Source: Parcubacteria group bacterium
GTDB taxonomy: Bacteria; Patescibacteriota; Minisyncoccia; Moranbacterales; UBA2206
Reading direction: 5' to 3'
Assembly (NCBI GenBank): GCA_041664225.1
Contig: JBAYLE010000003.1
Coordinates: forward strand, 15,608-79,607
Length of the DNA: 64,000 nt
Shown: positions 1 through 64,000 of the stretch, piece after piece
Layout: each line of letters opens with the position of its first letter
How positions within the stretch are numbered: the first letter of the stretch is position 1
Translations under genes and position numbers: made by a program
The notes under the pieces: generated by a model
What the model was told of the DNA's origin: nothing
Seen by the model: only the letters and a program-made list of their open reading frames with translations
The model's database searches: none

Positions 1-1752
1 GAAGTTCCTACTTCGCTTTACCGCAAAAAAATAATGAGCCTCGATGTCGCCCAACTCATCGCCGGCACCAGTTTTCGCGGAGAGTTTGAATCGCGCCTCA
101 AGGAAATAATCAAAGAAGCCAAGAATAATAACGACGTTATTTTATTCATCGATGAAATCCATAATATTGTCGGGGCCGGCAATGTGGCCGGCAGTTTGGA
201 TTTGGCCAATATCATCAAGCCCGCACTGGCGCGCGGCGAAATGCAGCTCATCGGCGCGACAACGCTCGCGGAGTATAAAAAATATATTGAGAAGGACGCA
301 GCACTGGAGCGGAGATTCCAGCCGGTGCAAGTCCAGGAACCAACCGAAGAAGAAGCCAGAAAAATCCTTTTCGGAATAAAAAGCAATTATGAGGCCTTTC
401 ATAACGTCTCGATTTCTCCAGATGCTGTGGATTTGACTGTGGCTCTCTGCGTCCGTTATATCCAAAACCGCCATCTGCCGGATAAAGCTATTGATGTAAT
501 CGATGAAACCGCTTCCAACATCCGTTCAAAAAACAATCCGCCGGGGCGGACAGATCTTATCCGCGCTATCAAAAAAGCCGAGGACGAGAAATTAGCCCTC
601 CTCACTGAGAAAGAAACGCTAGTTTCTGAAGAAAATTTTGAAAAAGCCATCAGTTTGCGCTCTCAGGAAAAAGAATTGGATGAAAAAATAAACTCTCTGC
701 GGCAAAAGCAAGCGCAGATAGAAATGGAAAACAAGATCAGTATTCGCGCAGAAGATATCATTGAGACTATTTCCAGGATATCCGGAATCCCCGTCGAAAA
801 ACTTGCGCAAGAAAAAAACAATAAATTGAAAAATATCAAAAAGACCTTGGCCGCGCAAATCATCGGGCAGAAAGAAGTCATCGAAAAACTTTCCGATACC
901 CTCATCCGTTCGCAAGCCGGCATCGGCAACCCTGATCGCCCGCTCGGTTCCTTTCTGTTTTTGGGCCCGACCGGAGTCGGCAAAACACTGACAGCCAAAA
1001 TTCTTGCGAAAGATTTTTTTGGCTCGAAAAAAAGTTTGGTCCGCATCGACATGAGCGAGCTCATGGAACGCCATAGTGTTTCTTCGCTTATCGGTTCGCC
1101 GGCAGGTTATATCGGCTATGGCGAAGGCGGCAACCTGACTGAAAAGGTACGGCAAAATCCATATTCCGTCGTCCTTTTTGACGAAATTGAAAAAGCCCAT
1201 CCGGATGTTTTCAATATCCTCCTGCAGATCCTGGAAGACGGCATTCTGACTGATGCGCAAGGCTTGCAAGTAAGTTTTAAAAATACCATCATTATTCTCA
1301 CATCGAATGTCGGCACGGATGAATTCACCAATGCTTCGCGGGTCGGTTTTGCCTCCGAACAATCAAGAGACGTTGTTTCCAAATTTAACGAAATCAAAGA
1401 TCAGGCCATCAAGGAATTAGAAAGAAATATGCGCCCCGAGCTGCTCAATCGCCTGGATTATATCCTCGTCTTCAACTCTTTGGGGAAATATGAAATCCAA
1501 AAAATTTCTGTGGTGGAAATGAATAAATTGAAAGCGCGCGTCAAAAAACAAGGCATCCTCTTGAGCTTCAATAAAGCGGTTTCCGATTTTGTCGCCGAAA
1601 AAAGTCTGGCCCTGAGCCAGGGCGCCCGGCTGGTCAGAAAAAACGTCCAGGAAATGATCGAAAATCCGATCGCGGAAATGATAATCTATAACAAAGTGCG
1701 CGATAAAAAGATTACCGTAAAAGTGGAGAAAGGAGAGATAAAATTAATCTAG
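1..1752 (+). CDS. clpC: ATP-dependent Clp protease ATP-binding subunit ClpC/ClpB-type AAA+ chaperone, 5'-truncated at the window edge. The reading frame is open from base 1.
   Basis: AAA+ D1 sensor region LIAGTSFRGEFESRL...ILFIDEIHNIVGAG; UVR-like linker; D2 Walker A GPTGVGKT and Walker B VVLFDEIEKAH; C-terminal ClpB_D2-small region. Confidence 0.85.
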   Translation, partial: EVPTSLYRKKIMSLDVAQLIAGTSFRGEFESRLKEIIKEAKNNNDVILFIDEIHNIVGAGNVAGSLDLANIIKPALARGEMQLIGATTLAEYKKYIEKDAALERRFQPVQVQEPTEEEARKILFGIKSNYEAFHNVSISPDAVDLTVALCVRYIQNRHLPDKAIDVIDETASNIRSKNNPPGRTDLIRAIKKAEDEKLALLTEKETLVSEENFEKAISLRSQEKELDEKINSLRQKQAQIEMENKISIRAEDIIETISRISGIPVEKLAQEKNNKLKNIKKTLAAQIIGQKEVIEKLSDTLIRSQAGIGNPDRPLGSFLFLGPTGVGKTLTAKILAKDFFGSKKSLVRIDMSELMERHSVSSLIGSPAGYIGYGEGGNLTEKVRQNPYSVVLFDEIEKAHPDVFNILLQILEDGILTDAQGLQVSFKNTIIILTSNVGTDEFTNASRVGFASEQSRDVVSKFNEIKDQAIKELERNMRPELLNRLDYILVFNSLGKYEIQKISVVEMNKLKARVKKQGILLSFNKAVSDFVAEKSLALSQGARLVRKNVQEMIENPIAEMIIYNKVRDKKITVKVEKGEIKLI

Positions 1753-1871
1753 AAAATAATTTACAATTTTCAATTTTCAATTTACAATCAATTTTCAATT
1801 ATTTAATTATCAATAACTTAAAATTTGAAAATTGGTTCATTGGAAATTCAATGAAAATTGATTACTGAGCA

Positions 1872-2624
1872 TTGAAAATTTCAAATTCTCTTCAAAACAT
1901 AAAAGTCTTTGTGTTGGACACTCTCTTCCCAATCTCCTGCATTTCCTGCGGCCTTGATGATGTTTGGCTTTGTGAAGCCTGTTTTCAAAAAATCGAACTG
2001 CTTCCCTTTCAGGTTTGTCCGCGCTGCGAAAAACTGATTGCTGAAAAAGGTCGGCTGTGCGACCATTGCAAAAAAGACAGATCGACGCTCGATAGTTTAC
2101 TAGCAGCTACAAAATACAATAAAAACAACCTGGCCAAAATGGTCCACCTGTACAAATATAATTTTGTGGAAGACTTGCATGTTCCGTTCGCCAGATTGCT
2201 GGTCAAAATTATTTTGAAAAATAACTTGCCGTTGCCGGATCTGATTATCCCCGTCCCCCTGCACCAGCGCCGCCTGCGCTGGCGCGGCTTTAACCAGTCA
2301 GAACTCTTGGCAAATTACATGAGCCAAAACCTGACCCCGGGTTTTTCCATCCCGGTCGCTCCCGATCTGATCAAGCGCCAAAAATACACTCCCCCGCAGA
2401 TGCAGATCGGCAATTATTCCGAGAGAAGAAAAAATATGCGGGATGCGTTCGTCTTAAATTCAAACCAAGATATCCAAAATAAAAAGATTCTTCTAATTGA
2501 TGACATCGCCACTACCGGTGCCACGCTCTTTGAGTGTGCTAAGGTTTTGAAAACAAACGGCGCCAAAAAAGTCTTCGCCGCCGTCATTGCGAGACAGGAA
2601 TTTAACAATGAAAAAATTACGTAA
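1872..2624 (+). CDS. comF: ComF family phosphoribosyltransferase-domain competence protein
   Basis: N-terminal CxxC...CxxC zinc-finger, C-terminal PRTase motif LLIDDIATTGATL. Confidence 0.75.
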   Translation: MKISNSLQNIKVFVLDTLFPISCISCGLDDVWLCEACFQKIELLPFQVCPRCEKLIAEKGRLCDHCKKDRSTLDSLLAATKYNKNNLAKMVHLYKYNFVEDLHVPFARLLVKIILKNNLPLPDLIIPVPLHQRRLRWRGFNQSELLANYMSQNLTPGFSIPVAPDLIKRQKYTPPQMQIGNYSERRKNMRDAFVLNSNQDIQNKKILLIDDIATTGATLFECAKVLKTNGAKKVFAAVIARQEFNNEKIT

Positions 2625-2694
2625 TTTATATTTATTGTTAGCTTGATGTTTGATAATATATTTGTTATCCTTCTTATTGTATAAATGTGAATAT

Positions 2695-2782
2695 GGAAAG
2701 GTGGCTGAGTGGCCGAAAGCGGCTCCGTGCTAAGGAGTTGTCCTCGAAAGGGGACCGTGAGTTCGAATCTCACCCTTTCCGC
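2695..2782 (+). tRNA. tRNA-Ser (anticodon GCT), long variable arm
   Basis: Acceptor ggaaagg/cctttcc, anticodon loop gtGCTaa, extra arm, T-arm gtgagttcgaatctcac. Confidence 0.85.
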
Positions 2783-2842
2783 AAAGAATAAAAATGGCTT
2801 TTCTAGGCTGTTTTTATTTACAAAGATTGCAATCCAGCGCTT

Positions 2843-2871
2843 GACTTTTCCCTTCCGCCATGCTATTATCT
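2843..2871 (+). promoter_or_regulatory. Sigma70-like promoter (TTGACT-N17-TATTAT) upstream of the small zinc-ribbon gene
   Basis: Hexamers ttgact and tattat with 17-nt spacing, ~120 nt upstream of the ATG at 2990. Confidence 0.5.
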
Positions 2872-2989
2872 TCCCAGGTGAATGTATCGCATTAGTTATC
2901 CAAGTTTTATATTAGGTAAGCTATAAGAGTAAGTCACCAATTAATCCCTCATTTTGGGAATAACTAGAAAGGCAGGTGACTATACTTTA

Positions 2990-3235
2990 ATGGCTTATCA
3001 AGACAACGGTCAAAGACCTCAAAGGCAAATGTTCGACATTACCGCGCTAAACATAACTTGCGCTGAATGTGGAGCTGCAATAACTCAATTGCCTTTCGAA
3101 CCAACCCTGAAAGACGATGGTACATATGGCAAACTTTATTGTTACGACTGTAACAAAAAAAGAATGGCAGACAAACCAAAGAGAAGTTTCGGAGGTAATG
3201 GCGGATTCGGCGGAGGAAGAAGAGATAGATACTAA
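2990..3235 (+). CDS. Small zinc-ribbon protein with a Gly/Arg-rich (RGG-like) C-terminal tail; possible nucleic-acid binding. Start taken at MAYQDNG.
   Basis: CxxC-x25-CxxC (CAECG...CYDCNKK) followed by FGGNGGFGGGRRDRY; own promoter and downstream terminator. Confidence 0.5.
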   Translation: MAYQDNGQRPQRQMFDITALNITCAECGAAITQLPFEPTLKDDGTYGKLYCYDCNKKRMADKPKRSFGGNGGFGGGRRDRY

Positions 3236-3255
3236 TCTACTTTTCAATAAAAGAA

Positions 3256-3285
3256 AAATCCCGATTAATCGGGATTTTTCTTTTG
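3256..3285. terminator. Bidirectional rho-independent terminator
   Basis: Hairpin aaatcccgattaatcgggattt flanked by an A-run and a T-run, between convergent genes. Confidence 0.7.
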
Positions 3286-3315
3286 TATCTTTTGCGACCA
3301 AAAAAAGTAAGCGAG

Positions 3316-3867
3316 CTAGATTCCCAAAAACCTTTCGAAAGTATCCACAATGCTAGGCTCTTGCTTTATTTCTGGCACATATTCCAAAAGTATCCGTCTG
3401 ATTTCCAGCGGGTCTTCATCATGTATCGGAATATGCACAAATGGCATAATTTTATTTTTCATATGCAGGCTTATCACTTTCACTTGCCCCGGTTCATAGA
3501 ATATCCAGAAAGCTATCATGTTGTCGAATTCATAAAGATCCCTGCCAGCGATAATTCCGTCATGCGTGATCAAGAAATCCAAAATCCGCGGTGTTCTGTT
3601 AACAAAAATGTAGCCAACCACCCCGATTAAAATAAAAGTTATCGCCATGACCGGGCTTTCTGTATAAACCGCGAAGGCTACAATGACAGCCAGCAAAAGT
3701 AAGGCATAAAGATACCATTTTCTGCTTTTCTCATAAATTTCGTATTCCGGCGCCTGCCAGTGCAACAGGACGTTTTTTGCGGATTGATCCTGCGGGTCAT
3801 CATCCGAATAATCTTCTTGATTGTCGAAGTTTTCTTCTTTTTTATTTTTAAAATTCTCTACGTACAT
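3316..3867 (-). CDS. Hypothetical membrane protein with an acidic N-terminus, two TM helices and a bacterial PH-like C-terminal region
   Basis: ORF with hydrophobic segments WYLYALLLLAVIVAFAVY and ITFILIGVVGYIFV; no catalytic motif recognised. Confidence 0.4.
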   Translation of the reverse strand: MYVENFKNKKEENFDNQEDYSDDDPQDQSAKNVLLHWQAPEYEIYEKSRKWYLYALLLLAVIVAFAVYTESPVMAITFILIGVVGYIFVNRTPRILDFLITHDGIIAGRDLYEFDNMIAFWIFYEPGQVKVISLHMKNKIMPFVHIPIHDEDPLEIRRILLEYVPEIKQEPSIVDTFERFLGI

Positions 3868-3960
3868 ATTTCATTAATTTATCTCCGTTTACCAATTAAT
3901 ACTACCATGTTTACAAATCTATTTCTAGTTGCTATCATTTTATGGTATTTTCAACATATA

Positions 3961-3978
3961 GGAAGAGTGCCCGAGTGG
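3961..3978 (+). pseudogene. 5' fragment of tRNA-Ser (first 18 nt of the downstream tRNA-Ser gene) in a ~24-bp direct repeat; not a complete tRNA
   Basis: atataggaagagtgcccgagtgg occurs at 3955-3978 and again at 4048-4071. The first copy is followed by unrelated hairpins with no T-arm or 3' acceptor strand. Confidence 0.5.
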
Positions 3979-4053
3979 GCTGAATGCGGATGAGCATTCA
4001 GCGGGTTGCAAAAGCAACCCGGGAACCACGAGGCAAACAATTTTTTAAATATA

Positions 4054-4140
4054 GGAAGAGTGCCCGAGTGGTTTAAGGGAACAGTCTTGAAAACTGTCGT
4101 GGGTGAAAGTCCACCGTGAGTTCGAATCTCACCTCTTCCG
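4054..4140 (+). tRNA. tRNA-Ser (anticodon TGA)
   Basis: Acceptor ggaagag/ctcttcc, anticodon loop ctTGAaa, long variable arm, T-arm gtgagttcgaatctcac. Confidence 0.85.
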
Positions 4141-4164
4141 CCTTCGTGAAGAAGTCCATAAATT

Positions 4165-4237
4165 GCGCTTATAGCTCAGTGGATAGAGCGTCTGGTTGCG
4201 GTCCAGAAGGTCGCAGGTTCGATTCCTGCTAAGCGCA
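4165..4237 (+). tRNA. tRNA-Arg (anticodon read as GCG; assignment moderately certain)
   Basis: Cloverleaf gcgctta/taagcgc, D-arm gctcagtggatagagc, anticodon stem tctgg/ccaga with loop ttGCGgt, T-arm gcaggttcgattcctgc. Confidence 0.7.
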
Positions 4238-4320
4238 CTAAAGTGTTCCTGCTCGCTTCGATTCGACAAAATGTCTCATCGAGTCGAAGCTAGCTAAGCG
4301 CATAAATTACACTTATCACT

Positions 4321-5439
4321 ATGCAAAAAAACGGCTTAAGAACTTGGGTTGAGATTGATAAAAAAGCTATTCGCCATAATTATCAAATTTTCCGCTCTCA
4401 AATCGGCAAAAAATGCCAACTCATGTCGGTCGTAAAATCAAACGCTTATGGCCACTCCCTTTTGAACTTTTCGAAAGAAATGGAAAAGCTTGGTGTTGAT
4501 TGGTTGGGCGTTGATTCGATCGTTGAAGGCGAAGCTTTGCGAAAAGAAAAAATATCTCCCAAAATTCTTGTGCTGGGGCATACTCTTCCGGAAAAAATTA
4601 CGAGTGCGATTGAAAACCGCTTGAGCCTCACCGTTTCCACTCTTGAAAATCTCAAAAATATTCTCCGCCATAAAACGGCAAAGAAAATCAAGATTCATTT
4701 AAAAATTGATACCGGCATGCACCGCCAGGGTTTTTTTATTCAGGATCTTAAAAAAGCCATCCATCTTCTCAAAAAAAATAAGGACTTTATTGAAGTCGAA
4801 GGCATATACACGCATTTCGCCGCCGCCAAAAATCCATCCTTCCCAAAAGACACGCAAACCCAACTGGCAGAATTTGAAGAAGCGGTGACGCTAGTAAGAT
4901 CAGCTGGCTTCAATCCCATCCGTCACGCTGCCGCCACTTCCGGTACTTTGCTTTTTCCGAAGTCTCATTTTGACATGGTACGGGTCGGCATTGGCCTTTA
5001 CGGTCTGTGGCCATCCAAAGAAACTGAAGCTTCTGTGAAAAATAAAATTAAACTTGAACCGGTTCTGTTCTGGAAAACCAGAGTGAGTGAAATAAAGAAT
5101 CTGAAAAAGGGAGATCGATTGGGTTATGATTTTACCGAAAGAGTCTTGAGAAATTCAAAAATTGCCATTTTGCCCGTCGGTTATTGGCATGGCTATCCTC
5201 GCTCCCTGTCTTCTGTGGGCCATGTCATTATCCAGAACAAAGCCTGCAAGATACTAGGAAGAGTCGCTATGGATATGACGGTAGCGGATGTGACAGAAAT
5301 TAGAAATATCAAGTCGGGAGAAGATGTTATTCTTATGGGCAAAAATATCTCGGCGGATTACTTGGCGGATTTGGCCGGAACGGTCAATTATGAGATAGTT
5401 ACTCGGATTAATCCCCTGATCAGAAGGATTCTTGTATAG
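4321..5439 (+). CDS. alr: Alanine racemase
   Basis: PLP-lysine motif VVKSNAYGHS near the N-terminus; length and C-terminal beta-domain are typical. Confidence 0.85.
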   Translation: MQKNGLRTWVEIDKKAIRHNYQIFRSQIGKKCQLMSVVKSNAYGHSLLNFSKEMEKLGVDWLGVDSIVEGEALRKEKISPKILVLGHTLPEKITSAIENRLSLTVSTLENLKNILRHKTAKKIKIHLKIDTGMHRQGFFIQDLKKAIHLLKKNKDFIEVEGIYTHFAAAKNPSFPKDTQTQLAEFEEAVTLVRSAGFNPIRHAAATSGTLLFPKSHFDMVRVGIGLYGLWPSKETEASVKNKIKLEPVLFWKTRVSEIKNLKKGDRLGYDFTERVLRNSKIAILPVGYWHGYPRSLSSVGHVIIQNKACKILGRVAMDMTVADVTEIRNIKSGEDVILMGKNISADYLADLAGTVNYEIVTRINPLIRRILV

Positions 5440-5451
5440 TTTTAATGACGC

Positions 5452-5481
5452 CTCTTGACAAATTAACTTTTTTTAGTTATA
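5452..5481 (+). promoter_or_regulatory. Near-consensus sigma70 promoter (TTGACA-N17-TATACT) driving a ~500-nt unit with no convincing ORF
   Basis: cTTGACAaattaactttttttagtTATACTcat directly after the alr stop; the unit ends at the terminator at 5954-5987. Confidence 0.6.
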
Positions 5482-5953
5482 CTCATTTGAAAGTTGGAGG
5501 AGGTTCTATCTTCGATAGAGCTCATAGTTCTTTATAAAAGGAAAGGTAGGTGATGCTTTGTAATATTTTTTATAAGAGCGGGGGAATTTTCGGGGGGAAA
5601 TTTCCATGGAAAGGATCTACATGACACAGAATCAGATATTAAAAATCCCTGAAACACTTGTTTTGTCGTCCGGAGGAACGCACATCGCTAATGGATTTCG
5701 ACTTTCCAACAAAACCAGTGAATCCGGTCTGGAACAAAAAGAAGTGCGGTTAAAAACTCCGAAGGGACACAGGTGGGTACCAATTTGGACTTTGTACACT
5801 GGCTCCCAGGACTCTGTTCTGAGAGCTGCCGGCCTTTCGAATTAGCTTCTTTTTCTTGGGGGTGTGGCCTTAATACTATAGCTATAGTGCACACCCAGGG
5901 AAAGAAACAAGCAAATGAGTTTTATGCCAAATATTTCTCATTTGCTGATCCTC

Positions 5954-5987
5954 AGAGACGGTGCCCTCGACCGTCTCTTTTTTATTT
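5954..5987 (+). terminator. Rho-independent terminator
   Basis: agagacggtgccctcgaccgtctct hairpin followed by ttttttatttg. Confidence 0.8.
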
Positions 5988-6023
5988 GCCAAAAAATTAA
6001 GCGGGCTAGATACCAAATACCAG

Positions 6024-8126
6024 ATGCGATATACTATACTTATGATTACTCCTGAAACTTTATTGGCCAAAATCCCACGCGTCACCCCAAAATATCTGGG
6101 ACTTTTGGAAAAAGTCGGGATTATTTCCGTCCGTGATTTTTTGTTGTACTTCCCCTTCCGCTATGACGATTTTTCTCAGATCGTCCAAATTTCCGAAGAA
6201 TATATCGGCCAGACGGTTACTATTAAAGGAATTGTTAAAAAAACAAAATTGGCCAGAATTTTCCGCCGCAAAATGACCATTACCGAAGTTGTTATCCAAG
6301 ATGAATTTAACACTCCCCTCAAAGCCATCTGGTTCAACCAGCATTTCATTTTGGATACTTTGAAAGAAGGTGTTTTAGTAAGGCTCTCTGGCAAATTGGA
6401 ACTCAAGGGAAAATTTTTTACTATGACCAATCCGGCCTGGGAAAAATCTTCGCGCGAAGCAACTAATACCGGCATTCTAGTCCCGGTTTACAATGAAACC
6501 AGAGGACTCACTTCCAAGTGGATTCGCTGGCAATTGAAACCCCTTTTGCCGCTCGCCAAACAAGTTGAAGATCCGATCCCCTTTGAGATTCGCAAGAGAT
6601 TAAATCTTTATGATATCCAAACTGCGCTCCAACAAATTCATTTTCCGCAAAATCCGGAAGAGCTTTTGCGCGCCCAAAAAAGATTCGCTTTCGAGGAAAT
6701 GTTTCTGGTCCAGCTCAAGACTTTGCAGGTCAAGCATGCTTGGGAGAAAAATAATTCGCTTGAGATACTCTTTGACGAAAAGCTGATCAAAAAATTTGTC
6801 AGTGTCCTACCGTTCAAACTTACTGACGCACAAAGAAAATCAACTTTTGAAATTTTGAAAGATTTGGAGAAGCCCAAACCGATGAACCGCTTACTAAACG
6901 GCGATGTCGGATCTGGAAAAACTGTCGTAGCCGCGATCGCTTCTTTACAAGCGATATCCGCCGATTTTCAAGTCGCCATCATGGCGCCCACCGAAGTTCT
7001 GGCCAAACAACATTTTGAAAGTTTTTGTAAATTATTTGAAAATTATCAAATCAATATCGCACTGCTAACTAATTCGTATAAATTACTGGATGATAATAGG
7101 GTATCGCGTACTAATTTATTAGACAAGATCGAAACTGGTAAAATTGATTTAGTCATCGGTACCCATGCCTTGATTCAAAGGGACGTCAGATTTAAAAATC
7201 TGGCTTTGGTCATAATTGATGAACAGCATCGCTTCGGAGTTGCCCAACGCGCAGCTTTGCAGCAAGAAACTATGTCGATTAAGGACGGGGTACAAAAAAC
7301 GATCCCGCACCTGCTAACAATGACTGCCACACCTATCCCCCGCACTCTTGCCATTGCGCTTTTCGGCAGTCTGGAGCTGTCCATTCTGGATGAAATGCCA
7401 AAAAATAGAAAGCCTATTATTACCAAGATTATTCCGTCAACAGGACGCAAAGAAATTTATAATTTCATACGCAAAGAGATATCTGACGGCCGGCAAGTTT
7501 TTGTCATCTTCCCCCTGATTGAAGAATCCAAAGCTCTCACTGAAATCAAGGCAGCTACTGTGGAGCACGAAAAACTATCTAAAATATTCCCTGAATTCAA
7601 TATTGGGCTTTTGCATGGACGGCTTAAGCCGACTGAAAAAGAAAAAGTAATGCAGGAATTCAAGGAAAAGGAACTAGATATTTTGGTTTCCACTTCCGTA
7701 GTCGAAGTTGGCATCGACATTCCCAACGCAACCGTAATGATCATCGAAGACGCTGACCGTTTCGGTTTGTCGCAATTGCATCAATTCCGCGGCCGCGTCG
7801 GCCGGGGTGAGCATCAATCATATTGTTTTCTATTCACCGGTTCCGATTCGAGCAAAACCGCCGGCCGCCTAACCGCCCTTACTGAAAGCAATGACGGTTT
7901 CAGAATCGCCGAAAAAGATTTGGCTTTGCGCGGACCGGGACAATTCTTCGGAACCCTACAGTCCGGTATCCCTGACATCGCTATGGAAAATCTGAGCAAT
8001 ATCAAACTGATAAAATACTCCCGCGCCGAAGCGCAAAATCTTTTGAGCCTAGACCCTGAATTAAAAAAACATCCCGCTACGCAAGATGCTCTCCTGAAAT
8101 TTTCAGAAAAAATCCACTTGGAATAA
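6024..8126 (+). CDS. recG: ATP-dependent DNA helicase RecG. Start placed at MRYTIL, downstream of the terminator that overlaps the ORF-track start at 5961.
   Basis: Wedge domain, helicase motif I GDVGSGKT, motif II DEQHRFGV, motif VI QLHQFRGRVGRG. Confidence 0.85.
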   Translation: MRYTILMITPETLLAKIPRVTPKYLGLLEKVGIISVRDFLLYFPFRYDDFSQIVQISEEYIGQTVTIKGIVKKTKLARIFRRKMTITEVVIQDEFNTPLKAIWFNQHFILDTLKEGVLVRLSGKLELKGKFFTMTNPAWEKSSREATNTGILVPVYNETRGLTSKWIRWQLKPLLPLAKQVEDPIPFEIRKRLNLYDIQTALQQIHFPQNPEELLRAQKRFAFEEMFLVQLKTLQVKHAWEKNNSLEILFDEKLIKKFVSVLPFKLTDAQRKSTFEILKDLEKPKPMNRLLNGDVGSGKTVVAAIASLQAISADFQVAIMAPTEVLAKQHFESFCKLFENYQINIALLTNSYKLLDDNRVSRTNLLDKIETGKIDLVIGTHALIQRDVRFKNLALVIIDEQHRFGVAQRAALQQETMSIKDGVQKTIPHLLTMTATPIPRTLAIALFGSLELSILDEMPKNRKPIITKIIPSTGRKEIYNFIRKEISDGRQVFVIFPLIEESKALTEIKAATVEHEKLSKIFPEFNIGLLHGRLKPTEKEKVMQEFKEKELDILVSTSVVEVGIDIPNATVMIIEDADRFGLSQLHQFRGRVGRGEHQSYCFLFTGSDSSKTAGRLTALTESNDGFRIAEKDLALRGPGQFFGTLQSGIPDIAMENLSNIKLIKYSRAEAQNLLSLDPELKKHPATQDALLKFSEKIHLE

Positions 8127-8146
8127 ATTATACATAAAACAAAAAT

Positions 8147-8169
8147 CCCACCTTACGGTGGGGTTTTTT
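8147..8169. terminator. Bidirectional terminator between recG and csp
   Basis: cccaccttacggtggg hairpin flanked by an A-run and a T-run. Confidence 0.75.
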
Positions 8170-8180
8170 GTTATTCAAGA

Positions 8181-8384
8181 TTATGAAATTCTTGATACGT
8201 TGACTGCATTCGGTCCCTTAGGACTTTCAGCAACCTCGAATTGAACCTTGTCGCCTTCCTTCAAATCATTGTACTCCACTCCTTGGAGTTCTTTTGAGTG
8301 AAAGAAAAGATCCTTGTCACTACCTTCAACGGTAATGAATCCGAATCCGCGGTCGGTCAATCTTTTGATTGTTCCTGTTTGCAT
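8181..8384 (-). CDS. csp: Cold-shock domain protein (CspA family). Start at MQTGTIK.
   Basis: MQTGTIKRLTDRGFGFI...FFH with RNP1/RNP2-like motifs; ~67 aa. Confidence 0.85.
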   Translation of the reverse strand: MQTGTIKRLTDRGFGFITVEGSDKDLFFHSKELQGVEYNDLKEGDKVQFEVAESPKGPNAVNVSRIS

Positions 8385-8548
8385 TTTCTTTTGCTTGTGT
8401 TGGTTAAATATCATTCGTCGCGATGCAAAAGGAAGTTCGACTACACTATTGTTGCATGCTTCTGTGATGTATTGATAATAGCATGGCTAAAGGGTTTTGT
8501 CAACCAAGATTCTCCCCGGTTTTTAATTTTGGCTTATCTTGGCTTATT

Positions 8549-9706
8549 TTAAACAAATTTACTCTGGATTGCCTCTTTATAGGTATCCAGAAGTATCTGA
8601 GTACAGATTTTATCGGTATATTTTTCACGCGCGATTTTTGCTGACATTTCGCCGAATTTTTTACGCAAATCAGCATCACTGATCAATTTATTTACTGCAC
8701 TGGCAAACTCATCTTCTTTTTCAGAAACCAAAAATCCATTTATATTGTTTTCAACCAGGTCGCAAATTCCGGTAGCATTGACCGCCACTACCGGCAACCC
8801 CATATACATCGCTTCCGTGATAATCATCCCCTGCGTTTCTGATTTGGAAGCATAGACAAAAATATCGCTAGCGGCATAATAATCTTTTACTTCTTCTTTT
8901 GGCACCTCGCCCGCAAAAACAACTTGCACCCCAACTCCTGCGTTCTCGGCCATTTTTTGCAGAGTGTTTTTCAAATATCCACCACCGATCGAAAGTATTT
9001 TTATGCCTTTATTTTTTTTGAGAAGCGGAATGATCGAACGGAATAAAAATTCAGTGTTTTTTTCACTGGTCAGCCGGCAATTGAGAAACAAGACTATTTC
9101 ATCATCTTTTATTCCAAACTTTTCTCTGATTTTTCCGCCATCAGCGTTTTTAAAGAGATCCTCCTCCACTCCGGTAGCGATAGCTTTTATTTTCGGATTA
9201 GTTACCCCCCATTTTTGAATAATCGGGATCACAGACTGTGTCGGTGTTATGACATAATCAGCCTTGTTGGCATAATTTCTCGCGTTTCTAATCGCCCACC
9301 ACGCCGCCAGCTTTTCCGGAATGATTGGAAAAAAATGAGCGTATTGATCATAGAGCGTATGCCAAGTGAAAACCAACGGGATTTTCTTTTTGCGCGCCCA
9401 CTTAGCCGCCGCCGCGCCCAAAAGATTGGGATGCTGAGAATGAATAATGTCCAGATCCAAATTAGCGATAATTTTATCTATTTTCCGCGAATACGGAACT
9501 GCCAGCGGAAATCTGAATTTAAATTCAATATCCATTGAGGGATAACGAAAAACATGCGGATTATTGTCCGCATAGCCTTTCCATTTTGAAGCAAAAACAA
9601 AAACCTCGTGCCCCATCTTTTCAAATTGAGCGCGAAAACTTTCAATGGAGCAAGTTACTCCATAAGGATTAGGAAGATAATTATTAGTAAAAATTCCTAT
9701 TTTCAT
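8549..9706 (-). CDS. Glycosyltransferase family 4 (GT-B)
   Basis: C-terminal EAMYMGLPVVA...GFLV motif typical of GT4/RfaG-like enzymes. Confidence 0.75.
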   Translation of the reverse strand: MKIGIFTNNYLPNPYGVTCSIESFRAQFEKMGHEVFVFASKWKGYADNNPHVFRYPSMDIEFKFRFPLAVPYSRKIDKIIANLDLDIIHSQHPNLLGAAAAKWARKKKIPLVFTWHTLYDQYAHFFPIIPEKLAAWWAIRNARNYANKADYVITPTQSVIPIIQKWGVTNPKIKAIATGVEEDLFKNADGGKIREKFGIKDDEIVLFLNCRLTSEKNTEFLFRSIIPLLKKNKGIKILSIGGGYLKNTLQKMAENAGVGVQVVFAGEVPKEEVKDYYAASDIFVYASKSETQGMIITEAMYMGLPVVAVNATGICDLVENNINGFLVSEKEDEFASAVNKLISDADLRKKFGEMSAKIAREKYTDKICTQILLDTYKEAIQSKFV

Positions 9707-10524
9707 AAGGAATTAATAAATTTGAGGATATCCTCAAATACATGTTCATTTTTAATATCAGAAATAAAAGTATGATAAGCCTGCTTAACATATTTTTTCT
9801 GTTTTCTTTCCGATCTCACGTCGGCATACATACACTCCAGGTTATCCTTGGTCGCTATATGATCGTGGGTAGACTGGATCATCAGGCAAGGCTGGATTAT
9901 TGTGGGTAAAGTTTCTCTGGTTTTTTTGATCAAATCAAAAGTTTCCAGGGCGCTATCAATCGGATATTTTTGATAGGAAATTAGGCGTGTAATGGTGGTT
10001 GAGAGCCCAAAAGTCGGCGGATAAAATTTTCGGTGATATTTTCCGAAAAGTTTCATTATTTTTGCCACTGCCACTGACGCCGTTTCATATTTTATTTTAT
10101 ACGGCATCGCCATCAGAACTAGACCGGCTACGTCATTGCTTCCAACCGAAAAATGCACCGCCAAGTTAGCGCCAATCGATGTCCCTCCGATAAAAACTTC
10201 TTCGCAATTTTTTTTCAATTCTTGATGGGCTGCCTTCACATCATCAAGCCAGTCTGCCCACTTCACGCCTTCCAGGTCTTCTGGTTTCATACCATGGCCT
10301 TTCAACATCGGACCATAAACTGTGTATCCGTTTTCATTCAGATACTTTCCTAGGCGCCTAACTTCATACGCCGTTGAAGTCCAGCCGTGCAACAAAAGCA
10401 CGCCTTTGCCGTTCGTGCCCTTGAAGTAGAAAGGCTGGTTGATCAGCGACCTTTCTTCCGCGTAAAGCAGATTTGGATCGGCGAATAATATGCTTTTTAC
10501 TGATTTTAAAAGTCTTTTTACCAT
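9703..10524 (-). CDS. Alpha/beta-hydrolase (carboxylesterase / monoacylglycerol-lipase-like)
   Basis: HGWTST...GHG N-terminal motif, GxSxG nucleophile elbow GTSIGA, acid/His region HDHIA. The start codon overlaps the stop of the GT4 gene by 4 nt. Confidence 0.65.
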   Translation of the reverse strand: MVKRLLKSVKSILFADPNLLYAEERSLINQPFYFKGTNGKGVLLLHGWTSTAYEVRRLGKYLNENGYTVYGPMLKGHGMKPEDLEGVKWADWLDDVKAAHQELKKNCEEVFIGGTSIGANLAVHFSVGSNDVAGLVLMAMPYKIKYETASVAVAKIMKLFGKYHRKFYPPTFGLSTTITRLISYQKYPIDSALETFDLIKKTRETLPTIIQPCLMIQSTHDHIATKDNLECMYADVRSERKQKKYVKQAYHTFISDIKNEHVFEDILKFINSL

Positions 10525-10677
10525 AGTTAAAATCTTATCACTTATTGCCGTATTTGCATAGATTCACACAAAAAGCGTATCCATTACAAAACAGCAAACT
10601 CGGATCTGGCTATTGATTTATTTTGAGTTTATGTTATGCTTTCTACTGTTATTCGGAAATTGAAAATTACTGCAAAT

Positions 10678-10752
10678 GGCGCCATCGTCTAGTGGTTAGG
10701 ACACCAGGTTTTCATCCTGGTAACAGGGGTCCGATTCCCCTTGGCGCTACCA
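10678..10752 (+). tRNA. tRNA-Glu (anticodon TTC), CCA encoded
   Basis: Acceptor ggcgcca/tggcgct, anticodon loop ttTTCat. T-loop is tccgatt, an atypical form also seen in the tRNA-Arg(TCT) of this window. Confidence 0.8.
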
Positions 10753-10953
10753 AAGAAAAAATTCAGGCCTAAGCCTGGATTTTTTGTTTGTTATGGCGCC
10801 GGGGAATCGGACGGGCAGAAGCGAGACCAGTCGTCTCGACGCAGGCGAACGCCGACAAATTCGAGCGAGCGAGCCTGCCTGCCGGTAGGCAGGGATTTGG
10901 CGCTGCCCAGGACAAGGAGTCCGCCGCGAACTACGCGGAATTCCCCTTGGCGC
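10753..10953. other. GC-rich ~190-bp segment bounded by a direct repeat of the tRNA-Glu 3' end; putative relic of a tRNA-targeted integration
   Basis: ttccccttggcgctac at the tRNA 3' end (10735-10750) recurs at 10936-10951. An inverted partial copy ggcgccggggaatcggac lies at 10797-10814. Local GC is far above the surroundings. The ORF-track ORFs here look spurious. Confidence 0.45.
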
Positions 10954-11052
10954 TACAAATTTTATTGAGAGAATCAGCGCAGTTTTTTCAGCTAGAGACT
11001 AAACTGTGCTATAATTAAAAAAGACAAACTCCTAAAAAATTATCAAAAAAAT

Positions 11053-11361
11053 ATGGCAAAACAAAATTGCTGGGAATTTAAAAAATGTGGACGCTACCCT
11101 GGCGGAGAAAACGAAAAAGAGCTGGGTGTTTGCCCGGTAAGCACAGAGCCCAGAACTGATGGAATACATGGCGGCATGAACGCTGGGCGGGTATGCTGGC
11201 TGATTGCTGGGACATTGTGCAAGGGCAATATTCAAGGTACATTCGCGCAGAAACTTGGCAACTGTATGACTGATTGTGAGTTCTACAAAAAAGTAAAAAC
11301 GGATGAGGGCGAAAATTTCGAATTCAGTGGTAATGTACTAAGGAAATTGCAGCCAAAATAA
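11053..11361 (+). CDS. Small stand-alone four-Cys 'two-CW'-type domain protein (putative metal/redox-binding), 102 aa
   Basis: Two CW motifs with partner cysteines: NCWEFKKCG and RVCWLIAGTLC, plus CMTDCEFY. Extended -10 promoter tgcTATAAT upstream; terminator downstream. Confidence 0.55.
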   Translation: MAKQNCWEFKKCGRYPGGENEKELGVCPVSTEPRTDGIHGGMNAGRVCWLIAGTLCKGNIQGTFAQKLGNCMTDCEFYKKVKTDEGENFEFSGNVLRKLQPK

Positions 11362-11383
11362 ACATCCTGATATCAACAACTTA

Positions 11384-11410
11384 AAAAAACTCCCGATCGG
11401 GAGTTTTTTG
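11384..11410 (+). terminator. Rho-independent terminator
   Basis: aaactcccgatcgggagttttttg. Confidence 0.75.
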
Positions 11411-11428
11411 ATTCAGCGAAACAAGCTA

Positions 11429-12136
11429 TTATTTTTCTGTACAACAACTTATGTTTTCCGCGTGGAAATAAAGTGAATCATTTGAGTCCTGCTTTCCAAC
11501 TGCCCGTAAAAATTTTCCAACCGCATAATCCGGAACATATGGAAAAACTTTGTCATCGCCTAAGCCAACTTTCACTAATCTTCCATTTTCTTCTTGAATT
11601 ACAACCTCATTATTGGTCACACTCATAATTTCCCCCATCACCGCCATTTCTTCAGGCATGACCCGGTTAGTATAGAGTCCATTTATCAACTGTTCTCCCC
11701 CCATAACCGCGAAAAAGGAGCCCAAAAAGACAATTGCTACCAAAAGAGCCGTGGCCGGAATATTAAAAGAATGTCTAATTCCCAAAGAAAAATTAAGCTT
11801 GTGTACGACATAGCTCCCCAGTATTAAAGTGATCAGAAAAAGTGCCAAGTAATCATAAGGAAAGGAAAGCAAAAAAACCTTGAGACCTGGAACGCCCAGC
11901 TTCAGAAAATTAAGGGCACCCGTTTTTTTGAAAACATACAAAATAACTGACACTGCCAGCGCCCCGCCCAATATAGCCAGCATCAAAATGCTTTCCAACC
12001 CTGCTTTTTCAGCCACAAAAAAAAGCGGGCTTCTCATTTTTATGCGCTTTTTTTTGATCTGATTCATCACCCTGTTCCTCATATCCACTCCGCTCTGCGC
12101 GCTCTGGATCAAATTTTTGTCAAAGCCTCCTTCCAT
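11429..12136 (-). CDS. Membrane protein co-transcribed with the ECF sigma factor (possible anti-sigma factor)
   Basis: Start overlaps the sigma-gene stop (ATGA coupling); 3-4 predicted TM helices; no recognisable zinc-finger anti-sigma motif. Confidence 0.4.
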   Translation of the reverse strand: MEGGFDKNLIQSAQSGVDMRNRVMNQIKKKRIKMRSPLFFVAEKAGLESILMLAILGGALAVSVILYVFKKTGALNFLKLGVPGLKVFLLSFPYDYLALFLITLILGSYVVHKLNFSLGIRHSFNIPATALLVAIVFLGSFFAVMGGEQLINGLYTNRVMPEEMAVMGEIMSVTNNEVVIQEENGRLVKVGLGDDKVFPYVPDYAVGKFLRAVGKQDSNDSLYFHAENISCCTEK

Positions 12137-12771
12137 TATTTTTTCCTCTGAGTATTCTGGATTTTTTTTAGTTTTTCCATTTCCTCAGACAATTTCTTTT
12201 TAGCCCTATTAATTAAAGTGCCGACCGTATTCACTGGTTTGCCCAAAATTTCACCTACTTCTTCATAAGACTTGTCTGAGAAATATCGGAGTAACAGAAC
12301 TTGTTTGTATTTTATTGGCAATCCATTGATGGCCTGGTCAACATCATCGATCGCTTCTTTTCTGATCCAGGCGTCATCTGCCCCGTCCTCTGTGCTGCTG
12401 CTTTCCAGCTTATCTTTGGTTGAACTGATATCTTCCCACGAAATAAAGCGCTTCAGTGATTTACGCTTGATATAATTCACGGCTTCATTGTGGGCAATAC
12501 GATAGATCCACGAAGAAAATTTACGGCTGGAATCGTAGCTGTGCAAATTTTTATATGCCTTGATAAAGACGTCCTGCAACAAATCCTCAGCCTCTTCTCG
12601 GTTTCCAACGAGCCTATATAGATAGGCAAAAAGTTTTCCTTGATATCTCTCAATTATTTCAGCATATCTTTCAGGCTCCGTTTCGCGAACTAAATCAATA
12701 AGCTCATTATCATTCAAGATTTGGCCTTGTTTGGTGGCTTTTTTAATGTCTAGACTTTGTTTTCCAGTCAT
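12136..12771 (-). CDS. RNA polymerase sigma factor, ECF (sigma-70 family group 4)
   Basis: Region 2 LLQDVFIKAYKNL...WIYRIAHNEAVNYIKR and region 4 HTH SYEEVGEILGKPVNTVGTLINRAKKKL. Confidence 0.8.
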   Translation of the reverse strand: MTGKQSLDIKKATKQGQILNDNELIDLVRETEPERYAEIIERYQGKLFAYLYRLVGNREEAEDLLQDVFIKAYKNLHSYDSSRKFSSWIYRIAHNEAVNYIKRKSLKRFISWEDISSTKDKLESSSTEDGADDAWIRKEAIDDVDQAINGLPIKYKQVLLLRYFSDKSYEEVGEILGKPVNTVGTLINRAKKKLSEEMEKLKKIQNTQRKK

Positions 12772-12921
12772 TAGTATTACTTTAAAGATAAACCTTTATT
12801 TCACGCCAGAAACTTTCGGGATAGGCTCTAAATTGCCAAATATCCAATATGTCTATAGTATAATAGTAACACACGATACTAATACATAAGCCCAAGGAAG
12901 TCAAGTCTCTTGTATACTTTT

Positions 12922-14025
12922 ATGATAATTTTAGGAATTGAAACTTCATGCGACGAAACCGCTGCTTCGGTAGTCAAGGCCGGCAAAAATGTCAAAATTT
13001 TGTCAAACATCGTATCGTCTCAAGTCAAACTGCATGCTAAGTGGGGCGGCGTAGTGCCCAATCTGGCAGCCAGAGAACATTTGAAAAATATTTTACCCGT
13101 AATCGAAATAAGCCTCGAAGAAGCTTCTGTAAAAATTAAAGATATTGATCTGATTGCTGTTACCAATGGACCAGGTCTGATTCCAGCCTTGCTCATCGGC
13201 ACCAATACAGCCAAGGCGCTCGCTTATGCCTGGGAAAAACCCTTGATTGGAGTGCATCATATTGAGGGACACATCTACGCTAATTTTATCGGGGATAAAA
13301 TTAGCGCAAGTTCAAAGTTCAAAGTTCAAAGTTCAAGGTTCCCGATTTTATGTTTGGTTGTTTCCGGCGGGCACACGCAATTAGTCCTAATGAAAGATCA
13401 TTTGAAATATAAAATTATCGGACAAACCTTGGATGATGCTGCCGGTGAAGCTTTTGATAAGGTTGCACGAATTCTAGGACTCGGTTATCCTGGAGGACCG
13501 GCCATTGCCGAGGCGGCGATGAAGTCAAAAATTAAAAGTGAAAAACTCAAAGTTCAAGGTTCAGCTTTCTTCCTTCCACGGCCAATGATTAATTCAAAAA
13601 ATCTCGATTTCTCTTTTTCCGGACTGAAAACTGCCGTTCTTTACACGGTCAAAAAAAATCCAGAGATATTGAGAAATAAAAAAATGCTAATTGATTTATG
13701 TTCCGAGTTTCAGCAGGCCGTTATCGATGTTTTGATTCATAAGACCCTGGCCGCCGCTGAAAAATACAATCCCAAAATGATAATGCTGGCGGGCGGCGTT
13801 TCTGCCAATGAAGAATTGCGCGATCAATTAAGCGCTTCTTTGAAAAAACATTTTCCAAATACAAAATACCGCATCCCCGAAACTAGATACAGTCTCGACA
13901 ATGCCGCCATGATAGCCAGCGCCGGATTTTTCCGCTGGCAAAAAATGAACAAGACTGAGCGAGAGAGCACTAGTTCAAATTGGAAAATATTAGAAACGGA
14001 TGCTAATTTAAAATTAAAACAATAA
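12922..14025 (+). CDS. tsaD: tRNA N6-adenosine threonylcarbamoyltransferase TsaD (Kae1/YgjD family). Start at MIILGIE.
   Basis: GIETSCDETA, HHIEGH, VVSGGHTQL, GGVSAN motifs. Two short in-frame insertions carry the repeat tcaaagttcaaggttc. Confidence 0.85.
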   Translation: MIILGIETSCDETAASVVKAGKNVKILSNIVSSQVKLHAKWGGVVPNLAAREHLKNILPVIEISLEEASVKIKDIDLIAVTNGPGLIPALLIGTNTAKALAYAWEKPLIGVHHIEGHIYANFIGDKISASSKFKVQSSRFPILCLVVSGGHTQLVLMKDHLKYKIIGQTLDDAAGEAFDKVARILGLGYPGGPAIAEAAMKSKIKSEKLKVQGSAFFLPRPMINSKNLDFSFSGLKTAVLYTVKKNPEILRNKKMLIDLCSEFQQAVIDVLIHKTLAAAEKYNPKMIMLAGGVSANEELRDQLSASLKKHFPNTKYRIPETRYSLDNAAMIASAGFFRWQKMNKTERESTSSNWKILETDANLKLKQ

Positions 14026-14043
14026 AATCCTGGGTATTCACTA

Positions 14044-14631
14044 ATGAATAACGCGATAAAAATTAAACTGCTGCTCTTCGGCGTCATTGCCGCTTTCGGA
14101 TCACTGTTTTTTGAATTGGCCGTTTCTATTTTTTTCCCGGGGGAAACTGCGTTTTTATTTGATCAGATCACCCTCCTATTGATCTTTTTCGTAATCATTG
14201 AAGAATTAATCAAATTTTTTGTGATTTGGAAATCCGTCTCATTTTTTCAAAACGCGCGTGATTTTTTTCTCGGCGCCTGCCTGATCGGATTTGGTTTTTC
14301 TCTTACCGAGATTATTTTTGCCAGCCTCAATGTCGCTGGCGGACAGCATGCAACCTGGCTTCCGTTTTTAGGAATTTTTGTTGTCCATACTTCTACCTGT
14401 GTCATTTTGGGATACGGAATATATCTGAAAAAAAGAAGTACTATAATTATCCCCCTGGTTTCCATCCTGATTGTTTTTCTTTTGCATCTAATTTACAATA
14501 TTCTGGTCATCTACGGTACGGGTGCCTCCATCATTCTATCTTACCTTTGCATACTTTTTATTTTATCCATTGCTGTTGGAAAAAAACTGCAAAAACAGCA
14601 GGGCCTAAAAAACAATTTGCCAAAAATATAA
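14044..14631 (+). CDS. PrsW-family intramembrane metalloprotease-like membrane protein
   Basis: Multi-TM; EELIKF (EExxK), FxxTE and downstream His motifs in TM segments as in PF13367. Confidence 0.5.
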   Translation: MNNAIKIKLLLFGVIAAFGSLFFELAVSIFFPGETAFLFDQITLLLIFFVIIEELIKFFVIWKSVSFFQNARDFFLGACLIGFGFSLTEIIFASLNVAGGQHATWLPFLGIFVVHTSTCVILGYGIYLKKRSTIIIPLVSILIVFLLHLIYNILVIYGTGASIILSYLCILFILSIAVGKKLQKQQGLKNNLPKI

Positions 14632-14679
14632 ACTTAAATTATACTAAAAACAGCTAAGTCTAACTTTTTTTATAATGCT

Positions 14680-15213
14680 ATGGTTAAAGTAAAAAGGTCT
14701 TTTTTGGAAAAACTGACTGGTTCGCGCAGAATCGAGCCGGGAGAGTACGAAGAAGAAAGGAGAAGCACGCCAATTATGCCAATAACTAATATTTATGAGG
14801 AAGAAGAAACTGAACTGCTAACCACTTCTTCCCCAACAAGAAAAAATATGATAGAAGAAAACTTTTCATCCGGCGATAACAGCGAGGGACAGCTGACAAT
14901 CGACGTGTACCAGACCGACAATGACATCGTCATCAAGTCCACCATTGCCGGCGTAAAACCGGAAGATCTGGATGTCAGTATCAACAATGACATGATCACC
15001 ATCCGCGGCGAAAGAAAAAATGAAGAAAGTGTAGGAGAAGAAAACTATTACTACCAGGAATGTTACTGGGGACCATTTTCCCGTTCTGTGATCCTGCCCG
15101 TTGATGTGTTGGGAGAAAAAGCAGAAGCTTCCATGAAAAATGGTATTTTCACATTAAGATTGCCGAAAGCTGATACGACTAAAACTAAAAAAATCCAGGT
15201 GCGCGGTTTCTAA
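14680..15213 (+). CDS. Hsp20/alpha-crystallin family small heat-shock protein
   Basis: Alpha-crystallin domain TIDVYQTDNDIVIKSTIAGVKPEDLDVSINNDMITIRGER...GIFTLRLPK. Confidence 0.8.
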   Translation: MVKVKRSFLEKLTGSRRIEPGEYEEERRSTPIMPITNIYEEEETELLTTSSPTRKNMIEENFSSGDNSEGQLTIDVYQTDNDIVIKSTIAGVKPEDLDVSINNDMITIRGERKNEESVGEENYYYQECYWGPFSRSVILPVDVLGEKAEASMKNGIFTLRLPKADTTKTKKIQVRGF

Positions 15214-15226
15214 TGCGATATTTCTA

Positions 15227-15252
15227 AAAGCCCCTTCTGAGGGGCTTTTTGT
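15227..15252 (+). terminator. Rho-independent terminator
   Basis: aaaagccccttctgaggggctttttg. Confidence 0.8.
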
Positions 15253-15300
15253 ATTAAAAAATTTGTTGATTTTAAGCTTATTTTGAGTTATTCTTAGTAT

Positions 15301-16614
15301 ATGCGTAAAAACAAGGTTGAAAAAATATTCTATATTTTTGTTTTTAGCCTGCTCTATTTTGTGCCGAGCAATTTCGCTTTGGCTGAAAACATAAACTTAG
15401 GATCTTTTGACCAACAAACCGCCAATGAAAAATTTTTGAAAGACATTTCGCTTAAGGTTGACGATTCTTCCTATAATTTGTCCGCCGAGGAAATAAAGAA
15501 ATTTATCCAAGAAAGTGAAACTCTGACTTATAGCCCCAGCTACCGATCTGAAATTGAAAATACTAATTTTTGCGCCTACCAAAAATCGATTATCTGCAAT
15601 TTACTTTTTAGCGCTACCGATGCGATCCATATCCAAAAAATTTCCAGTGTTTATCTCGATGAAAGCGCTATCTCCCAGTATCTTGATGATTTTGCTCTTG
15701 AGGTCAACAAAGATCCGGAAAATGCCAAACTTCAGGCTGACGACGGTAAGGTATCAGTTTTTGCTTTGAGCCGTGACGGAATTCAATTAGACAAAGAAAA
15801 AAGCCTGCAAATCATCGATGATTATTTCAAAGGACCCAGCAAAACAAATGAGGTTTCTTTGGCCTACAAGGTAATAAAGCCGGAAATTTCTACTGATTCC
15901 ATCGAAAATCTTGGAATTACAGCGCTTATCGGCGAGGGCACTTCCAATTTCGCCGGCTCCCCTAAAAATAGAATCCACAATATCACTGTCGGAACTAAAA
16001 GATTTAATGGGGTGCTGATCAAGCCGGGTGAAGAATTTTCTTTCATAAAAGCACTCGGCCCGGTCGATGAGTCAACGGGATACCTACCTGAGTTGGTTAT
16101 AAAACAAGACAAAACCGAGCCTGATTATGGCGGCGGCATGTGCCAGGTTTCCACCACCGCTTTCCGCGCCGCCATCATGAGCGGACTCAAAATCACCGCC
16201 CGCACTCCGCATGCCTACCCGGTTTCTTATTACAATCCGCAAGGCATGGACGCAACTGTTTTTATTCCTAATCCAGACTTGAAATTCCTCAACAACACGC
16301 CGGGATATATCTTGATGCAAACAAAAATTGAAGGCACTAAATTAATTTTTGATTTTTATGGCACTTCCGACGGACGAAAAATAAATATCACCGGACCGAC
16401 AATTACTGAAAGAAATCCTGATGGTTCGATGAAGGCCACTTTTACGCAAGAAGTTTTAGACAAAGACGGCAATCAAATTTTGCATAACGTTTTTAATAGC
16501 AGCTACGACTCGCCAAGTAAATACCCCCACCCCGGCGAAGAAATCTTCAAAGAAAAGCCCAAGGATTGGTCCAAAAAGCAATGGGAAGCATACAAGAAGC
16601 TGCATAATTTGTGA
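15301..16614 (+). CDS. VanW-like domain protein (secreted)
   Basis: Signal peptide; VanW core GTSNFAGSP...GGGMCQVSTTAFRAA...PHAYPVSYY. Confidence 0.75.
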   Translation: MRKNKVEKIFYIFVFSLLYFVPSNFALAENINLGSFDQQTANEKFLKDISLKVDDSSYNLSAEEIKKFIQESETLTYSPSYRSEIENTNFCAYQKSIICNLLFSATDAIHIQKISSVYLDESAISQYLDDFALEVNKDPENAKLQADDGKVSVFALSRDGIQLDKEKSLQIIDDYFKGPSKTNEVSLAYKVIKPEISTDSIENLGITALIGEGTSNFAGSPKNRIHNITVGTKRFNGVLIKPGEEFSFIKALGPVDESTGYLPELVIKQDKTEPDYGGGMCQVSTTAFRAAIMSGLKITARTPHAYPVSYYNPQGMDATVFIPNPDLKFLNNTPGYILMQTKIEGTKLIFDFYGTSDGRKINITGPTITERNPDGSMKATFTQEVLDKDGNQILHNVFNSSYDSPSKYPHPGEEIFKEKPKDWSKKQWEAYKKLHNL

Positions 16615-16777
16615 TGAGTGATTGACTTTTAGTCTTTTTTAAAATAGAATAGATTTGTTGCCTTTCGGGCAATTTTATATTAATATGCGTAGCGCAGGAA
16701 AGGGGTCGGGAAAACGTGAGTTTTCCCGTAGTGGAAATATAAAACCGCAAGGTTTTAAGGAGGAACGAAGCGACGAC

Positions 16778-16850
16778 GCGCTGGTAGCTCAGTGGATAGA
16801 GCAGTAGCCTTCTAAGCTATTGGTCGCAGGTCCGATTCCTGCCCAGCGCA
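16778..16850 (+). tRNA. tRNA-Arg (anticodon TCT)
   Basis: Acceptor gcgctgg/ccagcgc, anticodon loop ctTCTaa. Confidence 0.8.
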
Positions 16851-16954
16851 CAGGAAAAGTGAAAAGTTCATAAAGTCTATAGAGTTCATAAAGTTGAAAT
16901 TCACTATTGCTTATTCCTTTTAACTTTAAAACTTTACAAACTTGTAACTCGATT

Positions 16955-17027
16955 GCACCCATAGCTCAGTTGGTAGAGCAGATCCCTCTTAAGGATATGG
17001 TCGTAGGTTCAAGTCCTACTGGGTGCA
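16955..17027 (+). tRNA. tRNA-Lys (anticodon CTT)
   Basis: Acceptor gcaccca/tgggtgc, anticodon loop ctCTTaa, T-arm gtaggttcaagtcctac. Confidence 0.8.
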
Positions 17028-17043
17028 CAAAAGTCTCCAGAGT

Positions 17044-17115
17044 GGCGGTCATCGTCTATCGGTAAGACATCGGTTTGTGGTACCGAGAAGCTGGGTTCAA
17101 CTCCCAGTGACCGCC
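17044..17115 (+). tRNA. tRNA-His (anticodon GTG) with the extra 5' G(-1)
   Basis: 8-bp acceptor stem including G-1 paired to discriminator C; anticodon stem tcggt/accga with loop ttGTGgt; T-arm ctgggttcaactcccag. Confidence 0.8.
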
Positions 17116-17141
17116 CCTATGTAGATTTTTACTTAAAAAAC

Positions 17142-17215
17142 GCGCCCTTAGCTCAGTGGATAGAGTGTCTGGCTTCGGACCAGAAGGTCGTAGGTTCGAA
17201 TCCTGCAGGGCGCAC
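17142..17215 (+). tRNA. tRNA-Arg (anticodon TCG)
   Basis: Acceptor gcgccct/agggcgc, anticodon loop ctTCGga. Confidence 0.75.
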
Positions 17216-17220
17216 TAACA

Positions 17221-17252
17221 AAAAAATACTTCTATCTCAGAAGTATTTTTTG
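17221..17252. terminator. Bidirectional terminator
   Basis: aatacttctatctcagaagtatt hairpin flanked by an A-run and a T-run. Confidence 0.75.
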
Positions 17253-17259
17253 TTTGGCT

Positions 17260-17580
17260 CTATTTCAACCTAAAAATATCGGGGACATCACTAATTTTAT
17301 TCTCATATTCTTTCTTTCTTTTTCCGATTTCGTCGATGACCGAATTAAATCCTTTTTGATCGAATGATATAGCGCTCTCTTTGGTACTGATGTATTCTTG
17401 TTTTCGACTTTCGCTCCATTTGGGATTTGCCACATATACATACCACAGATAGCCGAAATAGCCCAATAGCAGAATGGCAATTAAAGTCAATGCCCATCCG
17501 CTTTTTCCAACAAAAAAACTGGCAACTTCACCCCACAGCTCCTTTATCTTTATTCCATTTTTTTTGAAATTCATGTTCAT
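17260..17580 (-). CDS. Small single-TM protein at the distal end of the pilus operon (function unknown)
   Basis: ORF in operon context; one hydrophobic helix. Confidence 0.4.
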   Translation of the reverse strand: MNMNFKKNGIKIKELWGEVASFFVGKSGWALTLIAILLLGYFGYLWYVYVANPKWSESRKQEYISTKESAISFDQKGFNSVIDEIGKRKKEYENKISDVPDIFRLK

Positions 17581-17583
17581 ACT

Positions 17584-18264
17584 TTAATTTTCTAAATACA
17601 CAACCACCCCCAAACTGCTTTTTAAAACATTCTCATTTTTCACTTGAACACTTGCATTGATTGTGTTGCCTTTTACGCCCAGGGAGCTTGCCCCGAAAGG
17701 ACTTGCGTTGCCTCCATTTTTGTTTGTTTGATCCTGAACGCTTCTAATCATATTAAGGGAAATGATATTCACATAGTAGTTCATATTCTCAAGTTTGTGG
17801 ATAAAATTCAATGCTCCATCATAATTACCTTCCAGATTTATCTGGATCGACAAATACTTTGAATATGGCAGGTTGTTTTTTATGTCCGTCTGGTCTTTCG
17901 AGGCTGCGGCGGGTTTTTGATTTTTGCTGGCAGTGTCATCAATTTTTAAATCAATCTTGTTGCCCGTCTCTTCCGCGAGTGATTCTATTTTTTTAATAAA
18001 ATCGACTTCGTTATCGCTATTTAAAATAATGTTGAGGTTATTTTTGTTTTCCGCGAAAGCCTCCTCTACTTTTTCCATCTCTGGAATCTTGGAAATTCGA
18101 GATTTGTTCATATCGCCGTCAATTATATTTCTTTGGATTTCATCCGAATTTTTTTGTATGCTTCTTTGCAAAGAAAAAACCACAAAAAACAAAACTAGAA
18201 ATAAAACCGCCAAAAAACCCGCGATGTTTATCAAAATATTGTATTTTTTCCAAATATTATTCAT
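17584..18264 (-). CDS. pilO: Type IV pilus assembly protein PilO-like
   Basis: N-terminal TM, coiled-coil, C-terminal ferredoxin-like region; directly downstream of pilM and pilN. Confidence 0.55.
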   Translation of the reverse strand: MNNIWKKYNILINIAGFLAVLFLVLFFVVFSLQRSIQKNSDEIQRNIIDGDMNKSRISKIPEMEKVEEAFAENKNNLNIILNSDNEVDFIKKIESLAEETGNKIDLKIDDTASKNQKPAAASKDQTDIKNNLPYSKYLSIQINLEGNYDGALNFIHKLENMNYYVNIISLNMIRSVQDQTNKNGGNASPFGASSLGVKGNTINASVQVKNENVLKSSLGVVVYLEN

Positions 18265-18268
18265 AAAA

Positions 18269-18826
18269 TTATTTCAAACATTCTTTTTTGATTTGAAAAT
18301 CCATTTGGAAAACCATATTTTCCTTGGAAATTAGATTAGACAGAGGTAGATTGACGGCATCAAAACATTCGTCTTTTTCAATTCCGCTCTTAAGAGCCAA
18401 AAGATTATCTCGACTATCTGACTTACCCGTTAGAGAAATTTTGTAATTTTGAGTAGTTAAATTGTCAATTTCAATTCCGGATAAAACCTTGTCATCGAAC
18501 TTCATTAGAAATTTAGACCAATAAAGCTGTCCGCTCTGTATTTTATTTACTTTGGAAACTAAGCTGTTCATATCTTTTATTTCATTATCATATTTCTCAA
18601 TAGCCTTGCTTTGGCTGCTTTCTTTCGTAGCCACATCTGAGCTATAATTGGCTGAAAAAGCATTTATTTTCAATATATAATCCATGCTTAGCAGGCCAGC
18701 GATAAATAAAAATAGAACAAGAAACAATTCTCCCTCCCACTTCAAAAGTACCCTCAGACGGTAGGATTTTTTTATTTCTTCTTTTTTGTACGACGGAATG
18801 AGATTGAGTTTAATTCCCATAATCAA
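18269..18826 (-). CDS. pilN: Type IV pilus assembly protein PilN-like
   Basis: Conserved N-terminal region binding PilM (LNLIP...), single TM; overlaps the pilM stop. Confidence 0.6.
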   Translation of the reverse strand: MIMGIKLNLIPSYKKEEIKKSYRLRVLLKWEGELFLVLFLFIAGLLSMDYILKINAFSANYSSDVATKESSQSKAIEKYDNEIKDMNSLVSKVNKIQSGQLYWSKFLMKFDDKVLSGIEIDNLTTQNYKISLTGKSDSRDNLLALKSGIEKDECFDAVNLPLSNLISKENMVFQMDFQIKKECLK

Positions 18827-19892
18827 GTGCTCGCAGAGCCAGACCGATAACTGTCGAATACCGGGCTGAACTTTCTTTATTAACTATAGGTAACTTATCG
18901 CCCATGCGCAGATTTGTCCATGGATCACCTAATTCTATTTCCCTGTTCAATCTTTTCGTCATATATGGTATCAGCCCCCTCATATTTGATCCGCCTCCGC
19001 ACAAAATAATATTTTTCACTTCAGAATTATCTTTATTGATTTCTCCGTAGAAATCCATGGTTTTTTCAATTTCGTGGATTAAGTTTTCCAAAAGGAACTT
19101 TACGGCCTCAAAAACAGGATTATCAATGCCTGATTCAATGCCATGGGCAATTTTAATCTTTTCCGCCTCTGCTGAAGTGATATTCAGCCTTTTGGAAATC
19201 GTATCATTTATGCCCTCGGATGAAAAAGGAATGCTGGAAGTAAAATAAGGTACCCCGCCATCCACTATAATAAAGCTGGTTCGTTGGGCTCCTAAATCAA
19301 CTATAAGGGTCACGTTCTTCTCGCCCTTGTCATCTTTTTGTTTGACCAGGCTTCTGGCGCTAGCGACTGATTCAACCTCCAGGCCATAGACTTCCAAGCC
19401 CGCCCCTTCTAGAACTTCAATAAAATCATCCACAATATCCTTTGAAACAGCTGCTGTCAAAACGTTCTGCTTGTTTTTATTTTTCGCTTCCAAAAATTGC
19501 CAATCGTAATAAACCTGTTCAATGGGCATGGGAATGTTCGCTTCCATTTCCCATTTGACCGCCTCTGCCGCTTCAGTTTCCTCGATCTTAGGTATGCTGA
19601 TTATGCGCAAAAAGGCCTTGGATTCCGGCAAGGAACAAATAACCTTGTTGGTTTTTATTTTTTGGGGGCCGGCTTTTTTTATTGTTTCCCGTATGATCGC
19701 GCTAACCTGTTCCTTGTTCATGATTTTTCCATCCTCGATGTAGCCCGCTGGAATTTCAGCTATGGCATAGCTTCTAATTTTTTCAATTTTGCCTTGCCTC
19801 TCTAATTGCATCACTTTGATTGAAAGATCGCTCAGATCAACGCCAAAAATTTCCGGGTCAACGCTAAATATTTTTTTATTGAGAAAACTCAT
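18810..19892 (-). CDS. pilM: Type IV pilus assembly protein PilM (actin-like ATPase fold)
   Basis: FGVDLSDLSIKVMQL start, ASKAF/GAQRTSF/CGGGSN actin-fold motifs. Confidence 0.8.
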   Translation of the reverse strand: MSFLNKKIFSVDPEIFGVDLSDLSIKVMQLERQGKIEKIRSYAIAEIPAGYIEDGKIMNKEQVSAIIRETIKKAGPQKIKTNKVICSLPESKAFLRIISIPKIEETEAAEAVKWEMEANIPMPIEQVYYDWQFLEAKNKNKQNVLTAAVSKDIVDDFIEVLEGAGLEVYGLEVESVASARSLVKQKDDKGEKNVTLIVDLGAQRTSFIIVDGGVPYFTSSIPFSSEGINDTISKRLNITSAEAEKIKIAHGIESGIDNPVFEAVKFLLENLIHEIEKTMDFYGEINKDNSEVKNIILCGGGSNMRGLIPYMTKRLNREIELGDPWTNLRMGDKLPIVNKESSARYSTVIGLALRALDYGN

Positions 19893-20009
19893 TTTAAGTT
19901 TATAATGTTATAAAGTTGAAAGTTTATAAAGTATTTTCTTCAATATTAACACACTTTATAAACTTTATGAACTTTAAAAACTTTTTACTTTTAACTTTTA
20001 ACTTTTAAC

Positions 20010-21560
20010 TTATAGCTCTTCCCATTGATCTATGGAATACTCCGTGCCGGTCGGAAAATACGGCGGCGGACAATACAGCAATTGATTGTTGAAATTATAG
20101 ACGCGTCCTTCGAATCCGCTGACGCCGCTTTTGAAATAAGGCTGTAAAAAGGAAGCGATGGCTCCATTAAATGTCAGTGCATATTTTCCGCCCATACCCG
20201 TAACTATGCCAACCTTGCCGGTCTGCGCCAACAAAGCTGCATCCACCGTGAAATCGCTGGGACAATCATTTAAAACTAAGATGTCCTTTTGTGCCACTAA
20301 CCCCAGCATATTGTCGCAATTATAGTCGGCTAAGCGGATATCATAATCGCTAATACCGATATAGATGTCCGCATTGCCGCCCGATAAATCGGCGGCCGCA
20401 ACAGTTACTCTTCGATTATTCAAGCTTCCTTCGAACCAGACGTTGTCTTCGACAAAAATAACTCCGTTATCCACAATATTGTAATTGTTCAAACTTACGC
20501 ATTTTCCCCTGGCGGGCTTACTCCCTTGTATATGTGGACAGTCAGCAAGAGCACAGCATGAGGAAACAGTGCAAGCATCGCCATTGGTTCCACTGTATGA
20601 TCCCGAAGCTCCAGTAATGATTCCTTTATAATTGCTTATGGAATGATTGGGGTTAGCCGAATTAACCGTACAAATATCATAGGTTCCGTCAGTTTTTATA
20701 TTAATCCTTCTACCTACTCCATCACTATTAAAATATTTTCCCGATCCAGCCTCGGCCTCAGCTTTCATGTTGATAAAGTCAGCCGAGATTCCGGCGAAGC
20801 TCACTTCCGGCACCGGAAACTGACGTCCGCCTTCGAAGATGTCCGGACGATTAGGCACGGTTCCATCCGGCCAGGGATAGGAGGGCGCGTCATCTTCCAC
20901 GGCAGCCGCTGATTCATGCGTGTGCACTCCCAAACTTAAATCGCTTCCTCCGTGCGTCGGATCATCAAAGGACGGAAGCAAAGAGCTGACCGTATTGTGC
21001 GCCAATCCGTCAAACCGAATGCCGTTATTGGAATGGACCTTGCCAAAAACCTCCGCTTGATCGCCGAAATTCATAAAGCTGTTCGACAAAAATATGTATT
21101 CACTCCAAGATGGACGCCTGAAACGCACTCTGACTGCTCGTTGGACGTCCGGCGTTTTTACACTCTCTCCCGTGACAGTAATTGTCGCGATAGTTGAATT
21201 AGCGCCAGGTGGATCTAAATGGACCGAATAACTTCCCAGCTTATCCCCGGTCTCTGAATCGTTAAAATCTGCCGTATAATCGCCAGTAACGCCCAGAGTG
21301 GAACTGTCCTGCCAGAAAGTTTTTAGTTGCTGGGCGTCCATGCCATCGGTCGCGTGCGCCAAATACCAGCGATAATAATAAACTCCCGCCTCGGCGACCT
21401 GAAAAGCTTTCTCCCTCTCAACTCGATTAAAACTGAACTTCAATTGCATAACAATATAACTGATCATAGAAACAAGCAGAATCGAAACAACCGCCGTCAT
21501 GACTAGCGCATAAGCTACGGCTGATCCTCTTTTTGAATTTTTGTTTTTATAAATCAACAT
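20010..21560 (-). CDS. PilX-N-terminal-domain pilus-associated protein (large minor pilin/adhesin-like)
   Basis: N-terminal hydrophobic PilX_N-like segment GSAVAYALVMTAVVSILLVSM, large Gly/Ser/Thr-rich beta-rich body. Confidence 0.5.
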   Translation of the reverse strand: MLIYKNKNSKRGSAVAYALVMTAVVSILLVSMISYIVMQLKFSFNRVEREKAFQVAEAGVYYYRWYLAHATDGMDAQQLKTFWQDSSTLGVTGDYTADFNDSETGDKLGSYSVHLDPPGANSTIATITVTGESVKTPDVQRAVRVRFRRPSWSEYIFLSNSFMNFGDQAEVFGKVHSNNGIRFDGLAHNTVSSLLPSFDDPTHGGSDLSLGVHTHESAAAVEDDAPSYPWPDGTVPNRPDIFEGGRQFPVPEVSFAGISADFINMKAEAEAGSGKYFNSDGVGRRINIKTDGTYDICTVNSANPNHSISNYKGIITGASGSYSGTNGDACTVSSCCALADCPHIQGSKPARGKCVSLNNYNIVDNGVIFVEDNVWFEGSLNNRRVTVAAADLSGGNADIYIGISDYDIRLADYNCDNMLGLVAQKDILVLNDCPSDFTVDAALLAQTGKVGIVTGMGGKYALTFNGAIASFLQPYFKSGVSGFEGRVYNFNNQLLYCPPPYFPTGTEYSIDQWEEL

Positions 21561-21577
21561 AATTTTAAAAAAAGTTT

Positions 21578-22213
21578 TTATATTCCAAACCGATCATGAT
21601 CATTTAAATTTCTCATTTCCGCAAAAGATTGGATCTGCACATTGTCCGGCGCGTGGTTTGGATCGATATTCACATGTAAGGTGACTCGTACCAATCTGAC
21701 ATTAGGAACCGTGGCCGGCGTTGCAATCGGATTATTAACACTATCTTCTGGATAACTTGAATCATAATAAGCAAAAATTGGATTTCCCGTAGTATTAACG
21801 ACACGAGAAATAATGACTTGAGTCGTCCCGTCGCCTGACGCGTAAGTGATTGGAAAGCTGGAAGACGGCTCGCGAACTCCCAAAATAACATCTGACCCAC
21901 TGCGATATATATGGATCCTTTCCGTGACGCCGTCCCGATCATAATCGCAATAAACCACTATGTCATTGTCATTAGCAGAAACAACCGGGTAGGAACCATT
22001 GTCGCTTTGCCGCACTTCACGCAAGTAGCGCACAATCTGATTAACTCCCTGAGAAGCAGCCATAGACACTTGCCCCATTTCCAAAGTATATTTATTCTGT
22101 TGCCAAGAATTTTTAAACAGCATGGTAAAACCCAAAATGCCAATGGTAAATATAGCTATCGCCAGTAGCATCTCGATTATAGTCATTCCCTTGTAATTTT
22201 GTTTTTTCATCAT
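21578..22213 (-). CDS. Prepilin-type N-terminal cleavage/methylation domain protein (minor pilin, PilW-like)
   Basis: KG|MTIIEMLLAIAIFTIGILG class III signal. Confidence 0.7.
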   Translation of the reverse strand: MMKKQNYKGMTIIEMLLAIAIFTIGILGFTMLFKNSWQQNKYTLEMGQVSMAASQGVNQIVRYLREVRQSDNGSYPVVSANDNDIVVYCDYDRDGVTERIHIYRSGSDVILGVREPSSSFPITYASGDGTTQVIISRVVNTTGNPIFAYYDSSYPEDSVNNPIATPATVPNVRLVRVTLHVNIDPNHAPDNVQIQSFAEMRNLNDHDRFGI

Positions 22214-23583
22214 GTTTGCAAGTCAAGTTCAACTGTTTTTTCTTTTAACTCATTTTCATTGATAGTCACGCTTTCCGAATAATCAACCAATCCATCCGCC
22301 GTAACTGCAAGAGTATAATCACCATCCGTAAATGATACATCATCAGATCGCGGGAAAAAAGCCAGTCCATCTTTTGAGGTAACTGCGGTTTTATCATAGC
22401 CAGAACCATTAGTTAAACGAACGCTCGCCCCCTCCAACAGGCTGAGATCGTCCGCTCTAGAAATTGTCACTAGGAGAGCAGCCACATCTTTGCGGCTAAC
22501 TTTCACATTCATATCCAATGATCCTCCTGGCGCCAAAACGGCCGGCGAAACCGGATCGTACCCAACAACTTCATAGTCAGAATCATTAAGAGTAAAGGTG
22601 TAATTACCGGGATCGATAGAGCTGAAATTTTTTTCTCCGCTGGAATTAGTAGTATAATCCGCATCAGTGCTGTATTTAGGAACAGCCGGTGCCATCGGAT
22701 CTGCGTTATATTCGGTTCCGATTTGTCTTCCGCCGATAAGATGAAAATCGATATCCGGTACGCTATCTCCCTTGTAATCCTTTGTCTTTATGGATAAATC
22801 AGACAATTCATTCTGATAAATATTAATTGTATTCAAACCACCAGCCACCACAGAGGCATTCTCCGGAATAGGATTGTAACTAGTATCGGGATACGGAGGC
22901 AAGGAGGCAATGGTTTCATATCCGCTTTTTGTAACAGTAATAACGTATTTTTTTATTGATTCAGAAAGTCCAACCATCATCAGTCGCCCATAATTATCAG
23001 TAGAGTGTGTTTCATCGAGACCAGTATCACTATTTTGGATGCGAACCAAGCTCTGAGGAATAATCCCTCCCCCCTTGTCGCTGCTAACATTAATTACCAA
23101 AACGCCCTTGTTAGCTGTCGGCTGTTCGACGCCAGCCGGAACAAAACGAGAATTCATAGAGACTTTATATTGCCCGTTATTCCATGATACCGTTATTTTC
23201 ACATATTTATAATCAATAAAATCAACGTCATTCGGACTGCCACCCAATGTTCCGTCAAATGGATCGTCCTCATTTTTTATTTGCGTTAAAACATTGAAGC
23301 TTGCCCCGTTCCTGACAATATCTTCACTTTCATGCAGATTTCCGGCCGGATCGCCAGTGGTGTGAGCTATATCATCAAAGGCCAAGTTTCGCACAATCTC
23401 CATTTTTTCATTCGCCAAAGCTAACGCTGCCAAACGATTCTTGGAATTGATGATATACTGGGTACCCAAAGAATAAGAGCGATAAAAAGTTACCGTTACA
23501 ATAGAAAAGATAAACAGAAAAATCAAAGCCTCAATTAAAGTAAACGCTGGCCTAATTTTGTTTTTTGTTTTTTGTTTTTTCAT
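22210..23583 (-). CDS. Prepilin-type N-terminal domain protein, large (PilV-like minor pilin / tip-adhesin candidate)
   Basis: A|FTLIEALIFLFIFSIV class III signal followed by ~420 aa of beta-rich domains. Confidence 0.65.
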   Translation of the reverse strand: MKKQKTKNKIRPAFTLIEALIFLFIFSIVTVTFYRSYSLGTQYIINSKNRLAALALANEKMEIVRNLAFDDIAHTTGDPAGNLHESEDIVRNGASFNVLTQIKNEDDPFDGTLGGSPNDVDFIDYKYVKITVSWNNGQYKVSMNSRFVPAGVEQPTANKGVLVINVSSDKGGGIIPQSLVRIQNSDTGLDETHSTDNYGRLMMVGLSESIKKYVITVTKSGYETIASLPPYPDTSYNPIPENASVVAGGLNTINIYQNELSDLSIKTKDYKGDSVPDIDFHLIGGRQIGTEYNADPMAPAVPKYSTDADYTTNSSGEKNFSSIDPGNYTFTLNDSDYEVVGYDPVSPAVLAPGGSLDMNVKVSRKDVAALLVTISRADDLSLLEGASVRLTNGSGYDKTAVTSKDGLAFFPRSDDVSFTDGDYTLAVTADGLVDYSESVTINENELKEKTVELDLQT

Positions 23584-24803
23584 TTGATATTTTCCAACAC
23601 GCTGTACATCGGTTGCAAAATGGAAATCGCGAAAAAACCGACTGCGCTGCCGATAATAATCATCAGGACCGGTTCGATTATGGAGGATAGATTTTTGGTT
23701 TGCTGATCAACTTCAGCTTCATAGAATTCCGCCAGTTTCATCAGCACCATTTCAGTTTTTCCCGTTTCTTCTCCCACTTCGATCATTTGCGGCACCAGGA
23801 TCGGAAATATTTTCTTTTCCTCATAAAAAAGTTTACTTAAATTTACTCCCTTTTGAATGTTTTCCGCCGCGTTTTCCAGCGCCCTTTTATAATAAAAGTT
23901 TGTAAGCGTCCGGGAAAGTATTTTTAGGGCTTCAACTACTGACACGCCGCTTTTCAAAAGCGAACTATAAATTCTGGCGAAACGCGCGCAATTCACCTTA
24001 ATGACGATATTTTTCACCACTGGAATGCGAATAGCCAGAAAACCGAATATTTTTTTACCGATTGGGGTGGTTGTGAGAACCTTCAGACCAAGCGCTAAGG
24101 CAATCATCCCAAAAATCAAGATCAGGTAGTGATATTTCATAAAATCACTGGCGCTGATGATAAACTGGGTCGTTGGCGGTAAGTTGGCATTCAGGTCTTT
24201 GAACACTCCCGTTATTTGCGGCACCACAAAAATCATCATCAGCACTCCGATGCCCATCATTGCCACAAGTATGACTGCGGGATAAGTCATAGCGCCTTTG
24301 ACCTTGCTGATAATTTCATGCTCTTTTTCCAGCTGGCCAGCTAAAATATTAAGCACTTCTTCCAGATTTCCGCTGGCTTCACCGACACGGACCATATTGA
24401 CAAAAAGCTCATTAAAAATTCCGGGATATTTAGTCAGTGAATCAGCAAATGTATTCCCGGATTGCAAGCCTTCTTGGATATCTTCCAAAACCTTTATAAA
24501 TCTTTTATTTTTGGTTTGCGAGGTGATATTTTTTATGGCGCGCGAAAGCGGCAAACCGGAGGAGATCATCACACTCAGATTTCTGGCAAACATCATTTTT
24601 TCGCTGACCGGAATGCTGGAAAAACGATCAAGAAAATTAACTTTTGCCTTGTCGTTTTTTTCTTCCTCTAAAACTTTAAAGGAAGTCAGAATAAAATTTT
24701 CCGATCTCAACTGATTGGCCAGATCTCTTTCGTCTTTGACGTTCATTTCTCCCCCTTTTGTTTCTCCGGAAAAACTTTTCGCTGTATAAACTACTTTGGG
24801 CAT
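23580..24803 (-). CDS. pilC: Type IV pilus platform protein PilC (GspF family)
   Basis: Two T2SSF repeats and three TM segments; ~400 aa. Confidence 0.8.
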   Translation of the reverse strand: MPKVVYTAKSFSGETKGGEMNVKDERDLANQLRSENFILTSFKVLEEEKNDKAKVNFLDRFSSIPVSEKMMFARNLSVMISSGLPLSRAIKNITSQTKNKRFIKVLEDIQEGLQSGNTFADSLTKYPGIFNELFVNMVRVGEASGNLEEVLNILAGQLEKEHEIISKVKGAMTYPAVILVAMMGIGVLMMIFVVPQITGVFKDLNANLPPTTQFIISASDFMKYHYLILIFGMIALALGLKVLTTTPIGKKIFGFLAIRIPVVKNIVIKVNCARFARIYSSLLKSGVSVVEALKILSRTLTNFYYKRALENAAENIQKGVNLSKLFYEEKKIFPILVPQMIEVGEETGKTEMVLMKLAEFYEAEVDQQTKNLSSIIEPVLMIIIGSAVGFFAISILQPMYSVLENIK

Positions 24804-24869
24804 ACTAATTTTTATTTTGTGTATTTATTTTAGTTATAGCCATGAACTCCGTCAACTGTGAACAGCAAA

Positions 24870-26624
24870 TCATTCTTTAGTTACTCTCAAAACTTCTTCT
24901 ACTGAAGTGATGCCCTGGATCGCCTTGGCAAATCCGTCTTCGACCATCGTTAGCATGCCCTTTTCCTTGGCTTTATTTTCCATATCAGTCGCCTCCGCTT
25001 TCTGAGAAATCATTTTTTCAATTTCGTCATCCACTTCCAAAACTTCATAAATTCCCAACCTTCCCTTATATCCGGTGCCGCTGCATTGTTCACAGCCGGC
25101 CGGTTTGAAAAATTTGATATCCATCCATTTAGCCTTTTCATCGAGTTTGCCTTTCAAAATTTCTACTTTTCTTAAATTCTTCAAAATCGCCTCCATATCG
25201 AAAGCTTCTTCAAAATTTTTCAGCATTTTATCATTCAACTTATATTCTTTGCGGCAATCCGGGCAAAGCTTTCGCACCAGCCGCTGAGCGATGACAACAT
25301 TGAGCGTCGACGCGACCAAAAACGGTTCCGCTCCCATGTCGATCAGCCGGGGCAATGTTCCGGCGGCGCTATTGGTATGCAAAGTGGAAAGCACTAAATG
25401 GCCCGTCATAGCGGCTTGGATTGCCATTTCCATGGTTTCTTTATCGCGAATTTCACCTACCATAATGATGTCTGGATCCTGACGCAAAAGAGAACGCAGC
25501 CCTGCCGCGAAAGTCAGACCGACTTTCGGATAAATTTGCGTCTGATTTATCCGCGGCATCCGATATTCCACCGGATCTTCTACTGTACTGATGTTTACAT
25601 CCGGCTGATTTAGAATATCCATGATCGTGTACAGTGTCGTGGTTTTCCCTGATCCGGTCGGGCCAGTGACCAAGATCATGCCGTTTGGCTTTTTTATCTG
25701 CCGATGCATTATTTCCAATCCATATCCGTATAGCCCCATTTTTTCCATAGTCAGGCCCTTGGAAGATTCATCCAGAAGACGCATTACGATTTTTTCTCCG
25801 TCAAATATCGGCAAAATGCTTACCCGGAAAGAAATCCGGGTGCCCTCTTTTTCAATTTTGAATCTGCCGTCTTGCGGAACGCGGTGTTCATCCAGTTTTA
25901 AATTCGAGAGAACTTTGATACGCGCAATAATTCCTTGGGCAACCTGCTTAGGCAGGGTCATGGCGTCATGCAAAATTCCGTCAATCCGATAACGGACGCG
26001 CACTTCTTTTTCATCCGGTTCAATATGAATATCACTGGCTGATTGCAAAATCGCGTGCTTGATCAAGGTATCGACAATTTTAATGATTGGCAATCCCTGC
26101 GCGATTTTTTCCAAATCTTCCTCGGCCTCGTCGAGCCCGGCTTCATCCGCATTTTTGCTGATGATGTCGCCGAACTCAGCCTTAAGGCTTTTTTCGTATT
26201 GCTTCAGAACGACGCTGATGCTTTCTTCTGAAGTTAGACAGGTTACAATCTTGAGTCCGGTTTTTTTGCGGATGAAATCAATCGTTTGGATATCTTCCGG
26301 ATTAAGCATAGCAATTTTCAAGTTTTGCCCTTCTTTGGCAAAAGCAATAATATTGTATTTTTTCGCAATCGGTTCTGGAACAATTTGCAAAATGTCCGCG
26401 GGTATCATTTCCTTAGTAAGATCCACGAAGGGCACGCCTAAAATATATGCATACAACTTGCGCAATTGGACTTCCAGAATTAATTTTTTTTCAACCAAAA
26501 GCTCGCCCAGCCTTTTGTCTCCGTTTTGAGCTTCTTCAAATGCCGCTTCCAACTCCTCATCCTTTACCATGCCGGCATCTTTGATAAAATCTCTTAGTTG
26601 TGTGTTTTCGATCCGCATTAGCAA
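24870..26624 (-). CDS. pilB: Type IV pilus assembly ATPase PilB (GspE family)
   Basis: N-terminal GSPII_E_N domain, Walker A GPTGSGKTTTLY, Asp box, His box, tetracysteine motif CPDC...CEQC. Confidence 0.85.
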   Translation of the reverse strand: MLMRIENTQLRDFIKDAGMVKDEELEAAFEEAQNGDKRLGELLVEKKLILEVQLRKLYAYILGVPFVDLTKEMIPADILQIVPEPIAKKYNIIAFAKEGQNLKIAMLNPEDIQTIDFIRKKTGLKIVTCLTSEESISVVLKQYEKSLKAEFGDIISKNADEAGLDEAEEDLEKIAQGLPIIKIVDTLIKHAILQSASDIHIEPDEKEVRVRYRIDGILHDAMTLPKQVAQGIIARIKVLSNLKLDEHRVPQDGRFKIEKEGTRISFRVSILPIFDGEKIVMRLLDESSKGLTMEKMGLYGYGLEIMHRQIKKPNGMILVTGPTGSGKTTTLYTIMDILNQPDVNISTVEDPVEYRMPRINQTQIYPKVGLTFAAGLRSLLRQDPDIIMVGEIRDKETMEMAIQAAMTGHLVLSTLHTNSAAGTLPRLIDMGAEPFLVASTLNVVIAQRLVRKLCPDCRKEYKLNDKMLKNFEEAFDMEAILKNLRKVEILKGKLDEKAKWMDIKFFKPAGCEQCSGTGYKGRLGIYEVLEVDDEIEKMISQKAEATDMENKAKEKGMLTMVEDGFAKAIQGITSVEEVLRVTKE

Positions 26625-26628
26625 TTTC

Positions 26629-27003
26629 TTACATTTTTAATGTCGATTTTATTTTTTTCACGATATCCTCGAGTTTATAATTTGATTTGACAAGATAAGT
26701 ACTGGCTCCATTTTCAAAAGCCTTTTCTATGTCCTCCGGGCCTTCCAGATTGGTGAGCAATATGACTGGAATTCTTTTGGTCTGTTCGGATTGCTTCAGC
26801 TCCGCCAAAACTTCGTAACCGTCTTTTTTGGGTAAAATTATATCCAGCAAAATCAGATCTGGCTTTTCTTCTTGGGCCATTGCCAGGCCCTTTTCTCCAT
26901 CCAAAGCGCTGATGACTTCGAAATTTTCCTCCTCAAGAAACTCGCTTAAAGATTTTTGCAAAGACACTTCGTCTTCGATCACCAGGATTTTTTTATTATC
27001 CAT
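26629..27003 (-). CDS. Response regulator, receiver domain only (CheY/PilH-like)
   Basis: DD...D...K pattern: LVIEDE, LILLDIILP, TNLEG, K near C-terminus; no output domain. Confidence 0.8.
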   Translation of the reverse strand: MDNKKILVIEDEVSLQKSLSEFLEEENFEVISALDGEKGLAMAQEEKPDLILLDIILPKKDGYEVLAELKQSEQTKRIPVILLTNLEGPEDIEKAFENGASTYLVKSNYKLEDIVKKIKSTLKM

Positions 27004-27036
27004 ACTTTTTTAAAATAAGAATTAATTATTTTTCGA

Positions 27037-27975
27037 TTAGCTGACTGCCGGCAGAGAAAAACTAAAGGTGGTACCGATATTTTCTTTTGATTGAAACCAT
27101 ATTTTGCCTCCCGACTGTTCCACGATGTTTTTCGCTATATATAAACCCAGACCCGTTCCTTCGGTTTGATATTTTACTACATTATCGCTTCTGAAAAATT
27201 TGTTAAAAACCATTTTTTGCTGAGACGCTGGAATTCCCACCCCATTGTCTTGTATGGAAAAAATTAGATCCTTACCATCTTTTTTAATTTTAATTTCAAT
27301 TTTTCCTTTATTATTGCTGTACTTCAAGGCGTTGCTGATCAAGTTTTCTACTGCCAGCCCCAGCTTTTCAGCATCACCCAATATCAAACATTTAGACCGG
27401 CATTTCTTGAAGACAACTTGCAAATTTTTTGATTGAATCAGAGGGCTAAGTGTCTTTGTTATTTCATCCACGATTGCGAATAAATCTATCTTATCTTTTT
27501 TCAGTGTTAGCTTGCCTTGATCAATTCTGGCTACATCCAAAAGATCGCTTACTAGTCTGGCCATGCGACCGCTCAAAAGCGAAATACTGTTCAAGCTCTC
27601 CAGTTGTTTTTCATTCAGGCCTCCCCCACGCTTCTTAATAAGCAACTCAATTTCCCACAGAATCGCCGAGAGCGGAGTGCGCAATTGGTGCGAAGCCACA
27701 AAAACAAATTCGGTTTTCATCTTATTCACCCTGGCCATCTGCTCAATCTCCTGGATCACAGAGTTTCCAATTGAAAAAATAGTTACTACCACCACACATT
27801 CCGCGATCACCAGAATACTGGGATTATCATAATTCCTGGAGATATAAAAAGTAGCGGTCATGGCGATAATCGTGATCAAGCCCATCAGCATAAACAAAAA
27901 ACTCGGGGTCTGCCAGACACTAACGCCTAATTCTTCGGCCTGTTTCTTTATATTTAGATCATTGATAATCCTCAC
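27037..27975 (-). CDS. Sensor histidine kinase (two TM, HisKA + HATPase_c)
   Basis: H-box ASHQLRTPLSAI, N box, G1/G2 boxes DNGVGI...GTGLGLYIAKNIV. Confidence 0.8.
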   Translation of the reverse strand: MRIINDLNIKKQAEELGVSVWQTPSFLFMLMGLITIIAMTATFYISRNYDNPSILVIAECVVVVTIFSIGNSVIQEIEQMARVNKMKTEFVFVASHQLRTPLSAILWEIELLIKKRGGGLNEKQLESLNSISLLSGRMARLVSDLLDVARIDQGKLTLKKDKIDLFAIVDEITKTLSPLIQSKNLQVVFKKCRSKCLILGDAEKLGLAVENLISNALKYSNNKGKIEIKIKKDGKDLIFSIQDNGVGIPASQQKMVFNKFFRSDNVVKYQTEGTGLGLYIAKNIVEQSGGKIWFQSKENIGTTFSFSLPAVS

Positions 27976-28055
27976 TCTTTTTTGATGTTTATCTTTATTT
28001 TACTAATACAATTATACCATAAAAAAGGAAGTTGGGTAAGCGAACCCTATAGTTA

Positions 28056-28235
28056 ATCGAGCATGTGAAATATTCTATTCAAATTCAAGAGAGTGAACGT
28101 TAAAAAAGTTGCTGGTCCGCCTCGGGGCAACCAGCAACTTTTAGTGAACGAGCGCGGAATTTGTTAGAATATTTCACCTGCTCGGACTTTTCTTTGGTTG
28201 CTTTTCTTTTCCTAGAAAAGAAAAGCAAGAAGCGG
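28056..28235 (+). repeat. Copy A of a ~150-200 nt structured repeat family (conserved loops, covarying stems)
   Basis: Shares atcgagcatgt(g/a)aaatat, gcgttaagaaa, the ggtccgcctcggggcaacc loop, acttttagtgaa, aatttgttag, cctgctcggacttttcttt and the ttttcctagaaaagaaaag hairpin with copies at 53323 and 52135. Confidence 0.7.
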
Positions 28236-28298
28236 TAATTTCCAAATTCTTCGACGTTTTTGCGTGGCTTATATTAGCCAAAAATAGCAATATTATCC

Positions 28299-29282
28299 TT
28301 AAACAAGGCTCCCCAGCCTTTTTTTGAATTTCTCAAATACTTGCGGGCCCTGCGGCTCCGGCAAGAAAACCAGCATTTCTTCGTTAGCGACAACCATACT
28401 CCCAGTTTTGTGCGTCCGCGGGTCCCTGGCAATTCTTTCGGTCTGCCATTTTTTCAAAAATTCTTCGATAAAGTTGAAGCTCAAAAACGCTTCTCCGACC
28501 AGACGCGAGCGGTAAGTTAAAAATGCTTCCTTCAAAAATCTTAGATTGGAAATTTCGTCAGGGTGAAAATTTGGCTTATATTTTTTCATCCACTCATTCG
28601 CCTTCTGAAATTTTTGAAAATTATGCCAGCCAAAAATCGGGAAAATAAAGGAATATTCTGAAGCAGAAAACAAATCTTTTAGATTGATCTCTAAAGATTC
28701 AGTGGTAATGAAATAATTCAAACAAATCCGGTTGGCGATTTTGTCTCCATGCCGTCGGCGGCCCAGTAGATGGACCATTCCAGTTACCAGAGTCCGGCCT
28801 GTAAAAATTTTCCCGTGCTTGAGAACAATCAGCAGATCCAGATCGCTCAAACTTTCAGTATTTTTCATTGCCAGGCTCCCCGTTACCGCGATCATCCGCA
28901 CAAACGGCACAAAACGCAACCATTTGGCGACTCCCAGCGCAATTTTCAGCTTGTTGTTCGCGATTTTGTTTTTTTCAAGCCTTTTTTCGACCAAATAATT
29001 TCTGCCTTTCAAAAAATAAAATCCGCGATATTCTTCAACAAATCTTTTGATCCGATCGCTTCCCAGTTCAATTATGACGTCAGACAAAGAAAATATATTA
29101 TCTTCCTTGTCGACTCCATTGGCAACTCGCGTCAAATATTTCCAAACCTCGAAGCTCGTCATAGGATAATCCATGGCGTCATAATAAGCAACCGTCGAGA
29201 GAATATTTTTTTGGAGTTCAGCGCTTGACCCCGCGCCAACTTGACGTTTTTCAAGTATTGAATTTTTTTCTATGAATTTCAT
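28299..29282 (-). CDS. Nucleotidyltransferase-domain protein (Pol-beta NTase superfamily), function unknown
   Basis: GSLAMKNTESLSDLDLLIV matches the G[GS]-x9-13-DxD NTase motif. ~125-aa N-terminal and ~100-aa C-terminal extensions not recognised. Confidence 0.45.
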   Translation of the reverse strand: MKFIEKNSILEKRQVGAGSSAELQKNILSTVAYYDAMDYPMTSFEVWKYLTRVANGVDKEDNIFSLSDVIIELGSDRIKRFVEEYRGFYFLKGRNYLVEKRLEKNKIANNKLKIALGVAKWLRFVPFVRMIAVTGSLAMKNTESLSDLDLLIVLKHGKIFTGRTLVTGMVHLLGRRRHGDKIANRICLNYFITTESLEINLKDLFSASEYSFIFPIFGWHNFQKFQKANEWMKKYKPNFHPDEISNLRFLKEAFLTYRSRLVGEAFLSFNFIEEFLKKWQTERIARDPRTHKTGSMVVANEEMLVFLPEPQGPQVFEKFKKRLGSLV

Positions 29283-29302
29283 AATCAGTTTGAGCCGGTT
29301 TT

Positions 29303-30499
29303 TTAAGACAACTTATTTTTAAAATCAGCGTAGCCAAATTTTTTTACGAGACGAAATTTACCTGATGATTTTCTAAGAAAAATCGACGGCAACCGAATTC
29401 CATTGAAAGTATTAGTTTTAACCATAGTATAAATCGCCATATTTAAAAATATCATTTTATCGCCAATCGCCAATTTCTTTTTAAAGGTATAGTTGCCGAT
29501 TACGTCCCCCGCCAAGCAACTCGGTCCGCCCAAACGATAAACGTGGGGGTATTTTTTGCCTGTATCCGCGCCTATAATTGTCGGCTTATACGGCATTTCA
29601 AGGATATCCGGCACATGTGTGGCTGGAGAAACGTCCAGAATAGCAATGTCCATGCCATTATTTATAATATCCGCAACCGACCCCACTAAAACTCCGGCAT
29701 TAAGCGCCACTGCTTCACCCGGTTCCAAATAGACTTTCAAATGAGGGTGCCGCTTTTTAAAATCCTTGATTGTTTTAATCAGCAAATTAATCTTATAATC
29801 CTTGCGCACAATATGGTGACCGCCGCCAAAGTTTACCCATTTCATTTTCGGTAAAAATTTTCCAAACTTTTCCTCGAACACTTTGAGAGTCCGCACCATC
29901 GCATCAGCGTTCAGCTGGCAAAGATTGTGATAATGCAAGCCGTCCAAGCCATCCAGTTCTCCCTCCTCGAATTTTTTTCTGACTACTCCCAACCGAGAAT
30001 TCGGTCCGCAAGGATCATACATTGGTGTCTTGGTTTCGCAATGTTCAGGATTGATACGCAAGCCGCAGGACACCATCTTCTTGCTTTTTAAAATTAGCGG
30101 TCGGATTCTTTTCCACTGAGAAAAAGAATTGAAAATCAGATGGTCCGAATATTTTATGTATCCGGCAATATTTTTTTCCGTATAAGCCGGTGAAAAAGTA
30201 TGCGTTTCGCCGCCGAATTCTTCGTGGCCTAATCGCGCTTCGTCAATAGAGCTGGCTTCTGTTCCAGGTAAATATTTTTTTATCAGCGGAAAAACACTAA
30301 ACATGGAAAATCCTTTCAGGGCCAGTAAAACTTTACAGCCAGCTTGCTTCTGGACTCTGCCTAATATTTTCAAATTGCGCTCTAAAACTTTTTCATCCAC
30401 CACAAAACATGGTGTTTCTAGATTTGCGAAATCTTCCGCTTTCCATCCAACTTCAGTGCTCCAAGATTCGATTGACGGCTCTCCGTTTGGGTTGGACAT
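29303..30499 (-). CDS. nspC: Carboxy(nor)spermidine decarboxylase
   Basis: Collinear similarity with NspC recalled from memory (KVLLALKGF, YLEPGEA, GGPSCLAGDV, TMVKTNTFNGIRLP); PLP-dependent fold-III decarboxylase. Confidence 0.8.
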   Translation of the reverse strand: MSNPNGEPSIESWSTEVGWKAEDFANLETPCFVVDEKVLERNLKILGRVQKQAGCKVLLALKGFSMFSVFPLIKKYLPGTEASSIDEARLGHEEFGGETHTFSPAYTEKNIAGYIKYSDHLIFNSFSQWKRIRPLILKSKKMVSCGLRINPEHCETKTPMYDPCGPNSRLGVVRKKFEEGELDGLDGLHYHNLCQLNADAMVRTLKVFEEKFGKFLPKMKWVNFGGGHHIVRKDYKINLLIKTIKDFKKRHPHLKVYLEPGEAVALNAGVLVGSVADIINNGMDIAILDVSPATHVPDILEMPYKPTIIGADTGKKYPHVYRLGGPSCLAGDVIGNYTFKKKLAIGDKMIFLNMAIYTMVKTNTFNGIRLPSIFLRKSSGKFRLVKKFGYADFKNKLS

Positions 30500-30513
30500 A
30501 TATGATTAAATTA

Positions 30514-31764
30514 TTAATAATTTTTCTTCAGAGCAGCCGGCAAATCCGGAAGCTCTTTTATTGTCCAATTCAAACCGACTTTGGCCATTTCTTCTAAAAA
30601 TATTTTTGAATCCAAAGATTTATCTTCGGGAACTTTCACGCCACTGCCTGCCCATTTGCCCTCCAACACCAACTTGGCGCAAGCAACCGTTGGAATGGCA
30701 GTGGTATAACCGATAGCGTTGCCGCCGGTTTCTAAAAAGGCCTGATGATGATCGCAGACATTGTATATATAAACCACCTTTTTCTTTCCATTCTTGATCC
30801 CAGAAATAATATTGCCAATGTTGGTTTTGCCTTTATAACCCTTATTAAAATCTTCGCCGGTAGGCAAAATCGCCTTCAAAAATTTCACCGGAATAACCGA
30901 GTGGCCATTGTATTTGACCGGATCAATTCTAGTCATGCCAACATCAAACAATACCCTTAAATAGGTAAGATAAGCCGGTGAAAAGGTCATCCAAAATCTA
31001 ATTCTTTTGAGGCCGGGAATACGATGGATTAAGGTTTGTAGTTCTTCATGAGACATCAGATACGGAGTAAACTTACCGGTCTGGGGAAAATCAAACTCAA
31101 AGAAAGCCGCATTTTCATCGATCAATTGTCCGCGTTTCTGCCACTTGCCGTTTTGCCAAAATTCAATCGGCAAAATTAGTTCGCGCAAATTGATTTCCGG
31201 GTTGAAATTGGGAGCAAATTTTATTTTTTTATCTTTTGACCCGCCATTGCAGTCAATAATGTCAATGGTTTCAATTTTGTCAAAAATATAATCGCGCGCG
31301 TAAGCAGAGAAAATGTTGGTAACTCCCGGGTCAAATCCCATGCCCGCGATCGCCAACAGTCCTTTTTTCTTGAAATCTTTATTTTTGGCAAATTGCAATT
31401 TATATGATAAGCCATACTTTTTCGGATCTTCATAACAACAGGTGTCAATATATTTTACGCCCAATTTCAAACAAGCATCCATAATAACTAGATTGTCGTA
31501 AGACAACCCCCAGTGTATCAACATCTTAGGCTTCACCTTTTTCAGAAGATCAAATATAAATTTTTTATTGCCAACGTCTCCCGTGTGCACAGTTAACTTT
31601 ACTTTGCCACGCGTTTTTTTAAAAACTGAAGCTTTAACCGCTTCGCATTTTTTAGCGGTCCGGCTGACCACATGGATGTCGGAAAAAACTTTAGGATATT
31701 GAGCCATTTTATGCAAGCCGACAATGCCCACATTGCCACAGCCAATCACTAAAACTCTTGACAT
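30514..31764 (-). CDS. Carboxy(nor)spermidine dehydrogenase/synthase (saccharopine-dehydrogenase-like)
   Basis: N-terminal Rossmann VLVIGCGNVG, AGMGFDPGVTNIF, central and C-terminal blocks as in CANSDH; adjacent to nspC. Confidence 0.75.
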   Translation of the reverse strand: MSRVLVIGCGNVGIVGLHKMAQYPKVFSDIHVVSRTAKKCEAVKASVFKKTRGKVKLTVHTGDVGNKKFIFDLLKKVKPKMLIHWGLSYDNLVIMDACLKLGVKYIDTCCYEDPKKYGLSYKLQFAKNKDFKKKGLLAIAGMGFDPGVTNIFSAYARDYIFDKIETIDIIDCNGGSKDKKIKFAPNFNPEINLRELILPIEFWQNGKWQKRGQLIDENAAFFEFDFPQTGKFTPYLMSHEELQTLIHRIPGLKRIRFWMTFSPAYLTYLRVLFDVGMTRIDPVKYNGHSVIPVKFLKAILPTGEDFNKGYKGKTNIGNIISGIKNGKKKVVYIYNVCDHHQAFLETGGNAIGYTTAIPTVACAKLVLEGKWAGSGVKVPEDKSLDSKIFLEEMAKVGLNWTIKELPDLPAALKKNY

Positions 31765-31872
31765 AATTGTTTATTAAAATAATTGATTAGAAAAACTATT
31801 AAAAGTAATAAAATTTTACTATCCACTTAACCACCTGTCAATCAACTGTGCGACAAAAGACTTTTTTATTGT

Positions 31873-31930
31873 CAGACGAAGCGAGAGAAATAAAAATTTA
31901 TTTTTATTTTCAAACGAGTGCTGACAACAT
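31873..31930. repeat. Hairpin-bounded ~60-80 nt element, copy 1 (ttgtcag...agcgagagaaata...cgagtgctgacaaca)
   Basis: Near-identical ends shared with 55470-55548; termini ttgtcag/ctgacaa are inverted. Confidence 0.55.
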
Positions 31931-31942
31931 AATTTTCAAAAA

Positions 31943-34816
31943 TCAAAGATACTTCCCCGTCCAACTCCTTTTGCATTTTTTCAATTTGTCCGGTGTGCCG
32001 GCATAAACCACTTCGCCGCCCTTGTCCCCGCCTTCCGGCCCCAAATCAACCACCCAATCGGAATTGCGGATAACATCGACATTGTGTTCGACAACTAAAA
32101 CCGAATTGCCTTTTTCCACTAGTGCGTCCAAAACTTTCAGAAGTCTTTTCACATCGTCAAAATGCAAACCGATGGTTGGTTCGTCCAGAATATATAGGGT
32201 CTTGCCTGTGGATTTACGAGCCAGTTCCGTCGCCAACTTTATCCGCTGTGCCTCACCGCCAGAAAGATTGGTGGCGCTTTGGCCCAAACGCAGATATCCT
32301 AAGCCCACGTCTTCCAGAGTTTGCAATTTTTCCACGATTAGCGCGGATTTTTTGAAAAACCGTAAGGCGTAGGACACGCTCATATCCAAAACTTCAGCGA
32401 TATTCACGCCCTGATATTCAATGTCCAAAGTTTTTTGATTGTATCTGGTTCCATTACAGGCCTCACATTTAACATACATGTCCGGCAAAAGATGCATTTC
32501 GATTTTTTTGGTGCCATCGCCCTGGCAGACTTCGCAGCGCCCGCCCTTCATGTTGAAACTAAAGCGACTCGGAGCATAGCCCCGGCTTTTGGATTCTTCC
32601 GTATTCGCAAAAATATCCCGAATCAGTGAGAAAACCCCGGTATACGTAGCTGCGTTTGAACGCGGCGTTCTGCCGATCGGCGCCTGATCGATATTGATAA
32701 CTTTGTCGACATTATCCAGCCCCCTGACTCTTTTATGCAAGCCTGGCATTGCCTTGGCGCCAAAAAAGTACTTAGATAAAACTTTAGCCAGAATATCAGA
32801 AACCAGGGTCGATTTGCCCGATCCGGAAACACCAGTCATCGCCACAAATTTACCCAGTGGAATTTCTACATCGATATTTTTCAAGTTATGTTCCTGGGCT
32901 CCTATAATTTCGATAGACTTTTTATTGCCTTTGCGGAAACTTTTTTTCTCCGCCACTTTCTTCTTGCCAGTCAGATATTCCGCCGTGGACGTTTTTGATT
33001 TTAAGAGTTTTGCGAAATCGCCCTGAAAAATGACTTGACCGCCTTCCTCACCAGCTCCGGGACCCATATCAATGATCCAGTCAGCTTGGCGGATAATGTC
33101 CGCATCATGTTCAACCACAATCATTGAATTTCCTGCGTCTTTCAAGGCCTGCATAGTATTTATCAGCTTTTCGGTGTCGCGGTTATGGAGTCCGATCGAT
33201 GGCTCGTCCAAAACATAAGTGATGCCCATCAGTTCCGATCCGATCTGAGTAGCCAAACGGATCCGCTGTGCTTCACCGCCGGAAATCGAATTAGCGCCTC
33301 TGCTCAAAGATAAGTATTCCAAGCCTACATTGCAAAGAGCATCGGCTTTAAGCGCCATATCCTTGATCAATGGTTCAATTATTTTTTTCCGTCCGGGGTT
33401 CAATTCGATTTTTTTCAACTCTTCAAAGAATCCTTTCAATTTAACCAGATCCAGATGCACGACATCGTCGATGGATTTGTCAGCCACCAGCACCGATAAA
33501 TATTCTTTTTTTAATCTTTTGCCCTCACAGGCCGGACAGATTTTTTCCAGCATATACTTTTCCATATCGCCACGCACATAATCGGAAGTCGCCTCTTCAT
33601 ATTTTCGCTTGATCATAGGCAAAACACCCTCGAAAATCATTCGCACTTCCTTGACGCCCCCCATAGCATCCCGCTGCTGGATCGTAATTTCTTTCTGTTC
33701 CGGACCGTATAAAACAATCTCCAGCGCCTCTTTGGATAATTTTTTTATCGGTACATCCAAAGAAAAATCGTGTTTCCCTGCCAAGGCCCGTAAAATATTC
33801 AGATAATTTCCTTGTCCGCCTACCCGACCGTTGGATTTGCTCCATGGCAAAATCGCGCCTTCCGCCAAAGAAAGGTTTTTATTAGGCATAACCAAGTCGG
33901 CATCGACTTCTTTGGTGATACCCAAGCCGGAACAATGCGAGCAAGCACCTTCCGGATTATTAAAGGAGAAGTGTCTCGGCGTAATTTCGTTTACTCTGGT
34001 TTGACACCCATTGCAGACAAAGTCCCTATTGTACGTCCGATCCGCCTCTCCTTCTACTGAAATAATCAAAGATCCTCCGCCAACACGCAAGGCCGTCTCG
34101 ATCGAGTCCAATATTCTCTCTGTGTCCGGACTTTTAGCTTTGACTGAGAGGCGGTCAACCACTACTTCGATCTCACTTTCGATCTTGTCGCTAGCGACCA
34201 GGCTGGCTTCCGTCACCAGCATTATCTTTCCATTGAAACGGACGCGCGCGAATCCCAGCTGAGAGATACCGCGCAAATGATCCTTGTCGGTCGTCCGCCA
34301 GCTGGCGGAGCCGCTTTTTGCGGATTCTTTCGGTTTGGCCAATACGGCTATCTGCGTGTTGTCAGGCAAAGCAAAAATCTCATCTAGTATTTCCTGGTTG
34401 GTTTTTCTGAGCATCGGCGCCCCGCATTGCGGACAGTGCGGCGCTCCGATCTTGGCGAACAAAACACGGAGGTAGTCGTAGATCTCTGTCAAGGTTCCCA
34501 CGGTTGAACGCGGGCTCCTGCTTAAGCTTTTCTGGTCAATGGAAATAGTCGGACTTAGGTTTTCAATTTTGTCCACATCCGGCTTGGCACCGACATCCAA
34601 AAACTGCCGCGCGTATGATGACATACCCTCCAGATATCGGCGGTTGCCTTCCGCGTGCACCACATCAAAAGCCAATGAAGATTTACCCGATCCGGACAGC
34701 CCGGTGATCACCACTAGTTTGTCGCGCGGGATATCAATATCGATATTTTTTAAGTTATTGACCCTCGCTCCCCGGATAATAATTTTGTCCCTTTTGCAAT
34801 AAGTACCGTTCGCCAT
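31943..34816 (-). CDS. uvrA: Excinuclease ABC subunit A (full-length class I UvrA)
   Basis: Two ABC ATPase modules ([20 protein letters not shown]), zinc-finger cysteine clusters, LSGGEAQR signatures. Confidence 0.85.
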
Positions 34817-34882
34817 GCTTATAAACTAAGAAGTTAAATGCTAGTTATAAATTGTAAAGTACTTTTGGGGGTTTGTAAAGGG

Positions 34883-36235
34883 CTAGCTAAGCAGGTTCTT
34901 TCTGCGAAGTTTTTTGTGATATGTTATCGCAAACCGATGCGCTTCATCCATAATCCGCTTGATCAAATTTTTGTCATTGATAATGTTTTTTAAATTTGAA
35001 AATTTAGGAATTGAAAATTGATTGAAAATTGAAAATTGAAAATTGAGATTTTTGCGAGACTTTCCTTTGGCAATGGTAACCATTGGCATCTCTAAATTTA
35101 ATTCCTGCAATAATCTTTCAGCCATAAAAAGGTGCCCTTTCCCTCCATCCAACAAAATTAAATCTGGTTGCGGCCAATCATTTTGAAAACGGCGCAACAA
35201 AACTTCGCGCATCATACCCACATCATCTGTGCCTTCAACTGTTTTGATTTTAAATTTACGATACTGCGACTTGTCCGGTTCATTATTTTTGAAAACTACC
35301 ATCGAACCCACCGCATGAGCACCGGAAATGTTGGAAATATCATAAGCTTCAATTCTTATTGTTTCGGATTTTTGATTTATGATTTCTAATTTCTCATCGC
35401 TCGCGATGAGCGCCACATCACGGATGTGCTTCAGCGCAAAAACTTTATTCCTAGCGTCCGCTGCTTTTTCAAATTCATTATTTTTCGCGTAATTTTTCAT
35501 TTCTGTCTCTAGTTTTTTTATTAATCCTTTTTTTCGGCCTTCCAAAATCATTCTGATTCCACGAATATTTTTCATGTAATCCGCTTTAGAAATGGCGCCG
35601 GCATACGGCCCCGGACATCTGCCAATTTGAAAATCCAAACAGCCCCTCTCTGTTTTTTGATTATTGCTATGGAATGGAAAAATTTTTCGCAAAATTTTCA
35701 GCGCAATTTCCATTTGCTTTTTGGAAGTATAAGGACCAAAGGTCTTTGCAACCCTGACCCCCCTCTCCCTTTTTAGGGAGAGGGGCTGGGGGTGAGGGGG
35801 CAGATCCGTCGCTCTCAAAATCAGTACCCTCGGAAAATCTTCCTTAGTTATAACGAAATATGAAAATGACTTATCATCTTTCCCCATCGCGTTATACTTC
35901 GGCTGGAGTTTTTTGATCAGTTGCGCTTCCAAAATCAACGCCTCCAAAACCGAATCAGTTTCTCTCACTTCGATATCCGCAATCTGATCAATTGCATACT
36001 CGATCGGCCGATCCAAATTCCGCGCCGTAGCGTGTCGAAGCTTGGTGTCTTTTGGTCGTTTTGGTCGAGAGACACCGAGCTTCTTATCCGTAAGCGGCGT
36101 AGAAAAATACGACCCGACCCGGCTCCGCAAATTAGTCGCCTTCCCCACATACAAAACATCCCCGGCTTTATCCTTGAAAATATACACGCCAGGATTTTTG
36201 GGCAGCTTTAATATCTTAATTTTTAGGCTTGACAT
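34883..36235 (-). CDS. uvrC: Excinuclease ABC subunit C, short form (450 aa), carrying several in-frame repeat insertions
   Basis: N-terminal GIY-YIG (GVYIFKDKAGDVLYVGKATNLRSR), UVR domain, C-terminal endonuclease domain (AYDISN). Confidence 0.75.
   Translation of the reverse strand: MSSLKIKILKLPKNPGVYIFKDKAGDVLYVGKATNLRSRVGSYFSTPLTDKKLGVSRPKRPKDTKLRHATARNLDRPIEYAIDQIADIEVRETDSVLEALILEAQLIKKLQPKYNAMGKDDKSFSYFVITKEDFPRVLILRATDLPPHPQPLSLKRERGVRVAKTFGPYTSKKQMEIALKILRKIFPFHSNNQKTERGCLDFQIGRCPGPYAGAISKADYMKNIRGIRMILEGRKKGLIKKLETEMKNYAKNNEFEKAADARNKVFALKHIRDVALIASDEKLEIINQKSETIRIEAYDISNISGAHAVGSMVVFKNNEPDKSQYRKFKIKTVEGTDDVGMMREVLLRRFQNDWPQPDLILLDGGKGHLFMAERLLQELNLEMPMVTIAKGKSRKNLNFQFSIFNQFSIPKFSNLKNIINDKNLIKRIMDEAHRFAITYHKKLRRKNLLS
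34985..35050. repeat. GAAAATT heptamer tandem array inside the uvrC coding frame
   Basis: ggaattgaaaattgattgaaaattgaaaattgaaaattgag is nearly identical to the reverse complement of the array at 1760-1800; translated as NLNFQFSIFNQFSIPKF. Confidence 0.7.
35745..35791. repeat. Palindromic G/C-rich mini-insertion inside uvrC (in-frame)
   Basis: ccctctccctttttagggagagggg hairpin plus ctgggggtgagggggc; locally GC-rich; encodes LPPHPQPLSLKRERG. Confidence 0.55.
36038..36083. repeat. Palindromic mini-insertion with core cttttggtcgttttggtcgaga inside uvrC (in-frame)
   Basis: gaagcttggtgtc [ttttggtcgttttggtcgaga] gacaccgagcttc; same core as the element in uvrA2 at 38890-38944. Confidence 0.65.
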
Positions 36236-36275
36236 CGGCTAAATTATATGCTAAAAGATATTATACACAAATAAA

Positions 36276-36710
36276 TTGTTAAAACAGGAGGTTATAATGA
36301 TAGGTTTAGCTATAGCTCTTTTTATTTTCGTTTGGTTGGATATGAAGTATATTTACGAGGACGGTAATAATACTATTACCGCTGCACATGTAGCAGCCAA
36401 GTTTCTGTTTGTATGGTATTTGGTTCTTGGCCCGATTATGTTTGCCGGTACATTTCTCGTTACCGGGCTAGACTCCGCCAAGGTCAGCCACGTGGCTACT
36501 TATTATCCCATGCCTTCACTGATTGACAAAAATGTTCTATTGACTTTGTTTTTTGCTTATGTCGTCAGATCGGCACTCGGTATTTTTGGTGCCTATCTGA
36601 TAAAAACTGCAACGTTTCCTCCAAAAACAACCCTCGAGGGATTGGACGCTAAGAAGATTATCACCGGCTTGGTTTTAATTTTCGGAGGAATCTTCGTAGG
36701 ATTATTCTAA
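36276..36710 (+). CDS. Hypothetical 4-TM membrane protein
   Basis: ORF with four hydrophobic helices between uvrC and uvrA2. Confidence 0.4.
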   Translation: MLKQEVIMIGLAIALFIFVWLDMKYIYEDGNNTITAAHVAAKFLFVWYLVLGPIMFAGTFLVTGLDSAKVSHVATYYPMPSLIDKNVLLTLFFAYVVRSALGIFGAYLIKTATFPPKTTLEGLDAKKIITGLVLIFGGIFVGLF

Positions 36711-36754
36711 AGTTTGATACCAATTAACGTCAGAATAGAAGATATTCTGACGTC

Positions 36755-39667
36755 TTATTTTTTCAAAACCTCCCTCAAAAACTTTCCTGTATAACTCTCT
36801 TTATGATACTTTGCCACTTCTTCCGGTTCGCCGGTGACGACCACTCGGCCTCCCTCATCCCCGCCTTCAGGGCCAAGATCGATAATCCAATCAGCGGTTT
36901 TGATGACGTCCATATTATGTTCAATGACCACCACGCTGTTGCCTGCATCCACCAGGCGATTCAGAACTCCCAACAATTTTTTGATATCATCAAAATGCAA
37001 GCCTGTCGTCGGTTCGTCCAAGATGTATAAAGTATTACCGGTCGCCCGCCGGGAAAGTTCCGTCGCGAGTTTGATTCGTTGCGCCTCCCCGCCAGAAAGC
37101 GTAGTGGCCGCCTGCCCGAGCTGGATATACCCGAGTCCCACATCTTCCAAAACAGACAGCTTGTCATTGAGGTCATGATAATTCCCAAAAAATTCGCGCG
37201 CTTCCATAACGTTCATTTCCAAAACTTCAGCGATATTTTTCCCTTTATATTTTACATGCAGAGTTTCACTATTATATCTTTTGCCATGGCAAACATCGCA
37301 AGAGATAAAAACATCCGGCATAAACTGCATCTCAATTTTGAGCAGGCCTTGCCCCTGGCAATTGTCGCATCTTCCTCCGCTGACATTAAAAGAAAACCGG
37401 CCCGGCAGATAGCCCTTAGCTTTGGCATCTTTGGTCGCGGCAAAAATTTCTCGAATCTCGGAAAACATTCCAGTGTAAGTTGCCGGATTTGACCGCGGAG
37501 TGCGCCCGATCGGCGACTGGTCGATCATAATGACTTTGTCCACATGTTGCGTCCCCACAATTTCCGCGTGTTTCCCCGGCCGTTCCAGAGAATGCATCAG
37601 TTTGCTCGACAAAGATTTATATAAAATATCTTCCACCAGCGATGATTTGCCCGAACCGGAAACGCCCGTCACCACCGTCATGACTTTGAGCGGAAATTCC
37701 ACAGTAATATTTTTCAAATTATTCTCCCGCGCTCCCCGCACCACCAGCCATTTTTTGTTTTTGACCGGCCGGCGGAATTTCGGCACCTCGATTTTCAATT
37801 CTCCGCGCAAATATTTAGCCGTGATGGATTTGGGATGACCCATCACTTCCTGCGGACTACCTTGCGCCACTATTTCCCCGCCCAATTTTCCCGCACCCGG
37901 ACCGATGTCTACCAAATGATCTGCCTCGCGCATCGTCTCTTCATCATGTTCAATCACGATTAAGGTGTTTCCGATATCGCGCAATTGCAAAAGTGTGTTC
38001 AAAAGTTTCGAATTGTCACGCGCGTGCAGACCGATCGATGGCTCATCCAAAATATACAAAACCCCCACTAATTGCGATCCGATCTGGGACGCCAATCTGA
38101 TCCTTTGGGTTTCTCCACCCGCTAAAGTGTTAGCGGAACGCGCCAAAGTCAGATAATTCAATCCGACATTGTCCAAAAAACCCAGCCGCGCCACAATTTC
38201 TTTGCAAATTTTGCCGGCAATCTGTTTCTCTCGATCATTTAATTCCAACTCTTTAAAAAATTTCAACGAATCGCTTACGCTTACAGACGAAACTTCATGA
38301 ATATTTTTCCCACCTACTGTAACTAACAAAGTTTCAGGCTTGTAGCGCATTCCATGACAGGCCGAACATGGATTTTGCGACATATATTTTTCAATCCCCT
38401 CGCGCACCGCGTCTGAATCGGTTTTAAAATATCGTTCCTGCATAAAACCAACCACGCCCCGCCAGGACATATAAAATTTCCAGTTGGTTCCGGTCTTGGC
38501 GCGAATTGTAATCGGCACTTCCTCGGCATCTTTTTCTGAGATCATATCTTCGGCATCCCGCGCACCATATAATAATATATTTACTTTTTCTTTTGGTAAA
38601 TCACGCAGTCTGACATTATCCGAAATATGAAAATATTTCGCCACCGACAAAATCACCCCGCCATAATAATTATTCCTCTTGAAATTCCACGGCGCCAATC
38701 CGCCTTCGGAAATCGTTTTGGTCATATCCGGCATCACTAAATCCGGATCAATTTCTTTTTTGGTGCCCAAGCCTTCGCAGGTCGGGCAAGCTCCGTACGG
38801 AGAGTTGAAAGAAAAAAGCCGCGGCTCCAATTCTGGAAACTCGACATCATGATCCGGACAAGCTAATTTTTGATTATAAATTATTGAATCGGAGAGGTTC
38901 GACCTCTTTTGGTCGTTTCGGTCGAGAGAGGTCGAACCTCTTTTTATAATTTTGATTTTCACTAAACCATTGGAAAGTTTCAGCGCTTTTTCCACATCTT
39001 CAAAAATACGGGAAATATTTTGATCGTTTATTCCAATCGCGTCGATCACGATATCAATCTTGTGCATCTTGTAGCGCGCCAACGGAATTTTGGTTTTGGG
39101 ATTAAGCTCATATTTTTTACCATTGACATAAGCTTTGGAAAAGCCACGTTTATACATTTCTAAAAGCAAAGTTGAATATTCGCCTTTACGTCCGCGCACC
39201 ACCGGCGACAAAATCTCGATTGTTGCCCCCTCACCAATTTCCAGAATCTTGCTGACAATTTCATCCGTGGAAAGCTTGGAAATTTCTTGCCCATCAACCG
39301 GACAATGTGGGATGCCGATTTTGGCATACAGCAAACGCAAGTAATCGTGAATTTCCGTTACAGTTCCCACTGTAGAACGCGGATTTTGCGAAGCAGATTT
39401 TTGCGAAATAGAAATGGCCGGCGAAAGCCCTTCGATATAATCGACATCCGGTTTTTCCATCTGCCCCAAAAACTGTCGGGCATAGGCCGACAAGCTTTCC
39501 AAATATCTTCTCTGTCCTTCGGCAAAAATAGTATCAAAAGCCAGAGTCGATTTCCCCGACCCGGAAATACCGGTAAAAACAATAAATTTATCCCGCGGCA
39601 ACTCGAGATCGATATTTTTCAGATTATGTTCACGCGCGCCTTTTATAATAATTTTGTTCATAAACAC
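36755..39667 (-). CDS. uvrA: Second full-length UvrA paralogue (excinuclease ABC subunit A)
   Basis: Two ABC modules ([20 protein letters not shown]), [16 protein letters not shown] signatures, zinc-finger cysteines; contains an in-frame palindromic insertion. Confidence 0.85.
38890..38944. repeat. Palindromic mini-insertion with core cttttggtcgtttcggtcgaga inside uvrA2 (in-frame)
   Basis: gagaggttcgacctc [ttttggtcgtttcggtcgaga] gaggtcgaacctc; encodes [18 protein letters not shown]. Confidence 0.65.
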
Positions 39668-39745
39668 AAAAAACTTCCCCTTTTATGGGTACTTAATATT
39701 AACTTTTAACTAATACACTTTAGCACGACTTCGTATTGCAATCAA

Positions 39746-39955
39746 TCATTGGATATTCCCGTCCTGATTTCGAAACCAGATATAAATAACCAGCACAAAG
39801 GCCACTGTGACTGAGAATATAAGTATCGCAAAGGGTTCTGTATCACTCAGTTTTTCCGTCAGCCATTGGTAATAGGCCGGCCAGTAGCCGTTGATTAATT
39901 TTTGATAGACCTGGGTAACAAGTTCCATAGATTTTACCCCTTTATTATACCACAA
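39746..39955 (-). CDS. Small 2-TM membrane protein (hypothetical)
   Basis: 69-aa ORF with two hydrophobic helices. Confidence 0.35.
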   Translation of the reverse strand: MWYNKGVKSMELVTQVYQKLINGYWPAYYQWLTEKLSDTEPFAILIFSVTVAFVLVIYIWFRNQDGNIQ

Positions 39956-39984
39956 AAAAAACTACGCCTTTTTATGGGCGTAGT
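39954..39984 (-). terminator. Rho-independent terminator for the upstream minus-strand gene
   Basis: ctacgcctttttatgggcgtag hairpin followed by a T-run on the minus strand. Confidence 0.65.
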
Positions 39985-40006
39985 TCTGATTTGCATAATT
40001 TAAAGT

Positions 40007-41098
40007 TTAGCTTCCGCAGGAAGCGTTTGGATCTGTTGCTGATCCACTAGCCGCTGGAGTAGCCGCAGCCGCTCCTTCTCCAAATCCCGCAGCCGGAGCG
40101 ATTGTGGAAAGTTTAGTTTGGCATTCTTTCGGTGCAGTATTAAAGGCATCACAGATCGTTTTCAAAATACTAGCTGAATCCCGGCCGGCCGATTGAGCCT
40201 CAACGCCATTGATGACTAAAGCTGGCGAGCCTTGCACACCGTATTTTGTATTGTCATCTTTATTCACATTAAATGGAGGGAATTGCCCATTGTTCCATTT
40301 GCTTTTGTCAGCCGCATCTTTGGTAATGTTAAATTGAGCATCAGTCTGGGCTACGCAGCTCGCAACTTGTGAAACGCTTACTCCGGTCGAGGCCATACAA
40401 CTGGCTTCAGTACCTTCTCCTTTTTTCAAGAAGCAAGTCAGATAAGCTGACAATTTCGCCGGCTGATTCTTTTGAATGCAGTATTGGCGCAAATTCTCCG
40501 CGATTTCCTTATCACCATGCATCGCGTAATCTACGAATTCCAAAGTATACTTGATCTTATTTCCCAAAGCGGCCACTACCGGCAAGATTCCTTTTTCTAT
40601 CTGCGTTCCAAACGGACAATAACTCATGACAAACAATTTCACTTCCGGAACATCACTCTTTGTTACCGGCGTGTTAGCTTTTTCCTCTTGTTTTTTAGCT
40701 GCCTCTTTTTGTTTCTCTATTTCATCAAAGGTTATAGCCTGCTGGATAAACTTTGTTCCATCTTTGGTCACATATACCGGCTGGTCCTGCCCATTTACAC
40801 TCACCGTGATCTTATACAAATCTCCATCCTCCATAACATCTTTGACTGTCGCGGTTCCACCGCTGTCTTTTACCAGCGCCTCTATTTTTGCCCTAGCTTC
40901 TTCTTTAGTTATGCCTTTTGAAAATAATTTTTTAAAATTAAAATTGTTTGGATCTTTTGCATAAATCGCATAACCGACAATAAGAAGCAAAATAACTACC
41001 CCCAAAACAGCTTTTACGTTAAAGCTCCGAGGGGACCACTTGGATTTTGCCGTTTCCTTCGGCTGATCTTCAGTTTTGTTTTCAGGAATATTTCCCAT
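40007..41098 (-). CDS. Membrane-anchored secreted thioredoxin-fold (DsbA-like) protein with a monothiol CPFG motif
   Basis: N-terminal TM anchor; FVMSYCPFGTQ at the expected CxxC position; Ala/Gly-rich C-terminal tail. Confidence 0.45.
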   Translation of the reverse strand: MGNIPENKTEDQPKETAKSKWSPRSFNVKAVLGVVILLLIVGYAIYAKDPNNFNFKKLFSKGITKEEARAKIEALVKDSGGTATVKDVMEDGDLYKITVSVNGQDQPVYVTKDGTKFIQQAITFDEIEKQKEAAKKQEEKANTPVTKSDVPEVKLFVMSYCPFGTQIEKGILPVVAALGNKIKYTLEFVDYAMHGDKEIAENLRQYCIQKNQPAKLSAYLTCFLKKGEGTEASCMASTGVSVSQVASCVAQTDAQFNITKDAADKSKWNNGQFPPFNVNKDDNTKYGVQGSPALVINGVEAQSAGRDSASILKTICDAFNTAPKECQTKLSTIAPAAGFGEGAAAATPAASGSATDPNASCGS

Positions 41099-41209
41099 AC
41101 TTTATTTGTTAAAATTTAAATTACTTGTTCATTTTACACCTCTTAGTAAAATCAGACAACTCCCCTAGTTGCCATACTCAAAAAAGGACCTCTTAAAGCC
41201 ACTTTTTGC

Positions 41210-41635
41210 TTAAGTTAAGTTTTGATTTTCATTTTTATGTATCTCGTCCAGAAACTCCCTAATTTCTTTGACCAAATCCGATGGCGTCCTTTCCGGCTTC
41301 ACAAAAAAACGGTCAGCGCCCAACTCTTTGGCTCTTTCCCTATCTTCAGGAGAGCTCAAGCTGGTTAACATGATAATCGGTATCTTTTTGTATTTACCCC
41401 AAGAGGATCTGATTTTTTCCAACACATCATATCCATCCATTTTTGGCATCACCACGTCCAAAAGCACCAGATCCAGAATCTCAAAGTTTTCTTTAATCTT
41501 GCGTATCGCTTCTTCTCCATCGCTAGCCGTAATGACCACGAAGCCCTCGCTCGTCAATTTTTGCGAGTATATCTCTATTAAATTTTCGTCATCATCCACG
41601 ATCAGGACTGTTATTTTTTTTTCTGCCTGTTCCAT
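41210..41635 (-). CDS. Response regulator, receiver domain only
   Basis: VLIVDDDENL, LVLLDVVMPKMDG, TSLSSPED, K at C-terminus. Confidence 0.75.
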   Translation of the reverse strand: MEQAEKKITVLIVDDDENLIEIYSQKLTSEGFVVITASDGEEAIRKIKENFEILDLVLLDVVMPKMDGYDVLEKIRSSWGKYKKIPIIMLTSLSSPEDRERAKELGADRFFVKPERTPSDLVKEIREFLDEIHKNENQNLT

Positions 41636-41685
41636 ATTTTTTGTTTTTTACAATCCGTAAGTGTTTGTCCGGATTGCATTTTTGT

Positions 41686-42039
41686 TTATTTAAAATAATT
41701 TATAATGGTCGCAAAGATAGTATGCAGACGAAAAGGATTATTTTCGATGCCTAACATGGAAAACAGCATATTTAAAGCAAACGTAATAACAATAAAGGCA
41801 ATAAAAATAATCAAAATAGAAAGAGGGATCAGGCTTATGAAAAATTCTTTTATTCTTTTGTGGCGCTTTTTAAGCGCGGCGTAAGATTGATAGTGCTGAT
41901 CCAACCGGGTATTTTCAATCTCTCTTCCTTCCCGCTGGAGCTTTTGAATCCTGATTTCCGTATCTGAAGGATACTTAAAAATCACGTAATACGCATCCTT
42001 GAGATAGATTTTTATTTTTCGCAGTGCTTCGTTCATCAA
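41686..42039 (-). CDS. Hypothetical membrane protein
   Basis: ORF with two hydrophobic helices. Confidence 0.35.
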   Translation of the reverse strand: MMNEALRKIKIYLKDAYYVIFKYPSDTEIRIQKLQREGREIENTRLDQHYQSYAALKKRHKRIKEFFISLIPLSILIIFIAFIVITFALNMLFSMLGIENNPFRLHTIFATIINYFK

Positions 42040-42212
42040 GTAATATAAGTAATTCTAATTTAATTATACTACAAACCTACTTTTGCATCAACCCCGTCAG
42101 AAGTTTCAGAAAGTGCTTGTTGATACCAAAATACAAAGGCGAAGCCGCTTCGCTCGAGCATATTCCTAAAAAACAAAACCTATGATGAACTTCATACGGG
42201 GTCAACCTCGTC

Positions 42213-44174
42213 TCATCCCGCCTGCAATTTCCGCAATTCTCCGATTTCATCTCTTATTATGGCGGCTTTTTCAAACTCCAGCGCCCGAGAGGCTTCCTTC
42301 ATCTCGCGCTCGCGCTGTTTGATGTAGCCTTGCAAATCTTCCAGAGATTCCAATTCGGTGAAATCGCGCGTAACTTCAGGCTTCAATTCATGATCCACAA
42401 TGGACTGGATTTTCTTTTTGATGGTGGTCGGGGTGATACGATGCTTTTTATTATGGGCCACTTGAATTTTGCGCCGGCGGTCGGTTTCACCAATCGCCCG
42501 TTTCATGGAGCCGGTAATCTGGTCAGCGTATAAAATAACTCTGCCGGAAACATTCCTGGCCGCTCGGCCGATGGTTTGAATAAGCGAAGTTTCACTCCGC
42601 AAAAATCCTTCCTTGTCCGCGTCCAGAATTGCTACCAAAGACACTTCCGGCAGATCCAATCCTTCGCGCAAAAGATTCACGCCCACCAAAACATCAAATT
42701 TGCCGCGCCGTAAATTTTCCAAAATTCGCACACGATCCAATGTTTCCACTCCGCTGTGGAGATATTCAGCTTTCACTTTTGATTCTTTTAAAAAGTCCGA
42801 GAGGTCTTCTGCCATTTTTTTGGTCAGCGTCGTCACTAAAACTCTTTCTTTTTTGGCTACTATTTTTTTAATTTCGGAAATAACATCCTTCACTTGCCCT
42901 TTGGCGGGCTTGATGGTTAGTTCCGGATCAATAAGCCCGGTCGGACGAATAATTTGCTCGGCAATTTGAGTAGAATTTTTTCTTTCGTAATCTGCCGGCG
43001 TGGCTGAAGTAAAAATCAGCTGATTAATTTTTTTCTCAAATTCACTAAATTTAAGCGGTCGATTATCAAAAGCGCTCGGCAGGCGAAAACCGTTGTCCAC
43101 CAAAGATTTTTTCCGCGAATAATCGCCGTTATACATCCCGTTTAATTGGGGTATAGTTACGTGCGATTCATCAACGACCATTAAAAAATCTTCTGGAAAA
43201 TAATCTATCAGAGTATATGGCGCCTCGCCGGGCTGTCTTCCAGTGAGAAAGCGTGAATAATTTTCGATCCCGTTGCAATAACCGATTTCGCGCATCATTT
43301 CGATGTCCTGTTTGGTGCGCCGCTCCAGCCTTTCGGCTTCCAGCAACTTATTATGATCCCGTAAATATTTCACTCTGTTTTTGGCTTCGGTTTCTATTTT
43401 TTCAAGCGCCCTTTCCATCAGCGGCTCCGGCACCACAAAATGCTTAGCCGGATAAATTAAGATTTTGTCTAGTCTTCCCAATTCATCACCAGTTAGAAAA
43501 TCGTATTCACTAATTTTAGTAATCTTATCCTGCTCAAGACTGATCCTAGTTACAATTTCCCGCGCCGGTGACATAATCTCAATCGTCGGACCCGTCACCC
43601 GGAATTTTCCGCGGCTCAAAAGATCGGTGCGCCCATAATGCATCTCCACTAATTTATTGATCAATTCGCTTCTATCAACTTTTTCTCCCTTTTTTATTTC
43701 CAAAGAAATATCGCGGTAAAATTCCGGCGAGCCCAAGCCATAGATACAGGAAACGGAAGCGACGATAATGACATCCTGACGACTCATGAGCGCAACCGTA
43801 GCCGCGTGGCGAAGACGGTCGATCTCATCATTGATCTGCGCTTCTTTTTCAATATAGGTGTCCGACGAAGCAATGTAGGCTTCCGGCTGATAGTAATCAT
43901 AATAGGAAACAAAATATTCCACCGCGTTCTTGGGAAAAAAGGTGCGAAATTCCTGCGCTAACTGCGCCGCCAAAGTTTTATTAGGCGCGATTACCAGCGT
44001 CGGCTTCTGAACTTTTTCAATCACATTAGCAATCGTAAAAGTTTTGCCAGATCCCGTCACGCCCAAAAGCGTCTGGAATTTTTGTCCAGCCTTGAGGCCC
44101 TGAACCAGCTTCTCAATCGCCTGCGGTTGATCGCCGTCCGGTTTGTATTTTGAATTGATCTTAAATTTCTGCAT
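42213..44174 (-). CDS. uvrB: Excinuclease ABC subunit B
   Basis: Helicase motif I GVTGSGKT, beta-hairpin region, DESH box, C-terminal UVR domain. Confidence 0.9.
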
Positions 44175-44235
44175 ATTTATATAATACTACAATCTTTTAT
44201 TCATTTGTCCATAAAAACTATGCTATAATTACTCC

Positions 44236-44352
44236 ATGAAAACCAAAAAAACCAAAGCCGAAAAACGCGAAGTCAAGAAGAAGCCCAAAATGCCGGTTTC
44301 CGGTAAAAAAGTTTTCGCGCTGAAGGAAATTATTGTGAAAAAGGCTAACTAA
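44236..44352 (+). CDS. Lysine-rich 38-aa small ORF upstream of secG
   Basis: MKTKKTKAEKREVKKKPKMPVSGKKVFALKEIIVKKAN, preceded by a tatgctataat -10-like element; too short for the ORF track. Confidence 0.25.
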   Translation: MKTKKTKAEKREVKKKPKMPVSGKKVFALKEIIVKKAN

Positions 44353-44428
44353 AGCCCAGGATTGACTATTAGTATTGACGAGTAAATTGCCCAGTGATAA
44401 GCTGATATAAGTTTTAATAAACACCAAA

Positions 44429-44659
44429 ATGCTACGAATTATAAATATTGCCGAAATAATCGTTTCCATAACGTTGGTCGTTTCCATCCTGCTCCAAAAT
44501 CGGGGCGCCGGACTTTCTTCAACTTTTGGAGGAGACTTTGGCGGTTACTACAGCAAAAGAGGTTTTGAAAAATTTTTGACGCGCTTTTCTATTTTCTTAG
44601 CGATAATCTTTATCGCGCTGGCAATCACCAATCTGTTTCTGACCAATAAGCCAGTATAA
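44429..44659 (+). CDS. secG: Preprotein translocase subunit SecG
   Basis: Two TM helices with the LLQ..G.G....FGG loop pattern. Confidence 0.75.
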   Translation: MLRIINIAEIIVSITLVVSILLQNRGAGLSSTFGGDFGGYYSKRGFEKFLTRFSIFLAIIFIALAITNLFLTNKPV

Positions 44660-44713
44660 CCAACTAGCTCTAAACCTATACGTAACTATCCTAACAATCC
44701 GCAGAATTTTTCC

Positions 44714-46387
44714 TTGAAAAAATGGCTTCAGGCCACAAAATTTTTTAATATCAAAGAAAGGATATTTTTTAATCTTCTTATCATCTTGCTCTTGGGCTCA
44801 GTTATTGGCTGGGGCTTGATGTTTTATTATTCCAAAACCAAAGCAGTCGCCGATTATGGCGGAGAATATATTGAGGGCATTGTCGGCCAGCCACAACATA
44901 TCAACCCGGTGATTTCCCAATCAAACAACGCGGACGAAGATTTGACGCAACTTGTCTATAGCGGTTTGCTCAAATACGACAGCAGGGGCGATTTAATCCC
45001 TGACTTAGCTGAAAGCTATGACATCTCGGATGACAAAACCACCTACACCTTTCACCTGAAAAAGGACGTTGAGTGGCACGACGGGCAGCCTTTTGCGGCA
45101 GCCGACGTGCTGTATACCACGAACATACTTTCGGATCCTGCCTATAAAAGTCCGCTCAGAACCAACTGGCAAGGCATTACCACAAACATTGTTGATGACC
45201 ACACATTGACTTTTCAGATCCAATCCTCTTTTGTCGGCTTTCTAAACAACCTAACTTTCGGCATCCTGCCAAAACACATCTGGGAAACGGTCACTGCCGA
45301 TAAATTTTCTCTGACTGACCTCAATTTGGAACCGATCGGAACCGGCCCCTACAAATACAATGCCTTCCAAAAAGATTCCAGAGGCAATATTATTTCTTAT
45401 AAACTAGTGGCCAATCCAAATTATTTCGAGGGCAAGCCGTATATTTCAAAAATGACTTTCGATTTTTATGATTCGGATGATTCCATCCTGAAGGCTTTTA
45501 ATTCAAAAGAGATTATGGGTATTAATAGTCTCACCCCGCAGCGTATGGCCGATATCAAGCTATTGCAAAGCACTTTTATACACAAGTTTGACATTTCGCG
45601 ATATTTCGCCGTTTTTATCAATCAAACAAGAAGTTTGCCCTTAGCCGACGATAATGTGCGCCAAGCTTTGACTTATGCCACCAATCGCCAAGAAATAATC
45701 GACAACATCCTCAGTGGAAACGGTAATCCTGTTTATTCGCCAATCCTGGATGCCATGGTCGGTTATTCGACCGACATTGATTCGCGGACTTTTGATCTCG
45801 AAAAGGCCAATTCCGTCTTGGACAGCAATGGCTGGAACCGTGGTGAAGATGGAATGCGAGCTAAGAATGGTACGCCGTTGCAATTTACTTTGACCACGAC
45901 TGATTGGCCTGAACTGGCTCAGACTGCTGAAATCCTCAAATCGGAGTGGGCAAAAGCCGGTGCTAAAGTCGACGTCCAAACTTATTCAATATCTGATATC
46001 CAACAAAATTACATTCGTCCCCGGGAATACGAGGCGCTTCTATTCGGACAAGTTTTGGGCGCGGACCCGGATCCATATTCATTCTGGCACTCTTCACAAA
46101 AAAGAGATCCTGGTCTCAATCTTTCTCTCTTCGGCGATTCCGATACCGACAAGTTGATCGAGGCCGGCCGTATCGAGTTTGATTACGACAAACGAGCATC
46201 CATATACCAGGATTTTCAGAAAAAATTAATAGCAGAAACTCCGGCTATCTTTCTCTACAGCCCGGATTATATTTATCCAGTCAACAAAAAAGTACAAGGC
46301 ATTAATATGGAAGACCTGATATCTCCCTCCAAGCGGTTTTCCGACGCAAATCATTGGTACATCAACACCAAGAGAGTTAAAAAATAA
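44714..46387 (+). CDS. ABC transporter substrate-binding protein, family 5 (Opp/Dpp-like). Uses a TTG start.
   Basis: N-terminal anchor, SBP_bac_5 architecture (~550 aa) with conserved W/Y-rich blocks. Confidence 0.7.
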   Translation: MKKWLQATKFFNIKERIFFNLLIILLLGSVIGWGLMFYYSKTKAVADYGGEYIEGIVGQPQHINPVISQSNNADEDLTQLVYSGLLKYDSRGDLIPDLAESYDISDDKTTYTFHLKKDVEWHDGQPFAAADVLYTTNILSDPAYKSPLRTNWQGITTNIVDDHTLTFQIQSSFVGFLNNLTFGILPKHIWETVTADKFSLTDLNLEPIGTGPYKYNAFQKDSRGNIISYKLVANPNYFEGKPYISKMTFDFYDSDDSILKAFNSKEIMGINSLTPQRMADIKLLQSTFIHKFDISRYFAVFINQTRSLPLADDNVRQALTYATNRQEIIDNILSGNGNPVYSPILDAMVGYSTDIDSRTFDLEKANSVLDSNGWNRGEDGMRAKNGTPLQFTLTTTDWPELAQTAEILKSEWAKAGAKVDVQTYSISDIQQNYIRPREYEALLFGQVLGADPDPYSFWHSSQKRDPGLNLSLFGDSDTDKLIEAGRIEFDYDKRASIYQDFQKKLIAETPAIFLYSPDYIYPVNKKVQGINMEDLISPSKRFSDANHWYINTKRVKK

Positions 46388-46405
46388 AAAAAATATATAA
46401 ACACT

Positions 46406-47014
46406 ATGGATATAAATTTTACGAATGTTCCCAAACATTACGCGTCACGGACTCATGAAAAAATGAAGGAAGTTCTTATGGATCCGGAAGGTGTCGGACC
46501 GGCTATCCATTATTACATGATCCGAGGTGGCAAAGAACAAAAAAATATAACCGTTTGGGAGCCAGGCACCGTATCCGGAGAATATATCAAAACCTATGGG
46601 CATTATCACGTTGGTAACCTGAGTGAAACTTACCAAATTATTTACGGCCAAGGTGTGGCCCTTTTGCAAAAATTGGCTGAAGATGAAAATGGAAATATGA
46701 TCCCTGATGTCGTGGAAGAATTTAAGGCCATTCCGGTCAAAACCGGCGATGAAATTTTTATGCCGGCTAAATTCGGTCATCTTTTAGTTAACACAGGCAT
46801 TACTTATTTTGCGACCACTGACGACAGCCCTGTGGACTTTGAGGACCGTGACCCTTCCAGTTTTCCCGGGCATGCTGATTATGAACCGGTGAAAAAAATG
46901 AAAGGGTTTGCCTATTATGTCGTGGAGAAAGATGGCCAGCCCGCTCTCAAAAAAAATCCGCTTTACAAAACTATCCAGAAAGAAGATCTGGGCGGTTTGC
47001 TGGTAATCGATTAA
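46406..47014 (+). CDS. Cupin-type (archaeal-type) glucose-6-phosphate isomerase-like protein
   Basis: TYGHYH..., ETYQIIYGQGVALLQ and IPVKTGDEIFMPAKFGHLLVNTG correspond to the TxGHFH / E...G.G / PPxWAHR blocks of cupin PGIs. Confidence 0.6.
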   Translation: MDINFTNVPKHYASRTHEKMKEVLMDPEGVGPAIHYYMIRGGKEQKNITVWEPGTVSGEYIKTYGHYHVGNLSETYQIIYGQGVALLQKLAEDENGNMIPDVVEEFKAIPVKTGDEIFMPAKFGHLLVNTGITYFATTDDSPVDFEDRDPSSFPGHADYEPVKKMKGFAYYVVEKDGQPALKKNPLYKTIQKEDLGGLLVID

Positions 47015-47024
47015 CATTAAATTT

Positions 47025-47876
47025 ATGAAGAGCAAGAAAAAAAAGAAAAAAATTGTAGTGGCCGTTAGCGGCGGTTTTGATCCGATCCATGCCGGACATG
47101 TAAGAATGTTTAAAGAAGCTAAGGCTTTGGGTGATGAACTGGTAGTAATATTGAATAACGACAACTGGTTCAGCATAAAAGGACGGACGCTTTTCATGCC
47201 TGGAAAAGAACGAAAAGAAATAATTGAAGCGCTCAAGCCGGTGGATCGTGTTATTTTAAGTAAACACAAGCCTTCCAAGAAAAAATACGACAGAACTACG
47301 ATCGAATATAGCGTATGCCGCGAGCTAGAAGAATTAAAACCGGATATTTTTGCTAATGGGGGCGACCGCTTTAAAGATGATGTTCCAGAAGTTGCTACTT
47401 GTAAAAAAATTGGCTGTAAAACAGTTTTCAATATTGGCAAAGGAGGGAAGGTGCAATCTAGCTCTTGGCTTCTGGAAAAATATCTGAAAAAGGCAAGTGA
47501 TAAATCTGAAAATCGGCCTTGGGGAAAGTTTGAAGTATATGTAGACGACACAAATCACAAGGTAAAAAAACTCACTGTTTCCCCGGGCGCTAAATTAAGC
47601 TTGCAATCTCACAAAAAGCGCGCGGAACACTGGGTGGTTGTCAAGGGAACTGCCAAAGTAGTCAACGGTGAAAATATGCTGACAATCCATGAAAACGAAA
47701 GTACCTACATTCCTGCCGGCACCAAGCATCAACTTACAAACCCGGGAAAGGCATCCTTGGAGGTAATCGAGGTTCAAACCGGAAGTTATTTTGGCGAGGA
47801 TGATATAATCCGTTACCATGATGAGTATGGACGTATGAGTGGCATGTCTTCTACAGAAAAAGTTGACAAAAAATAG
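47025..47876 (+). CDS. Fusion of a cytidylyltransferase-like nucleotidyltransferase domain and a cupin (mannose-6-phosphate-isomerase type II C-terminal-like) domain
   Basis: N-terminal VSGGFDPIHAGHVRMF (HxGH NTase motif); C-terminal cupin RPWGKFEVY...QSHKKRAEHWVVVKGTAKV...IPAGTKHQLTN. Confidence 0.6.
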   Translation: MKSKKKKKKIVVAVSGGFDPIHAGHVRMFKEAKALGDELVVILNNDNWFSIKGRTLFMPGKERKEIIEALKPVDRVILSKHKPSKKKYDRTTIEYSVCRELEELKPDIFANGGDRFKDDVPEVATCKKIGCKTVFNIGKGGKVQSSSWLLEKYLKKASDKSENRPWGKFEVYVDDTNHKVKKLTVSPGAKLSLQSHKKRAEHWVVVKGTAKVVNGENMLTIHENESTYIPAGTKHQLTNPGKASLEVIEVQTGSYFGEDDIIRYHDEYGRMSGMSSTEKVDKK

Positions 47877-48076
47877 TTTTGGGTGTATAATTAAAGGTAA
47901 TAAAGTCACTTCTTAATATTTTCCTTTATTTAAGGCTTTCTTCTTCTCAATATCTCTAAGAAATTTTCTTTTCTATTGTTTTTCATCTTTTTTATTATTT
48001 TATCGTCTTTTAATTTACTTTAATCAGCCTGCTATCTTTCGCGATATACATTCGCGTTAATTAGCGAACCTAATTT

Positions 48077-49900
48077 ATGTTTAAAAAAACTACGGCTTCT
48101 TCGCCTTTGGTTCGTCCAAGCGAAGCCGCCAAACCACAACCAAGCGCGCCTATGGGACATAGGATCAGCAGCTATCCTAAGGCGTCCCCCCTAAGAAACA
48201 GTTCTCCGTCTACTAATAGGCAGGCGTCTTTTGGCGGCAATTTACGCGTCATCCCTTTGGGGGGCCTCGAAGAAGTCGGCCGCAATATGACTATCTTTGA
48301 ATATGGACAAGACATTATCATTGTCGACATGGGTCTCCAATTCCCGGATGAAGACATGCCAGGGATCGACTATATCATTCCTGACATCAGCTATCTCAAA
48401 GGCAAAGAAAAAAATATCCGCGGCGTTTTGATCACGCACGGACATTATGATCACATCGGCGCTATCCCTCATCTGATGGAGGCTTTGGGCAATCCGCCGA
48501 TTTATATGACTGAACTGACCCGCGGCATTGTTATGAAAAGACAGGATGACTATAAAGACAAGTCTCCACTTAATATCCATACCGTTAAAAAAATTGATCG
48601 CATGCGATTGGGGAGTTTCAACATCGAATTTTTCCATGTTAACCATACCATCCCCGATGCGGTCGGCATCGCCATCACCACGCCAGTTGGAACAATCATT
48701 CATACCGGCGATTTCAAATTTGATCATTCTCCAATTTCAGATGCGCCAGCCGACATCGCCAAGATTGCCCGCCTCGGCAGTGAGAATGTTCTGGCCTTGA
48801 TGTCAGACTCAACCGACTCACAGACCCCCGGCTATTCTTTGTCTGAATCAAAAATCGCCAAAACCCTGGATGATATTTTTGAACAAACTCAGGGACGTTT
48901 GATTTTTGCAACTTTTTCATCGCTCATTAGCCGTATTCAATCAGTCGTGGCCGCCGCTGAAAAACACGGCCGTAAAGTAGCCGTCGATGGCTATTCCATG
49001 CGGACTAACGTGGAAATTGCCAGAAACTTAGGTTACCTTCAGACGAAAAAAAGCACTTTCATTCCGATCAACAAGGTTAATGATTATCCGGATAATAAAG
49101 TAGCGATTCTTTGCACTGGTTCACAGGGCGAAGCCAATGCCGTGCTCATGCGCATCGTGAACGGCGAGCACCGCTTTGTAAAAGTTCATAAAGATGACAC
49201 CTTCGTTCTTTCTTCCTCGGTTATCCCCGGCAATGAAAGAACAGTACAGTCCATCATGGATACAATTTACAGAAAAGATGCCAAGGTTATTAATTACAAA
49301 ATGATGGACGTGCATGCCGGAGGGCACGCGCGCCAAGAAGACCTAAAGATGATGATCAATCTGATCCGACCGAAATATCTGATTCCGATCCATGGCAATT
49401 ATTATATGTTGAAACTGCATGGACAACTGGGGGTATCCGTCGGTATGGATCCAAAAAATATTCTGATCGGCGAAAACGGAAAGGTTATCGAATTTGATTA
49501 CCGCCAAAACGGCAAAATTACCGACGAAAAAGTTCCGACCAGTCATATCATGGTGGACGGGCTTGGCGTCGGCGACATCGGGCAAGTGGTGCTCCGCGAC
49601 CGCCAGCTTTTGGCGCAAGACGGCATGTTTGTCATTACTGTTATTATTGATAGCGATACCAAGAAAATTCTCGGTAAACCACAAGTCACTTCCCGCGGGT
49701 TCATCTTTGTCAAAGAAAATTTTGATTTGGTAAACGCCACCAAGAAAAAAGTGGAAGAGATCATCGCCCAAAAAGTTACGACCGAAACGGCCGTCAACTG
49801 GGATTATGTTAAAAACAACATCCGCGAAGCCGTCGGGTCATTCCTCTATCAAAAAACACAAAGACGGCCGATGGTGCTCCCGGTGGTGATAGAGGTGTAA
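48077..49900 (+). CDS. rnj: Ribonuclease J (metallo-beta-lactamase / beta-CASP) with an S/P-rich N-terminal extension
   Basis: LRVIPLGGLEEVGRN, HGHYDHIG, beta-CASP and C-terminal domain; first ~50 aa are low complexity. Confidence 0.85.
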   Translation: MFKKTTASSPLVRPSEAAKPQPSAPMGHRISSYPKASPLRNSSPSTNRQASFGGNLRVIPLGGLEEVGRNMTIFEYGQDIIIVDMGLQFPDEDMPGIDYIIPDISYLKGKEKNIRGVLITHGHYDHIGAIPHLMEALGNPPIYMTELTRGIVMKRQDDYKDKSPLNIHTVKKIDRMRLGSFNIEFFHVNHTIPDAVGIAITTPVGTIIHTGDFKFDHSPISDAPADIAKIARLGSENVLALMSDSTDSQTPGYSLSESKIAKTLDDIFEQTQGRLIFATFSSLISRIQSVVAAAEKHGRKVAVDGYSMRTNVEIARNLGYLQTKKSTFIPINKVNDYPDNKVAILCTGSQGEANAVLMRIVNGEHRFVKVHKDDTFVLSSSVIPGNERTVQSIMDTIYRKDAKVINYKMMDVHAGGHARQEDLKMMINLIRPKYLIPIHGNYYMLKLHGQLGVSVGMDPKNILIGENGKVIEFDYRQNGKITDEKVPTSHIMVDGLGVGDIGQVVLRDRQLLAQDGMFVITVIIDSDTKKILGKPQVTSRGFIFVKENFDLVNATKKKVEEIIAQKVTTETAVNWDYVKNNIREAVGSFLYQKTQRRPMVLPVVIEV

Positions 49901-49950
49901 TTATATTACTTTGTCATTCCGGACTTGATCCGGAATCTAATAAAATTAAA

Positions 49951-49988
49951 GGCGGACTGTGAGATTTACTCAAGCAGTCCGCTTTTTG
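49951..49988 (+). terminator. Rho-independent terminator after rnj
   Basis: ggcggactgtgagatttactcaagcagtccgc followed by ttttt. Confidence 0.7.
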
Positions 49989-50013
49989 TTTCTATCGGCC
50001 TAAGTGTGTCTTT

Positions 50014-51153
50014 TTATTTTTTCTTTTTGAACGCTTCGGCGATCTTCCGAAAAGTTTCTTCGGAAATTTTTTTTCCAAGTTGCTTATGAGCTTCGATAAC
50101 GGGGCCGATGTCACCATCGCATTTCGAGACCGAGGTTTCCAAAAGTTCATTGGCTTCGTCTTCGCGCAGCGGTCGGGAAATTACGGCGAGCAGATCAGAA
50201 ACATTATATGTTTCCTTTTGCTGTAGATAGACTTTAATCATTTTTTCAGAGTCTTTTTTCCCGAGTTTTTTCTTCAATTCTTCACAAAGATATTTTACGT
50301 TATGCATAGAACCTTCCCCAACACTAATCTTCCGGATTTTATAGAGATATCTCCTTGAAGCTCTAAGTGCAATCGCAACTCTTGACAGTCCATACAGAAT
50401 ACTTGAATCAACTATTGAGATGTATCCCCGCATCAACTGGTTGGCAACTTTTTGAGGAATCGGAATTATCTTATTAAAGTCAACCGGGTTTTGGGGGCTG
50501 TCTTTTTTAAGGCATGCCCCAAACAGAATGTCAACAAGTTTTTTATTTGATAACTTTACACCAGTTAATTGAAGGGCTGTTTGCAAACAATGTACATCGG
50601 CACGACCATCAATATATAGCTGGGCACAGTACCTCGCAACTTCTCTCTTCATCTTTTTTGTTGATTTTTTCACCAGCAATTCCATCTCGTCATCAAAAAA
50701 ATATCTCGGATGACGCGCAGATGCTTTTAGGCATAAAATCGGATCGACAATTAAAGGCGAGGGATTAAAATCTAAATACCATTCGAGATAATTGGTTTCT
50801 TTCCCTACAACATAAATACTTTTTCCGATTCTATTTATAAATCTTTTGGATATGTTTTGACCCATCTTTTTCATAGCCTTGAGCAGCTCCATGGCGGAAA
50901 AGATATACTTCCCAACCAGTATTTGTCCGCGAAGTTCGCGCCATTCTTTTTTTGTGGGAACAACCTTGGTCAGCTCTACAATATAAAAAAAGGTATCAAC
51001 CGAAGCTTTCCGCAAAGCCACTTTTTTGGCCATTCTTATTTCGCTTGTTGTGAGTCCCCTTCCTTCCGTTTCGGCTACTTCCAGGGCCTTTCTTATTTCG
51101 CCCTGACCTAAATATAAGTCGACTAATTCCTTGGCTGCCGTCTTTTTTTTCAC
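50014..51153 (-). CDS. Hypothetical protein, 379 aa, no recognisable domain
   Basis: Long ORF, lysine-rich termini, predicted mostly helical. Confidence 0.4.
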   Translation of the reverse strand: MKKKTAAKELVDLYLGQGEIRKALEVAETEGRGLTTSEIRMAKKVALRKASVDTFFYIVELTKVVPTKKEWRELRGQILVGKYIFSAMELLKAMKKMGQNISKRFINRIGKSIYVVGKETNYLEWYLDFNPSPLIVDPILCLKASARHPRYFFDDEMELLVKKSTKKMKREVARYCAQLYIDGRADVHCLQTALQLTGVKLSNKKLVDILFGACLKKDSPQNPVDFNKIIPIPQKVANQLMRGYISIVDSSILYGLSRVAIALRASRRYLYKIRKISVGEGSMHNVKYLCEELKKKLGKKDSEKMIKVYLQQKETYNVSDLLAVISRPLREDEANELLETSVSKCDGDIGPVIEAHKQLGKKISEETFRKIAEAFKKKK

Positions 51154-51351
51154 CTTGTTCCTCCTTGTTTATAGATTTTAAAGAACTTCTTGCCTATTTT
51201 TTGATTTTTGTTTTAACAAGGAATTATATTATAAAGTAGAATACTAGTCAATGATTAGGTCGTTTTTATTAAGATTAATTTATTATTTGACTTATTTTAG
51301 GCACTATACTATACTTATTTTGTTGACCCTTTTGTCGACAATTATAAAAAT

Positions 51352-52083
51352 ATGCTCGAAAGAGACCTGGAAAAATTGGGGCTAGACGACAAAGAAGCTA
51401 AAATATATTTAGCGCTTTTAGAGTTAGGGGAAGCTAATATCCAACAAATTGCCAAAAAATCAGGAGTCAAAAGAACGACTGTTTATGACATTATTGAGTC
51501 CTTGAAAGAAAAGGGGCTTTTGAGTTCAGCGACACGGCACAAAAAAATTACCTATTCCGCCGAAGATCCGAGAACGCTGGAGGAAAAATTAGACGAAAGA
51601 AAAAATACCCTAAAAAGGATTATGCCAGAACTGCTTTCCATCGCCAATGCGATGGATAAAAAACCAAAAATAAGATTCTTTGAAGGATCAGAGGGGATAA
51701 AAGAGGTTTATAAAGATACGTTAAAATACCCCTCTAGCGAACTTTTGGCTTGGGTTTCCGATGAAGCAGTAACTGTTTTTGATAAGGATTTTTTGGAGGG
51801 ATATTACTTACCAAAAAGAATTGAAAAAAAGATATGGGTCAGAGCGATTGGCACAGAGAGCACGGAGATGAAAAACTATAAAAATTTAGATGAGAAGTCT
51901 TTACGCAAAACTAAGATCATCTCTGCCAATCAATTTCCCATCCATGTTGAAATCAATCTTTATGGAAAAAATAAAATCGCCGTCATGTCTTTTTCCGAAA
52001 AAATCGGCCTCATCGTCGAAAGTCAAAAGATTTTCACCACCCTCAAAAGCATATTCGAAATGAACTGGAATTCAATTGCCTAA
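51352..52083 (+). CDS. TrmB-family transcriptional regulator
   Basis: N-terminal wHTH LGLDDKEAKIYLALLELGEANIQQIAKKSGVKRTTVYDIIESLKEKGLL. Confidence 0.7.
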   Translation: MLERDLEKLGLDDKEAKIYLALLELGEANIQQIAKKSGVKRTTVYDIIESLKEKGLLSSATRHKKITYSAEDPRTLEEKLDERKNTLKRIMPELLSIANAMDKKPKIRFFEGSEGIKEVYKDTLKYPSSELLAWVSDEAVTVFDKDFLEGYYLPKRIEKKIWVRAIGTESTEMKNYKNLDEKSLRKTKIISANQFPIHVEINLYGKNKIAVMSFSEKIGLIVESQKIFTTLKSIFEMNWNSIA

Positions 52084-52134
52084 ATTTTAAAAATATAAAA
52101 TAATAGATCCTTCAGCCTACAAAATTTCCACAAA

Positions 52135-52284
52135 ATTCAAGCGAGCGAGCGTTAAGAAAGTTCCTTGATTCCGCCTCGGAAGCAGCCGGAACTTTTAGCT
52201 CGCAAGTGCATAATTTTGTCGGAAATTTTGTCTGGCTGAGAGTTCTTTTTGTTACTTTTTCTTGCGGAAAGAAAAAGTAAGGGG
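52135..52284 (+). repeat. Copy C of the structured repeat family (lacks the 5' arm), immediately upstream of trpS
   Basis: attcaagcgagcgagcgttaagaaa, ttccgcctcggaagcagcc loop flanked by agttcc/ggaact, cttgcggaaagaaaaagtaagg 3' end. Confidence 0.65.
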
Positions 52285-52325
52285 CTGTAATTGCCTAAAA
52301 CACTCCTTTACGCTAGAATAAATTT

Positions 52326-53306
52326 ATGAACAAGAGAATCTTTTCCGGCGTGCAGCCGAGCGGAAACCTGCATATTGGCAACTATTTGGGAGCCATCAAA
52401 AACTGGGTCAAACTCCAAGAGGAATATGATTCGATTTTTTGCGTGGTAGACCTGCATGCCATCACCGTTCCGCAAAATCCAGAGGAACTGCGAAAAAAGA
52501 CCCTTGAAGTTGCTAAAGTTTATCTGGCCGCCGGCATTGATCCGGAAAAATGTTCGATTTTCATCCAATCGCATGTTCCGGAGCACGCGGAGCTGGCTTG
52601 GATTTTGAATACGATTACCAAGGTTGCGGAACTGGAAAGAATGACTCAATTCAAAGACAAAACTCAAAAGAATATCGAAGGCACAGCTGTCGGACTTTTT
52701 GATTATCCTGTTCTCATGGCTTCCGACATCTTGCTTTACGACACCGACCTGGTACCAGTAGGCAAAGACCAGGTCCAGCATATTGAACTGACCAGGACTT
52801 TAGCCAACAGATTCAACAAAAAATTCGGCGAGACTTTCATAATTCCCAAGCCATACACCACAGAAGTGAGCCAGAGTATTATGGGGCTCGACGACCCTTC
52901 TAAAAAAATGTCGAAATCAGCGAGCTCTGAATACAATTACATTTCCCTTACCGACAACGCTGAAACCGTCCGCCGGAAAATAAAAAAGGCGGTGACTGAC
53001 AGTGGAACGGAAATAGTTTACCGAGATGATAAGCCGGCTTTGAAAAATTTGATCAATATTTATTCCCTCCTTTCCGAAAAATCCACCAAAGATATTGAAA
53101 AGCTGTACACAGGCAAGGGCTATGCAGATTTTAAGCAAGATTTGGCAGAGGTTATTATTGCCTTTTTAAAGCCTTTCCAAGAAAGGTTGGGGGATCTGTC
53201 TGATGAAAAAGTTCTGGAAATCTTGAAAGCTGGCGCGGAAAAAGTCCGCCCGTTAGCAAAGAAGAAGCTAGAGGAAGTGAAAAAAAAGGTGGGTTTTATA
53301 TTGTAA
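52326..53306 (+). CDS. trpS: Tryptophan--tRNA ligase
   Basis: HIGH-type motif PSGNLHIGNY and KMSKS. Confidence 0.9.
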   Translation: MNKRIFSGVQPSGNLHIGNYLGAIKNWVKLQEEYDSIFCVVDLHAITVPQNPEELRKKTLEVAKVYLAAGIDPEKCSIFIQSHVPEHAELAWILNTITKVAELERMTQFKDKTQKNIEGTAVGLFDYPVLMASDILLYDTDLVPVGKDQVQHIELTRTLANRFNKKFGETFIIPKPYTTEVSQSIMGLDDPSKKMSKSASSEYNYISLTDNAETVRRKIKKAVTDSGTEIVYRDDKPALKNLINIYSLLSEKSTKDIEKLYTGKGYADFKQDLAEVIIAFLKPFQERLGDLSDEKVLEILKAGAEKVRPLAKKKLEEVKKKVGFIL

Positions 53307-53322
53307 AAATTTTTAAACTACC

Positions 53323-53522
53323 ATCGAGCATGTAAAATATGCTACTACAAATTGAAGCTTTTGAGCGTTAAGAAATTTTTAGGTCCGCCTCGGGGCAACC
53401 AAAAATTTTAGTGAAAAAGCTGAAAATTTGTTAGCATGTTTTGCCTGCTCGGACTTTTCTTTGTAACTTTCTTTTCCTAGAAAAGAAAGTTAGATCAGTA
53501 CTTGCGGAAAGAAAAAGTAAGG
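53323..53522 (+). repeat. Copy B of the structured repeat family, between trpS and the GT39 gene; its 3' end supplies the AAGGA RBS
   Basis: atcgagcatgtaaaatat, gcgttaagaaa, ggtccgcctcggggcaacc, cctgctcggacttttcttt, ttttcctagaaaagaaag, cttgcggaaagaaaaagtaagg. Confidence 0.7.
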
Positions 53523-53529
53523 AAAAGTT

Positions 53530-55062
53530 ATGCTAAAAGAAAAATTTAAAAAACTTAATTCCAAGTTTGAGCCCTATTATCTTTGGCTCATTTTAATTTT
53601 AGCTGCCGTCCTGCGCTTGCGCAATCTGGCCTATCGAGATTTTTGGTATGACGAAGCCTTCACTGGCGTCGCCGTCAAGGAAAAATTTAGCGATATGATC
53701 CAAATGATCATTAATGACGTCCACCCGCCACTCTATTACGCGTCTTTAAAATTGTTCGCTTCTTTTTTCGATTATAGCGTTTATGGTATCCGCTTATTTT
53801 CAGCTATTTTCGGCATTCTAGCTGTCTGGGCAGCCTATCTCTTCGCCAAAGAACTATGTGGCAAGCGAGCTGGGCTCTTCGCCGGATTTATAACCGCCAT
53901 CGCGCCTTTTGCTATTCAGTATTCCCAAGAAGCACGCATGTACACCATGCTTTCATTCTTTCTTTTGATTTCTGCCTATTTTTTTCTAAGAGCGCTTAAA
54001 AATAACTCGACCAAAAACTATGTCTTTTGGGGAATTTTTCTGGGCCTAGCTTGCCTTACCCATTATATGGGCGTAGTTTTTTCCGCGACTTTCTATTTAG
54101 CCTATTTGGTTTGGAATATTTTTGAAGAAGAAGAAACGAACAAAAAGTTTGATTTGAGGTCCCTGAAAAAATTTATACCTAACAAGAGCGTACTCATTGG
54201 ATATTTTTTTGCTTTTTTAGTATTTTCATTTTGGGTAAAAAGATTTTATTATCACATGATGGACTTGGGTGACAATTTACATTGGGTGCGTCCGGCCAAT
54301 CTGGGCGATGTTTTCTGGAGCGTGCAGATGTTTCTTTTCGGAACACCAGTCGGGGAAATGTCTTCCGGTATGCCAAACCCTAACACTTTTTATATAATTT
54401 CTCAGACCTCAGTTTTGAGCGGGCTGACAATTTTGTTTACCGCGATTATAATCTTTTTATTTTTCAGAGATCGTAAAAAAACCGCCACATTGCTTGTCTT
54501 TTCTTTCGGCTTCATCGGCATCGTCTATATAATGTCCTTATTTAACGAGCAATATTTTGTCGCCCGCTATCTGATGCCAGCCGCGTATTTTATTTATATT
54601 TTGTTAGGCGTTTGGCTTTCTCAAGTTCACTGGCGCTATGTGGCTTCAGCGCTGGCTCTTTATGGAATCTTACTGGCCTTTGTCACTCATCTCGGTTTTT
54701 CCACTGGCTGGAATATTTTGCAAAAAAATACCGCTAAATACAAAGATAGTGATTTTTATATCACGACCTCTTTTGACTATGTGATTGCTAAATATTATTT
54801 GGGCGCGGATAGACTGACTTTGTATAATCTTGATTGGCCAGCATATAACCCCAGTTATTGGGCAGCTATCGGCCCCAGCCTCAAACGCGCCGAAAGTTTT
54901 AATACGATTTTGAATGATCCCAACGCTTTGATAATTTCCAATATGCCGCTCAACAAAAAAACCAGCACCGATCCAACTTTCGATGCCAAAAAGTTTAAGC
55001 TGGTTGATTATTACAATAATATTTTTGTTTACAAAATAGACCCGGGATCTTCCAACCCTTGA
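53530..55062 (+). CDS. Glycosyltransferase family 39 / ArnT-PMT-like polyprenyl-phosphate-sugar-dependent transferase
   Basis: First-loop DE motif RDFWYDEAF, HPPLYY, ~10 TM helices. Confidence 0.7.
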   Translation: MLKEKFKKLNSKFEPYYLWLILILAAVLRLRNLAYRDFWYDEAFTGVAVKEKFSDMIQMIINDVHPPLYYASLKLFASFFDYSVYGIRLFSAIFGILAVWAAYLFAKELCGKRAGLFAGFITAIAPFAIQYSQEARMYTMLSFFLLISAYFFLRALKNNSTKNYVFWGIFLGLACLTHYMGVVFSATFYLAYLVWNIFEEEETNKKFDLRSLKKFIPNKSVLIGYFFAFLVFSFWVKRFYYHMMDLGDNLHWVRPANLGDVFWSVQMFLFGTPVGEMSSGMPNPNTFYIISQTSVLSGLTILFTAIIIFLFFRDRKKTATLLVFSFGFIGIVYIMSLFNEQYFVARYLMPAAYFIYILLGVWLSQVHWRYVASALALYGILLAFVTHLGFSTGWNILQKNTAKYKDSDFYITTSFDYVIAKYYLGADRLTLYNLDWPAYNPSYWAAIGPSLKRAESFNTILNDPNALIISNMPLNKKTSTDPTFDAKKFKLVDYYNNIFVYKIDPGSSNP

Positions 55063-55086
55063 CAATTTGGTTTTTATTGACCATAG

Positions 55087-55437
55087 TTGGTACAAAGAAG
55101 AGACTTACTTATCAATTTTTCAAAAGGCTTTCCAAGAAAGCCGGAAAGGAGGCAGTTCTTGAACAATAACGAGAAGTATATAGGAGAAAAGATTGAGTAT
55201 AAAAAGATCTTTGAAAGAGGTCGGCCAGTTTTGAATAAGAACGGCGTATCATACCTAAAACCAAAACGCTTGAAAGCAAGTACCCCCAGACACACCAGCT
55301 ATAAGGATAACTCCGTGAGTATGGTGCAGGAAGCAAGGGCTTCATCCATCCAGACTGAGCCTGAAATAGTTTCAAAGCCCATCGGAATGATTAAATCTTT
55401 TTTTGCTCAAATTAAATTGCTTCTATGGGGATTTTAA
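55087..55437 (+). CDS. Hypothetical basic protein (doubtful gene)
   Basis: 116-aa ORF in an otherwise empty 500-bp interval; no motifs. Confidence 0.2.
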   Translation: MVQRRDLLINFSKGFPRKPERRQFLNNNEKYIGEKIEYKKIFERGRPVLNKNGVSYLKPKRLKASTPRHTSYKDNSVSMVQEARASSIQTEPEIVSKPIGMIKSFFAQIKLLLWGF

Positions 55438-55469
55438 AACGAGGCTATCCAGCGTATTGTGGATGCCTC

Positions 55470-55548
55470 GTTATTTATTGTCGAACAAAGCGAGAGAAAT
55501 AGACGCCACTGACGGACATTTCCGAGCGAGTGCTGACAACAAATTTTG
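55470..55548. repeat. Hairpin-bounded ~80-nt element, copy 2
   Basis: tattgtcgaacaaagcgagagaaata...cgagtgctgacaacaaatttt matches 31873-31930. Confidence 0.55.
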
Positions 55549-55564
55549 TTTTATAATTCCACTA

Positions 55565-56986
55565 TTAATCTAAACTTTCAACATTTACCCCAAAGCTCCA
55601 ATCAACATCTGAATGGGCATGCAGTAATTGGCTGAGATATTTTTTGAGTTCATCATATTTTTCTTGTGTTTGCGCTTCGAATTTTATAGTCAGATAGGGA
55701 CCATTTTGGGAATAGCGCACTACAAACATTGAGTCAGGTAGGTCAAGACGCACACCATCACCAGCTCTCTCGTCATCAATTATTTCGGCCTGCGGATAGT
55801 CTTTTTTTAGAATCTCACTAATTTTTGCGATAAAATGAGCTTTTTTATCATCCGCACATCCAATTTTTATCTCCGGGCTGGAAATATATTTCGGAAGATA
55901 ATCAACAACTTCTGACAGCGATTTGCCTGATTTGGCCAAATAGCTTAATAAACGAAATGTCGAATAAACTCCATCATCATGATTATAGAAGTCCGCTGAA
56001 AAAAAGAAGTGACCTGAAAGCTCACCAATAAAGGCGGCTTTCACTTCCTGGTTTTTCTTTTTCAAAAAGGAATGCCCGGTTCGCCACATAAACGGTACAC
56101 CGCCGCTTTTTTTAATCGTGTCTTCGACCACTTTTGAGCAAAGCGTGTTATACATTATTTTTTCTCCAGGATGATCGGCCAAAACATCAGCCGCGAATAT
56201 GGCCACTAATACATCATTCCAGATTATTCCCCCTTTGTCATCGACAATACCGACTCGATCTCCGTCTGCATCGTAAGAAAAACCGACGTCCGCCCTCTCT
56301 TCCAGAACTTTTGCTCGCAATCTTTCTGCCACGAATACTTCTGTCGGATCAGGCGTACCCAAAGGAAAAGCGGGGTCAATTTTGCAATTGCTTTCCACAA
56401 CCTCGCAACCAGCCTGACGCAAAAATTCCGGCACAATGGCTCCAGCTGTCGAATTTCCCGGGTCAACAACTACCTTAAATTTTTTGCCCAGCGGAATGCG
56501 CTTAGATATGTCGTTAAAATAATCTTGTGAAATATTTTTCTTTTCAATAATTCCTTCTTTTTCACCCTGTTCATAATCTTCATTTTCTACCATTTTGCGT
56601 AATTCCTGAATTCCATCACTCACCATAGTTTCCGAAAAATCATTGGCAAATTTGAACCCATTATATTCCGCCGGATTATGTGAAGCAGTGACATACGCTC
56701 CCCCCTTTGCATTTAAAAAATATTGCGCCCAATAAAAAGTTCCGACTAAAGTCATGCCGATATCAACAACATCGATTCCTGCCCAAGATAAGCCTCTGAT
56801 TAAAAATTGACTGTATTCCTCGCTAGTTGACCGACAATCCCTGCCAACAATGGCCCTGGAAATGCCATGCCGCTTCAAATAAGTTCCGTGTGCTTTCCCT
56901 AAATGTTCAACTATTTCGGGATTTAAATCTTTATCGACTACACCCCTAAGATCATAGCCCCGAAACATATTTGGATTTACTTGCAT
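55565..56986 (-). CDS. Phosphomannomutase/phosphoglucomutase (alpha-D-phosphohexomutase)
   Basis: Active-site TASHNP, metal-binding DADGDR, sugar-binding GELSGH. Confidence 0.85.
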   Translation of the reverse strand: MQVNPNMFRGYDLRGVVDKDLNPEIVEHLGKAHGTYLKRHGISRAIVGRDCRSTSEEYSQFLIRGLSWAGIDVVDIGMTLVGTFYWAQYFLNAKGGAYVTASHNPAEYNGFKFANDFSETMVSDGIQELRKMVENEDYEQGEKEGIIEKKNISQDYFNDISKRIPLGKKFKVVVDPGNSTAGAIVPEFLRQAGCEVVESNCKIDPAFPLGTPDPTEVFVAERLRAKVLEERADVGFSYDADGDRVGIVDDKGGIIWNDVLVAIFAADVLADHPGEKIMYNTLCSKVVEDTIKKSGGVPFMWRTGHSFLKKKNQEVKAAFIGELSGHFFFSADFYNHDDGVYSTFRLLSYLAKSGKSLSEVVDYLPKYISSPEIKIGCADDKKAHFIAKISEILKKDYPQAEIIDDERAGDGVRLDLPDSMFVVRYSQNGPYLTIKFEAQTQEKYDELKKYLSQLLHAHSDVDWSFGVNVESLD

Positions 56987-57101
56987 AATATTTCTTTAAT
57001 TTTTACTTCTCTATTTTACCATCCTGGCCAAAAGCCTTCAAGCTATTGATAAAAGCCTTTAGATGCTATAAACTTCAAATATTGTTTAAGTAAAAAAACT
57101 C

Positions 57102-58148
57102 ATGAAAATTGGTATTGTAGGTCTGCCAAATGTTGGAAAATCCACATTATTCAAGGCTCTGACCAAAACTCAAGTGGATATTAGCAATTATCCCTTTTGC
57201 ACCATCGAACCCAACGTTGGCATTGTTAAAGTTCCCGACGAGCGGCTGGAAAAGTTAGCGGCTATGTCGCACTCGGCTAAAATTATTCCAGCCATTGTGG
57301 AATTTGTGGACATTGCTGGCATCGTGAAAGGCGCGTCCGTTGGCGAAGGCTTGGGCAATAAATTTCTGGCCAACATTCGCGAGGTCGATGCTATCGCCCA
57401 AGTGGTGCGGGTTTTTGAAAATACCAATATCACTCACGTGCATAACAAAATTGATCCGGAACATGATATTGAAATTATCAACACTGAATTGATTCTGGCC
57501 GATCTCGAAACAGTGCAAAAAGTAAAAGTGCGTTTGGAAAAAGACGCACGCGGCAACAAAAAGGGCGCGACCGAACAATTGGTTGTTACGGAAAAAATAA
57601 AAACAGCCCTGGAAGCTGGAAATTTGGCGAACACCGTGAAACTGGATCTGGAAGACGAAAACACTAAAACAATTGTGCGTGAACTTTCACTTCTGACTAT
57701 GAAACCATTTTTATTCATTTACAACGTAGCTGACACTAAAGAAAAACTACCCGATAATTTAGAGAAGTTGCCACATATCAAGCTAGACATCAAAATTGAA
57801 GAGGAATTGCTCGAAATGTCGCCAGAAGAAGCCGCCGAACTGGGAATCGAATCAAGCATTGATCAACTGATTATTGAAGCTTACAAGTTGCTCGGCCTCA
57901 TTACATTTCTTACCACTGGCGAAGACGAAACCCGCGCCTGGACCATCCAAAAAGGCTGGACCGCTCCCTTGGCCGGCACCGCCATTCACAATGACTTCAA
58001 AGACAAATTCATCCGCGCCGAAGTCATCCAATGGAACAAACTTCTCGAAGCTGGATCTTGGGGCAAAGCCCGCGAACTCGGCACGCTCCGCACCGAAGGC
58101 AAAGATTATATCGTTCAGGACGGCGACGTTATAGAATTTAAAATTTGA
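57102..58148 (+). CDS. ychF: Ribosome-binding ATPase YchF (Obg-like)
   Basis: G1 [10 protein letters not shown]4 NxxD, C-terminal TGS domain. Confidence 0.9.
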
Positions 58149-58168
58149 TAATTGATTAAAAAACTTAG

Positions 58169-59275
58169 ATGGATCGTAGGCTCGTCTATATTTTTCTAGC
58201 CTGGCTTGCTGGGCTTTTGATTATCGGATTTTTCAGTTTGTCTTTGTCTTCTTTTTCCCCTGATTCCGAACGTTACGTCAAAGACCCGCCATTCTATCGT
58301 TGGGATTCAAATTGGTATATTTCCATTGCAGACAGCGGGTATTCTTTTTCGCCTGAAACAAACTCGAATATTGCTTTTTTTCCTTTGTACCCAGCGCTTA
58401 TACGCATTAGCCATGAACTGACTGGCCTTCGTATGAGCTGGGTCGGGTTTTATCTGAGCATCACATTCGCGCTGGGCGCATTTCTTATGCTCTATCGTTT
58501 GCTATTATTGGATTATGCAAAAAGCCAGAGCCGAAAGATCGTCATTTTTTGGATCTTGTTTCCTTTTTCATATTTTCTGATTTCCGTCTATACCGAATCG
58601 CTCTTTATTTTTTTGGCTGTGGCGAGCTTATATTTCGCGCGGGAGAAAAGATGGCTAGCCGCTTCAATTATGGCGGCACTGGCTGTCCTCTCGCGCCCCT
58701 ATGGAATTTTTTTATTGCCCGTCCTGATTTGGGAATATTTTTCAGATGAAAAATTTTCTTTTGCCGCTCTGCGCCAAAAAAGTTTTTGGCTGGTTAGCCT
58801 GATCCCCTTGGCCGCTTTTCTGCTGTTCATCATTTATAATAAATTGCGCTTCAATGAACCCTTCGCGTTTTTACTGGCCCAGCAAAATTGGGGAAGGATA
58901 ACCGCTTCTCCCCTGCCCGTATTTTTCTCTTATGCGCGCGAAGTATTAAAATCGTCCACTTACACTATTCAGAATTTGCATTTCGCCGTCGATTTTGGGG
59001 CAATTTTGTTTGCGCTGACGGCCCTATATCTTTCCTTGAAGAGATCGATCCGCCCCTCTTATATTTTACTAAGCGTCCTGTTGATCGCACCAGCCCTGTT
59101 GAGCGGAACATTCACAAGTATCCACCGTTATGTTCTGGCCGCATTCCCCCTTTTCATCGCGCCAGCTCTGGCGTTGGAAAAAAATAGTTGGCTTTTCGGC
59201 GGGTATTGCTTTCTATCTTTTTTATTGCTTCTTTATTTTGCCAGTCTTTTTGTCCGCTGGGCACCTATTTTTTAA
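58169..59275 (+). CDS. Polytopic membrane protein, possible GT-C-type glycosyltransferase (function unknown)
   Basis: ~10 TM helices, FFPLYP motif in an early loop. Confidence 0.3.
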   Translation: MDRRLVYIFLAWLAGLLIIGFFSLSLSSFSPDSERYVKDPPFYRWDSNWYISIADSGYSFSPETNSNIAFFPLYPALIRISHELTGLRMSWVGFYLSITFALGAFLMLYRLLLLDYAKSQSRKIVIFWILFPFSYFLISVYTESLFIFLAVASLYFAREKRWLAASIMAALAVLSRPYGIFLLPVLIWEYFSDEKFSFAALRQKSFWLVSLIPLAAFLLFIIYNKLRFNEPFAFLLAQQNWGRITASPLPVFFSYAREVLKSSTYTIQNLHFAVDFGAILFALTALYLSLKRSIRPSYILLSVLLIAPALLSGTFTSIHRYVLAAFPLFIAPALALEKNSWLFGGYCFLSFLLLLYFASLFVRWAPIF

Positions 59276-59444
59276 AGTATTGGCCATCGCTTGACTCTTT
59301 TCTCATGGCTTGCTAAACTAACTTTACAACTTAGAAAGCCCAATGATTCTGTCGCCCTGATCTCAATAGGGATAGCAGGATACAAATCCGCAAGGAAAGG
59401 CTTTCTTTAGCGGTTTTAAATTTATTAACTAATTAAACAATTGC

Positions 59445-59969
59445 ATGCAATACGAACTATTTTATCTGGTCGGCGCTTCAAAAGAGGCAGATCTTCCCAA
59501 AATTAAAGCTGAGATAGCGGAATTTGTCACTTCTTCCGGCGCTGTTTTCGAGGAAAAACAAGTGGTCGAAAAAAGAAAAATGGCATATGAAATCCAGCGT
59601 GAAAATCGCGGTTTTTATGTCGCACAAAGATTCAATCTGGAAGATGCGGAGAAAATTCAATCAATCACCCGCAAACTTAACCTTTATGCCGGCATCCTGA
59701 GATCACTGATTGTCCGCACTGACGAACTGCCAGAACTAACTTCCCGAGAAGAAAGAGAGACAAAAAGTAAGGCCGAACCAAAATTTGAAGCTAAAAAACC
59801 CCTGACCGGGCAGGCTATCCGTCCTGAAAGCGAGGATAAACCCAAAGAAATTGTTCCGACTAAAGTGAAAAAAGAAGAAAAAGCAGAAACCATAGACAAA
59901 ACACCCGAAGAAAAGAAATTGGATGAAGCAGACATTGATAAAAAACTTGAAGAAATTTTAAACATTTAA
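59445..59969 (+). CDS. rpsF: 30S ribosomal protein S6 with a K/E-rich C-terminal extension
   Basis: YELFYLV start, S6 fold pattern; rpsF-ssb-rpsR synteny. Confidence 0.8.
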   Translation: MQYELFYLVGASKEADLPKIKAEIAEFVTSSGAVFEEKQVVEKRKMAYEIQRENRGFYVAQRFNLEDAEKIQSITRKLNLYAGILRSLIVRTDELPELTSREERETKSKAEPKFEAKKPLTGQAIRPESEDKPKEIVPTKVKKEEKAETIDKTPEEKKLDEADIDKKLEEILNI

Positions 59970-60038
59970 TCATAAAACATGAAACATATAACATGAAACG
60001 AGATTGTTGCATGTTGTATGCTATATGTTACATGAACT

Positions 60039-60518
60039 ATGAACGTAAACAAGGTGCTCTTAGTCGGACGCTTAACCCGCGATCCGGAAATAAGAAACAC
60101 TCCTTCCGGGCAAACCGTCGCTTCAATCAGTATGGCCACTAATCGTTTTTGGAAAGACAAAAACGGACAAAGGCAGGACAAGACCGAATTTCATAATGTC
60201 GTTCTTTGGGGAAGATTGGCTGAGATTGCCGGCCAATATTTGACTAAGGGGCAAGAAGCCTATATCGAAGGCCGCATGGAAACACGGAAATACACCGCCA
60301 AAGACGGTACTGAAAGGCGTACAACCGAGGTTATCGCGGAAAATATGCAGCTTGGCAGCCGGCCTCAAGGCTCAGCTCCAAGGCCAACCGGAACATATAA
60401 TGCCCCTCAGGCTCCATCAACTCAGCAAACATCCCAAAGACCAGCCGAGGAAGAAATTCCTACTATCAATCTTGATGAGGAACAAGATGAAGTAAAAATT
60501 GAAGACGTCCCCTTTTAA
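60039..60518 (+). CDS. ssb: Single-stranded DNA-binding protein
   Basis: OB fold NKVLLVGRLTRDPE, acidic C-terminal tip DVPF. Confidence 0.9.
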   Translation: MNVNKVLLVGRLTRDPEIRNTPSGQTVASISMATNRFWKDKNGQRQDKTEFHNVVLWGRLAEIAGQYLTKGQEAYIEGRMETRKYTAKDGTERRTTEVIAENMQLGSRPQGSAPRPTGTYNAPQAPSTQQTSQRPAEEEIPTINLDEEQDEVKIEDVPF

Positions 60519-60540
60519 ACCCTAAAAAAACTAAATTCAT

Positions 60541-60774
60541 ATGTATAACACTAACGATACGGCCAAAACAGAAAAGAAAACTTGTTTCTTTTGCGAAGCC
60601 AAAATGGACAAACTTGATTATAAAGACGCTTATCTTTTGCGCCGCTTTATGAATTCTCAGGGCAAGATTTATCCCCCAAAAAGACATGGGACTTGCACTC
60701 GGCATCAAAGAACGCTGGCCAACGCGATAAAAAAAGCCCGCGTTATGGCATTGGTGCCCTTCGTCGTCAAATAA
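60541..60774 (+). CDS. rpsR: 30S ribosomal protein S18
   Basis: CFFCE...LLRRF...RHGTCTRHQRTLANAIKKAR. Confidence 0.9.
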   Translation: MYNTNDTAKTEKKTCFFCEAKMDKLDYKDAYLLRRFMNSQGKIYPPKRHGTCTRHQRTLANAIKKARVMALVPFVVK

Positions 60775-61332
60775 ATGTTGAATCTAAGTGATATAAAATC
60801 AGGCAAAAATATTGTTCTGGATGAGCTTCCTTATGCAGTCCTTTACCATGAACATTCAAAAACTGGCCGCGCCGGTTCGGTTTTGCGTACCCGCATTAAA
60901 AATCTGGCCACGGGCGCAGTTCTGGAAAAAACCTTCCAGGGAGCTGATCAAGTAGAGGAGGCGGACGTCACTAAAGGCAAGGCGCAATTTCTCTACAAGG
61001 AGGGAACCGCTTACGCATTCATGGATAACGAGTCCTACGAACAATTTACGCTTCCAGCGGAGGCCCTGGGAAACGCCGTAAGCTATCTGATCGAAGGTAC
61101 AGAAATAGTTGTTCTCTACTTCAATAGCAATCCGATCAACATTGAACTGCCGATCAAAATGAAACTTCGGGTTACTGAAGCTCCTCCCGGAATAAAAGGC
61201 AACACAGTTTCCACGGGCGGTAAAATGGTAACCTTGGAAACCGGATTAAAAATCTCCACTCCGCTCTTTGTGAATGAGGGCGATGAAATTATTATCAATA
61301 CCGAAAAAGGAGAATATGTAAGCCGAGCATAG
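60775..61332 (+). CDS. efp: Elongation factor P
   Basis: KOW-like N-domain and two OB domains; conserved KAQFLYKEG block. Confidence 0.85.
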   Translation: MLNLSDIKSGKNIVLDELPYAVLYHEHSKTGRAGSVLRTRIKNLATGAVLEKTFQGADQVEEADVTKGKAQFLYKEGTAYAFMDNESYEQFTLPAEALGNAVSYLIEGTEIVVLYFNSNPINIELPIKMKLRVTEAPPGIKGNTVSTGGKMVTLETGLKISTPLFVNEGDEIIINTEKGEYVSRA

Positions 61333-61384
61333 TTCATAAAACATGCAACAAGCCCAGAAAAAAATATTTTTGAGATAAAAAAAT

Positions 61385-61410
61385 AAAAATCCCCCAAGGG
61401 ATTTTTATTT
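61385..61410 (+). terminator. Rho-independent terminator after efp
   Basis: aaaatcccccaagggatttttattttg. Confidence 0.7.
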
Positions 61411-61448
61411 TGTTTCATGTTACATGCTTCATGCTACATGTTCTATGA

Positions 61449-61604
61449 CTAGAACAAACCCATATTGCCGAACAAAGTGATCGTCAGCATGGGTGTCAGC
61501 GCGATCAGGAATGCGAAAGCTATTTCTTCCGCTTCCTTGATCTCTAGCTCCCTTCGCTCGCAGTCCGGGCAACCCGGCTCTCCGCATTTTTGTACTTCTT
61601 CCAT
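61449..61604 (-). CDS. 51-aa small protein with an N-terminal Cys cluster and a C-terminal TM helix (unannotated candidate)
   Basis: MEEVQKCGEPGCPDCERRELEIKEAEEIAFAFLIALTPMLTITLFGNMGLF; GGGG RBS 14 nt upstream; below the ORF-track length cutoff. Confidence 0.3.
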   Translation of the reverse strand: MEEVQKCGEPGCPDCERRELEIKEAEEIAFAFLIALTPMLTITLFGNMGLF

Positions 61605-61659
61605 ATTTTTGTTTTTCCCCCAAGTTAAAGGGTTTTTTAATAATTATTAGCGAATAAAA

Positions 61660-61690
61660 AGAAAAAACGGGGTAAAATCACCCGTTTTTT
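61660..61690. terminator. Bidirectional terminator downstream of recA
   Basis: aaaaaacggggtaaaatcacccgtttttt. Confidence 0.75.
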
Positions 61691-61733
61691 ACTACACATC
61701 TATTATACACCCAAAATAGGCTTTTGTCAAATG

Positions 61734-62750
61734 CTAAGCCCCAGAATCTCTGGATTTGTCTTTAATGCCTTTCGTGATCGCCGCGGCTACTTTGGGATTA
61801 TCTTTGACAAAAGCTTTGGCGGTCTCGCGTCCGACGCCCAATTTAGTGTCTTCAAAAAGATATGAATTTCCGGATTTTTTGACTACCTCATATTTCACGC
61901 CTGTATCCAATAAATCTCCTGCTTGAGAAATTCCTTCATTATACATAATATCGAATTCGGTGGTTTTGAATGGCGGAGCCACTTTGTTTTTGACTATTTT
62001 CGCTTTGACTCGGTTGCCGACCACGTCTTCGCCTTTTTTGATCTGCGCCGCTCTCCTCACTTCAATGCGCACCGATGAATAAAACTTAAGGGCTTGCCCG
62101 CCAGTTGTCGTTTCCGGATTGCCAAACATCACTCCGATTTTCATCCTGAGCTGATTGATAAAAATGACCACTGTATTGGATCTGGCAATGATCGCTGTGA
62201 GCTTTCTGAGAGCTTGCGACATAAGCCTGGCTTGACGGCCCATATGCGAATCTCCCATTTCTCCTTCGATTTCCGCTTTCGGCACCAAGGCCGCTACGGA
62301 ATCAATCACAATCACATCAATTGCGTTCGAGCGCACCAGGGTTTCTACGATATCCAAGGCCTGTTCTCCATTGTCCGGCTGAGATATCAGAAGGTCATTG
62401 ATTTTTACTCCGATTTTTTTGGCGTATTCCGGATCCAACGCGTGTTCAGCATCAATAAAAGCTGCTGTGCCGCCAACTTTTTGAGCGTTGGCGATAATAT
62501 GTAGAGTCAAAGTGGTCTTTCCAGATGACTCAGGGCCGTAAACTTCGATTACTCTGCCACGCGGCACTCCGCCTATACCCAAAGCTAGATCTAAAGAAAT
62601 TGATCCGGTCGGGATCGCTTCCACGTCGACCTTTTTTATATCCCCCAGCTTCATCAGCATGCCTTCGCCGAATTTCTCCTTAATTTCGTCAACGACATGA
62701 TCGACGCTGGTCTGCTTGGTTGTCGCCGCTTCTTTTTTTTCATCAGTCAT
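61734..62750 (-). CDS. recA: Recombinase RecA
   Basis: Walker [11 protein letters not shown]1/L2 loops, no intein. Confidence 0.95.
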
Positions 62751-62839
62751 AAGTTTTCACTAAAATAAATTAATATCTCCTTAACAGTGATAGTATATCA
62801 CCACTTCTCAACCTCCACAATCCTAAGTTATCCACAGGC

Positions 62840-63835
62840 CTAATACTTCGTATCTGAAGTGAAAGTTACCCCGCGAACAGCGCCGGCGCTGTCTCCCAGG
62901 GCCCCAATATCTTTACTATTAAACTTGACGAAAGTGGCATTCGCCTTGCCCGAATTTATCATTATCTTGCTGTCTGCCTGGAAGGATTGGATAGCCCCTG
63001 TTAGCATCGTACCGCTAAAAACCAAATTGCCGTCAACCTCCACGCTTACCCAGACAGGACCCGGGTCGACTCGCACTTCCATTCCCAATCCTTTTTGAGC
63101 TGAGGCTTCTTGGTTTTGCGCGGCATCCGGCGCCGGCTGATTATCGTCTTTATTTTCTTGTTGGTCTGATTGCACCGTCAATGTTTCAATGGCTTCCTTG
63201 TTAAATTTGTTGACGGCTTTGATGTTTATAATATTTGTGCCGGACTGCACCGTAACACTTTCTCTGAATTTTCCGTCGTCCGCGACCAAAATCGGCTGGC
63301 CATTCAAAAAGAGTCCGGCGTCCCTGTCTGTTATGCCTTCCACTGTCACCGAATTTCCGCTAGTCGCGTAATTTTTGTCGGGGCTAAGAATTACCAGTCT
63401 CGGCGTGCTCGCGAAAGCGCCGATCTCTTTGTATAAATAAAAAAATCCCCCGATAACCAAGAGCGCGACCAAGCTGATTGCTATAACCCTGGGAGTGAAT
63501 ACAAACGAGGAAACATTGATTGTTTCTCTGCTGGCTAGTTGATTTTTTTTCCCATTGTCCTTGCGCTTGTCTAGATTCTTTTTTATTTCATTCTCTTTTT
63601 CATATAACCGAACCAGTATTCTTTCATCGACACCCAAAAATTCAGCGTAACTGCGTAGAAAACCGCGTACATAAACATCCACCGGCAACTTGTCGTAGGT
63701 TCCTTCCTCCAAATATTCCAGATATTTAACCTGAATTCTGGTATTGCGAGAAACTTCCCCCAAACTCATCCTGCGTTCACTTCTGAGTTTTTTGAGCTTT
63801 TCCCCTAAGGTAAGAGTACCGACACTTTTTTTTGT
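62840..63835 (-). CDS. rodZ: RodZ-like cytoskeleton protein (XRE-type HTH, TM, C-terminal beta domain). Start at MMKSF.
   Basis: HTH LGEKLKKLRSERRMSLGEVSRNTRIQVKYLEYLE, single TM, C-terminal DUF4115-like region. Confidence 0.7.
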   Translation of the reverse strand, partial: TKKSVGTLTLGEKLKKLRSERRMSLGEVSRNTRIQVKYLEYLEEGTYDKLPVDVYVRGFLRSYAEFLGVDERILVRLYEKENEIKKNLDKRKDNGKKNQLASRETINVSSFVFTPRVIAISLVALLVIGGFFYLYKEIGAFASTPRLVILSPDKNYATSGNSVTVEGITDRDAGLFLNGQPILVADDGKFRESVTVQSGTNIINIKAVNKFNKEAIETLTVQSDQQENKDDNQPAPDAAQNQEASAQKGLGMEVRVDPGPVWVSVEVDGNLVFSGTMLTGAIQSFQADSKIMINSGKANATFVKFNSKDIGALGDSAGAVRGVTFTSDTKY

Positions 63836-64000
63836 GAAACTTTTCATCATAACGCGGACAAAATAAAAAAACCAATTACAAAAATACAATGACGCTGACT
63901 ATGTGTTTTTTATTTTTGTTTCGGTTTCGGTTTTGGTTTTTTACATCTGCCATTTGTCTCTGACTGTCTGATCAGTTATGACATGGTCATAATTGATGGC

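What the first reader, a model, noticed from the sequence alone, without database searches (positions are those of the whole stretch)
11053..11361. Stand-alone 'two-CW'-type four-cysteine small protein beside the ECF sigma / anti-sigma pair
The 102-aa product carries two Cys-Trp motifs, each with a partner cysteine (NCWEFKKCG and RVCWLIAGTLC), and a further CMTDCEFY. From memory, this arrangement matches a ~50-aa four-Cys 'two-CW' domain described mainly at the N-termini of archaeal (methanogen) sensor kinases. A free-standing copy in this bacterium is unusual. It is convergent with an ECF sigma factor and its membrane partner and has its own extended -10 promoter and terminator. It may be a metal or redox sensing module that acts in trans.
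Basis: partly seen in the sequence, partly recalled or inferred. Interest (0 to 1): 0.6.

Follow-up and report, generated by a model that had tools for sequence, protein, structure and literature searches.

The report
Stand-alone two-CW cysteine-rich sensor-type protein
This is a real, well-conserved 102-residue gene of the named but uncharacterised "two-CW" family, whose seven invariant cysteines and frequent fusion to signalling enzymes suggest a small cytoplasmic metal-based sensor; the free-standing form is the common form, and its position beside the ECF sigma factor appears coincidental.

Summary
The ORF at 11053-11361 (+) exists and matches NCBIfam NF045718 "two-CW domain" over the whole model (108.5 bits, cut-off 35, E 1.6e-31). 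Three parts of its reading need correction.

- The conserved core has seven invariant Cys, not four: C6, C12, C27, C48, C56, C71 and C75. W7 and W49 are also invariant.
- The free-standing ~100-aa form is not unusual. It dominates among about 2,000 sequence clusters spread over many bacterial and archaeal phyla, at 55-65% identity to this protein.
- The ECF sigma/membrane-protein neighbourhood is kept only in near-identical strains. An ECF-like sigma lies nearby in 2 of about 131 other loci.

When the domain is fused, its partners are almost all signal-transduction domains (HK, REC, PAS, GAF, GGDEF, MCP, cyclase, Ser/Thr kinase), at either terminus. A few partners are rubrerythrin-like domains. 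Stand-alone genes lie next to two-component genes more often than genes a few positions away do.

The confident AF2 model (pLDDT 88) has no PDB neighbour. There is no Pfam family and no paper.

Best reading: a soluble, Cys-ligated metal (probably Fe-S) sensor module that acts in trans. The cofactor and the partner are inferred, not shown.

Verdict: new member of a known, uncharacterised family.

The parts
11007..11015 (+). Extended -10 promoter element TGcTATAAT, about 37 nt upstream of the ATG. There is no good -35.
   Evidence: Read directly. Kept as TGCTACAAT at the same distance in the 94% relative L081, although the rest of the upstream DNA does not align. Not listed by the -35/-10 consensus scan.
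11053..11361 (+). CDS of the 102-aa stand-alone two-CW protein (11.3 kDa, pI 8.5, no TM segment). It is NCBI MFA6383134.1, annotated 'hypothetical protein', from a Parcubacteria group bacterium MAG.
   Evidence: 25 synonymous versus 6 non-synonymous codon differences against L081.
11062..11301 (+). Two-CW domain proper (residues 4-83). Invariant C6 W7 E8 C12 G13 R14 ... C27(P28) ... G45 R46 x C48 W49 ... C56 ... Q61 ... K67 ... C71 x3 C75 F77.
   Evidence: NF045718, 108.5 bits, model positions 1-79 of 80. Invariant columns in 121 sequences and in 362 domain instances.
11383..11409 (.). Bidirectional intrinsic-terminator-like hairpin A7-CTCCC-GATC-GGGAG-T6, shared by the two-CW gene (+) and the convergent membrane-protein/sigma operon (-).
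   Evidence: Sequence. Fold z = -4.9 on the + strand and -2.5 on the - strand. Identical in L081.
11429..12136 (-). Context only. A 235-aa multi-pass membrane protein whose start overlaps the sigma stop codon (ATGA). It is an anti-sigma factor by position only, with no family match.
   Evidence: No Pfam, NCBIfam, PADLOC or PHROG family.
12136..12771 (-). Context only. ECF-type sigma-70 factor. Its best equivalog models are SigW, but it scores below their cut-offs.
   Evidence: TIGR02937, 120.7 bits (cut-off 42.9). Sigma70_r2 and r4_2 domains.

Best explanation
The gene encodes a soluble cytoplasmic single-domain protein of the two-CW family.

Shown:
- It is a full-length member of the family.
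- The family keeps seven cysteines and two tryptophans essentially invariant across bacteria and archaea.
- The same domain is fused, at either terminus, to histidine kinases, receiver domains, PAS/GAF, GGDEF, MCP, cyclase and Ser/Thr-kinase/PP2C modules.
- Stand-alone genes are enriched next to two-component genes.

Inferred:
- The seven Cys hold a metal cofactor. One or two iron-sulfur clusters is the most likely option, and zinc is the alternative.
- The oxidation, loss or occupancy of that cofactor changes the conformation of the C-terminal helical part (residues ~64-99). In fused proteins this part runs into the coiled-coil/DHp linker.
- In the free-standing form, that change would be passed on to a signalling partner by protein-protein contact. 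The protein would then be a diffusible redox/O2/metal sensor.

In this Parcubacteria genome the gene is its own transcription unit. The partner is unknown, and the adjacent ECF sigma pair is probably not it.
For: - Family membership.
- Cys/Trp invariance: (353-362 of 362 instances at each Cys position).
- The C27-P28 pair is kept in 324 of 362 instances. There is only one CxxC-type knuckle, which is unlike classical Zn ribbons (direct reading).
- Fusion partners of 47 multidomain representatives: HATPase_c 12, REC 9, PAS 8, HisKA 7, cNMP 4, Pkinase 3, GAF, GGDEF, MCPsignal, cyclase, PP2C.
- Individual architectures: N-terminal to PAS-GGDEF, HisKA-HATPase, PilZ and cyclase; C-terminal to GGDEF, NIT-MCP, REC and hybrid HK.
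- In L012 and L068 the domain is followed by a ~45-aa helical linker and then the H-box.
- Rubrerythrin-like + two-CW fusions in three Thermodesulfovibrionales/Sulfobium loci. Here two-CW sits where canonical rubrerythrins carry their rubredoxin Fe(Cys)4 domain (the rubrerythrin architecture is from established knowledge).
- Signalling genes make up 15.8% of genes at +-1 versus 6.8% at +-3-4 (Fisher p 0.01). The trend repeats in a second locus set, 10.8% versus 3.5%.
- Operon-like strings NtrC-RR / HAMP-PAS-HK / two-CW / REC-HD in L043, L051 and L059.
- Most hosts belong to anaerobic lineages: Thermodesulfovibrionia, Methanoregula, Methanospirillum, Desulfobacterota, Bathyarchaeota, Omnitrophota, Paceibacteria (their physiology is from general knowledge).
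- The protein is soluble with no TM segment.
- The AF2 model is confident: pLDDT 88, pTM 0.80. The N-terminal 60 residues are mostly loops and the C-terminal part has three helices.
Against: - No cofactor was shown. The structure tool gives no coordinates, so clustering of the Cys could not be measured.
- Seven is an odd number of ligands for two 4-Cys sites.
- No universal neighbour exists, and most stand-alone genes (63 of 81 loci) have no adjacent signalling gene.
- The enrichment statistic treats related loci as independent.
- Some hosts (Rokubacteria, Armatimonadota, MAGs labelled 'Nitrospira') may be aerobes.
- REC + two-CW proteins place the domain where output domains, not input domains, usually sit.
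Confidence: 0.5

Rival explanations
1. It is a small electron-transfer metalloprotein, used like a ferredoxin or rubredoxin, and not a regulator. The signalling fusions would merely borrow a redox-active module.
For: - Seven invariant Cys with a C-P pair.
- Three rubrerythrin-like + two-CW fusions in the position of the rubredoxin domain.
- Very high sequence conservation across domains of life (55-65% identity), as for core redox carriers.
- Monocistronic, with a constitutive-looking extended -10.
- No fixed neighbour.
Against: - Nearly all other fusions are to signalling domains, not to oxidoreductases.
- No Pfam ferredoxin, rubredoxin or HiPIP signal even at E<=1.
- No fold match to any PDB redox protein.
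- There is a neighbourhood bias toward two-component genes.
Confidence: 0.2
2. It is a structural zinc-binding interaction or output domain. It would bind DNA or a protein and serve as effector of receiver domains. The stand-alone form would be a small transcription or adaptor factor with no sensing role.
For: - REC + two-CW proteins (P0143, P0160, P0215, P0075) put it in the output position.
- pI is 8.5, and K3, K10, R14, R46 and K67 are invariant or nearly so.
Against: - The domain sits N-terminal to kinase, cyclase and GGDEF modules and C-terminal to MCPs, which fits an input domain.
- No HTH or other DNA-binding family match.
- There is only one CxxC knuckle.
Confidence: 0.15
3. It is a trans-acting partner of the neighbouring SigW-like ECF sigma / membrane anti-sigma pair. 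This is the reading the first reader implied: for example, a redox co-sensor that controls release of the sigma factor.
For: - Convergent adjacency with a shared terminator in this genome and in near-identical relatives.
- A PrsW-like protease lies two genes further on, so a regulated-proteolysis ECF module is plausible.
- Family members are often near other signalling genes.
Against: - The adjacency is absent in the 78% Paceibacteria relative L001 and in the 65% relative L082.
- An ECF-like sigma lies within the flanks of only 1 of 80 and 1 of 51 other loci.
- The genes are convergent, not co-transcribed.
- No ECF-type promoter motif is seen upstream of the two-CW gene.
Confidence: 0.05

Closest known systems
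NCBIfam NF045718 'two-CW domain-containing protein' (for example WP_440950970.1 of Methanosphaerula subterraneus, P0068)
   Same: Full-length match above the curated cut-off. Same length class (~100 aa). 58% identity to the methanogen protein. All seven Cys and both CW motifs are kept.
   Different: The window protein and its Parcubacteria/Paceibacteria-type relatives have CxxxC (C71-C75) where most members have CxxC. The window protein also lacks the extra C-terminal C-K-x-x-P-x-C pair found in its nearest clade mates P0002, P0003, P0005 and P0006. The family itself has no described function, structure or paper.
CZB (chemoreceptor zinc-binding) domain of TlpD and DgcZ. This is a functional analogue, not a relative.
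   Same: A small cytoplasmic metal-thiolate module that occurs C-terminal to MCPs, next to GGDEF domains and on its own. It reports oxidants or zinc to the attached signalling domain (PMC6715182, PMC8262984). Two-CW shows the same pattern of attachment to MCP, GGDEF and HK modules.
   Different: CZB is a four-helix bundle with a 3His/1Cys zinc site. Two-CW has seven Cys, a loop-rich N-terminal half, no sequence match to any Pfam family and no PDB fold match.
Cys-ligated Fe-S sensor modules (FNR N-terminal cluster, NreB PAS-[4Fe-4S], WhiB-like proteins). These are functional analogues recalled from established knowledge.
   Same: Small cytoplasmic Cys clusters whose Fe-S state reports O2, NO or redox. 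WhiB-like proteins are also ~100-aa stand-alone proteins that act by binding a partner (sigma factor).
   Different: Those use four Cys with different spacing. There is no sequence or fold similarity here. An Fe-S cluster in two-CW is not demonstrated.
Rubredoxin domain of rubrerythrin
   Same: In L004, L033 and L078 the two-CW domain follows a rubrerythrin/ferritin-like domain, the position that the Fe(Cys)4 rubredoxin domain holds in canonical rubrerythrins.
   Different: No rubredoxin signature (two CxxC knuckles) and no Pfam match. Two-CW is about twice as long and has seven Cys.

Membership tests
two-CW domain (NCBIfam NF045718) | Score above the curated cut-off of the family HMM, over the full model | tested here: met
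   108.5 bits against a cut-off of 35, E 1.6e-31, model positions 1-79 of 80
two-CW domain (NCBIfam NF045718) | Two Cys-Trp motifs, each with a partner Cys (C-W-x4-C and C-W-x6-C) | tested here: met
   C6W7...C12 and C48W49...C56. Invariant in 121 sequences and in >=353 of 362 domain instances
two-CW domain (NCBIfam NF045718) | Further conserved Cys (C27-P, C71, C75) and the GR / QGTFA / FY motifs of the 80-position model | tested here: met
   All present. C71-C75 is spaced CxxxC rather than the majority CxxC
two-CW domain (NCBIfam NF045718) | Bound metal cofactor | not testable with these tools
   No coordinates from the AF2 model, no metal-site predictor, no experimental data. No literature
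Classical Fe-S / zinc small proteins (ferredoxin, HiPIP, rubredoxin, Zn-ribbon, WhiB-like, CZB) | Sequence match to the family profile or fold match to a solved member | tested here: not met
ZAS-type anti-sigma factor (zinc-binding anti-sigma, HxxxCxxC) | H-x3-C-x2-C motif in an anti-sigma domain, encoded in an operon with its sigma factor | tested here: not met
   The single His (H39) is not followed by CxxC and is H/N-variable in the family. The gene is convergent with the sigma operon, not part of it
Anti-phage defence or phage protein families | Match to PADLOC or PHROG profiles, or presence on viral contigs | tested here: not met
   No hits. No relatives in IMG/VR. BFVD fold search empty

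The most novel reading that the evidence does not exclude
The two-CW module is a so-far uncharacterised class of cofactor-bearing (Cys7, probably Fe-S) cytoplasmic redox/O2 sensor, with a fold absent from the PDB. Its abundant free-standing ~100-aa form, as in this Parcubacteria genome, is a diffusible sensor that docks onto kinases, receivers or other regulators rather than being wired to them in cis.
Probability: 0.3. Interest if true: 0.65.

Novelty: new member of a known kind. Interest (0 to 1): 0.4.

Why it matters
The individual gene is an ordinary member of a family that NCBI already names, so the locus itself is not a discovery. The family is more interesting:

- It comprises about 2,000 sequence clusters at 50% identity.
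- It keeps 55-65% identity between CPR bacteria, Nitrospirota and methanogens.
- It has seven invariant cysteines.
- It has no Pfam entry, no solved or structurally similar protein, and no paper.
- It has the fusion profile of a signal-input domain.

If the cofactor and signal were identified, this would add a new sensor domain to the prokaryotic signalling repertoire and would annotate thousands of 'hypothetical proteins' in anaerobes. Its retention in a reduced Parcubacteria genome suggests the function matters even in minimal cells.

Tried and rejected
- **Pfam on the protein:** no family at E<=1.
- **PDB sequence profile search:** only a chance mitofusin hit, E 0.34.
- **Literature:** searches for 'two-CW', NF045718 and the motif strings found nothing relevant.
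- **Conserved-neighbour search over 80 genome loci:** no universal neighbour. My first impression of many nearby paralogues was a single-linkage artefact through HK domains and was corrected. There are 85 two-CW hits in 81 loci.
- **ECF sigma link:** rejected.
- **ECF/SigW-type promoter motif (GAAAC-N15-18-CGTA) near the gene:** none. The single window match is elsewhere and at chance level.
- **Defence-system or phage origin:** rejected.
- **Second copy in the window:** none.
- **Metagenome scan for close CPR-clade relatives:** returned only relatives of <=65% identity. Neighbourhood conservation at intermediate distance therefore rests on L001 and L082 only.
- **Rfam for the GC-rich element upstream:** nothing.

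Full report
**1. What is there**

The window has an ATG-to-TAA ORF of 102 codons at 11053-11361 on the + strand. Its product carries these motifs:
- NCWEFKKCGR (C6, W7, C12)
- GVCP (C27)
- GRVCWLIAGTLC (C48, W49, C56)
- NCMTDCEFY (C71, C75)

It has 7 Cys, 2 Trp and 1 His. It is 11.3 kDa with pI 8.5, is hydrophilic and has no transmembrane segment.

The ORF is a real gene. Compared with a 94%-identical relative on another metagenome contig (L081), 25 codons differ synonymously and only 6 non-synonymously, while the DNA upstream of the promoter cannot be aligned.

TGcTATAAT lies at 11007-11015. It is kept as TGCTACAAT at the same distance in L081.

Downstream, A7-CTCCC-GATC-GGGAG-T6 (11383-11409) folds with z = -4.9 and is identical in L081. 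Its A-run/T-run symmetry lets it serve both convergent transcription units.

The exact protein is in NCBI as MFA6383134.1, 'hypothetical protein', from a Parcubacteria group bacterium MAG. Its closest genome-resolved relative (78%) is in a Candidatus Paceibacteria MAG (L001).

**2. Family**

NCBIfam NF045718 'two-CW domain' matches residues 4-83 over model positions 1-79 of 80, with 108.5 bits (cut-off 35) and E 1.6e-31. Pfam has nothing at E<=1, and none of the 120 best homologues has a precomputed Pfam domain.

In an alignment of the query with 120 homologues the invariant columns are C6 W7 E8 C12 G13 R14 G18 C27 G41 G45 R46 C48 W49 C56 Q61 K67 C71 C75. Over 362 domain instances, including multidomain proteins, each of the seven Cys is kept in 353-362. 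The conserved core is thus a Cys7 module of about 80 residues, not a 50-residue four-Cys one.

The query and its nearest clade have CxxxC at C71-C75 where most members have CxxC.

**3. How common is the free-standing form**

A word-indexed search gave 407 hits. 118 of the best 120 are 91-133 aa long and are 54-94% identical to the query.

An exhaustive HMM search of 1.84 billion cluster representatives found 2,026 clusters at E<=1e-3 and 1,127 at E<=1e-10. About two thirds of the best 150 are shorter than 180 aa.

They come from:
- Nitrospirota/Thermodesulfovibrionia
- Methanoregula, Methanospirillum, Methanobacterium
- Bathyarchaeota
- Desulfobacterota
- Spirochaetes
- Fibrobacterota
- Ignavibacteriales
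- Omnitrophota
- Planctomycetales
- Armatimonadota
- Rokubacteria
- Bacteroidota
- Paceibacteria

Several copies per genome are common.

A stand-alone bacterial copy is therefore the norm. There are no relatives on viral contigs and no PADLOC or PHROG match.

**4. Structure**

AlphaFold2 with the 121-sequence alignment gives a confident model (mean pLDDT 88.2, pTM 0.80). Residues 1-60 are loop-rich with short helices. Three helices follow at 64-74, 76-88 and 92-99.

Nothing in the PDB resembles it:
- Foldseek PDB, no hit with E<8
- PDB sequence profile search empty

The afdb50 library was unavailable. The tools return no coordinates, so I could not test whether the seven Cys converge on metal sites.

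**5. Evidence on function**

(a) Fusions. Of 47 multidomain representatives, the partner families are HATPase_c (12), Response_reg (9), PAS (8), HisKA (7), cNMP-binding (4), Pkinase (3), GAF, GGDEF, MCPsignal, adenylate/guanylate cyclase, PP2C and NIT.

The domain occurs N-terminal to PAS, PAS-GGDEF, PilZN-PilZ, HisKA-HATPase, cyclase and PAS-GAF-HK. It occurs C-terminal to GGDEF, NIT-MCP, REC, PAS-HK and a hybrid HK-REC-REC-Hpt. It also occurs as tandem pairs.

In the soluble kinases of L012 and L068, a ~45-residue helical linker follows the domain and leads into the H-box. This is the usual sensor-to-DHp arrangement.

(b) Three Thermodesulfovibrionales/Sulfobium proteins join a rubrerythrin/ferritin-like domain to a C-terminal two-CW domain. 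Canonical rubrerythrins have their rubredoxin Fe(Cys)4 domain in that position (established knowledge).

(c) Neighbourhood. No gene is a universal neighbour. Genes of the HK/REC/PAS supercluster make up 15.8% of genes at +-1 but 6.8% at +-3-4 (Fisher p 0.01, loci not independent). In an independent set of 51 metagenome loci the figures are 10.8% and 3.5%. Examples are NtrC-type RR / HAMP-PAS-HK / two-CW / REC-HD_5 on one strand in L043, L051 and L059, and dCache-HAMP-PAS-GAF-HD followed after 25 nt by two-CW in L041 and L049.

(d) Hosts are mostly anaerobic lineages (physiology from general knowledge).

Together these results show a cytoplasmic signalling module. They make a Cys-ligated metal (Fe-S or Zn) sensor the most economical mechanism. 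The cofactor, the stimulus and the trans-acting mode of the free protein are inferences.

**6. The ECF sigma neighbourhood**

The 211-aa protein at 12136-12771 (-) is an ECF sigma factor (TIGR02937, 120.7 bits). SigW models are its best hits but fall below their equivalog cut-offs.

The 235-aa membrane protein at 11429-12136 (-) starts on the sigma stop codon (ATGA) and has no family match. It is an anti-sigma factor by position only.

The arrangement two-CW / membrane protein / sigma is found only on contigs carrying the identical or a 94% identical protein. The 78% Paceibacteria relative is instead followed by a membrane permease-like ORF, a PAS-GGDEF protein and a REC-radical-SAM protein. 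The 65% relative sits between acetyltransferases.

A BLAST search with the window sigma factor found an ECF-like sigma in the flanks of 1 of 80 genome loci (L062) and 1 of 51 metagenome loci (L139). No ECF-type promoter motif precedes the two-CW gene. I treat the adjacency as fortuitous, with a residual 5% for a lineage-specific link.

**7. Comparison with known systems**

*Membership.* The protein is a full member of NF045718 on every sequence criterion tested. It is not a member of any ferredoxin, rubredoxin, Zn-ribbon, WhiB-like, CZB or ZAS family.

*What it works like.* The nearest analogues are small cytoplasmic metal-thiolate sensor modules that attach to MCPs, GGDEF enzymes and kinases, or work alone. 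The clearest is the CZB domain of TlpD and DgcZ (PMC6715182, PMC8262984). Others, from established knowledge, are Fe-S sensors such as FNR, NreB and WhiB-like proteins. The resemblance is in architecture and logic only.

**8. Verdict**

The locus is a new member of a known, named but functionally uncharacterised family. The interest score is moderate (0.4) and comes from the family rather than from this copy: it is large, strongly conserved, Cys7, has no fold match in the PDB, and has no literature.

Noticed in passing
window 10786-10975 (with tRNA-Glu at 10678-10752): A ~190-nt GC-rich island (~59% GC against a window mean of 41.7%) lies between tRNA-Glu and the two-CW promoter. It starts with GGCGCC, the first 6 nt of tRNA-Glu. 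It ends with an exact 17-nt repeat of the tRNA 3' end (ATTCCCCTTGGCGCTAC; 10734-10750 = 10940-10956). It folds into a closed multi-branch structure (MFE -84.5, z -4.1 on +, -4.4 on -). ARAGORN and Rfam do not call it, and it is absent from the 94% relative L081. It looks like a tRNA-derived att-type duplication or a tRNA-like structured RNA.
   Followed up: partly
window 12136-12771 (-), 11429-12136 (-), 14044-14631 (+): A SigW-like ECF sigma factor is translationally coupled to an unclassified multi-pass membrane protein. A PrsW-protease-like membrane protein (weak Pfam hit) lies two genes away, beyond tsaD. This resembles the SigW/RsiW/PrsW regulated-proteolysis module.
   Followed up: partly
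L023, L027, L029, L045, L079 and about 8 other Nitrospirota loci, around position 8000: In 12-13 Nitrospirota/Thermodesulfovibrionales species the stand-alone two-CW gene sits on the opposite strand between selB (TIGR00475, 383 bits) and selA (TIGR00474, 597 bits), with queC nearby. It thus interrupts what is usually a selAB operon. This could be a selenium link or just lineage synteny.
   Followed up: partly
L004 7506-8318, L033 7308-8303, L078 3952-4746: Single ORFs join a rubrerythrin/ferritin-like domain to a C-terminal two-CW domain. Here two-CW takes the place of the usual rubredoxin domain.
   Followed up: partly
P0002, P0003 (L001 984-1319), P0005, P0006 compared with window 11053-11361: The nearest CPR-type clade mates carry an extra C-terminal Cys pair (C-K-[LI]-x-P-[SN]-C). 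The window protein, P0001 and P0004 lack it (R97, and the protein ends before the second Cys). The whole clade has CxxxC instead of CxxC at C71-C75.
   Followed up: no
P0063 / L031 7998-8510: A two-CW domain is followed by a C-terminal tail, LPICAWCKKIRDDNGYW...HGACPEC. By my recollection this Cys-rich tail also occurs at the end of other signalling proteins. No Pfam family matched it.
   Followed up: no
L039 8001-8309 and 8476-8778 (Methanospirillum lacunae Ki8-1 chromosome); L003 7047-8297: L039 has tandem stand-alone two-CW genes in a cultivated methanogen, a possible experimental host. In L003 (Rokubacteria) a phosphonate-binding periplasmic-type domain and a two-CW domain share one ORF. 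This may be a true fusion or an assembly or ORF-calling artefact.
   Followed up: no

What the first reader, a model, noticed from the sequence alone, without database searches (positions are those of the whole stretch)
13300..13570. In-frame repeat insertions in the essential tsaD gene
tsaD contains the tandem octamer agttcaaa repeated three times at 13308-13335. The 16-mer tcaaagttcaaggttc then occurs twice, at ~13320 and ~13545. Each adds ~12-15 residues (KISASSKFKVQSS and KSKIKSEKLKVQGSA) between conserved TsaD motifs. Together with the uvrA2/uvrC insertions, this points to a genome-wide tendency to tolerate, or even use, short repeat insertions in conserved enzymes.
Basis: seen in the sequence. 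Interest (0 to 1): 0.5.

Follow-up and report, generated by a model that had tools for sequence, protein, structure and literature searches.

The report
Seven-base repeats inside essential tsaD
Two surface loops of the essential tRNA-modification enzyme TsaD in this candidate-phyla-radiation bacterium are encoded by tandem arrays of a 7-base DNA unit read in all three frames, and these loops are repeat hotspots across the whole lineage, so they show how non-triplet repeats can persist inside essential genes.

Summary
The repeat is real, but its unit is a heptamer, not an octamer. AAGTTCA occurs 4.9 times at 13308-13341. A decayed six-unit array of the same heptamer lies at 13522-13563. Both are in frame in tsaD (12922-14025). 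The exact 16-mer occurs twice and is read in different frames, so the identity is at DNA level.

Solved TsaDs lack about 10 residues at each site. AlphaFold gives low confidence only at these two loops.

In 80 related Moranbacteria/Parcubacteria genomes, both sites vary greatly in length and sequence. They carry heptamer arrays with species-specific units. Period 7 gives 63 arrays against at most 3 for any other period. Fifty of the 63 lie inside tsaD, a 50-fold excess in density.

One related pair differs by exactly three units (21 nt). The same AAGTTCA array sits in frame in RuvC, L10, MnmA, UvrA and other proteins in metagenomes. UvrC of this window and its relatives show equivalent variable sites.

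Best reading: these are heptanucleotide simple-sequence repeats, as known from cyanobacteria and Xanthomonas. They are generated at DNA level and survive in permissive loops only if stop-free and in frame.

This is a new variant of a known kind. The mechanism, the cause of the tsaD hotspot and any function remain inferred.

The parts
12922..14025 (+). tsaD coding sequence (367 aa plus stop), the host gene
   Evidence: ORF. TIGR03723 TsaD scores 398 bits. 100% identical to P0001, an NCBI Parcubacteria MAG TsaD. The AF2 model matches TsaD/YgjD structures with TM 0.81-0.88.
13308..13341 (+). Site-1 heptamer array, (AAGTTCA) x4.9, near perfect. Encodes SSKFKVQSSRF.
   Evidence: TRF period 7, 96% matches, score 61. 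Period-7 self-match array.
13294..13338 (+). Site-1 loop segment, residues D125-R139 (DKISASSKFKVQSSR), between HHIEGH and FPILCLVVSGGHT. About 8 residues longer than the modal length in relatives.
   Evidence: Gap of 10-11 residues in solved TsaDs. AF2 pLDDT below 50 for residues 125-136. Modal site-1 length in 78 relatives is 9 aa against 17 here.
13522..13563 (+). Site-2 decayed array of the same heptamer, six units. Encodes KSKIKSEKLKVQGS.
   Evidence: Sequence. 82% identical to the site-1 array over 34 nt (family D3). Alignment. AF2 pLDDT below 50 for residues 206-213. Gap of 9-10 residues in solved TsaDs.
13326..13341 (+). First exact copy of the 16-mer TCAAAGTTCAAGGTTC, read as (V)QSSRF
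   Evidence: frame derived from the coordinates.
13547..13562 (+). Second exact copy of the 16-mer, read in another frame as LKVQGS
   Evidence: frame derived from the coordinates.
34996..35046 (-). Element of the same class in uvrC: a (CAATTTT)n array in frame, encoding NLNFQFSIFNQFSIPKFSN
   Evidence: TRF period 7, 8.1 copies. Translation. 50 nt at 90% identity to 1764-1813, including an irregular CAAT unit.
1758..1814 (+). Intergenic copy of the uvrC heptamer element, in opposite orientation
   Evidence: TRF period 7, 8.4 copies. Inverted pair I1. Alignment.
19979..20011 (+). Intergenic heptamer array (AACTTTT) x4.7. The unit has stop codons on both strands.
23556..23580 (-). Heptamer array (AAAAAAC)n at the N-terminus of ORF 22210-23583 (MKKQKTKNK...)
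   Evidence: The unit is stop-free on both strands.

Best explanation
The two tsaD 'insertions' are heptanucleotide simple-sequence-repeat arrays. They belong to the class known as long SSRs, or STRRs in cyanobacteria. They sit in frame in two permissive, probably disordered surface loops of TsaD.

Shown:
- The arrays are DNA-level objects. Their period is 7 nt, they lack codon periodicity, and the same 16-mer is read in two frames.
- Both loops are lineage-wide variable sites that hold such arrays, with species-specific units.
- Period 7 is the only tandem period enriched in this window and in its relatives.
- Orthologous arrays can differ by exactly three units (21 nt).
- Every orthologue examined is in frame and free of stops.

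Inferred:
- The arrays arise and are re-homogenised by replication slippage or template switching that favours a 7-nt register. This was proposed for prokaryotic heptamer SSRs by Mrazek et al. 2007, as summarised in PMC4679880.
- In an essential gene, selection passes only units without stop codons in all three frames, in the sense orientation. It also passes only net length changes that are multiples of 3 nt. For changes made of whole units that means three-unit steps.
- This filter would explain the narrow size class of about 4-5 copies (28-35 nt).
- The two tsaD arrays are copy-related, through intragenic template switching or conversion, because they share the terminal AAGTTCAAGGTTC variant.
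- The encoded K/S/Q/F/V-rich peptides are passengers that catalysis tolerates. They are not conserved functional motifs.
For: Period and array structure:
- TRF reports period 7.
- Window census: 5 arrays at period 7 and 0 at periods 4-6 and 8-15.
- In 1.29 Mb from 80 Moranbacteria/Parcubacteria loci there are 63 arrays at period 7, at most 3 at any other period from 2 to 24, and 0 in shuffles.
- Self-match at lag 7 is 0.48 in both tsaD sites against 0.256 in the rest of the gene. The inserts show no lag-3 signal.

The tsaD hotspot:
- 50 of the 63 arrays lie in tsaD, a 50-fold higher density. They occur in 36 of the 80 genes and cluster at gene positions 376-485 and 562-729 nt.
- Units differ by species but the array position is conserved.
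- 37 of the 50 arrays are 28-35 nt long.

Dynamics:
- L064 and L079 differ at site 1 by a single 21-nt gap, equal to three units.
- L057 and L061 are 95% identical in the gene body but 53% and 44% identical at the two sites.

Selection filter:
- AAGTTCA is stop-free only in the sense orientation. The intergenic unit AACTTTT has stops on both strands.

Structure:
- AF2 pLDDT falls below 50 only at residues 125-136 and 206-213.
- Solved TsaDs lack these residues.

Generality:
- (AAGTTCA) of about 4.7 copies sits in frame in 5'-3' exonuclease, L10, RuvC, MnmA, a MiaB-like protein, PyrF, MurG and UvrA.
- Metagenome contigs with one such array carry 73 further period-7 arrays with other units.

Literature:
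- Heptamer SSR excess and a preference for four units are reported in PMC4692102 and PMC4679880.
Against: - Plain neutral slippage does not explain why array density in the tsaD loops (about 4 per kb of loop DNA) far exceeds that in the flanking DNA. Flanks hold 13 arrays in 1.2 Mb, 8 of them outside long ORFs.
- It also does not explain why intergenic arrays show the same 26-31-nt size class without any frame constraint.
- Dispersed near-identical copies with shared irregularities look copied rather than independently expanded. Examples are uvrC versus the intergenic site, and tsaD site 1 versus site 2.
- In RuvC, L10 and tsaD site 2 of L001, L036, L033 and L003, a perfect array occupies a segment of normal length. 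This needs overwriting or paired contraction and expansion, not simple insertion.
- There are no read-level data, so ongoing slippage is not shown.
- The cause of the 7-nt register is unknown.
Confidence: 0.65

Rival explanations
1. The arrays are tiny mobile or copy-pasted DNA cassettes of about 30-50 nt, sometimes with nested GC-rich palindromes. In this reading they are inserted at, or converted into, preferred sites in housekeeping genes, in analogy to Rickettsia palindromic elements or the small dispersed repeats of Nostoc. They would not be products of in-situ slippage.
For: - uvrC 34996-35045 and intergenic 1764-1813 are 90% identical over 50 nt and share an irregular CAAT unit.
- tsaD sites 1 and 2 share the exact 16-mer, including the A-to-G variant unit.
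- A 38-nt element is shared by uvrC and uvrA2 in different frames.
- A discrete core, AGTTCAA x4 plus AG, recurs with unrelated flanks in many genes and contigs.
- UvrC homologue P0277 carries DANLRINANPRIAN at both of its variable sites.
- GC palindromes are nested inside arrays. In L001 site 1, CAAAGCTCAAAGTC flanks CCTGCCTCGCCGGCAGGCGGG on both sides.
- The sites of L057 and L061 were replaced wholesale in a gene that is otherwise 95% identical.
Against: - The arrays have no terminal inverted repeats and no consistent target duplication. I did not look for an associated transposase.
- Units form a near-continuum of variants at an orthologous position and phase, which suggests in-situ evolution.
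- The L064/L079 difference is a clean three-unit expansion or contraction within an array.
- The replacement in L057/L061 can be explained by allelic recombination, because the segment between the sites is also more diverged: 87% against 95%.
Confidence: 0.25
2. The repeat-encoded loops are selected functional additions to TsaD, and to UvrC and others. They might be extra basic surfaces for tRNA or partner binding. Alternatively they might be deliberately hypervariable loops under diversifying selection, for example to escape inhibitors from hosts, competitors or phages.
For: - Array density in tsaD is 50-fold higher than in flanking DNA.
- The two variable sites are kept across 80 species.
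- Site 2 lies about 12 residues upstream of the FSFSGLK motif, which contacts the tRNA D-stem in the TsaBD-tRNA structure (PMC13276492).
- The peptides are Lys-rich.
- Close relatives differ completely at these sites.
Against: - Neither sequence nor length is conserved: site 1 ranges from 6 to 51 aa and site 2 from 11 to 62 aa. Many relatives have the short forms of 9 and 13 aa.
- 44 of the 80 genes have no intact array.
- Both loops have low or only moderate AF2 confidence and no predicted secondary structure.
- Perfect DNA repeats read in three frames, and one 16-mer read in two frames, cannot be products of selection on the protein.
- No spatial contact with tRNA or partner proteins was computed.
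Confidence: 0.1
3. The heptamer array is a contingency (phase-variation) locus. In this reading, single-unit slippage switches tsaD on and off by frameshift.
For: A 7-nt unit is not a multiple of three, so changes of one unit would shift the frame. Heptanucleotide phase-variable loci exist in Haemophilus (PMC2651432 and PMC8262952, listed).
Against: - TsaD is a single-copy core enzyme for t6A.
- All 78 orthologues in which both sites were located are open and in frame across both sites.
- The one clear length difference seen is three units.
- The arrays lie mid-gene, not near the 5' end.
Confidence: 0.03
4. The repeats are a chance similarity or an assembly artefact.
For: The genome is AT-rich (about 40% GC), which raises the chance of short matches.
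Against: - 0 of 100 shuffles reach the observed number of matches, and shuffles contain 0 arrays.
- The identical protein is recorded from NCBI, JGI and ENA sources.
- The same architecture appears in 80 independent assemblies.
Confidence: 0.01

Closest known systems
Heptanucleotide long SSRs of prokaryotes: cyanobacterial STRRs, GGGNATC repeats of Xanthomonas and Nostoc (PMC4692102), and TAACTGA repeats of Beggiatoaceae (PMC4679880)
   Same: - Tandem head-to-tail 7-nt units.
- Period 7 is specifically over-represented among tandem periods.
- Many loci per genome.
- A clear preference for about four units.
- Polymerase slippage in a 7-nt register has been proposed as the cause.
- Orientation within ORFs is limited by stop codons, as noted for TAACTGA.
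   Different: [quoted passage not shown]
- Here the arrays are concentrated inside essential genes, in frame, at conserved variable sites, with many different A/T-rich units.
- The G-quadruplex explanation for the four-unit preference cannot apply to AAGTTCA.
Rickettsia palindromic elements (RPEs)
   Same: Repetitive DNA is inserted in frame into unrelated housekeeping genes at positions compatible with protein fold and function (PMC10969869).
   Different: RPEs are palindromic, MITE-like elements of about 100-150 bp that encode a conserved peptide. The elements here are tandem heptamer arrays of about 30 nt, with no inverted repeats and no fixed reading frame.
Tandem repeats of Borg elements that create intrinsically disordered regions (PMC9879509)
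   Same: Perfect, rapidly evolving, A-rich nucleotide tandem repeats inside ORFs add low-complexity, probably disordered segments. Slippage is discussed as the origin.
   Different: All Borg repeats within ORFs have unit lengths divisible by three. Here the unit is 7 nt, so each unit is read in all three frames and only three-unit changes keep the frame. The hosts are core enzymes of a reduced bacterial genome.
Small dispersed repeats embedded in tandem heptameric repeats in Nostoc (Elhai et al. 2008, Genome Research; recalled from memory, not read here)
   Same: Short hairpin-forming elements are nested within heptamer arrays. Relatives here show GC-rich palindromes nested in tsaD and uvrC arrays.
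   Different: The phylum is different, and the Nostoc elements are not described as in-frame inserts in essential enzymes. No secondary-structure or covariation test was done here.

Membership tests
TsaD (t6A threonylcarbamoyltransferase, TIGR03723 / Pfam PF00814) | Full-length match to the equivalog model above its curated cutoff | tested here: met
   398 bits against a cutoff of 296.1, covering residues 3-339 and profile positions 1-313 of 314.
TsaD (t6A threonylcarbamoyltransferase, TIGR03723 / Pfam PF00814) | Conserved metal and nucleotide motifs (HxxxH, SGGH, GYPGGP, FSFSGLK) and the TsaD fold | tested here: met
   H113, H117, S148-H151, G191-P193 and S231-K236 are invariant in alignment A1. 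AF2 pLDDT is 88.6. Foldseek TM is 0.81-0.88 to E. coli and Salmonella TsaD.
Heptanucleotide long SSR / STRR-like tandem repeat | Head-to-tail copies of a 7-nt unit, three or more copies | tested here: met
   4.9 copies at 96% matches, plus a second decayed six-unit array.
Heptanucleotide long SSR / STRR-like tandem repeat | Period 7 specifically enriched over other periods in the same genome or lineage, with several different units | tested here: met
   Window: 5 arrays at period 7 against 0 at other periods. 80 relatives: 63 against at most 3, with 35 canonical units. Metagenome contigs: 73 against at most 3.
Heptanucleotide long SSR / STRR-like tandem repeat | Copy number varies between related genomes | tested here: inconclusive
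   One species-level pair differs by exactly three units. No strain-level or read-level data are available. The P0001 cluster has a single member.
MITE / Rickettsia-palindromic-element-like mobile insert | Terminal inverted repeats or a palindromic structure, with target-site duplication | tested here: not met
   The tsaD arrays are purely direct repeats, and no inverted repeat involving 13290-13580 was reported. Dispersed copies do exist, so copying is not excluded.
Phase-variable contingency locus | Out-of-frame alleles produced by changes of single units | tested here: not met
   All 78 orthologues in which both sites were located are in frame across both sites. The observed step is three units. 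Population reads were not testable.
Known structured RNA overlapping the region | Rfam match at the gathering threshold | tested here: not met
   Only eight tRNAs were found in the window, and none in tsaD.

The most novel reading that the evidence does not exclude
Moranbacteria, and perhaps many Patescibacteria, may have a dedicated DNA-level process, possibly enzyme-driven, that writes and rewrites heptamer arrays of about four units into defined variable sites of core enzymes such as TsaD, UvrC and UvrA. Changes would be restricted to three-unit steps. This would give programmed hypervariability of the surface loops of essential proteins, for example to evade inhibitors from hosts or phages. 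It would not be passive slippage followed by selection.
Probability: 0.12. Interest if true: 0.85.

Novelty: new variant of a known kind. Interest (0 to 1): 0.6.

Why it matters
Non-triplet microsatellites are expected to be purged from essential coding sequence, because changes of single units shift the reading frame.

Here 7-nt arrays are concentrated about 50-fold inside an essential gene. They are read in all three frames. In the one clear case, they change in three-unit steps.

This has four consequences:
- It gives a concrete natural system for asking why 7 nt is the favoured slippage register in bacteria, a question open since heptamer excess was noted in 2007.
- It shows how low-complexity loops are born in the reduced proteomes of candidate-phyla-radiation bacteria.
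- It raises the question of whether such loops are neutral passengers or a source of rapid surface variation.
- It has practical weight for annotation, alignment and phylogeny of Patescibacteria marker genes. These variable sites create alignment noise and apparent insertions.

Tried and rejected
1. Octamer unit: rejected. TRF and self-match both give period 7.
2. Beta-hairpin idea. The peptide KFKVQSSKFKV looks like strand-turn-strand, and in RuvC and MnmA the array coincides with native hairpins. For TsaD, however, AF2 predicts coil. Confidence is low in the window protein and about 80 in P0004, which has a perfect site-2 array. The idea is not supported for TsaD.
3. Peptide search with (KFKVQSS)n, meant to show the taxonomic spread of host proteins. 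It returned only short spurious ORFs over long arrays, two of them named Flavobacteriales and Pseudomonas. It was uninformative about hosts.
4. Genome-wide search for the 16-mer within the source genome: not possible. 
5. Literature search for heptamer arrays in Patescibacteria or the candidate phyla radiation: none found in the library. Absence from this library is not proof of novelty.
6. Rfam: nothing in tsaD.
7. An autoregulatory idea, that ANN-rich codons in the t6A enzyme gene act as a sensor. I considered it but did not pursue it, because ANN codons are common in this AT-rich genome.
8. Strain-level heterogeneity: the 90% cluster of P0001 has one member, so no alleles could be compared.
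Full report
**1. What is in the sequence**

The ORF at 12910-14025 (+), with ATG at 12922, encodes a 367-aa protein. It is 100% identical to an NCBI Parcubacteria MAG TsaD. It passes the TsaD equivalog model with 398 bits against a cutoff of 296.

Tandem Repeats Finder reports a period-7 array at 13308-13341: consensus AAGTTCA, 4.9 copies, 96% matches. Three units make 21 nt and encode KFKVQSS.

The 16-mer TCAAAGTTCAAGGTTC occurs exactly at 13326-13341 and 13547-13562. With up to three mismatches there are 5 hits against 0.86 expected, and 0 of 100 shuffles reach 5.

The second site is itself a decayed array of the same unit: AAGTCAA|AAATTAA|AAGTGAA|AAACTCA|AAGTTCA|AGGTTCA, at 13522-13563. It is 82% identical to the first array over 34 nt.

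From the coordinates, the shared 16-mer is read as (V)QSSRF at site 1 and as LKVQGS at site 2. These are different frames. The identity is therefore a property of the DNA, not of the protein.

**2. Are these insertions?**

Against solved TsaDs from E. coli, Salmonella and Aquifex, the query has 10-11 extra residues between HHIEGH and FPxxxLxVSGGHT (site 1). It has 9-10 extra residues between GYPGGP and PRPM (site 2).

An AlphaFold2 model built on 40 homologues is confident overall: pLDDT 88.6, pTM 0.86, and TM 0.81-0.88 to TsaD/YgjD structures. Exactly two segments fall below pLDDT 50. They are residues 125-136 (DKISASSKFKVQ) and 206-213 (SEKLKVQG). Both repeat-encoded segments are thus predicted as unstructured surface loops.

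**3. The same two sites in relatives**

A scan of GTDB species representatives returned 80 tsaD loci, most with up to 10 kb of flank on each side (shorter where the contig ends). They come from Moranbacteria and Parcubacteria genomes and total 1.29 Mb.

In 78 genes I could delimit both sites. Site 1 ranges from 6 to 51 aa, with a mode of 9; the window has 17. Site 2 ranges from 11 to 62 aa, with a mode of 13; the window has 18.

Many inserts are direct translations of heptamer arrays:
- KFKVQSS = (AAGTTCA)3
- KFKIQNS = (AAATTCA)3
- ISNFKFQ = (ATTTCAA)3
- ISNFQFP = (ATTTCCA)3
- NPKSQIP = (AATCCCA)3

These are shown.

Pooled over all genes, DNA self-match at lag 7 is 0.48 at both sites. It is 0.41-0.44 at lag 14 and 0.38 at lag 21. 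In the rest of tsaD it is 0.256. The inserts lack the lag-3 codon signal that the rest of the gene shows.

At site 1 many species share one architecture: GATAAAATTAGCG[TC]AA, then about four units, then often ACAAATTCAAAATTC. The unit differs by species:
- GTTCAAA in the window
- TTTCCAA in L019, L027 and L030
- ATCTCAA in L057
- ATCCCAA in L036
- AGTCAAA in L021, L043 and L060
- ACTCGAA in L053
- TTTCGAA in L071

These are listed.

**4. Period 7 is special, and tsaD is a hotspot**

I applied one fixed criterion, a self-match score of at least 14.
- The window has five arrays at period 7 and none at periods 4-15.
- The 80 loci have 63 arrays at period 7, at most 3 at any other period from 2 to 24, and none in shuffled sequence.

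Fifty of the 63 lie inside tsaD, which makes up 7% of the DNA. That is a 50-fold higher density. They occur in 36 of the 80 genes and cluster at gene positions 376-485 and 562-729 nt, with a few near 990.

Thirty-seven of the 50 arrays are 28-35 nt long, about 4-5 copies. The 13 arrays outside tsaD are of similar size.

**5. Dynamics**

L064 and L079 differ at site 1 by a single 21-nt gap. This is exactly three AAATTTC units, giving 1.9 against 4.9 copies.

L032 and L050 share the tail of the insert. Their homogenised units differ, however: CAAAGAT against CAAGAAT.

L057 and L061 are 95% identical at nucleotide level in the gene body. They are only 53% and 44% identical at the two sites, and 87% identical in the segment between them. 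This is consistent with a recombination tract or wholesale replacement.

Perfect arrays at site 2 in L001, L036, L033 and L003 sit in a segment of the modal length of 13 aa. They overwrite native sequence rather than add length.

**6. Generality beyond tsaD**

*Within the window*
- uvrC (34883-36235, minus strand) carries an in-frame (CAATTTT)n element encoding NLNFQFSIFNQFSIPKFSN. Its 50-nt core is 90% identical to an intergenic copy at 1764-1813, including an irregular CAAT unit.
- A 38-nt element is shared by uvrC (36048-36085) and uvrA2 (38905-38942). It is read as KKLGVSRPKRPKD in one gene and as [15 protein letters not shown] in the other.

*UvrC in relatives*
- Relatives have two variable sites of their own: SYF...RPIE, and AKGxxRK...NLIKxIMDEAHRFA.
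- These hold heptamer-type peptides and nested GC-rich palindrome peptides such as PAGRQ and PSPQPSPKGRGG.
- One homologue, P0277, carries DANLRINANPRIAN at both sites.

*Metagenomes*
- In low-GC contigs a discrete array of 30-35 nt sits in frame, with unrelated flanks, in 5'-3' exonuclease, ribosomal protein L10, RuvC, MnmA, a MiaB-like enzyme, PyrF, MurG, UvrA and others.
- In RuvC the array-encoded EVQSSKFKVQSY aligns without a gap to the E. coli segment RQVGRQLSYLGS.
- L10 and MnmA also show no net gain against their Pfam profiles. The direct PDB alignment of MnmA, however, shows a 4-residue gap just after the array.
- The same contigs carry 73 further, independent period-7 arrays with other units, against at most 3 at other periods.

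**7. Selection filter**

A heptamer array is read in all three frames, so the unit must be cyclically free of stop codons. AAGTTCA passes only in the sense orientation. The intergenic unit AACTTTT (19979-20011) fails on both strands.

All orthologues in which the sites were located are open and in frame across both sites.

**8. Interpretation**

The best-supported reading is that these are heptanucleotide long SSRs. Excess of heptamer SSRs in prokaryotes is known, as is a preference for four units. A 7-nt polymerase-slippage register has been proposed as the cause (PMC4692102 and PMC4679880).

What differs here:
- The arrays are concentrated inside essential genes, at conserved permissive loops.
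- They are read in three frames.
- They change by three-unit steps.
- The G-quadruplex rationale for four units cannot apply.

Which steps are shown and which are inferred:
- Shown: the DNA-level nature of the arrays, the lineage-wide variable sites, the specificity of period 7, the in-frame filter, one three-unit step, and dispersed copies.
- Inferred: slippage or template switching as the generator; cycles of 21-nt contraction and expansion as the cause of homogenised arrays of constant size; a copy relationship between tsaD sites 1 and 2; and neutrality of the peptides.

Not explained:
- The 50-fold hotspot in tsaD relative to flanking and intergenic DNA.
- The same size of about 30 nt in intergenic arrays.
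- The cause of the 7-nt register.

**9. Rivals**

- A copy-paste mini-element model is supported by the dispersed, irregular copies and the nested palindromes. It lacks the structural hallmarks of a mobile element. I give it 0.25, and it is not exclusive of slippage.
- Adaptive or diversifying loops are suggested by the hotspot and by the closeness in sequence of site 2 to the FSFSGLK element that binds the tRNA D-stem (PMC13276492). Lack of any conservation and the low predicted order argue against it. I give it 0.1.
- Phase variation (0.03) and artefact or chance (0.01) are disfavoured.

**10. Comparison and novelty**

The closest known kinds are cyanobacterial, Xanthomonas and Beggiatoaceae heptamer SSRs, Rickettsia palindromic elements and Borg tandem repeats. 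The Borg repeats differ in that all their units within ORFs are divisible by three.

I found no report of heptamer arrays in Patescibacteria proteins in the searchable library. I class the finding as a new variant of a known kind.

Noticed in passing
window 36048-36085 (uvrC) and 38905-38942 (uvrA2), minus strand: A 38-nt dispersed element (84% identical, containing a 9-nt repeat CGACCAAAA x2) lies in frame in two DNA-repair genes but in different reading frames. It reads KKLGVSRPKRPKD in one gene and [15 protein letters not shown] in the other.
   Followed up: partly
window 34996-35045 (uvrC, minus strand) and 1764-1813 (intergenic, downstream of a ClpB-like gene): A 50-nt heptamer (CAATTTT) element is present in two copies, 90% identical, sharing an irregular CAAT unit. 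One copy is coding and one is intergenic.
   Followed up: yes
UvrC homologues P0241-P0300 (alignment): UvrC of Moranbacteria and Parcubacteria has two hypervariable sites, after SYF and after AKGxxRK. They are filled with heptamer-type peptides and GC-palindrome peptides. P0277 has the same peptide, DANLRINANPRIAN, at both sites.
   Followed up: partly
L001 tsaD site 1; also L002, L038, L061, L009, L070, L039, L055, L057 and L019: Short GC-rich palindromes are nested in or beside the heptamer arrays of relatives' tsaD. In L001, CCTGCCTCGCCGGCAGGCGGG is flanked on both sides by CAAAGCTCAAAGTC. This resembles small hairpin elements embedded in heptamer repeats.
   Followed up: partly
window 16863-16895 and 19953-19984: Period-9 arrays (AAAGTTCAT / ACTTTATAA) form an inverted pair that is 88-91% complementary. 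One lies next to a cluster of tRNA genes (16778-17214) and the other beside the intergenic heptamer array.
   Followed up: no
window 28080-28196, 53348-53463 and 52133-52162: A conserved non-coding element of about 120 nt, 77-87% identical, occurs in two full copies and one partial (30-nt) copy. It contains GGTCCGCCTCGGGGCAACC. It has no Rfam match at the gathering threshold. It may be an undescribed leader or regulatory RNA.
   Followed up: no
window 31862-31935 and 55471-55547: Two conserved blocks of about 30 nt (83-87% identical) lie just downstream of uvrA (31943-34816, minus strand) and of ORF 55565-56986 (minus strand). They may be a shared 3' element.
   Followed up: no
window 23556-23580 (minus strand): A heptamer array (AAAAAAC)n encodes the N-terminus MKKQKTKNK of ORF 22210-23583, a protein with a CarboxypepD_reg domain.
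   Followed up: no
metagenome loci L090, L093, L100 and L176: On higher-GC contigs, (AAGTTCA)n arrays are followed by their own inverted copy (TTTGAACTTTGAAC). This forms long hairpins in non-coding DNA. Many arrays alternate AAGTTCA with AAGGTTCA-type units.
   Followed up: no
L057 versus L061: Two tsaD genes are 95% identical in their N- and C-terminal parts. They are 87% identical in the middle and have unrelated inserts at both sites, which suggests a mosaic or recombinant gene.
   Followed up: partly
window 31943-34816, 34883-36235 and 36755-39667: Two uvrA paralogues flank uvrC on the minus strand, and 125-nt segments are conserved between the paralogues (family D1).
   Followed up: no

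What the first reader, a model, noticed from the sequence alone, without database searches (positions are those of the whole stretch)
28056..28235. Three-copy structured repeat family with conserved loops and compensatory stem changes: candidate novel ncRNA or cis-regulatory leader
Three ~150-200 nt elements lie on the same strand at 28056-28235, 52135-52284 and 53323-53522, and they share several exact blocks. The central hairpin keeps its loop sequence (ggtccgcctcggggcaacc, or ttccgcctcggaagcagcc in copy C). Its stem differs between copies but remains base-paired: ttgctgg/ccagcaa in A, tttttagg/ccaaaaa in B, agttcc/ggaact in C. The 3' hairpin ttttcctagaaaagaaa changes in the same way (gcttttc../..gaaaagc versus actttc../..gaaagt). 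Covarying stems with conserved loops is the pattern expected of a functional RNA rather than a recently copied MITE. Copies C and B end with the identical 22-mer cttgcggaaagaaaaagtaagg and sit immediately upstream of trpS and the GT39 gene. B supplies the AAGGA Shine-Dalgarno 8 nt before the ATG. Copy A lies between two minus-strand genes, so a mobile origin is not excluded.
Basis: seen in the sequence. Interest (0 to 1): 0.85.

Follow-up and report, generated by a model that had tools for sequence, protein, structure and literature searches.

The report
Structured hairpin repeat family in Moranbacteria
The three look-alike stretches are real copies of a previously uncatalogued ~180-200-base repeat found only in Moranbacteria (tiny "candidate phyla radiation" bacteria); each folds into a long hairpin plus a short one, and the family behaves like a small mobile element rather than a gene-specific regulatory leader.

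Summary
Copies A, C and B each consist of a 127-130-nt rod-like hairpin, a U-rich linker and a 27-29-nt A/U-rich hairpin, all on the + strand.

Pattern scans, nhmmer and a covariance model recovered about 30 copies. All come from Candidatus Moranbacteria/Parcubacteria MAGs and metagenome contigs. On 23 distinct copies, 89% of cells pair, against 35-50% in slid controls, and 48 of 65 pairs show compensatory double changes. G-U exceeds A-C 64 to 25 on the + strand. There are also conserved tandem G·A pairs and an almost invariant 5'-GUUAA/A-3' asymmetric loop. No Rfam 15 family matches.

It is not a trpS or GT39 leader:
- Occupancy of the same intergenic sites differs among genomes with 80-90% identical trpS.
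- Orientation relative to neighbouring genes is roughly half and half.
- Different subtypes occupy orthologous sites, and near-identical subtypes sit at unrelated sites.
- Head-to-head pairs and truncated copies occur.
- Orientation does track the replication-linked GC3 skew: 13 of 14 loci.

Best reading (confidence about 0.45): a non-autonomous, structure-dependent mobile repeat with REPIN/IS200-like logic. It would double as a terminator and 5'-UTR module. The main rival is a multi-copy small-RNA gene family.

The parts
28048..28057 (+). Copy A: A/T-rich box (TATAGTTAAT) just 5' of the rod
   Evidence: An A-rich box with consensus T.T.AAAAAT..T sits at a fixed distance (-13 to -1) before the rod in 23 copies. 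Sequence read.
28058..28184 (+). Copy A: 127-nt rod-like hairpin (helices P1-P5, GUUAA/A loop, tandem G·A in GUGAAC/GUGAAC, apical CG-CCU-CG)
   Evidence: Fold -77.9 kcal/mol, z = -8.0. Covariance-model hit of 150.9 bits. Pair counts.
28185..28199 (+). Copy A: U-rich linker (GACTTTTCTTTGGTT)
   Evidence: Conserved T-rich tract after the rod in all copies (alignment).
28200..28226 (+). Copy A: small A/U-rich hairpin (GCTTTTCTTTTC cta GAAAAGAAAAGC)
   Evidence: Helix 7: 12 pairs, 100% paired, 7 with changes on both sides.
28235..28240 (+). Copy A: GTAATT 3'-end motif
   Evidence: GTAA[T/C] lies 4-6 nt after the small hairpin in about 9 of 24 copies, against about 0.4 expected by my own estimate (flanks listed).
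52086..52110 (+). Copy C: A/T-rich box region (TTTTAAAAATATAAAATAATAGATCCT)
   Evidence: Together with the upstream TTGCCT it forms a promoter-like site at 52076-52104.
52111..52240 (+). Copy C: 130-nt rod-like hairpin (apical type TTCCG-CCT-CGGAA GCAG)
   Evidence: Fold z = -7.3. Covariance-model hit of 169.4 bits.
52252..52280 (+). Copy C: small hairpin (TTACTTTTTCTT gcgga AAGAAAAAGTAA), followed by GTAATT at 52287-52292
52074..52084 (+). Left copy of the 11-bp direct repeat AATTGCCTAAA flanking copy C. The right copy is at 52289-52299.
   Evidence: Longest flank match; 0 of 200 shuffles reach it. This is the only copy of 17 tested with a significant flanking repeat. The right copy holds the -35 of the trpS promoter-like site.
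52291..52319 (+). Promoter-like site TTGCCT-17-TAGAAT between copy C and the trpS ATG (52326). Not part of the element, but it places C outside a trpS leader.
   Evidence: Homologous sequence follows the element in L027 and L031.
53309..53324 (+). Copy B: A/T-rich box (AATTTTTAAACTACCAT)
53325..53451 (+). Copy B: 127-nt rod-like hairpin
   Evidence: Fold z = -6.9. Covariance-model hit of 169.9 bits. An orthologous copy sits downstream of trpS in L024, 84% identical over the 5' half.
53465..53491 (+). Copy B: small hairpin (AACTTTCTTTTC cta GAAAAGAAAGTT)
53501..53522 (+). Copy B: extra, partial C-type small hairpin (the 22-mer). Its AAGGA lies 6 nt before the ATG of the PMT/GT39 gene (53530).
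   Evidence: Similar leftover half-hairpins follow L014a and L020b.
3252..3312 (+). Solo 3' module: an ordinary GC-rich terminator hairpin, a T tract, a degenerate small hairpin and GTAAG, with no rod
   Evidence: Weak covariance-model and nhmmer hits. Sequence read.

Best explanation
This is a family of non-autonomous, polar, hairpin-structured intergenic repeats specific to Candidatus Moranbacteria.

Layout of one unit: an A-rich box, a ~127-nt rod hairpin, a U-rich tract, a short A/U hairpin, and often GTAATT.

Shown:
- The family is multi-copy, and occupancy of given sites is variable.
- Copies occur in both orientations relative to neighbouring genes.
- Copies recombine and nest.
- The fold of one strand is kept by compensatory change.

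Inferred:
- Copies spread by a mechanism that recognises the folded single strand. The closest analogues are REP/REPIN-RAYT, the ends of IS200/IS605 elements and integron attC sites. This would explain the missing target-site duplications, the conserved left flank and the orientation tied to the replication strand.
- Once inserted, the unit is transcribed with its neighbours. The rod flanked by A and U tracts would then act as a two-way terminator or RNA-processing/stabilising hairpin.
- In sense orientation, the small hairpin and its purine-rich tail (AAGGA and similar) would supply the ribosome-binding region of the next gene.
For: Family and host range:
- 5 true hits in the genome collection, all in Moranbacteria/Parcubacteria MAGs, and 10 true hits in metagenomes.
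- Further copies found by nhmmer and the covariance model.

Variable occupancy at orthologous sites:
- Upstream of trpS: filled in the window, L027 and L031; empty in L024, L025, L032 and L035.
- Downstream of trpS: filled in the window and L024, inverted in L032, empty elsewhere.
- rbfA|nrnA is filled in L023 and empty in L014. infB|rbfA is the reverse.

Subtypes:
- Different subtypes occupy orthologous sites: cysS|dus in L007 versus L019, and DUF4349|leuS in L011 versus L018.
- Subtypes 87-92% identical occupy unrelated sites in different genomes.

Arrangement and flanks:
- Four head-to-head pairs lie 19-64 nt apart, and two truncated 5' halves abut full copies.
- There is no target-site duplication in 16 of 17 copies.
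- The left-flank box is conserved at a fixed distance.

Strand and structure:
- Solitary copies have their folding strand on the GC3 C-rich strand in 13 of 14 loci.
- Orientation relative to genes is about 7 co-oriented, 6 antisense and 3 convergent.
- 48 of 65 pairs carry double changes, and G-U outnumbers A-C 64 to 25.
- Compensatory change is documented as common in mobile REPIN hairpins (PMC3116915).

Terminator and UTR role:
- The rod starts 19-28 nt after the stop codons of trpS, the TrmB-like gene, infB and cysS.
- The 3' end of the element lies 10-12 nt before the start codons of dus, nrnA and rbfA.
- Ordinary terminator hairpins sit in the linker of L021a and L032b, and in place of the rod at window 3252-3312.
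Against: - No transposase or other partner protein was found. No Y1/HUH gene appears in about 430 kb of held sequence, which includes duplicate loci. That query was recalled from memory, and the partner could lie anywhere in the genome.
- No excision or insertion event between near-identical genomes was captured. The empty and filled sites compared are about 15-20% diverged, so exact ends are undefined.
- Copy number looks low: 3 in 73 kb here, and none in 21 kb of two relatives. Copies within one genome are only 63-77% alike, which is unlike a recently active MITE.
- The conserved sequence is central (GUUAA loop, P3) and not terminal as in REPINs or IS ends.
- Under the usual convention (leading strand G-rich), the folding strand is on the leading-strand template. 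This is the opposite of IS608-type elements.
- Conserved tandem G·A pairs and G-U pairs are equally what a functional RNA would show.
- Termination, processing and RBS roles are untested. The simple terminator scan did not call the rods.
Confidence: 0.45

Rival explanations
1. A multi-copy family of independently transcribed small non-coding RNA genes. Each copy would have its own -10-like box (TAAAAAT), and the RNA would be the rod plus the small hairpin. It would act in trans, for example by binding a protein at the GUUAA loop. Paralogues would be reshuffled by gene conversion.
For: - Strong covariation, G-U over A-C on one strand in 17 of 23 copies, conserved tandem G·A pairs and a near-invariant asymmetric loop.
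- The A-rich box lies at a fixed distance 5' of the rod.
- Copy C has a full promoter-like site, TTGCCT-17-AATAAT, ending about 7 nt before the rod.
- The polar architecture scores 115-181 bits forward against 20-38 bits reverse.
- Some sites are kept across genomes: cysS|dus, downstream of trpS, and DUF4349|leuS.
- Modular recombinants are consistent with gene conversion.
Against: - There is no conserved -35, and the tool called no promoter for A or B.
- No U tract follows the small hairpin, so the RNA would have no clear 3' end.
- In the one usable empty site, the A-rich box is already present without the element. It may therefore be a target rather than a promoter.
- Occupancy is patchy among close relatives, and two relatives have none in 21 kb.
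- Head-to-head pairs share a spacer of about 20 nt, too short for two ordinary promoters.
- Under the usual skew convention, all copies would be transcribed head-on to replication.
Confidence: 0.27
2. A cis-regulatory leader (riboswitch, T-box-like or protein-binding) that controls the downstream gene.
For: - Copies C and B sit 45 nt and 38 nt (hairpin end to ATG) upstream of trpS and PMT.
- Several copies abut start codons with a purine-rich tail.
- Aminoacyl-tRNA synthetase genes are frequent neighbours: trpS, cysS, leuS and a class II (Lys-type) gene.
Against: - About half of the copies are antisense to both neighbours.
- Near-identical subtypes precede unrelated genes, and some lie downstream of genes only.
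- The upstream trpS copy is absent or inverted in relatives.
- A promoter-like site lies between C and trpS.
- Neither T-box nor any other leader family in Rfam matches, even at E <= 10.
Confidence: 0.04
3. A replication-linked signal that acts as single-stranded DNA. It would be comparable to the single-strand origins (sso) of rolling-circle plasmids or to primosome assembly sites, and would be fixed in orientation relative to fork movement rather than being mobile.
For: - Orientation follows the GC3 skew in 13 of 14 loci and ignores gene direction.
- It is a 125-nt orientation-specific rod with conserved unpaired motifs and tolerated G·T pairs.
- From my own knowledge, ssoA-type origins are ~150-200-nt strand-specific hairpins with a conserved loop motif TAGCGT/A. 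The apical regions of L027c and L032b contain TAGCGA/TAGCGG.
Against: - Occupancy is patchy, and relatives lack copies.
- Head-to-head pairs defeat a fixed polarity.
- Under the usual convention, the folding strand is on the leading-strand template, which is rarely single-stranded.
- The TAGCG resemblance is present in only 2 of about 30 copies.
Confidence: 0.07

Closest known systems
REP/REPIN elements mobilised by RAYT transposases (Pseudomonas, E. coli)
   Same: - Both are extragenic and non-coding.
- The whole unit folds as a long hairpin in ssDNA or RNA.
- Compensatory changes on the two sides are common (PMC3116915).
- There are no target duplications.
- Both occur as singlets, inverted pairs and clusters, and are largely lineage-specific.
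   Different: - REPINs are about 70-110 nt and symmetric, with the conserved 16-mers at the two ends and a variable middle.
- This element is about 180-215 nt and polar (rod plus a second hairpin), with its conserved motifs in the middle of the rod and variable ends.
- Copy number here is tens at most, not hundreds.
- No RAYT gene was found.
Correia (CREE/NEMIS) elements of Neisseria and ERIC elements of enterobacteria (from my own knowledge)
   Same: - Both are 100-150-nt palindromic intergenic repeats that are co-transcribed with neighbours.
- Those elements are reported to supply promoters and terminators and to be RNase III substrates.
- Insertion lies close to gene starts and ends.
   Different: - Correia elements have defined terminal inverted repeats and a TA duplication, with hundreds of about 90% identical copies.
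- Here there is no duplication, sequence divergence is deep with preserved pairing, and one strand is preferred.
IS200/IS605-family ends and their miniature derivatives (PATEs)
   Same: - Both are strand-specific and depend on hairpins.
- There is no target duplication.
- A conserved short sequence flanks one end.
- Orientation is biased with respect to replication.
   Different: - IS200/IS605 hairpins are short (about 20 nt) and sit at both ends.
- The polarity of the replication bias appears opposite under the usual skew convention.
- No TnpA gene was detected.
Integron attC sites
   Same: - Structure is conserved while sequence varies.
- One strand is functional.
- Sizes reach about 140 nt.
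- From my own knowledge, chromosomal arrays are oriented relative to replication.
   Different: - attC sites conserve the base of the hairpin (RYYYAAC/GTTRRRY). This element conserves an internal loop.
- Here there are no cassette arrays and no integrase, and the neighbours are syntenic housekeeping genes.
Rod-shaped bacterial RNAs (6S RNA, small SRP RNA)
   Same: - Both are ~130-180-nt irregular hairpins with conserved internal loops.
- Type-2 copies contain GGAAGCAGCC, and the family has a 5-nt/1-nt asymmetric loop. Both recall SRP domain IV (resemblance from my own knowledge).
   Different: - There is no large central bubble as in 6S RNA.
- No Rfam SRP or 6S match appears even at E <= 10.
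- This family is multi-copy, patchy in occupancy and found in both orientations.

Membership tests
Any Rfam 15 RNA family (including T-box, SRP, 6S, riboswitches) | Covariance-model score at or near the family's gathering threshold | tested here: not met
   At gathering thresholds the window gives only 8 tRNAs. E-value scans of A, C and B give only chance-level hits of 12-18 bits against thresholds of 39-110.
T-box leader | Lies in the 5' leader of an aminoacyl-tRNA synthetase or amino-acid gene, co-oriented with it, with a specifier loop and T-box sequence | tested here: not met
   About half of the copies are antisense to their neighbours, and the same subtype lies next to unrelated genes. 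There is no RF00230 hit.
Classical MITE | Target-site duplication flanking each copy | tested here: not met
   Only copy C has a significant flanking repeat (11 bp). The other 16 tested do not exceed shuffles.
Classical MITE | Terminal inverted repeats shared with an autonomous IS element | tested here: inconclusive
   The whole rod is an inverted repeat, but its ends (P1/P2) are the most variable part. No autonomous partner was seen in the held sequence.
Classical MITE / mobile repeat in general | Presence/absence polymorphism at orthologous sites, and several dispersed copies per genome | tested here: met
   Filled and empty sites were compared. There are 3 copies in the window and at least 6 in MAG MFD04408: L007 and L010, plus L013 and three in L027.
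REPIN-RAYT | Unit made of two inverted REPs that form a hairpin with compensatory changes | tested here: met
   Rod hairpin with 48 of 65 covarying pairs. This is an analogy in form only.
REPIN-RAYT | Conserved REP 16-mers at both ends, and a cognate single-copy RAYT gene flanked by REPs | tested here: not met
   The ends are variable and the conserved motifs are internal. tblastn with IS608 and IS200 TnpA sequences recalled from memory found nothing in about 430 kb. Whole genomes could not be searched.
IS200/IS605-type single-strand transposition | Orientation biased with respect to the replication strand | tested here: met
   The folding strand is on the GC3 C-rich strand in 13 of 14 loci. 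The polarity is opposite to that reported for IS608 if the leading strand is G-rich (my own knowledge).
Integron attC | Conserved RYYYAAC...GTTRRRY at the base of the hairpin; cassette arrays next to an intI gene | tested here: not met
   The base of the rod is variable. GTTAARA is internal and faces a single A. Neighbours are syntenic housekeeping genes.
Intrinsic (bidirectional) terminator | Stable hairpin immediately followed by a U tract, with an A tract upstream for the opposite direction | tested here: inconclusive
   An A-rich box lies 4-7 nt before the rod and a T-rich tract starts 3-7 nt after it in all copies. The consensus scan did not call them, because the stems exceed its design and the tract is offset. 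Function is not testable here.
Independent sRNA gene | Own promoter and defined 3' end; a discrete transcript | not testable with these tools
   Only a -10-like box at a fixed distance. A full promoter-like site exists for copy C only. No expression data are available.

The most novel reading that the evidence does not exclude
The element is a new class of structured nucleic-acid replicator in CPR bacteria. In this reading a ~180-nt RNA or ssDNA unit, with a fold under strong selection, copies itself between intergenic sites (a bacterial 'SINE-like' or RAYT-independent mobile hairpin). It would be locked in orientation to the replication fork. Alternatively, it is a chromosomal single-strand-origin-like signal used by these minimal genomes.
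Probability: 0.15. Interest if true: 0.85.

Novelty: new variant of a known kind. Interest (0 to 1): 0.6.

Why it matters
CPR/Patescibacteria genomes are tiny and tightly packed, and almost nothing is known about their non-coding or mobile DNA. This family has four notable properties:
- Its covariation support (48 of 65 pairs) is unusually strong for an uncatalogued element.
- It shows that strong covariation alone does not separate a functional RNA from a hairpin-dependent mobile repeat.
- Its orientation tracks the replication-linked skew rather than transcription. That points to a single-strand stage and could mark replication direction in fragmented MAGs.
- It repeatedly sits exactly between stop codons and start codons of housekeeping genes, so it probably shapes termination and translation initiation in these organisms.

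It also breaks short-read contigs at the hairpin apex, which matters for assembling these genomes.

Tried and rejected
- Rfam at gathering and at permissive thresholds gave nothing.
- A viral-contig scan with a two-block pattern gave only chance matches in coding DNA. blastn against phage genomes gave no match.
- A search for target-site duplications found one case in 17.
- K-turn readings of the GC-GAA/GA-GC module and of the P4 tandem G·A were rejected by hand. The bulge geometry is wrong: the asymmetry is 1 nt, not 3.
- The SRP-like resemblance (GGAAGCAGCC, 5/1 asymmetric loop) is not backed by any SRP model score.
- An IS608-style 'TTAC' target on the minus strand (GTAATT on the plus strand) is present in only about a third of copies and is not seen at the one usable empty site. 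It is kept only as a lead.
- tblastn for Y1 transposases in the held loci gave nothing.
- tRNA gene orientation was tried as a proxy for replication direction. It was inconsistent with the skew across loci.
- Alternative pairing between the U-rich linker and the 3' arm of the small hairpin (a switch) gives only about 6 weak A-U pairs by eye and was not pursued.
- Literature searches for CPR/Parcubacteria repeats or RNA motifs found nothing relevant.
- One look-up of the first ORF of the window failed because the protein is not on record.

Full report
**1. Observation**

The repeat finder recovers them as families D6-D8 and D16. The apical 10-mer TCCGCCTCGG occurs exactly three times. The 22-mer shared by C and B occurs exactly twice, with none expected by chance.

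Folding shows that the central hairpin is only the tip of a rod of 127-130 nt:
- A: 28058-28184
- C: 52111-52240
- B: 53325-53451

Fold z-scores are -8.0, -7.3 and -6.9. After the rod come a U-rich linker and a 27-29-nt A/U-rich hairpin. In B, the 22-mer is an additional, partial C-type small hairpin placed just before the PMT/GT39 start codon.

**2. The family**

The window is part of JGI metagenome contig Ga0376277_0001041, which is 124 kb long.

A three-block pattern was scanned against the collections:
- In the species-representative genome collection it found five true copies. All are in Candidatus Moranbacteria/Parcubacteria MAGs, and three come from one MAG.
- In metagenome contigs it found ten true copies.
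- In viral contigs, an earlier two-block version of the pattern found only chance matches.

nhmmer and a covariance model (R1) then found copies that lack the exact pattern. About 30 copies are known in all. No further copy lies in the window or in 8.7 kb beyond its end.

Forward-strand hits score 115-181 bits. The reverse strand of the same loci scores 20-38 bits, so the element is polar.

**3. Anatomy**

All copies share one architecture, in this order:
- an A-rich box, consensus T.T.AAAAAT..T, at -13 to -1;
- P1, 6 bp;
- a small U/CY loop, which in one subgroup carries an extra GC-GAA/GA-GC module;
- P2, 11-13 bp and fully variable in sequence;
- P3, AAAUUC/GAAUUU, conserved in sequence;
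- P4, 6-7 bp with tandem G·A pairs (for example GUGAAC opposite GUGAAC in copy A);
- a near-invariant asymmetric loop, 5'-GUUAA on one side and a single A on the other;
- P5, 8-12 bp;
- an apical domain with at least six variants, the commonest closing on CG-CCU-CG;
- a U-rich linker;
- a small hairpin, ACUUUYYUU/AARRAAAGU;
- often GTAATT, 4-6 nt further on.

**4. Covariation and strand**

The analysis used the model-based alignment of 23 distinct copies.

| Measure | Observed | Control |
|---|---|---|
| Cells forming standard pairs | 89.1% | 34.6-50.5% with partners slid by 1-3 columns; 72.3% in shuffles |
| Pairs with changes on both sides | 48 of 65 | 31.8 mean in shuffles |
| Covariation score | 0.463 | 0.168 in shuffles (0 of 500 reach it); 0.05-0.12 slid |
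| G-U/U-G versus A-C/C-A cells | 64 versus 25 | binomial p = 4e-5, cells not independent |

- Every helix takes part in the covariation, including the small hairpin (12 pairs, 100% paired, 7 with double changes).
- Within-subfamily compensations also exist, for example UUUCC/GGAAA to UUUAC/GUAAA in L016.
- The alignment is fitted to the model, which inflates these numbers somewhat. Independent single-sequence folds nevertheless give the same architecture.
- G-U exceeds A-C in 17 of 23 copies and is lower in one.
- The + strand folds better than its complement in 16 of 17 copies, with mean energies of -68.9 and -62.1 kcal/mol.
- 93 A·G/G·A cells mark conserved purine-purine pairs.

A mutational bias that makes a strand C-rich would create A·C mismatches on that strand, not G·T. 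The G-U excess on the C-rich strand (see section 6) is therefore best read as selection on the fold of the + strand. That strand could be RNA or single-stranded DNA.

**5. Context**

Neighbouring genes are ordinary housekeeping genes (Pfam tables; Pfam scan).
- Copy A lies between a 327-aa gene and a histidine-kinase/type IV pilus operon, antisense to both.
- Copy C lies between a TrmB-like gene and trpS.
- Copy B lies between trpS and a PMT-family glycosyltransferase.

Across all loci, about 7 copies are co-oriented with both neighbours, 6 are antisense and 3 sit between convergent genes.

Occupancy of the trpS region in eight related genomes (80-90% TrpRS identity):

| Locus | Upstream of trpS | Downstream of trpS |
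|---|---|---|
| Window | one + copy | one + copy |
| L024 (90%) | none | orthologous + copy |
| L027 | head-to-head pair | none |
| L031/L033 | one + copy after RNase J | none |
| L032 | none | one inverted, diverged copy |
| L025, L035 | none in 21 kb | none in 21 kb |

- The copy downstream of trpS in L024 is orthologous to B. It is 84% identical over its 5' half, against 80% for trpS DNA.
- rbfA|nrnA is filled in L023 and empty in L014. infB|rbfA is filled in L014 and empty in L023.
- Orthologous sites carry different subtypes. Subtypes 87-92% identical sit at unrelated sites in different genomes, and outer and apical modules are recombined.
- Four head-to-head pairs share short AT-rich palindromic spacers. 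Two truncated 5' halves abut full copies.
- Only copy C has a flanking direct repeat, the 11-bp AATTGCCTAAA. Its right copy is the -35 of a promoter-like site, TTGCCT-17-TAGAAT, that ends 6 nt before the trpS ATG. That site is conserved after the element in L027 and L031. Copy C is therefore upstream of the probable trpS promoter and not inside a leader.

**6. Orientation relative to replication skew**

GC skew at third codon positions has the same sign for genes on either strand within a locus. It therefore reflects a strand property and not transcription.

The folding strand of solitary copies lies on the C-rich strand in 13 loci: the window, L007, L009, L010, L011, L014, L015, L017, L019, L022, L023, L031 and (weakly) L032. 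The exception is one copy in L027. Counting orthologous sites once gives about 12 to 1, a two-sided binomial p of about 0.003.

The loci are short, and the direction of replication is not known independently. tRNA orientation did not settle it.

**7. Interpretation**

The gene-specific leader idea fails on orientation, occupancy and the promoter position. Two readings remain.

I favour (0.45) a non-autonomous mobile or duplicative repeat whose propagation or persistence depends on the folded single strand. This fits:
- the patchy and shifting occupancy;
- the nesting and pairing of copies;
- the missing target duplications;
- the conserved left flank;
- the replication-linked orientation.

Compensatory change is expected for such elements and is documented for REPINs (PMC3116915).

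Its position argues that it also serves as operon punctuation when transcribed: a terminator or processing hairpin, plus a portable ribosome-binding region. The rod starts 19-28 nt after stop codons. The 3' tail ends 10-12 nt before start codons. The rod is flanked by A and U tracts. Ordinary terminators sit in the linker in L021a and L032b, and one replaces the rod at window 3252-3312. These functional steps are inferred and have not been shown.

The main rival (0.27) is a family of independently transcribed small RNA genes homogenised by gene conversion. The structural evidence suits it equally well, but it lacks a convincing promoter, a 3' end and stable synteny. A replication-linked ssDNA signal (0.07) and a cis-regulatory leader (0.04) are minor alternatives.

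**8. Novelty and limits**

Nothing like this element is in Rfam 15, and the literature searched had nothing relevant.

In kind it belongs with the structured intergenic repeats of bacteria (REP/REPIN, Correia, ERIC). It differs from them in four ways:
- size;
- its polar two-hairpin layout;
- internal rather than terminal conservation;
- the depth of its covariation.

The limits are as follows:
- All copies were first found with patterns or models derived from the window, so the breadth of the family is underestimated.
- No whole genome could be scanned.
- No expression data were available.
- No partner protein is known.
- The exact ends are undefined.

Noticed in passing
window 52291-52328: The promoter-like site TTGCCT-17-TAGAAT ends 6 nt before the trpS ATG, which suggests a leaderless or nearly leaderless trpS mRNA. 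The same -35 hexamer with 17-nt spacing recurs at 52076-52104 in front of copy C.
   Followed up: partly
window 3252-3312: An ordinary GC-rich terminator (ATCCCGATTAATCGGGAT plus a T tract) is followed by a degenerate copy of the small-hairpin module and GTAAG, with no rod. The 3' module may therefore exist on its own.
   Followed up: partly
L002 (ends at 1143) and L024 (ends at 5674): Two Logan short-read contigs stop exactly at the apex of the rod hairpin (model position about 73). The element seems to break de Bruijn assemblies, so copies are probably under-represented at contig ends.
   Followed up: no
window 31943-34816 and 36755-39667 (- strand), with 34883-36235 between: Two paralogous UvrA-like genes (957 and about 970 aa) flank uvrC. 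They account for repeat families D1 and D3. uvrB lies nearby at 42213-44174.
   Followed up: no
window, whole; tRNAs at 2695-17215: GC skew is negative on the + strand along the whole window. GC3 skew is negative for genes of both orientations (-0.17 and -0.10). Yet all 8 tRNA genes and the S6-SSB-S18-EFP genes are on the + strand. Either these genes lie on the lagging strand or the skew convention is unusual here.
   Followed up: partly
window 13308-13576: Two blocks of the short tandem repeat AAGTTCAAAGTTC..., about 220 nt apart (family D4), lie inside the span of the TsaD-family ORF 12910-14025.
   Followed up: no
L021 7345-7365 and L032 about 11060-11110 (- strand): In two copies, a GC-rich terminator-type hairpin with a T tract is inserted precisely in the linker between the rod and the small hairpin.
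   Followed up: partly
L030 1-6361 (source contig beyond the window end): A giant ORF of more than 3193 aa with RCC1/WD40-like and fibronectin-III repeats lies next to ftsK, just past the window.
   Followed up: no
L018 1688-1738; L021 7206-7214; L020 792-798; L027 9744-9750: Head-to-head element pairs share a short AT-rich, nearly palindromic spacer (for example GTAATTTTTTAAAAATCCTT). In L018 the spacer holds an ordinary bidirectional terminator.
   Followed up: partly
L025 16972-17365: A tmRNA gene lies after smpB in a relative that has no copy of the element in 21 kb. Bro-N and AAA_14/DUF4143 genes nearby hint at a mobile or prophage remnant.
   Followed up: no
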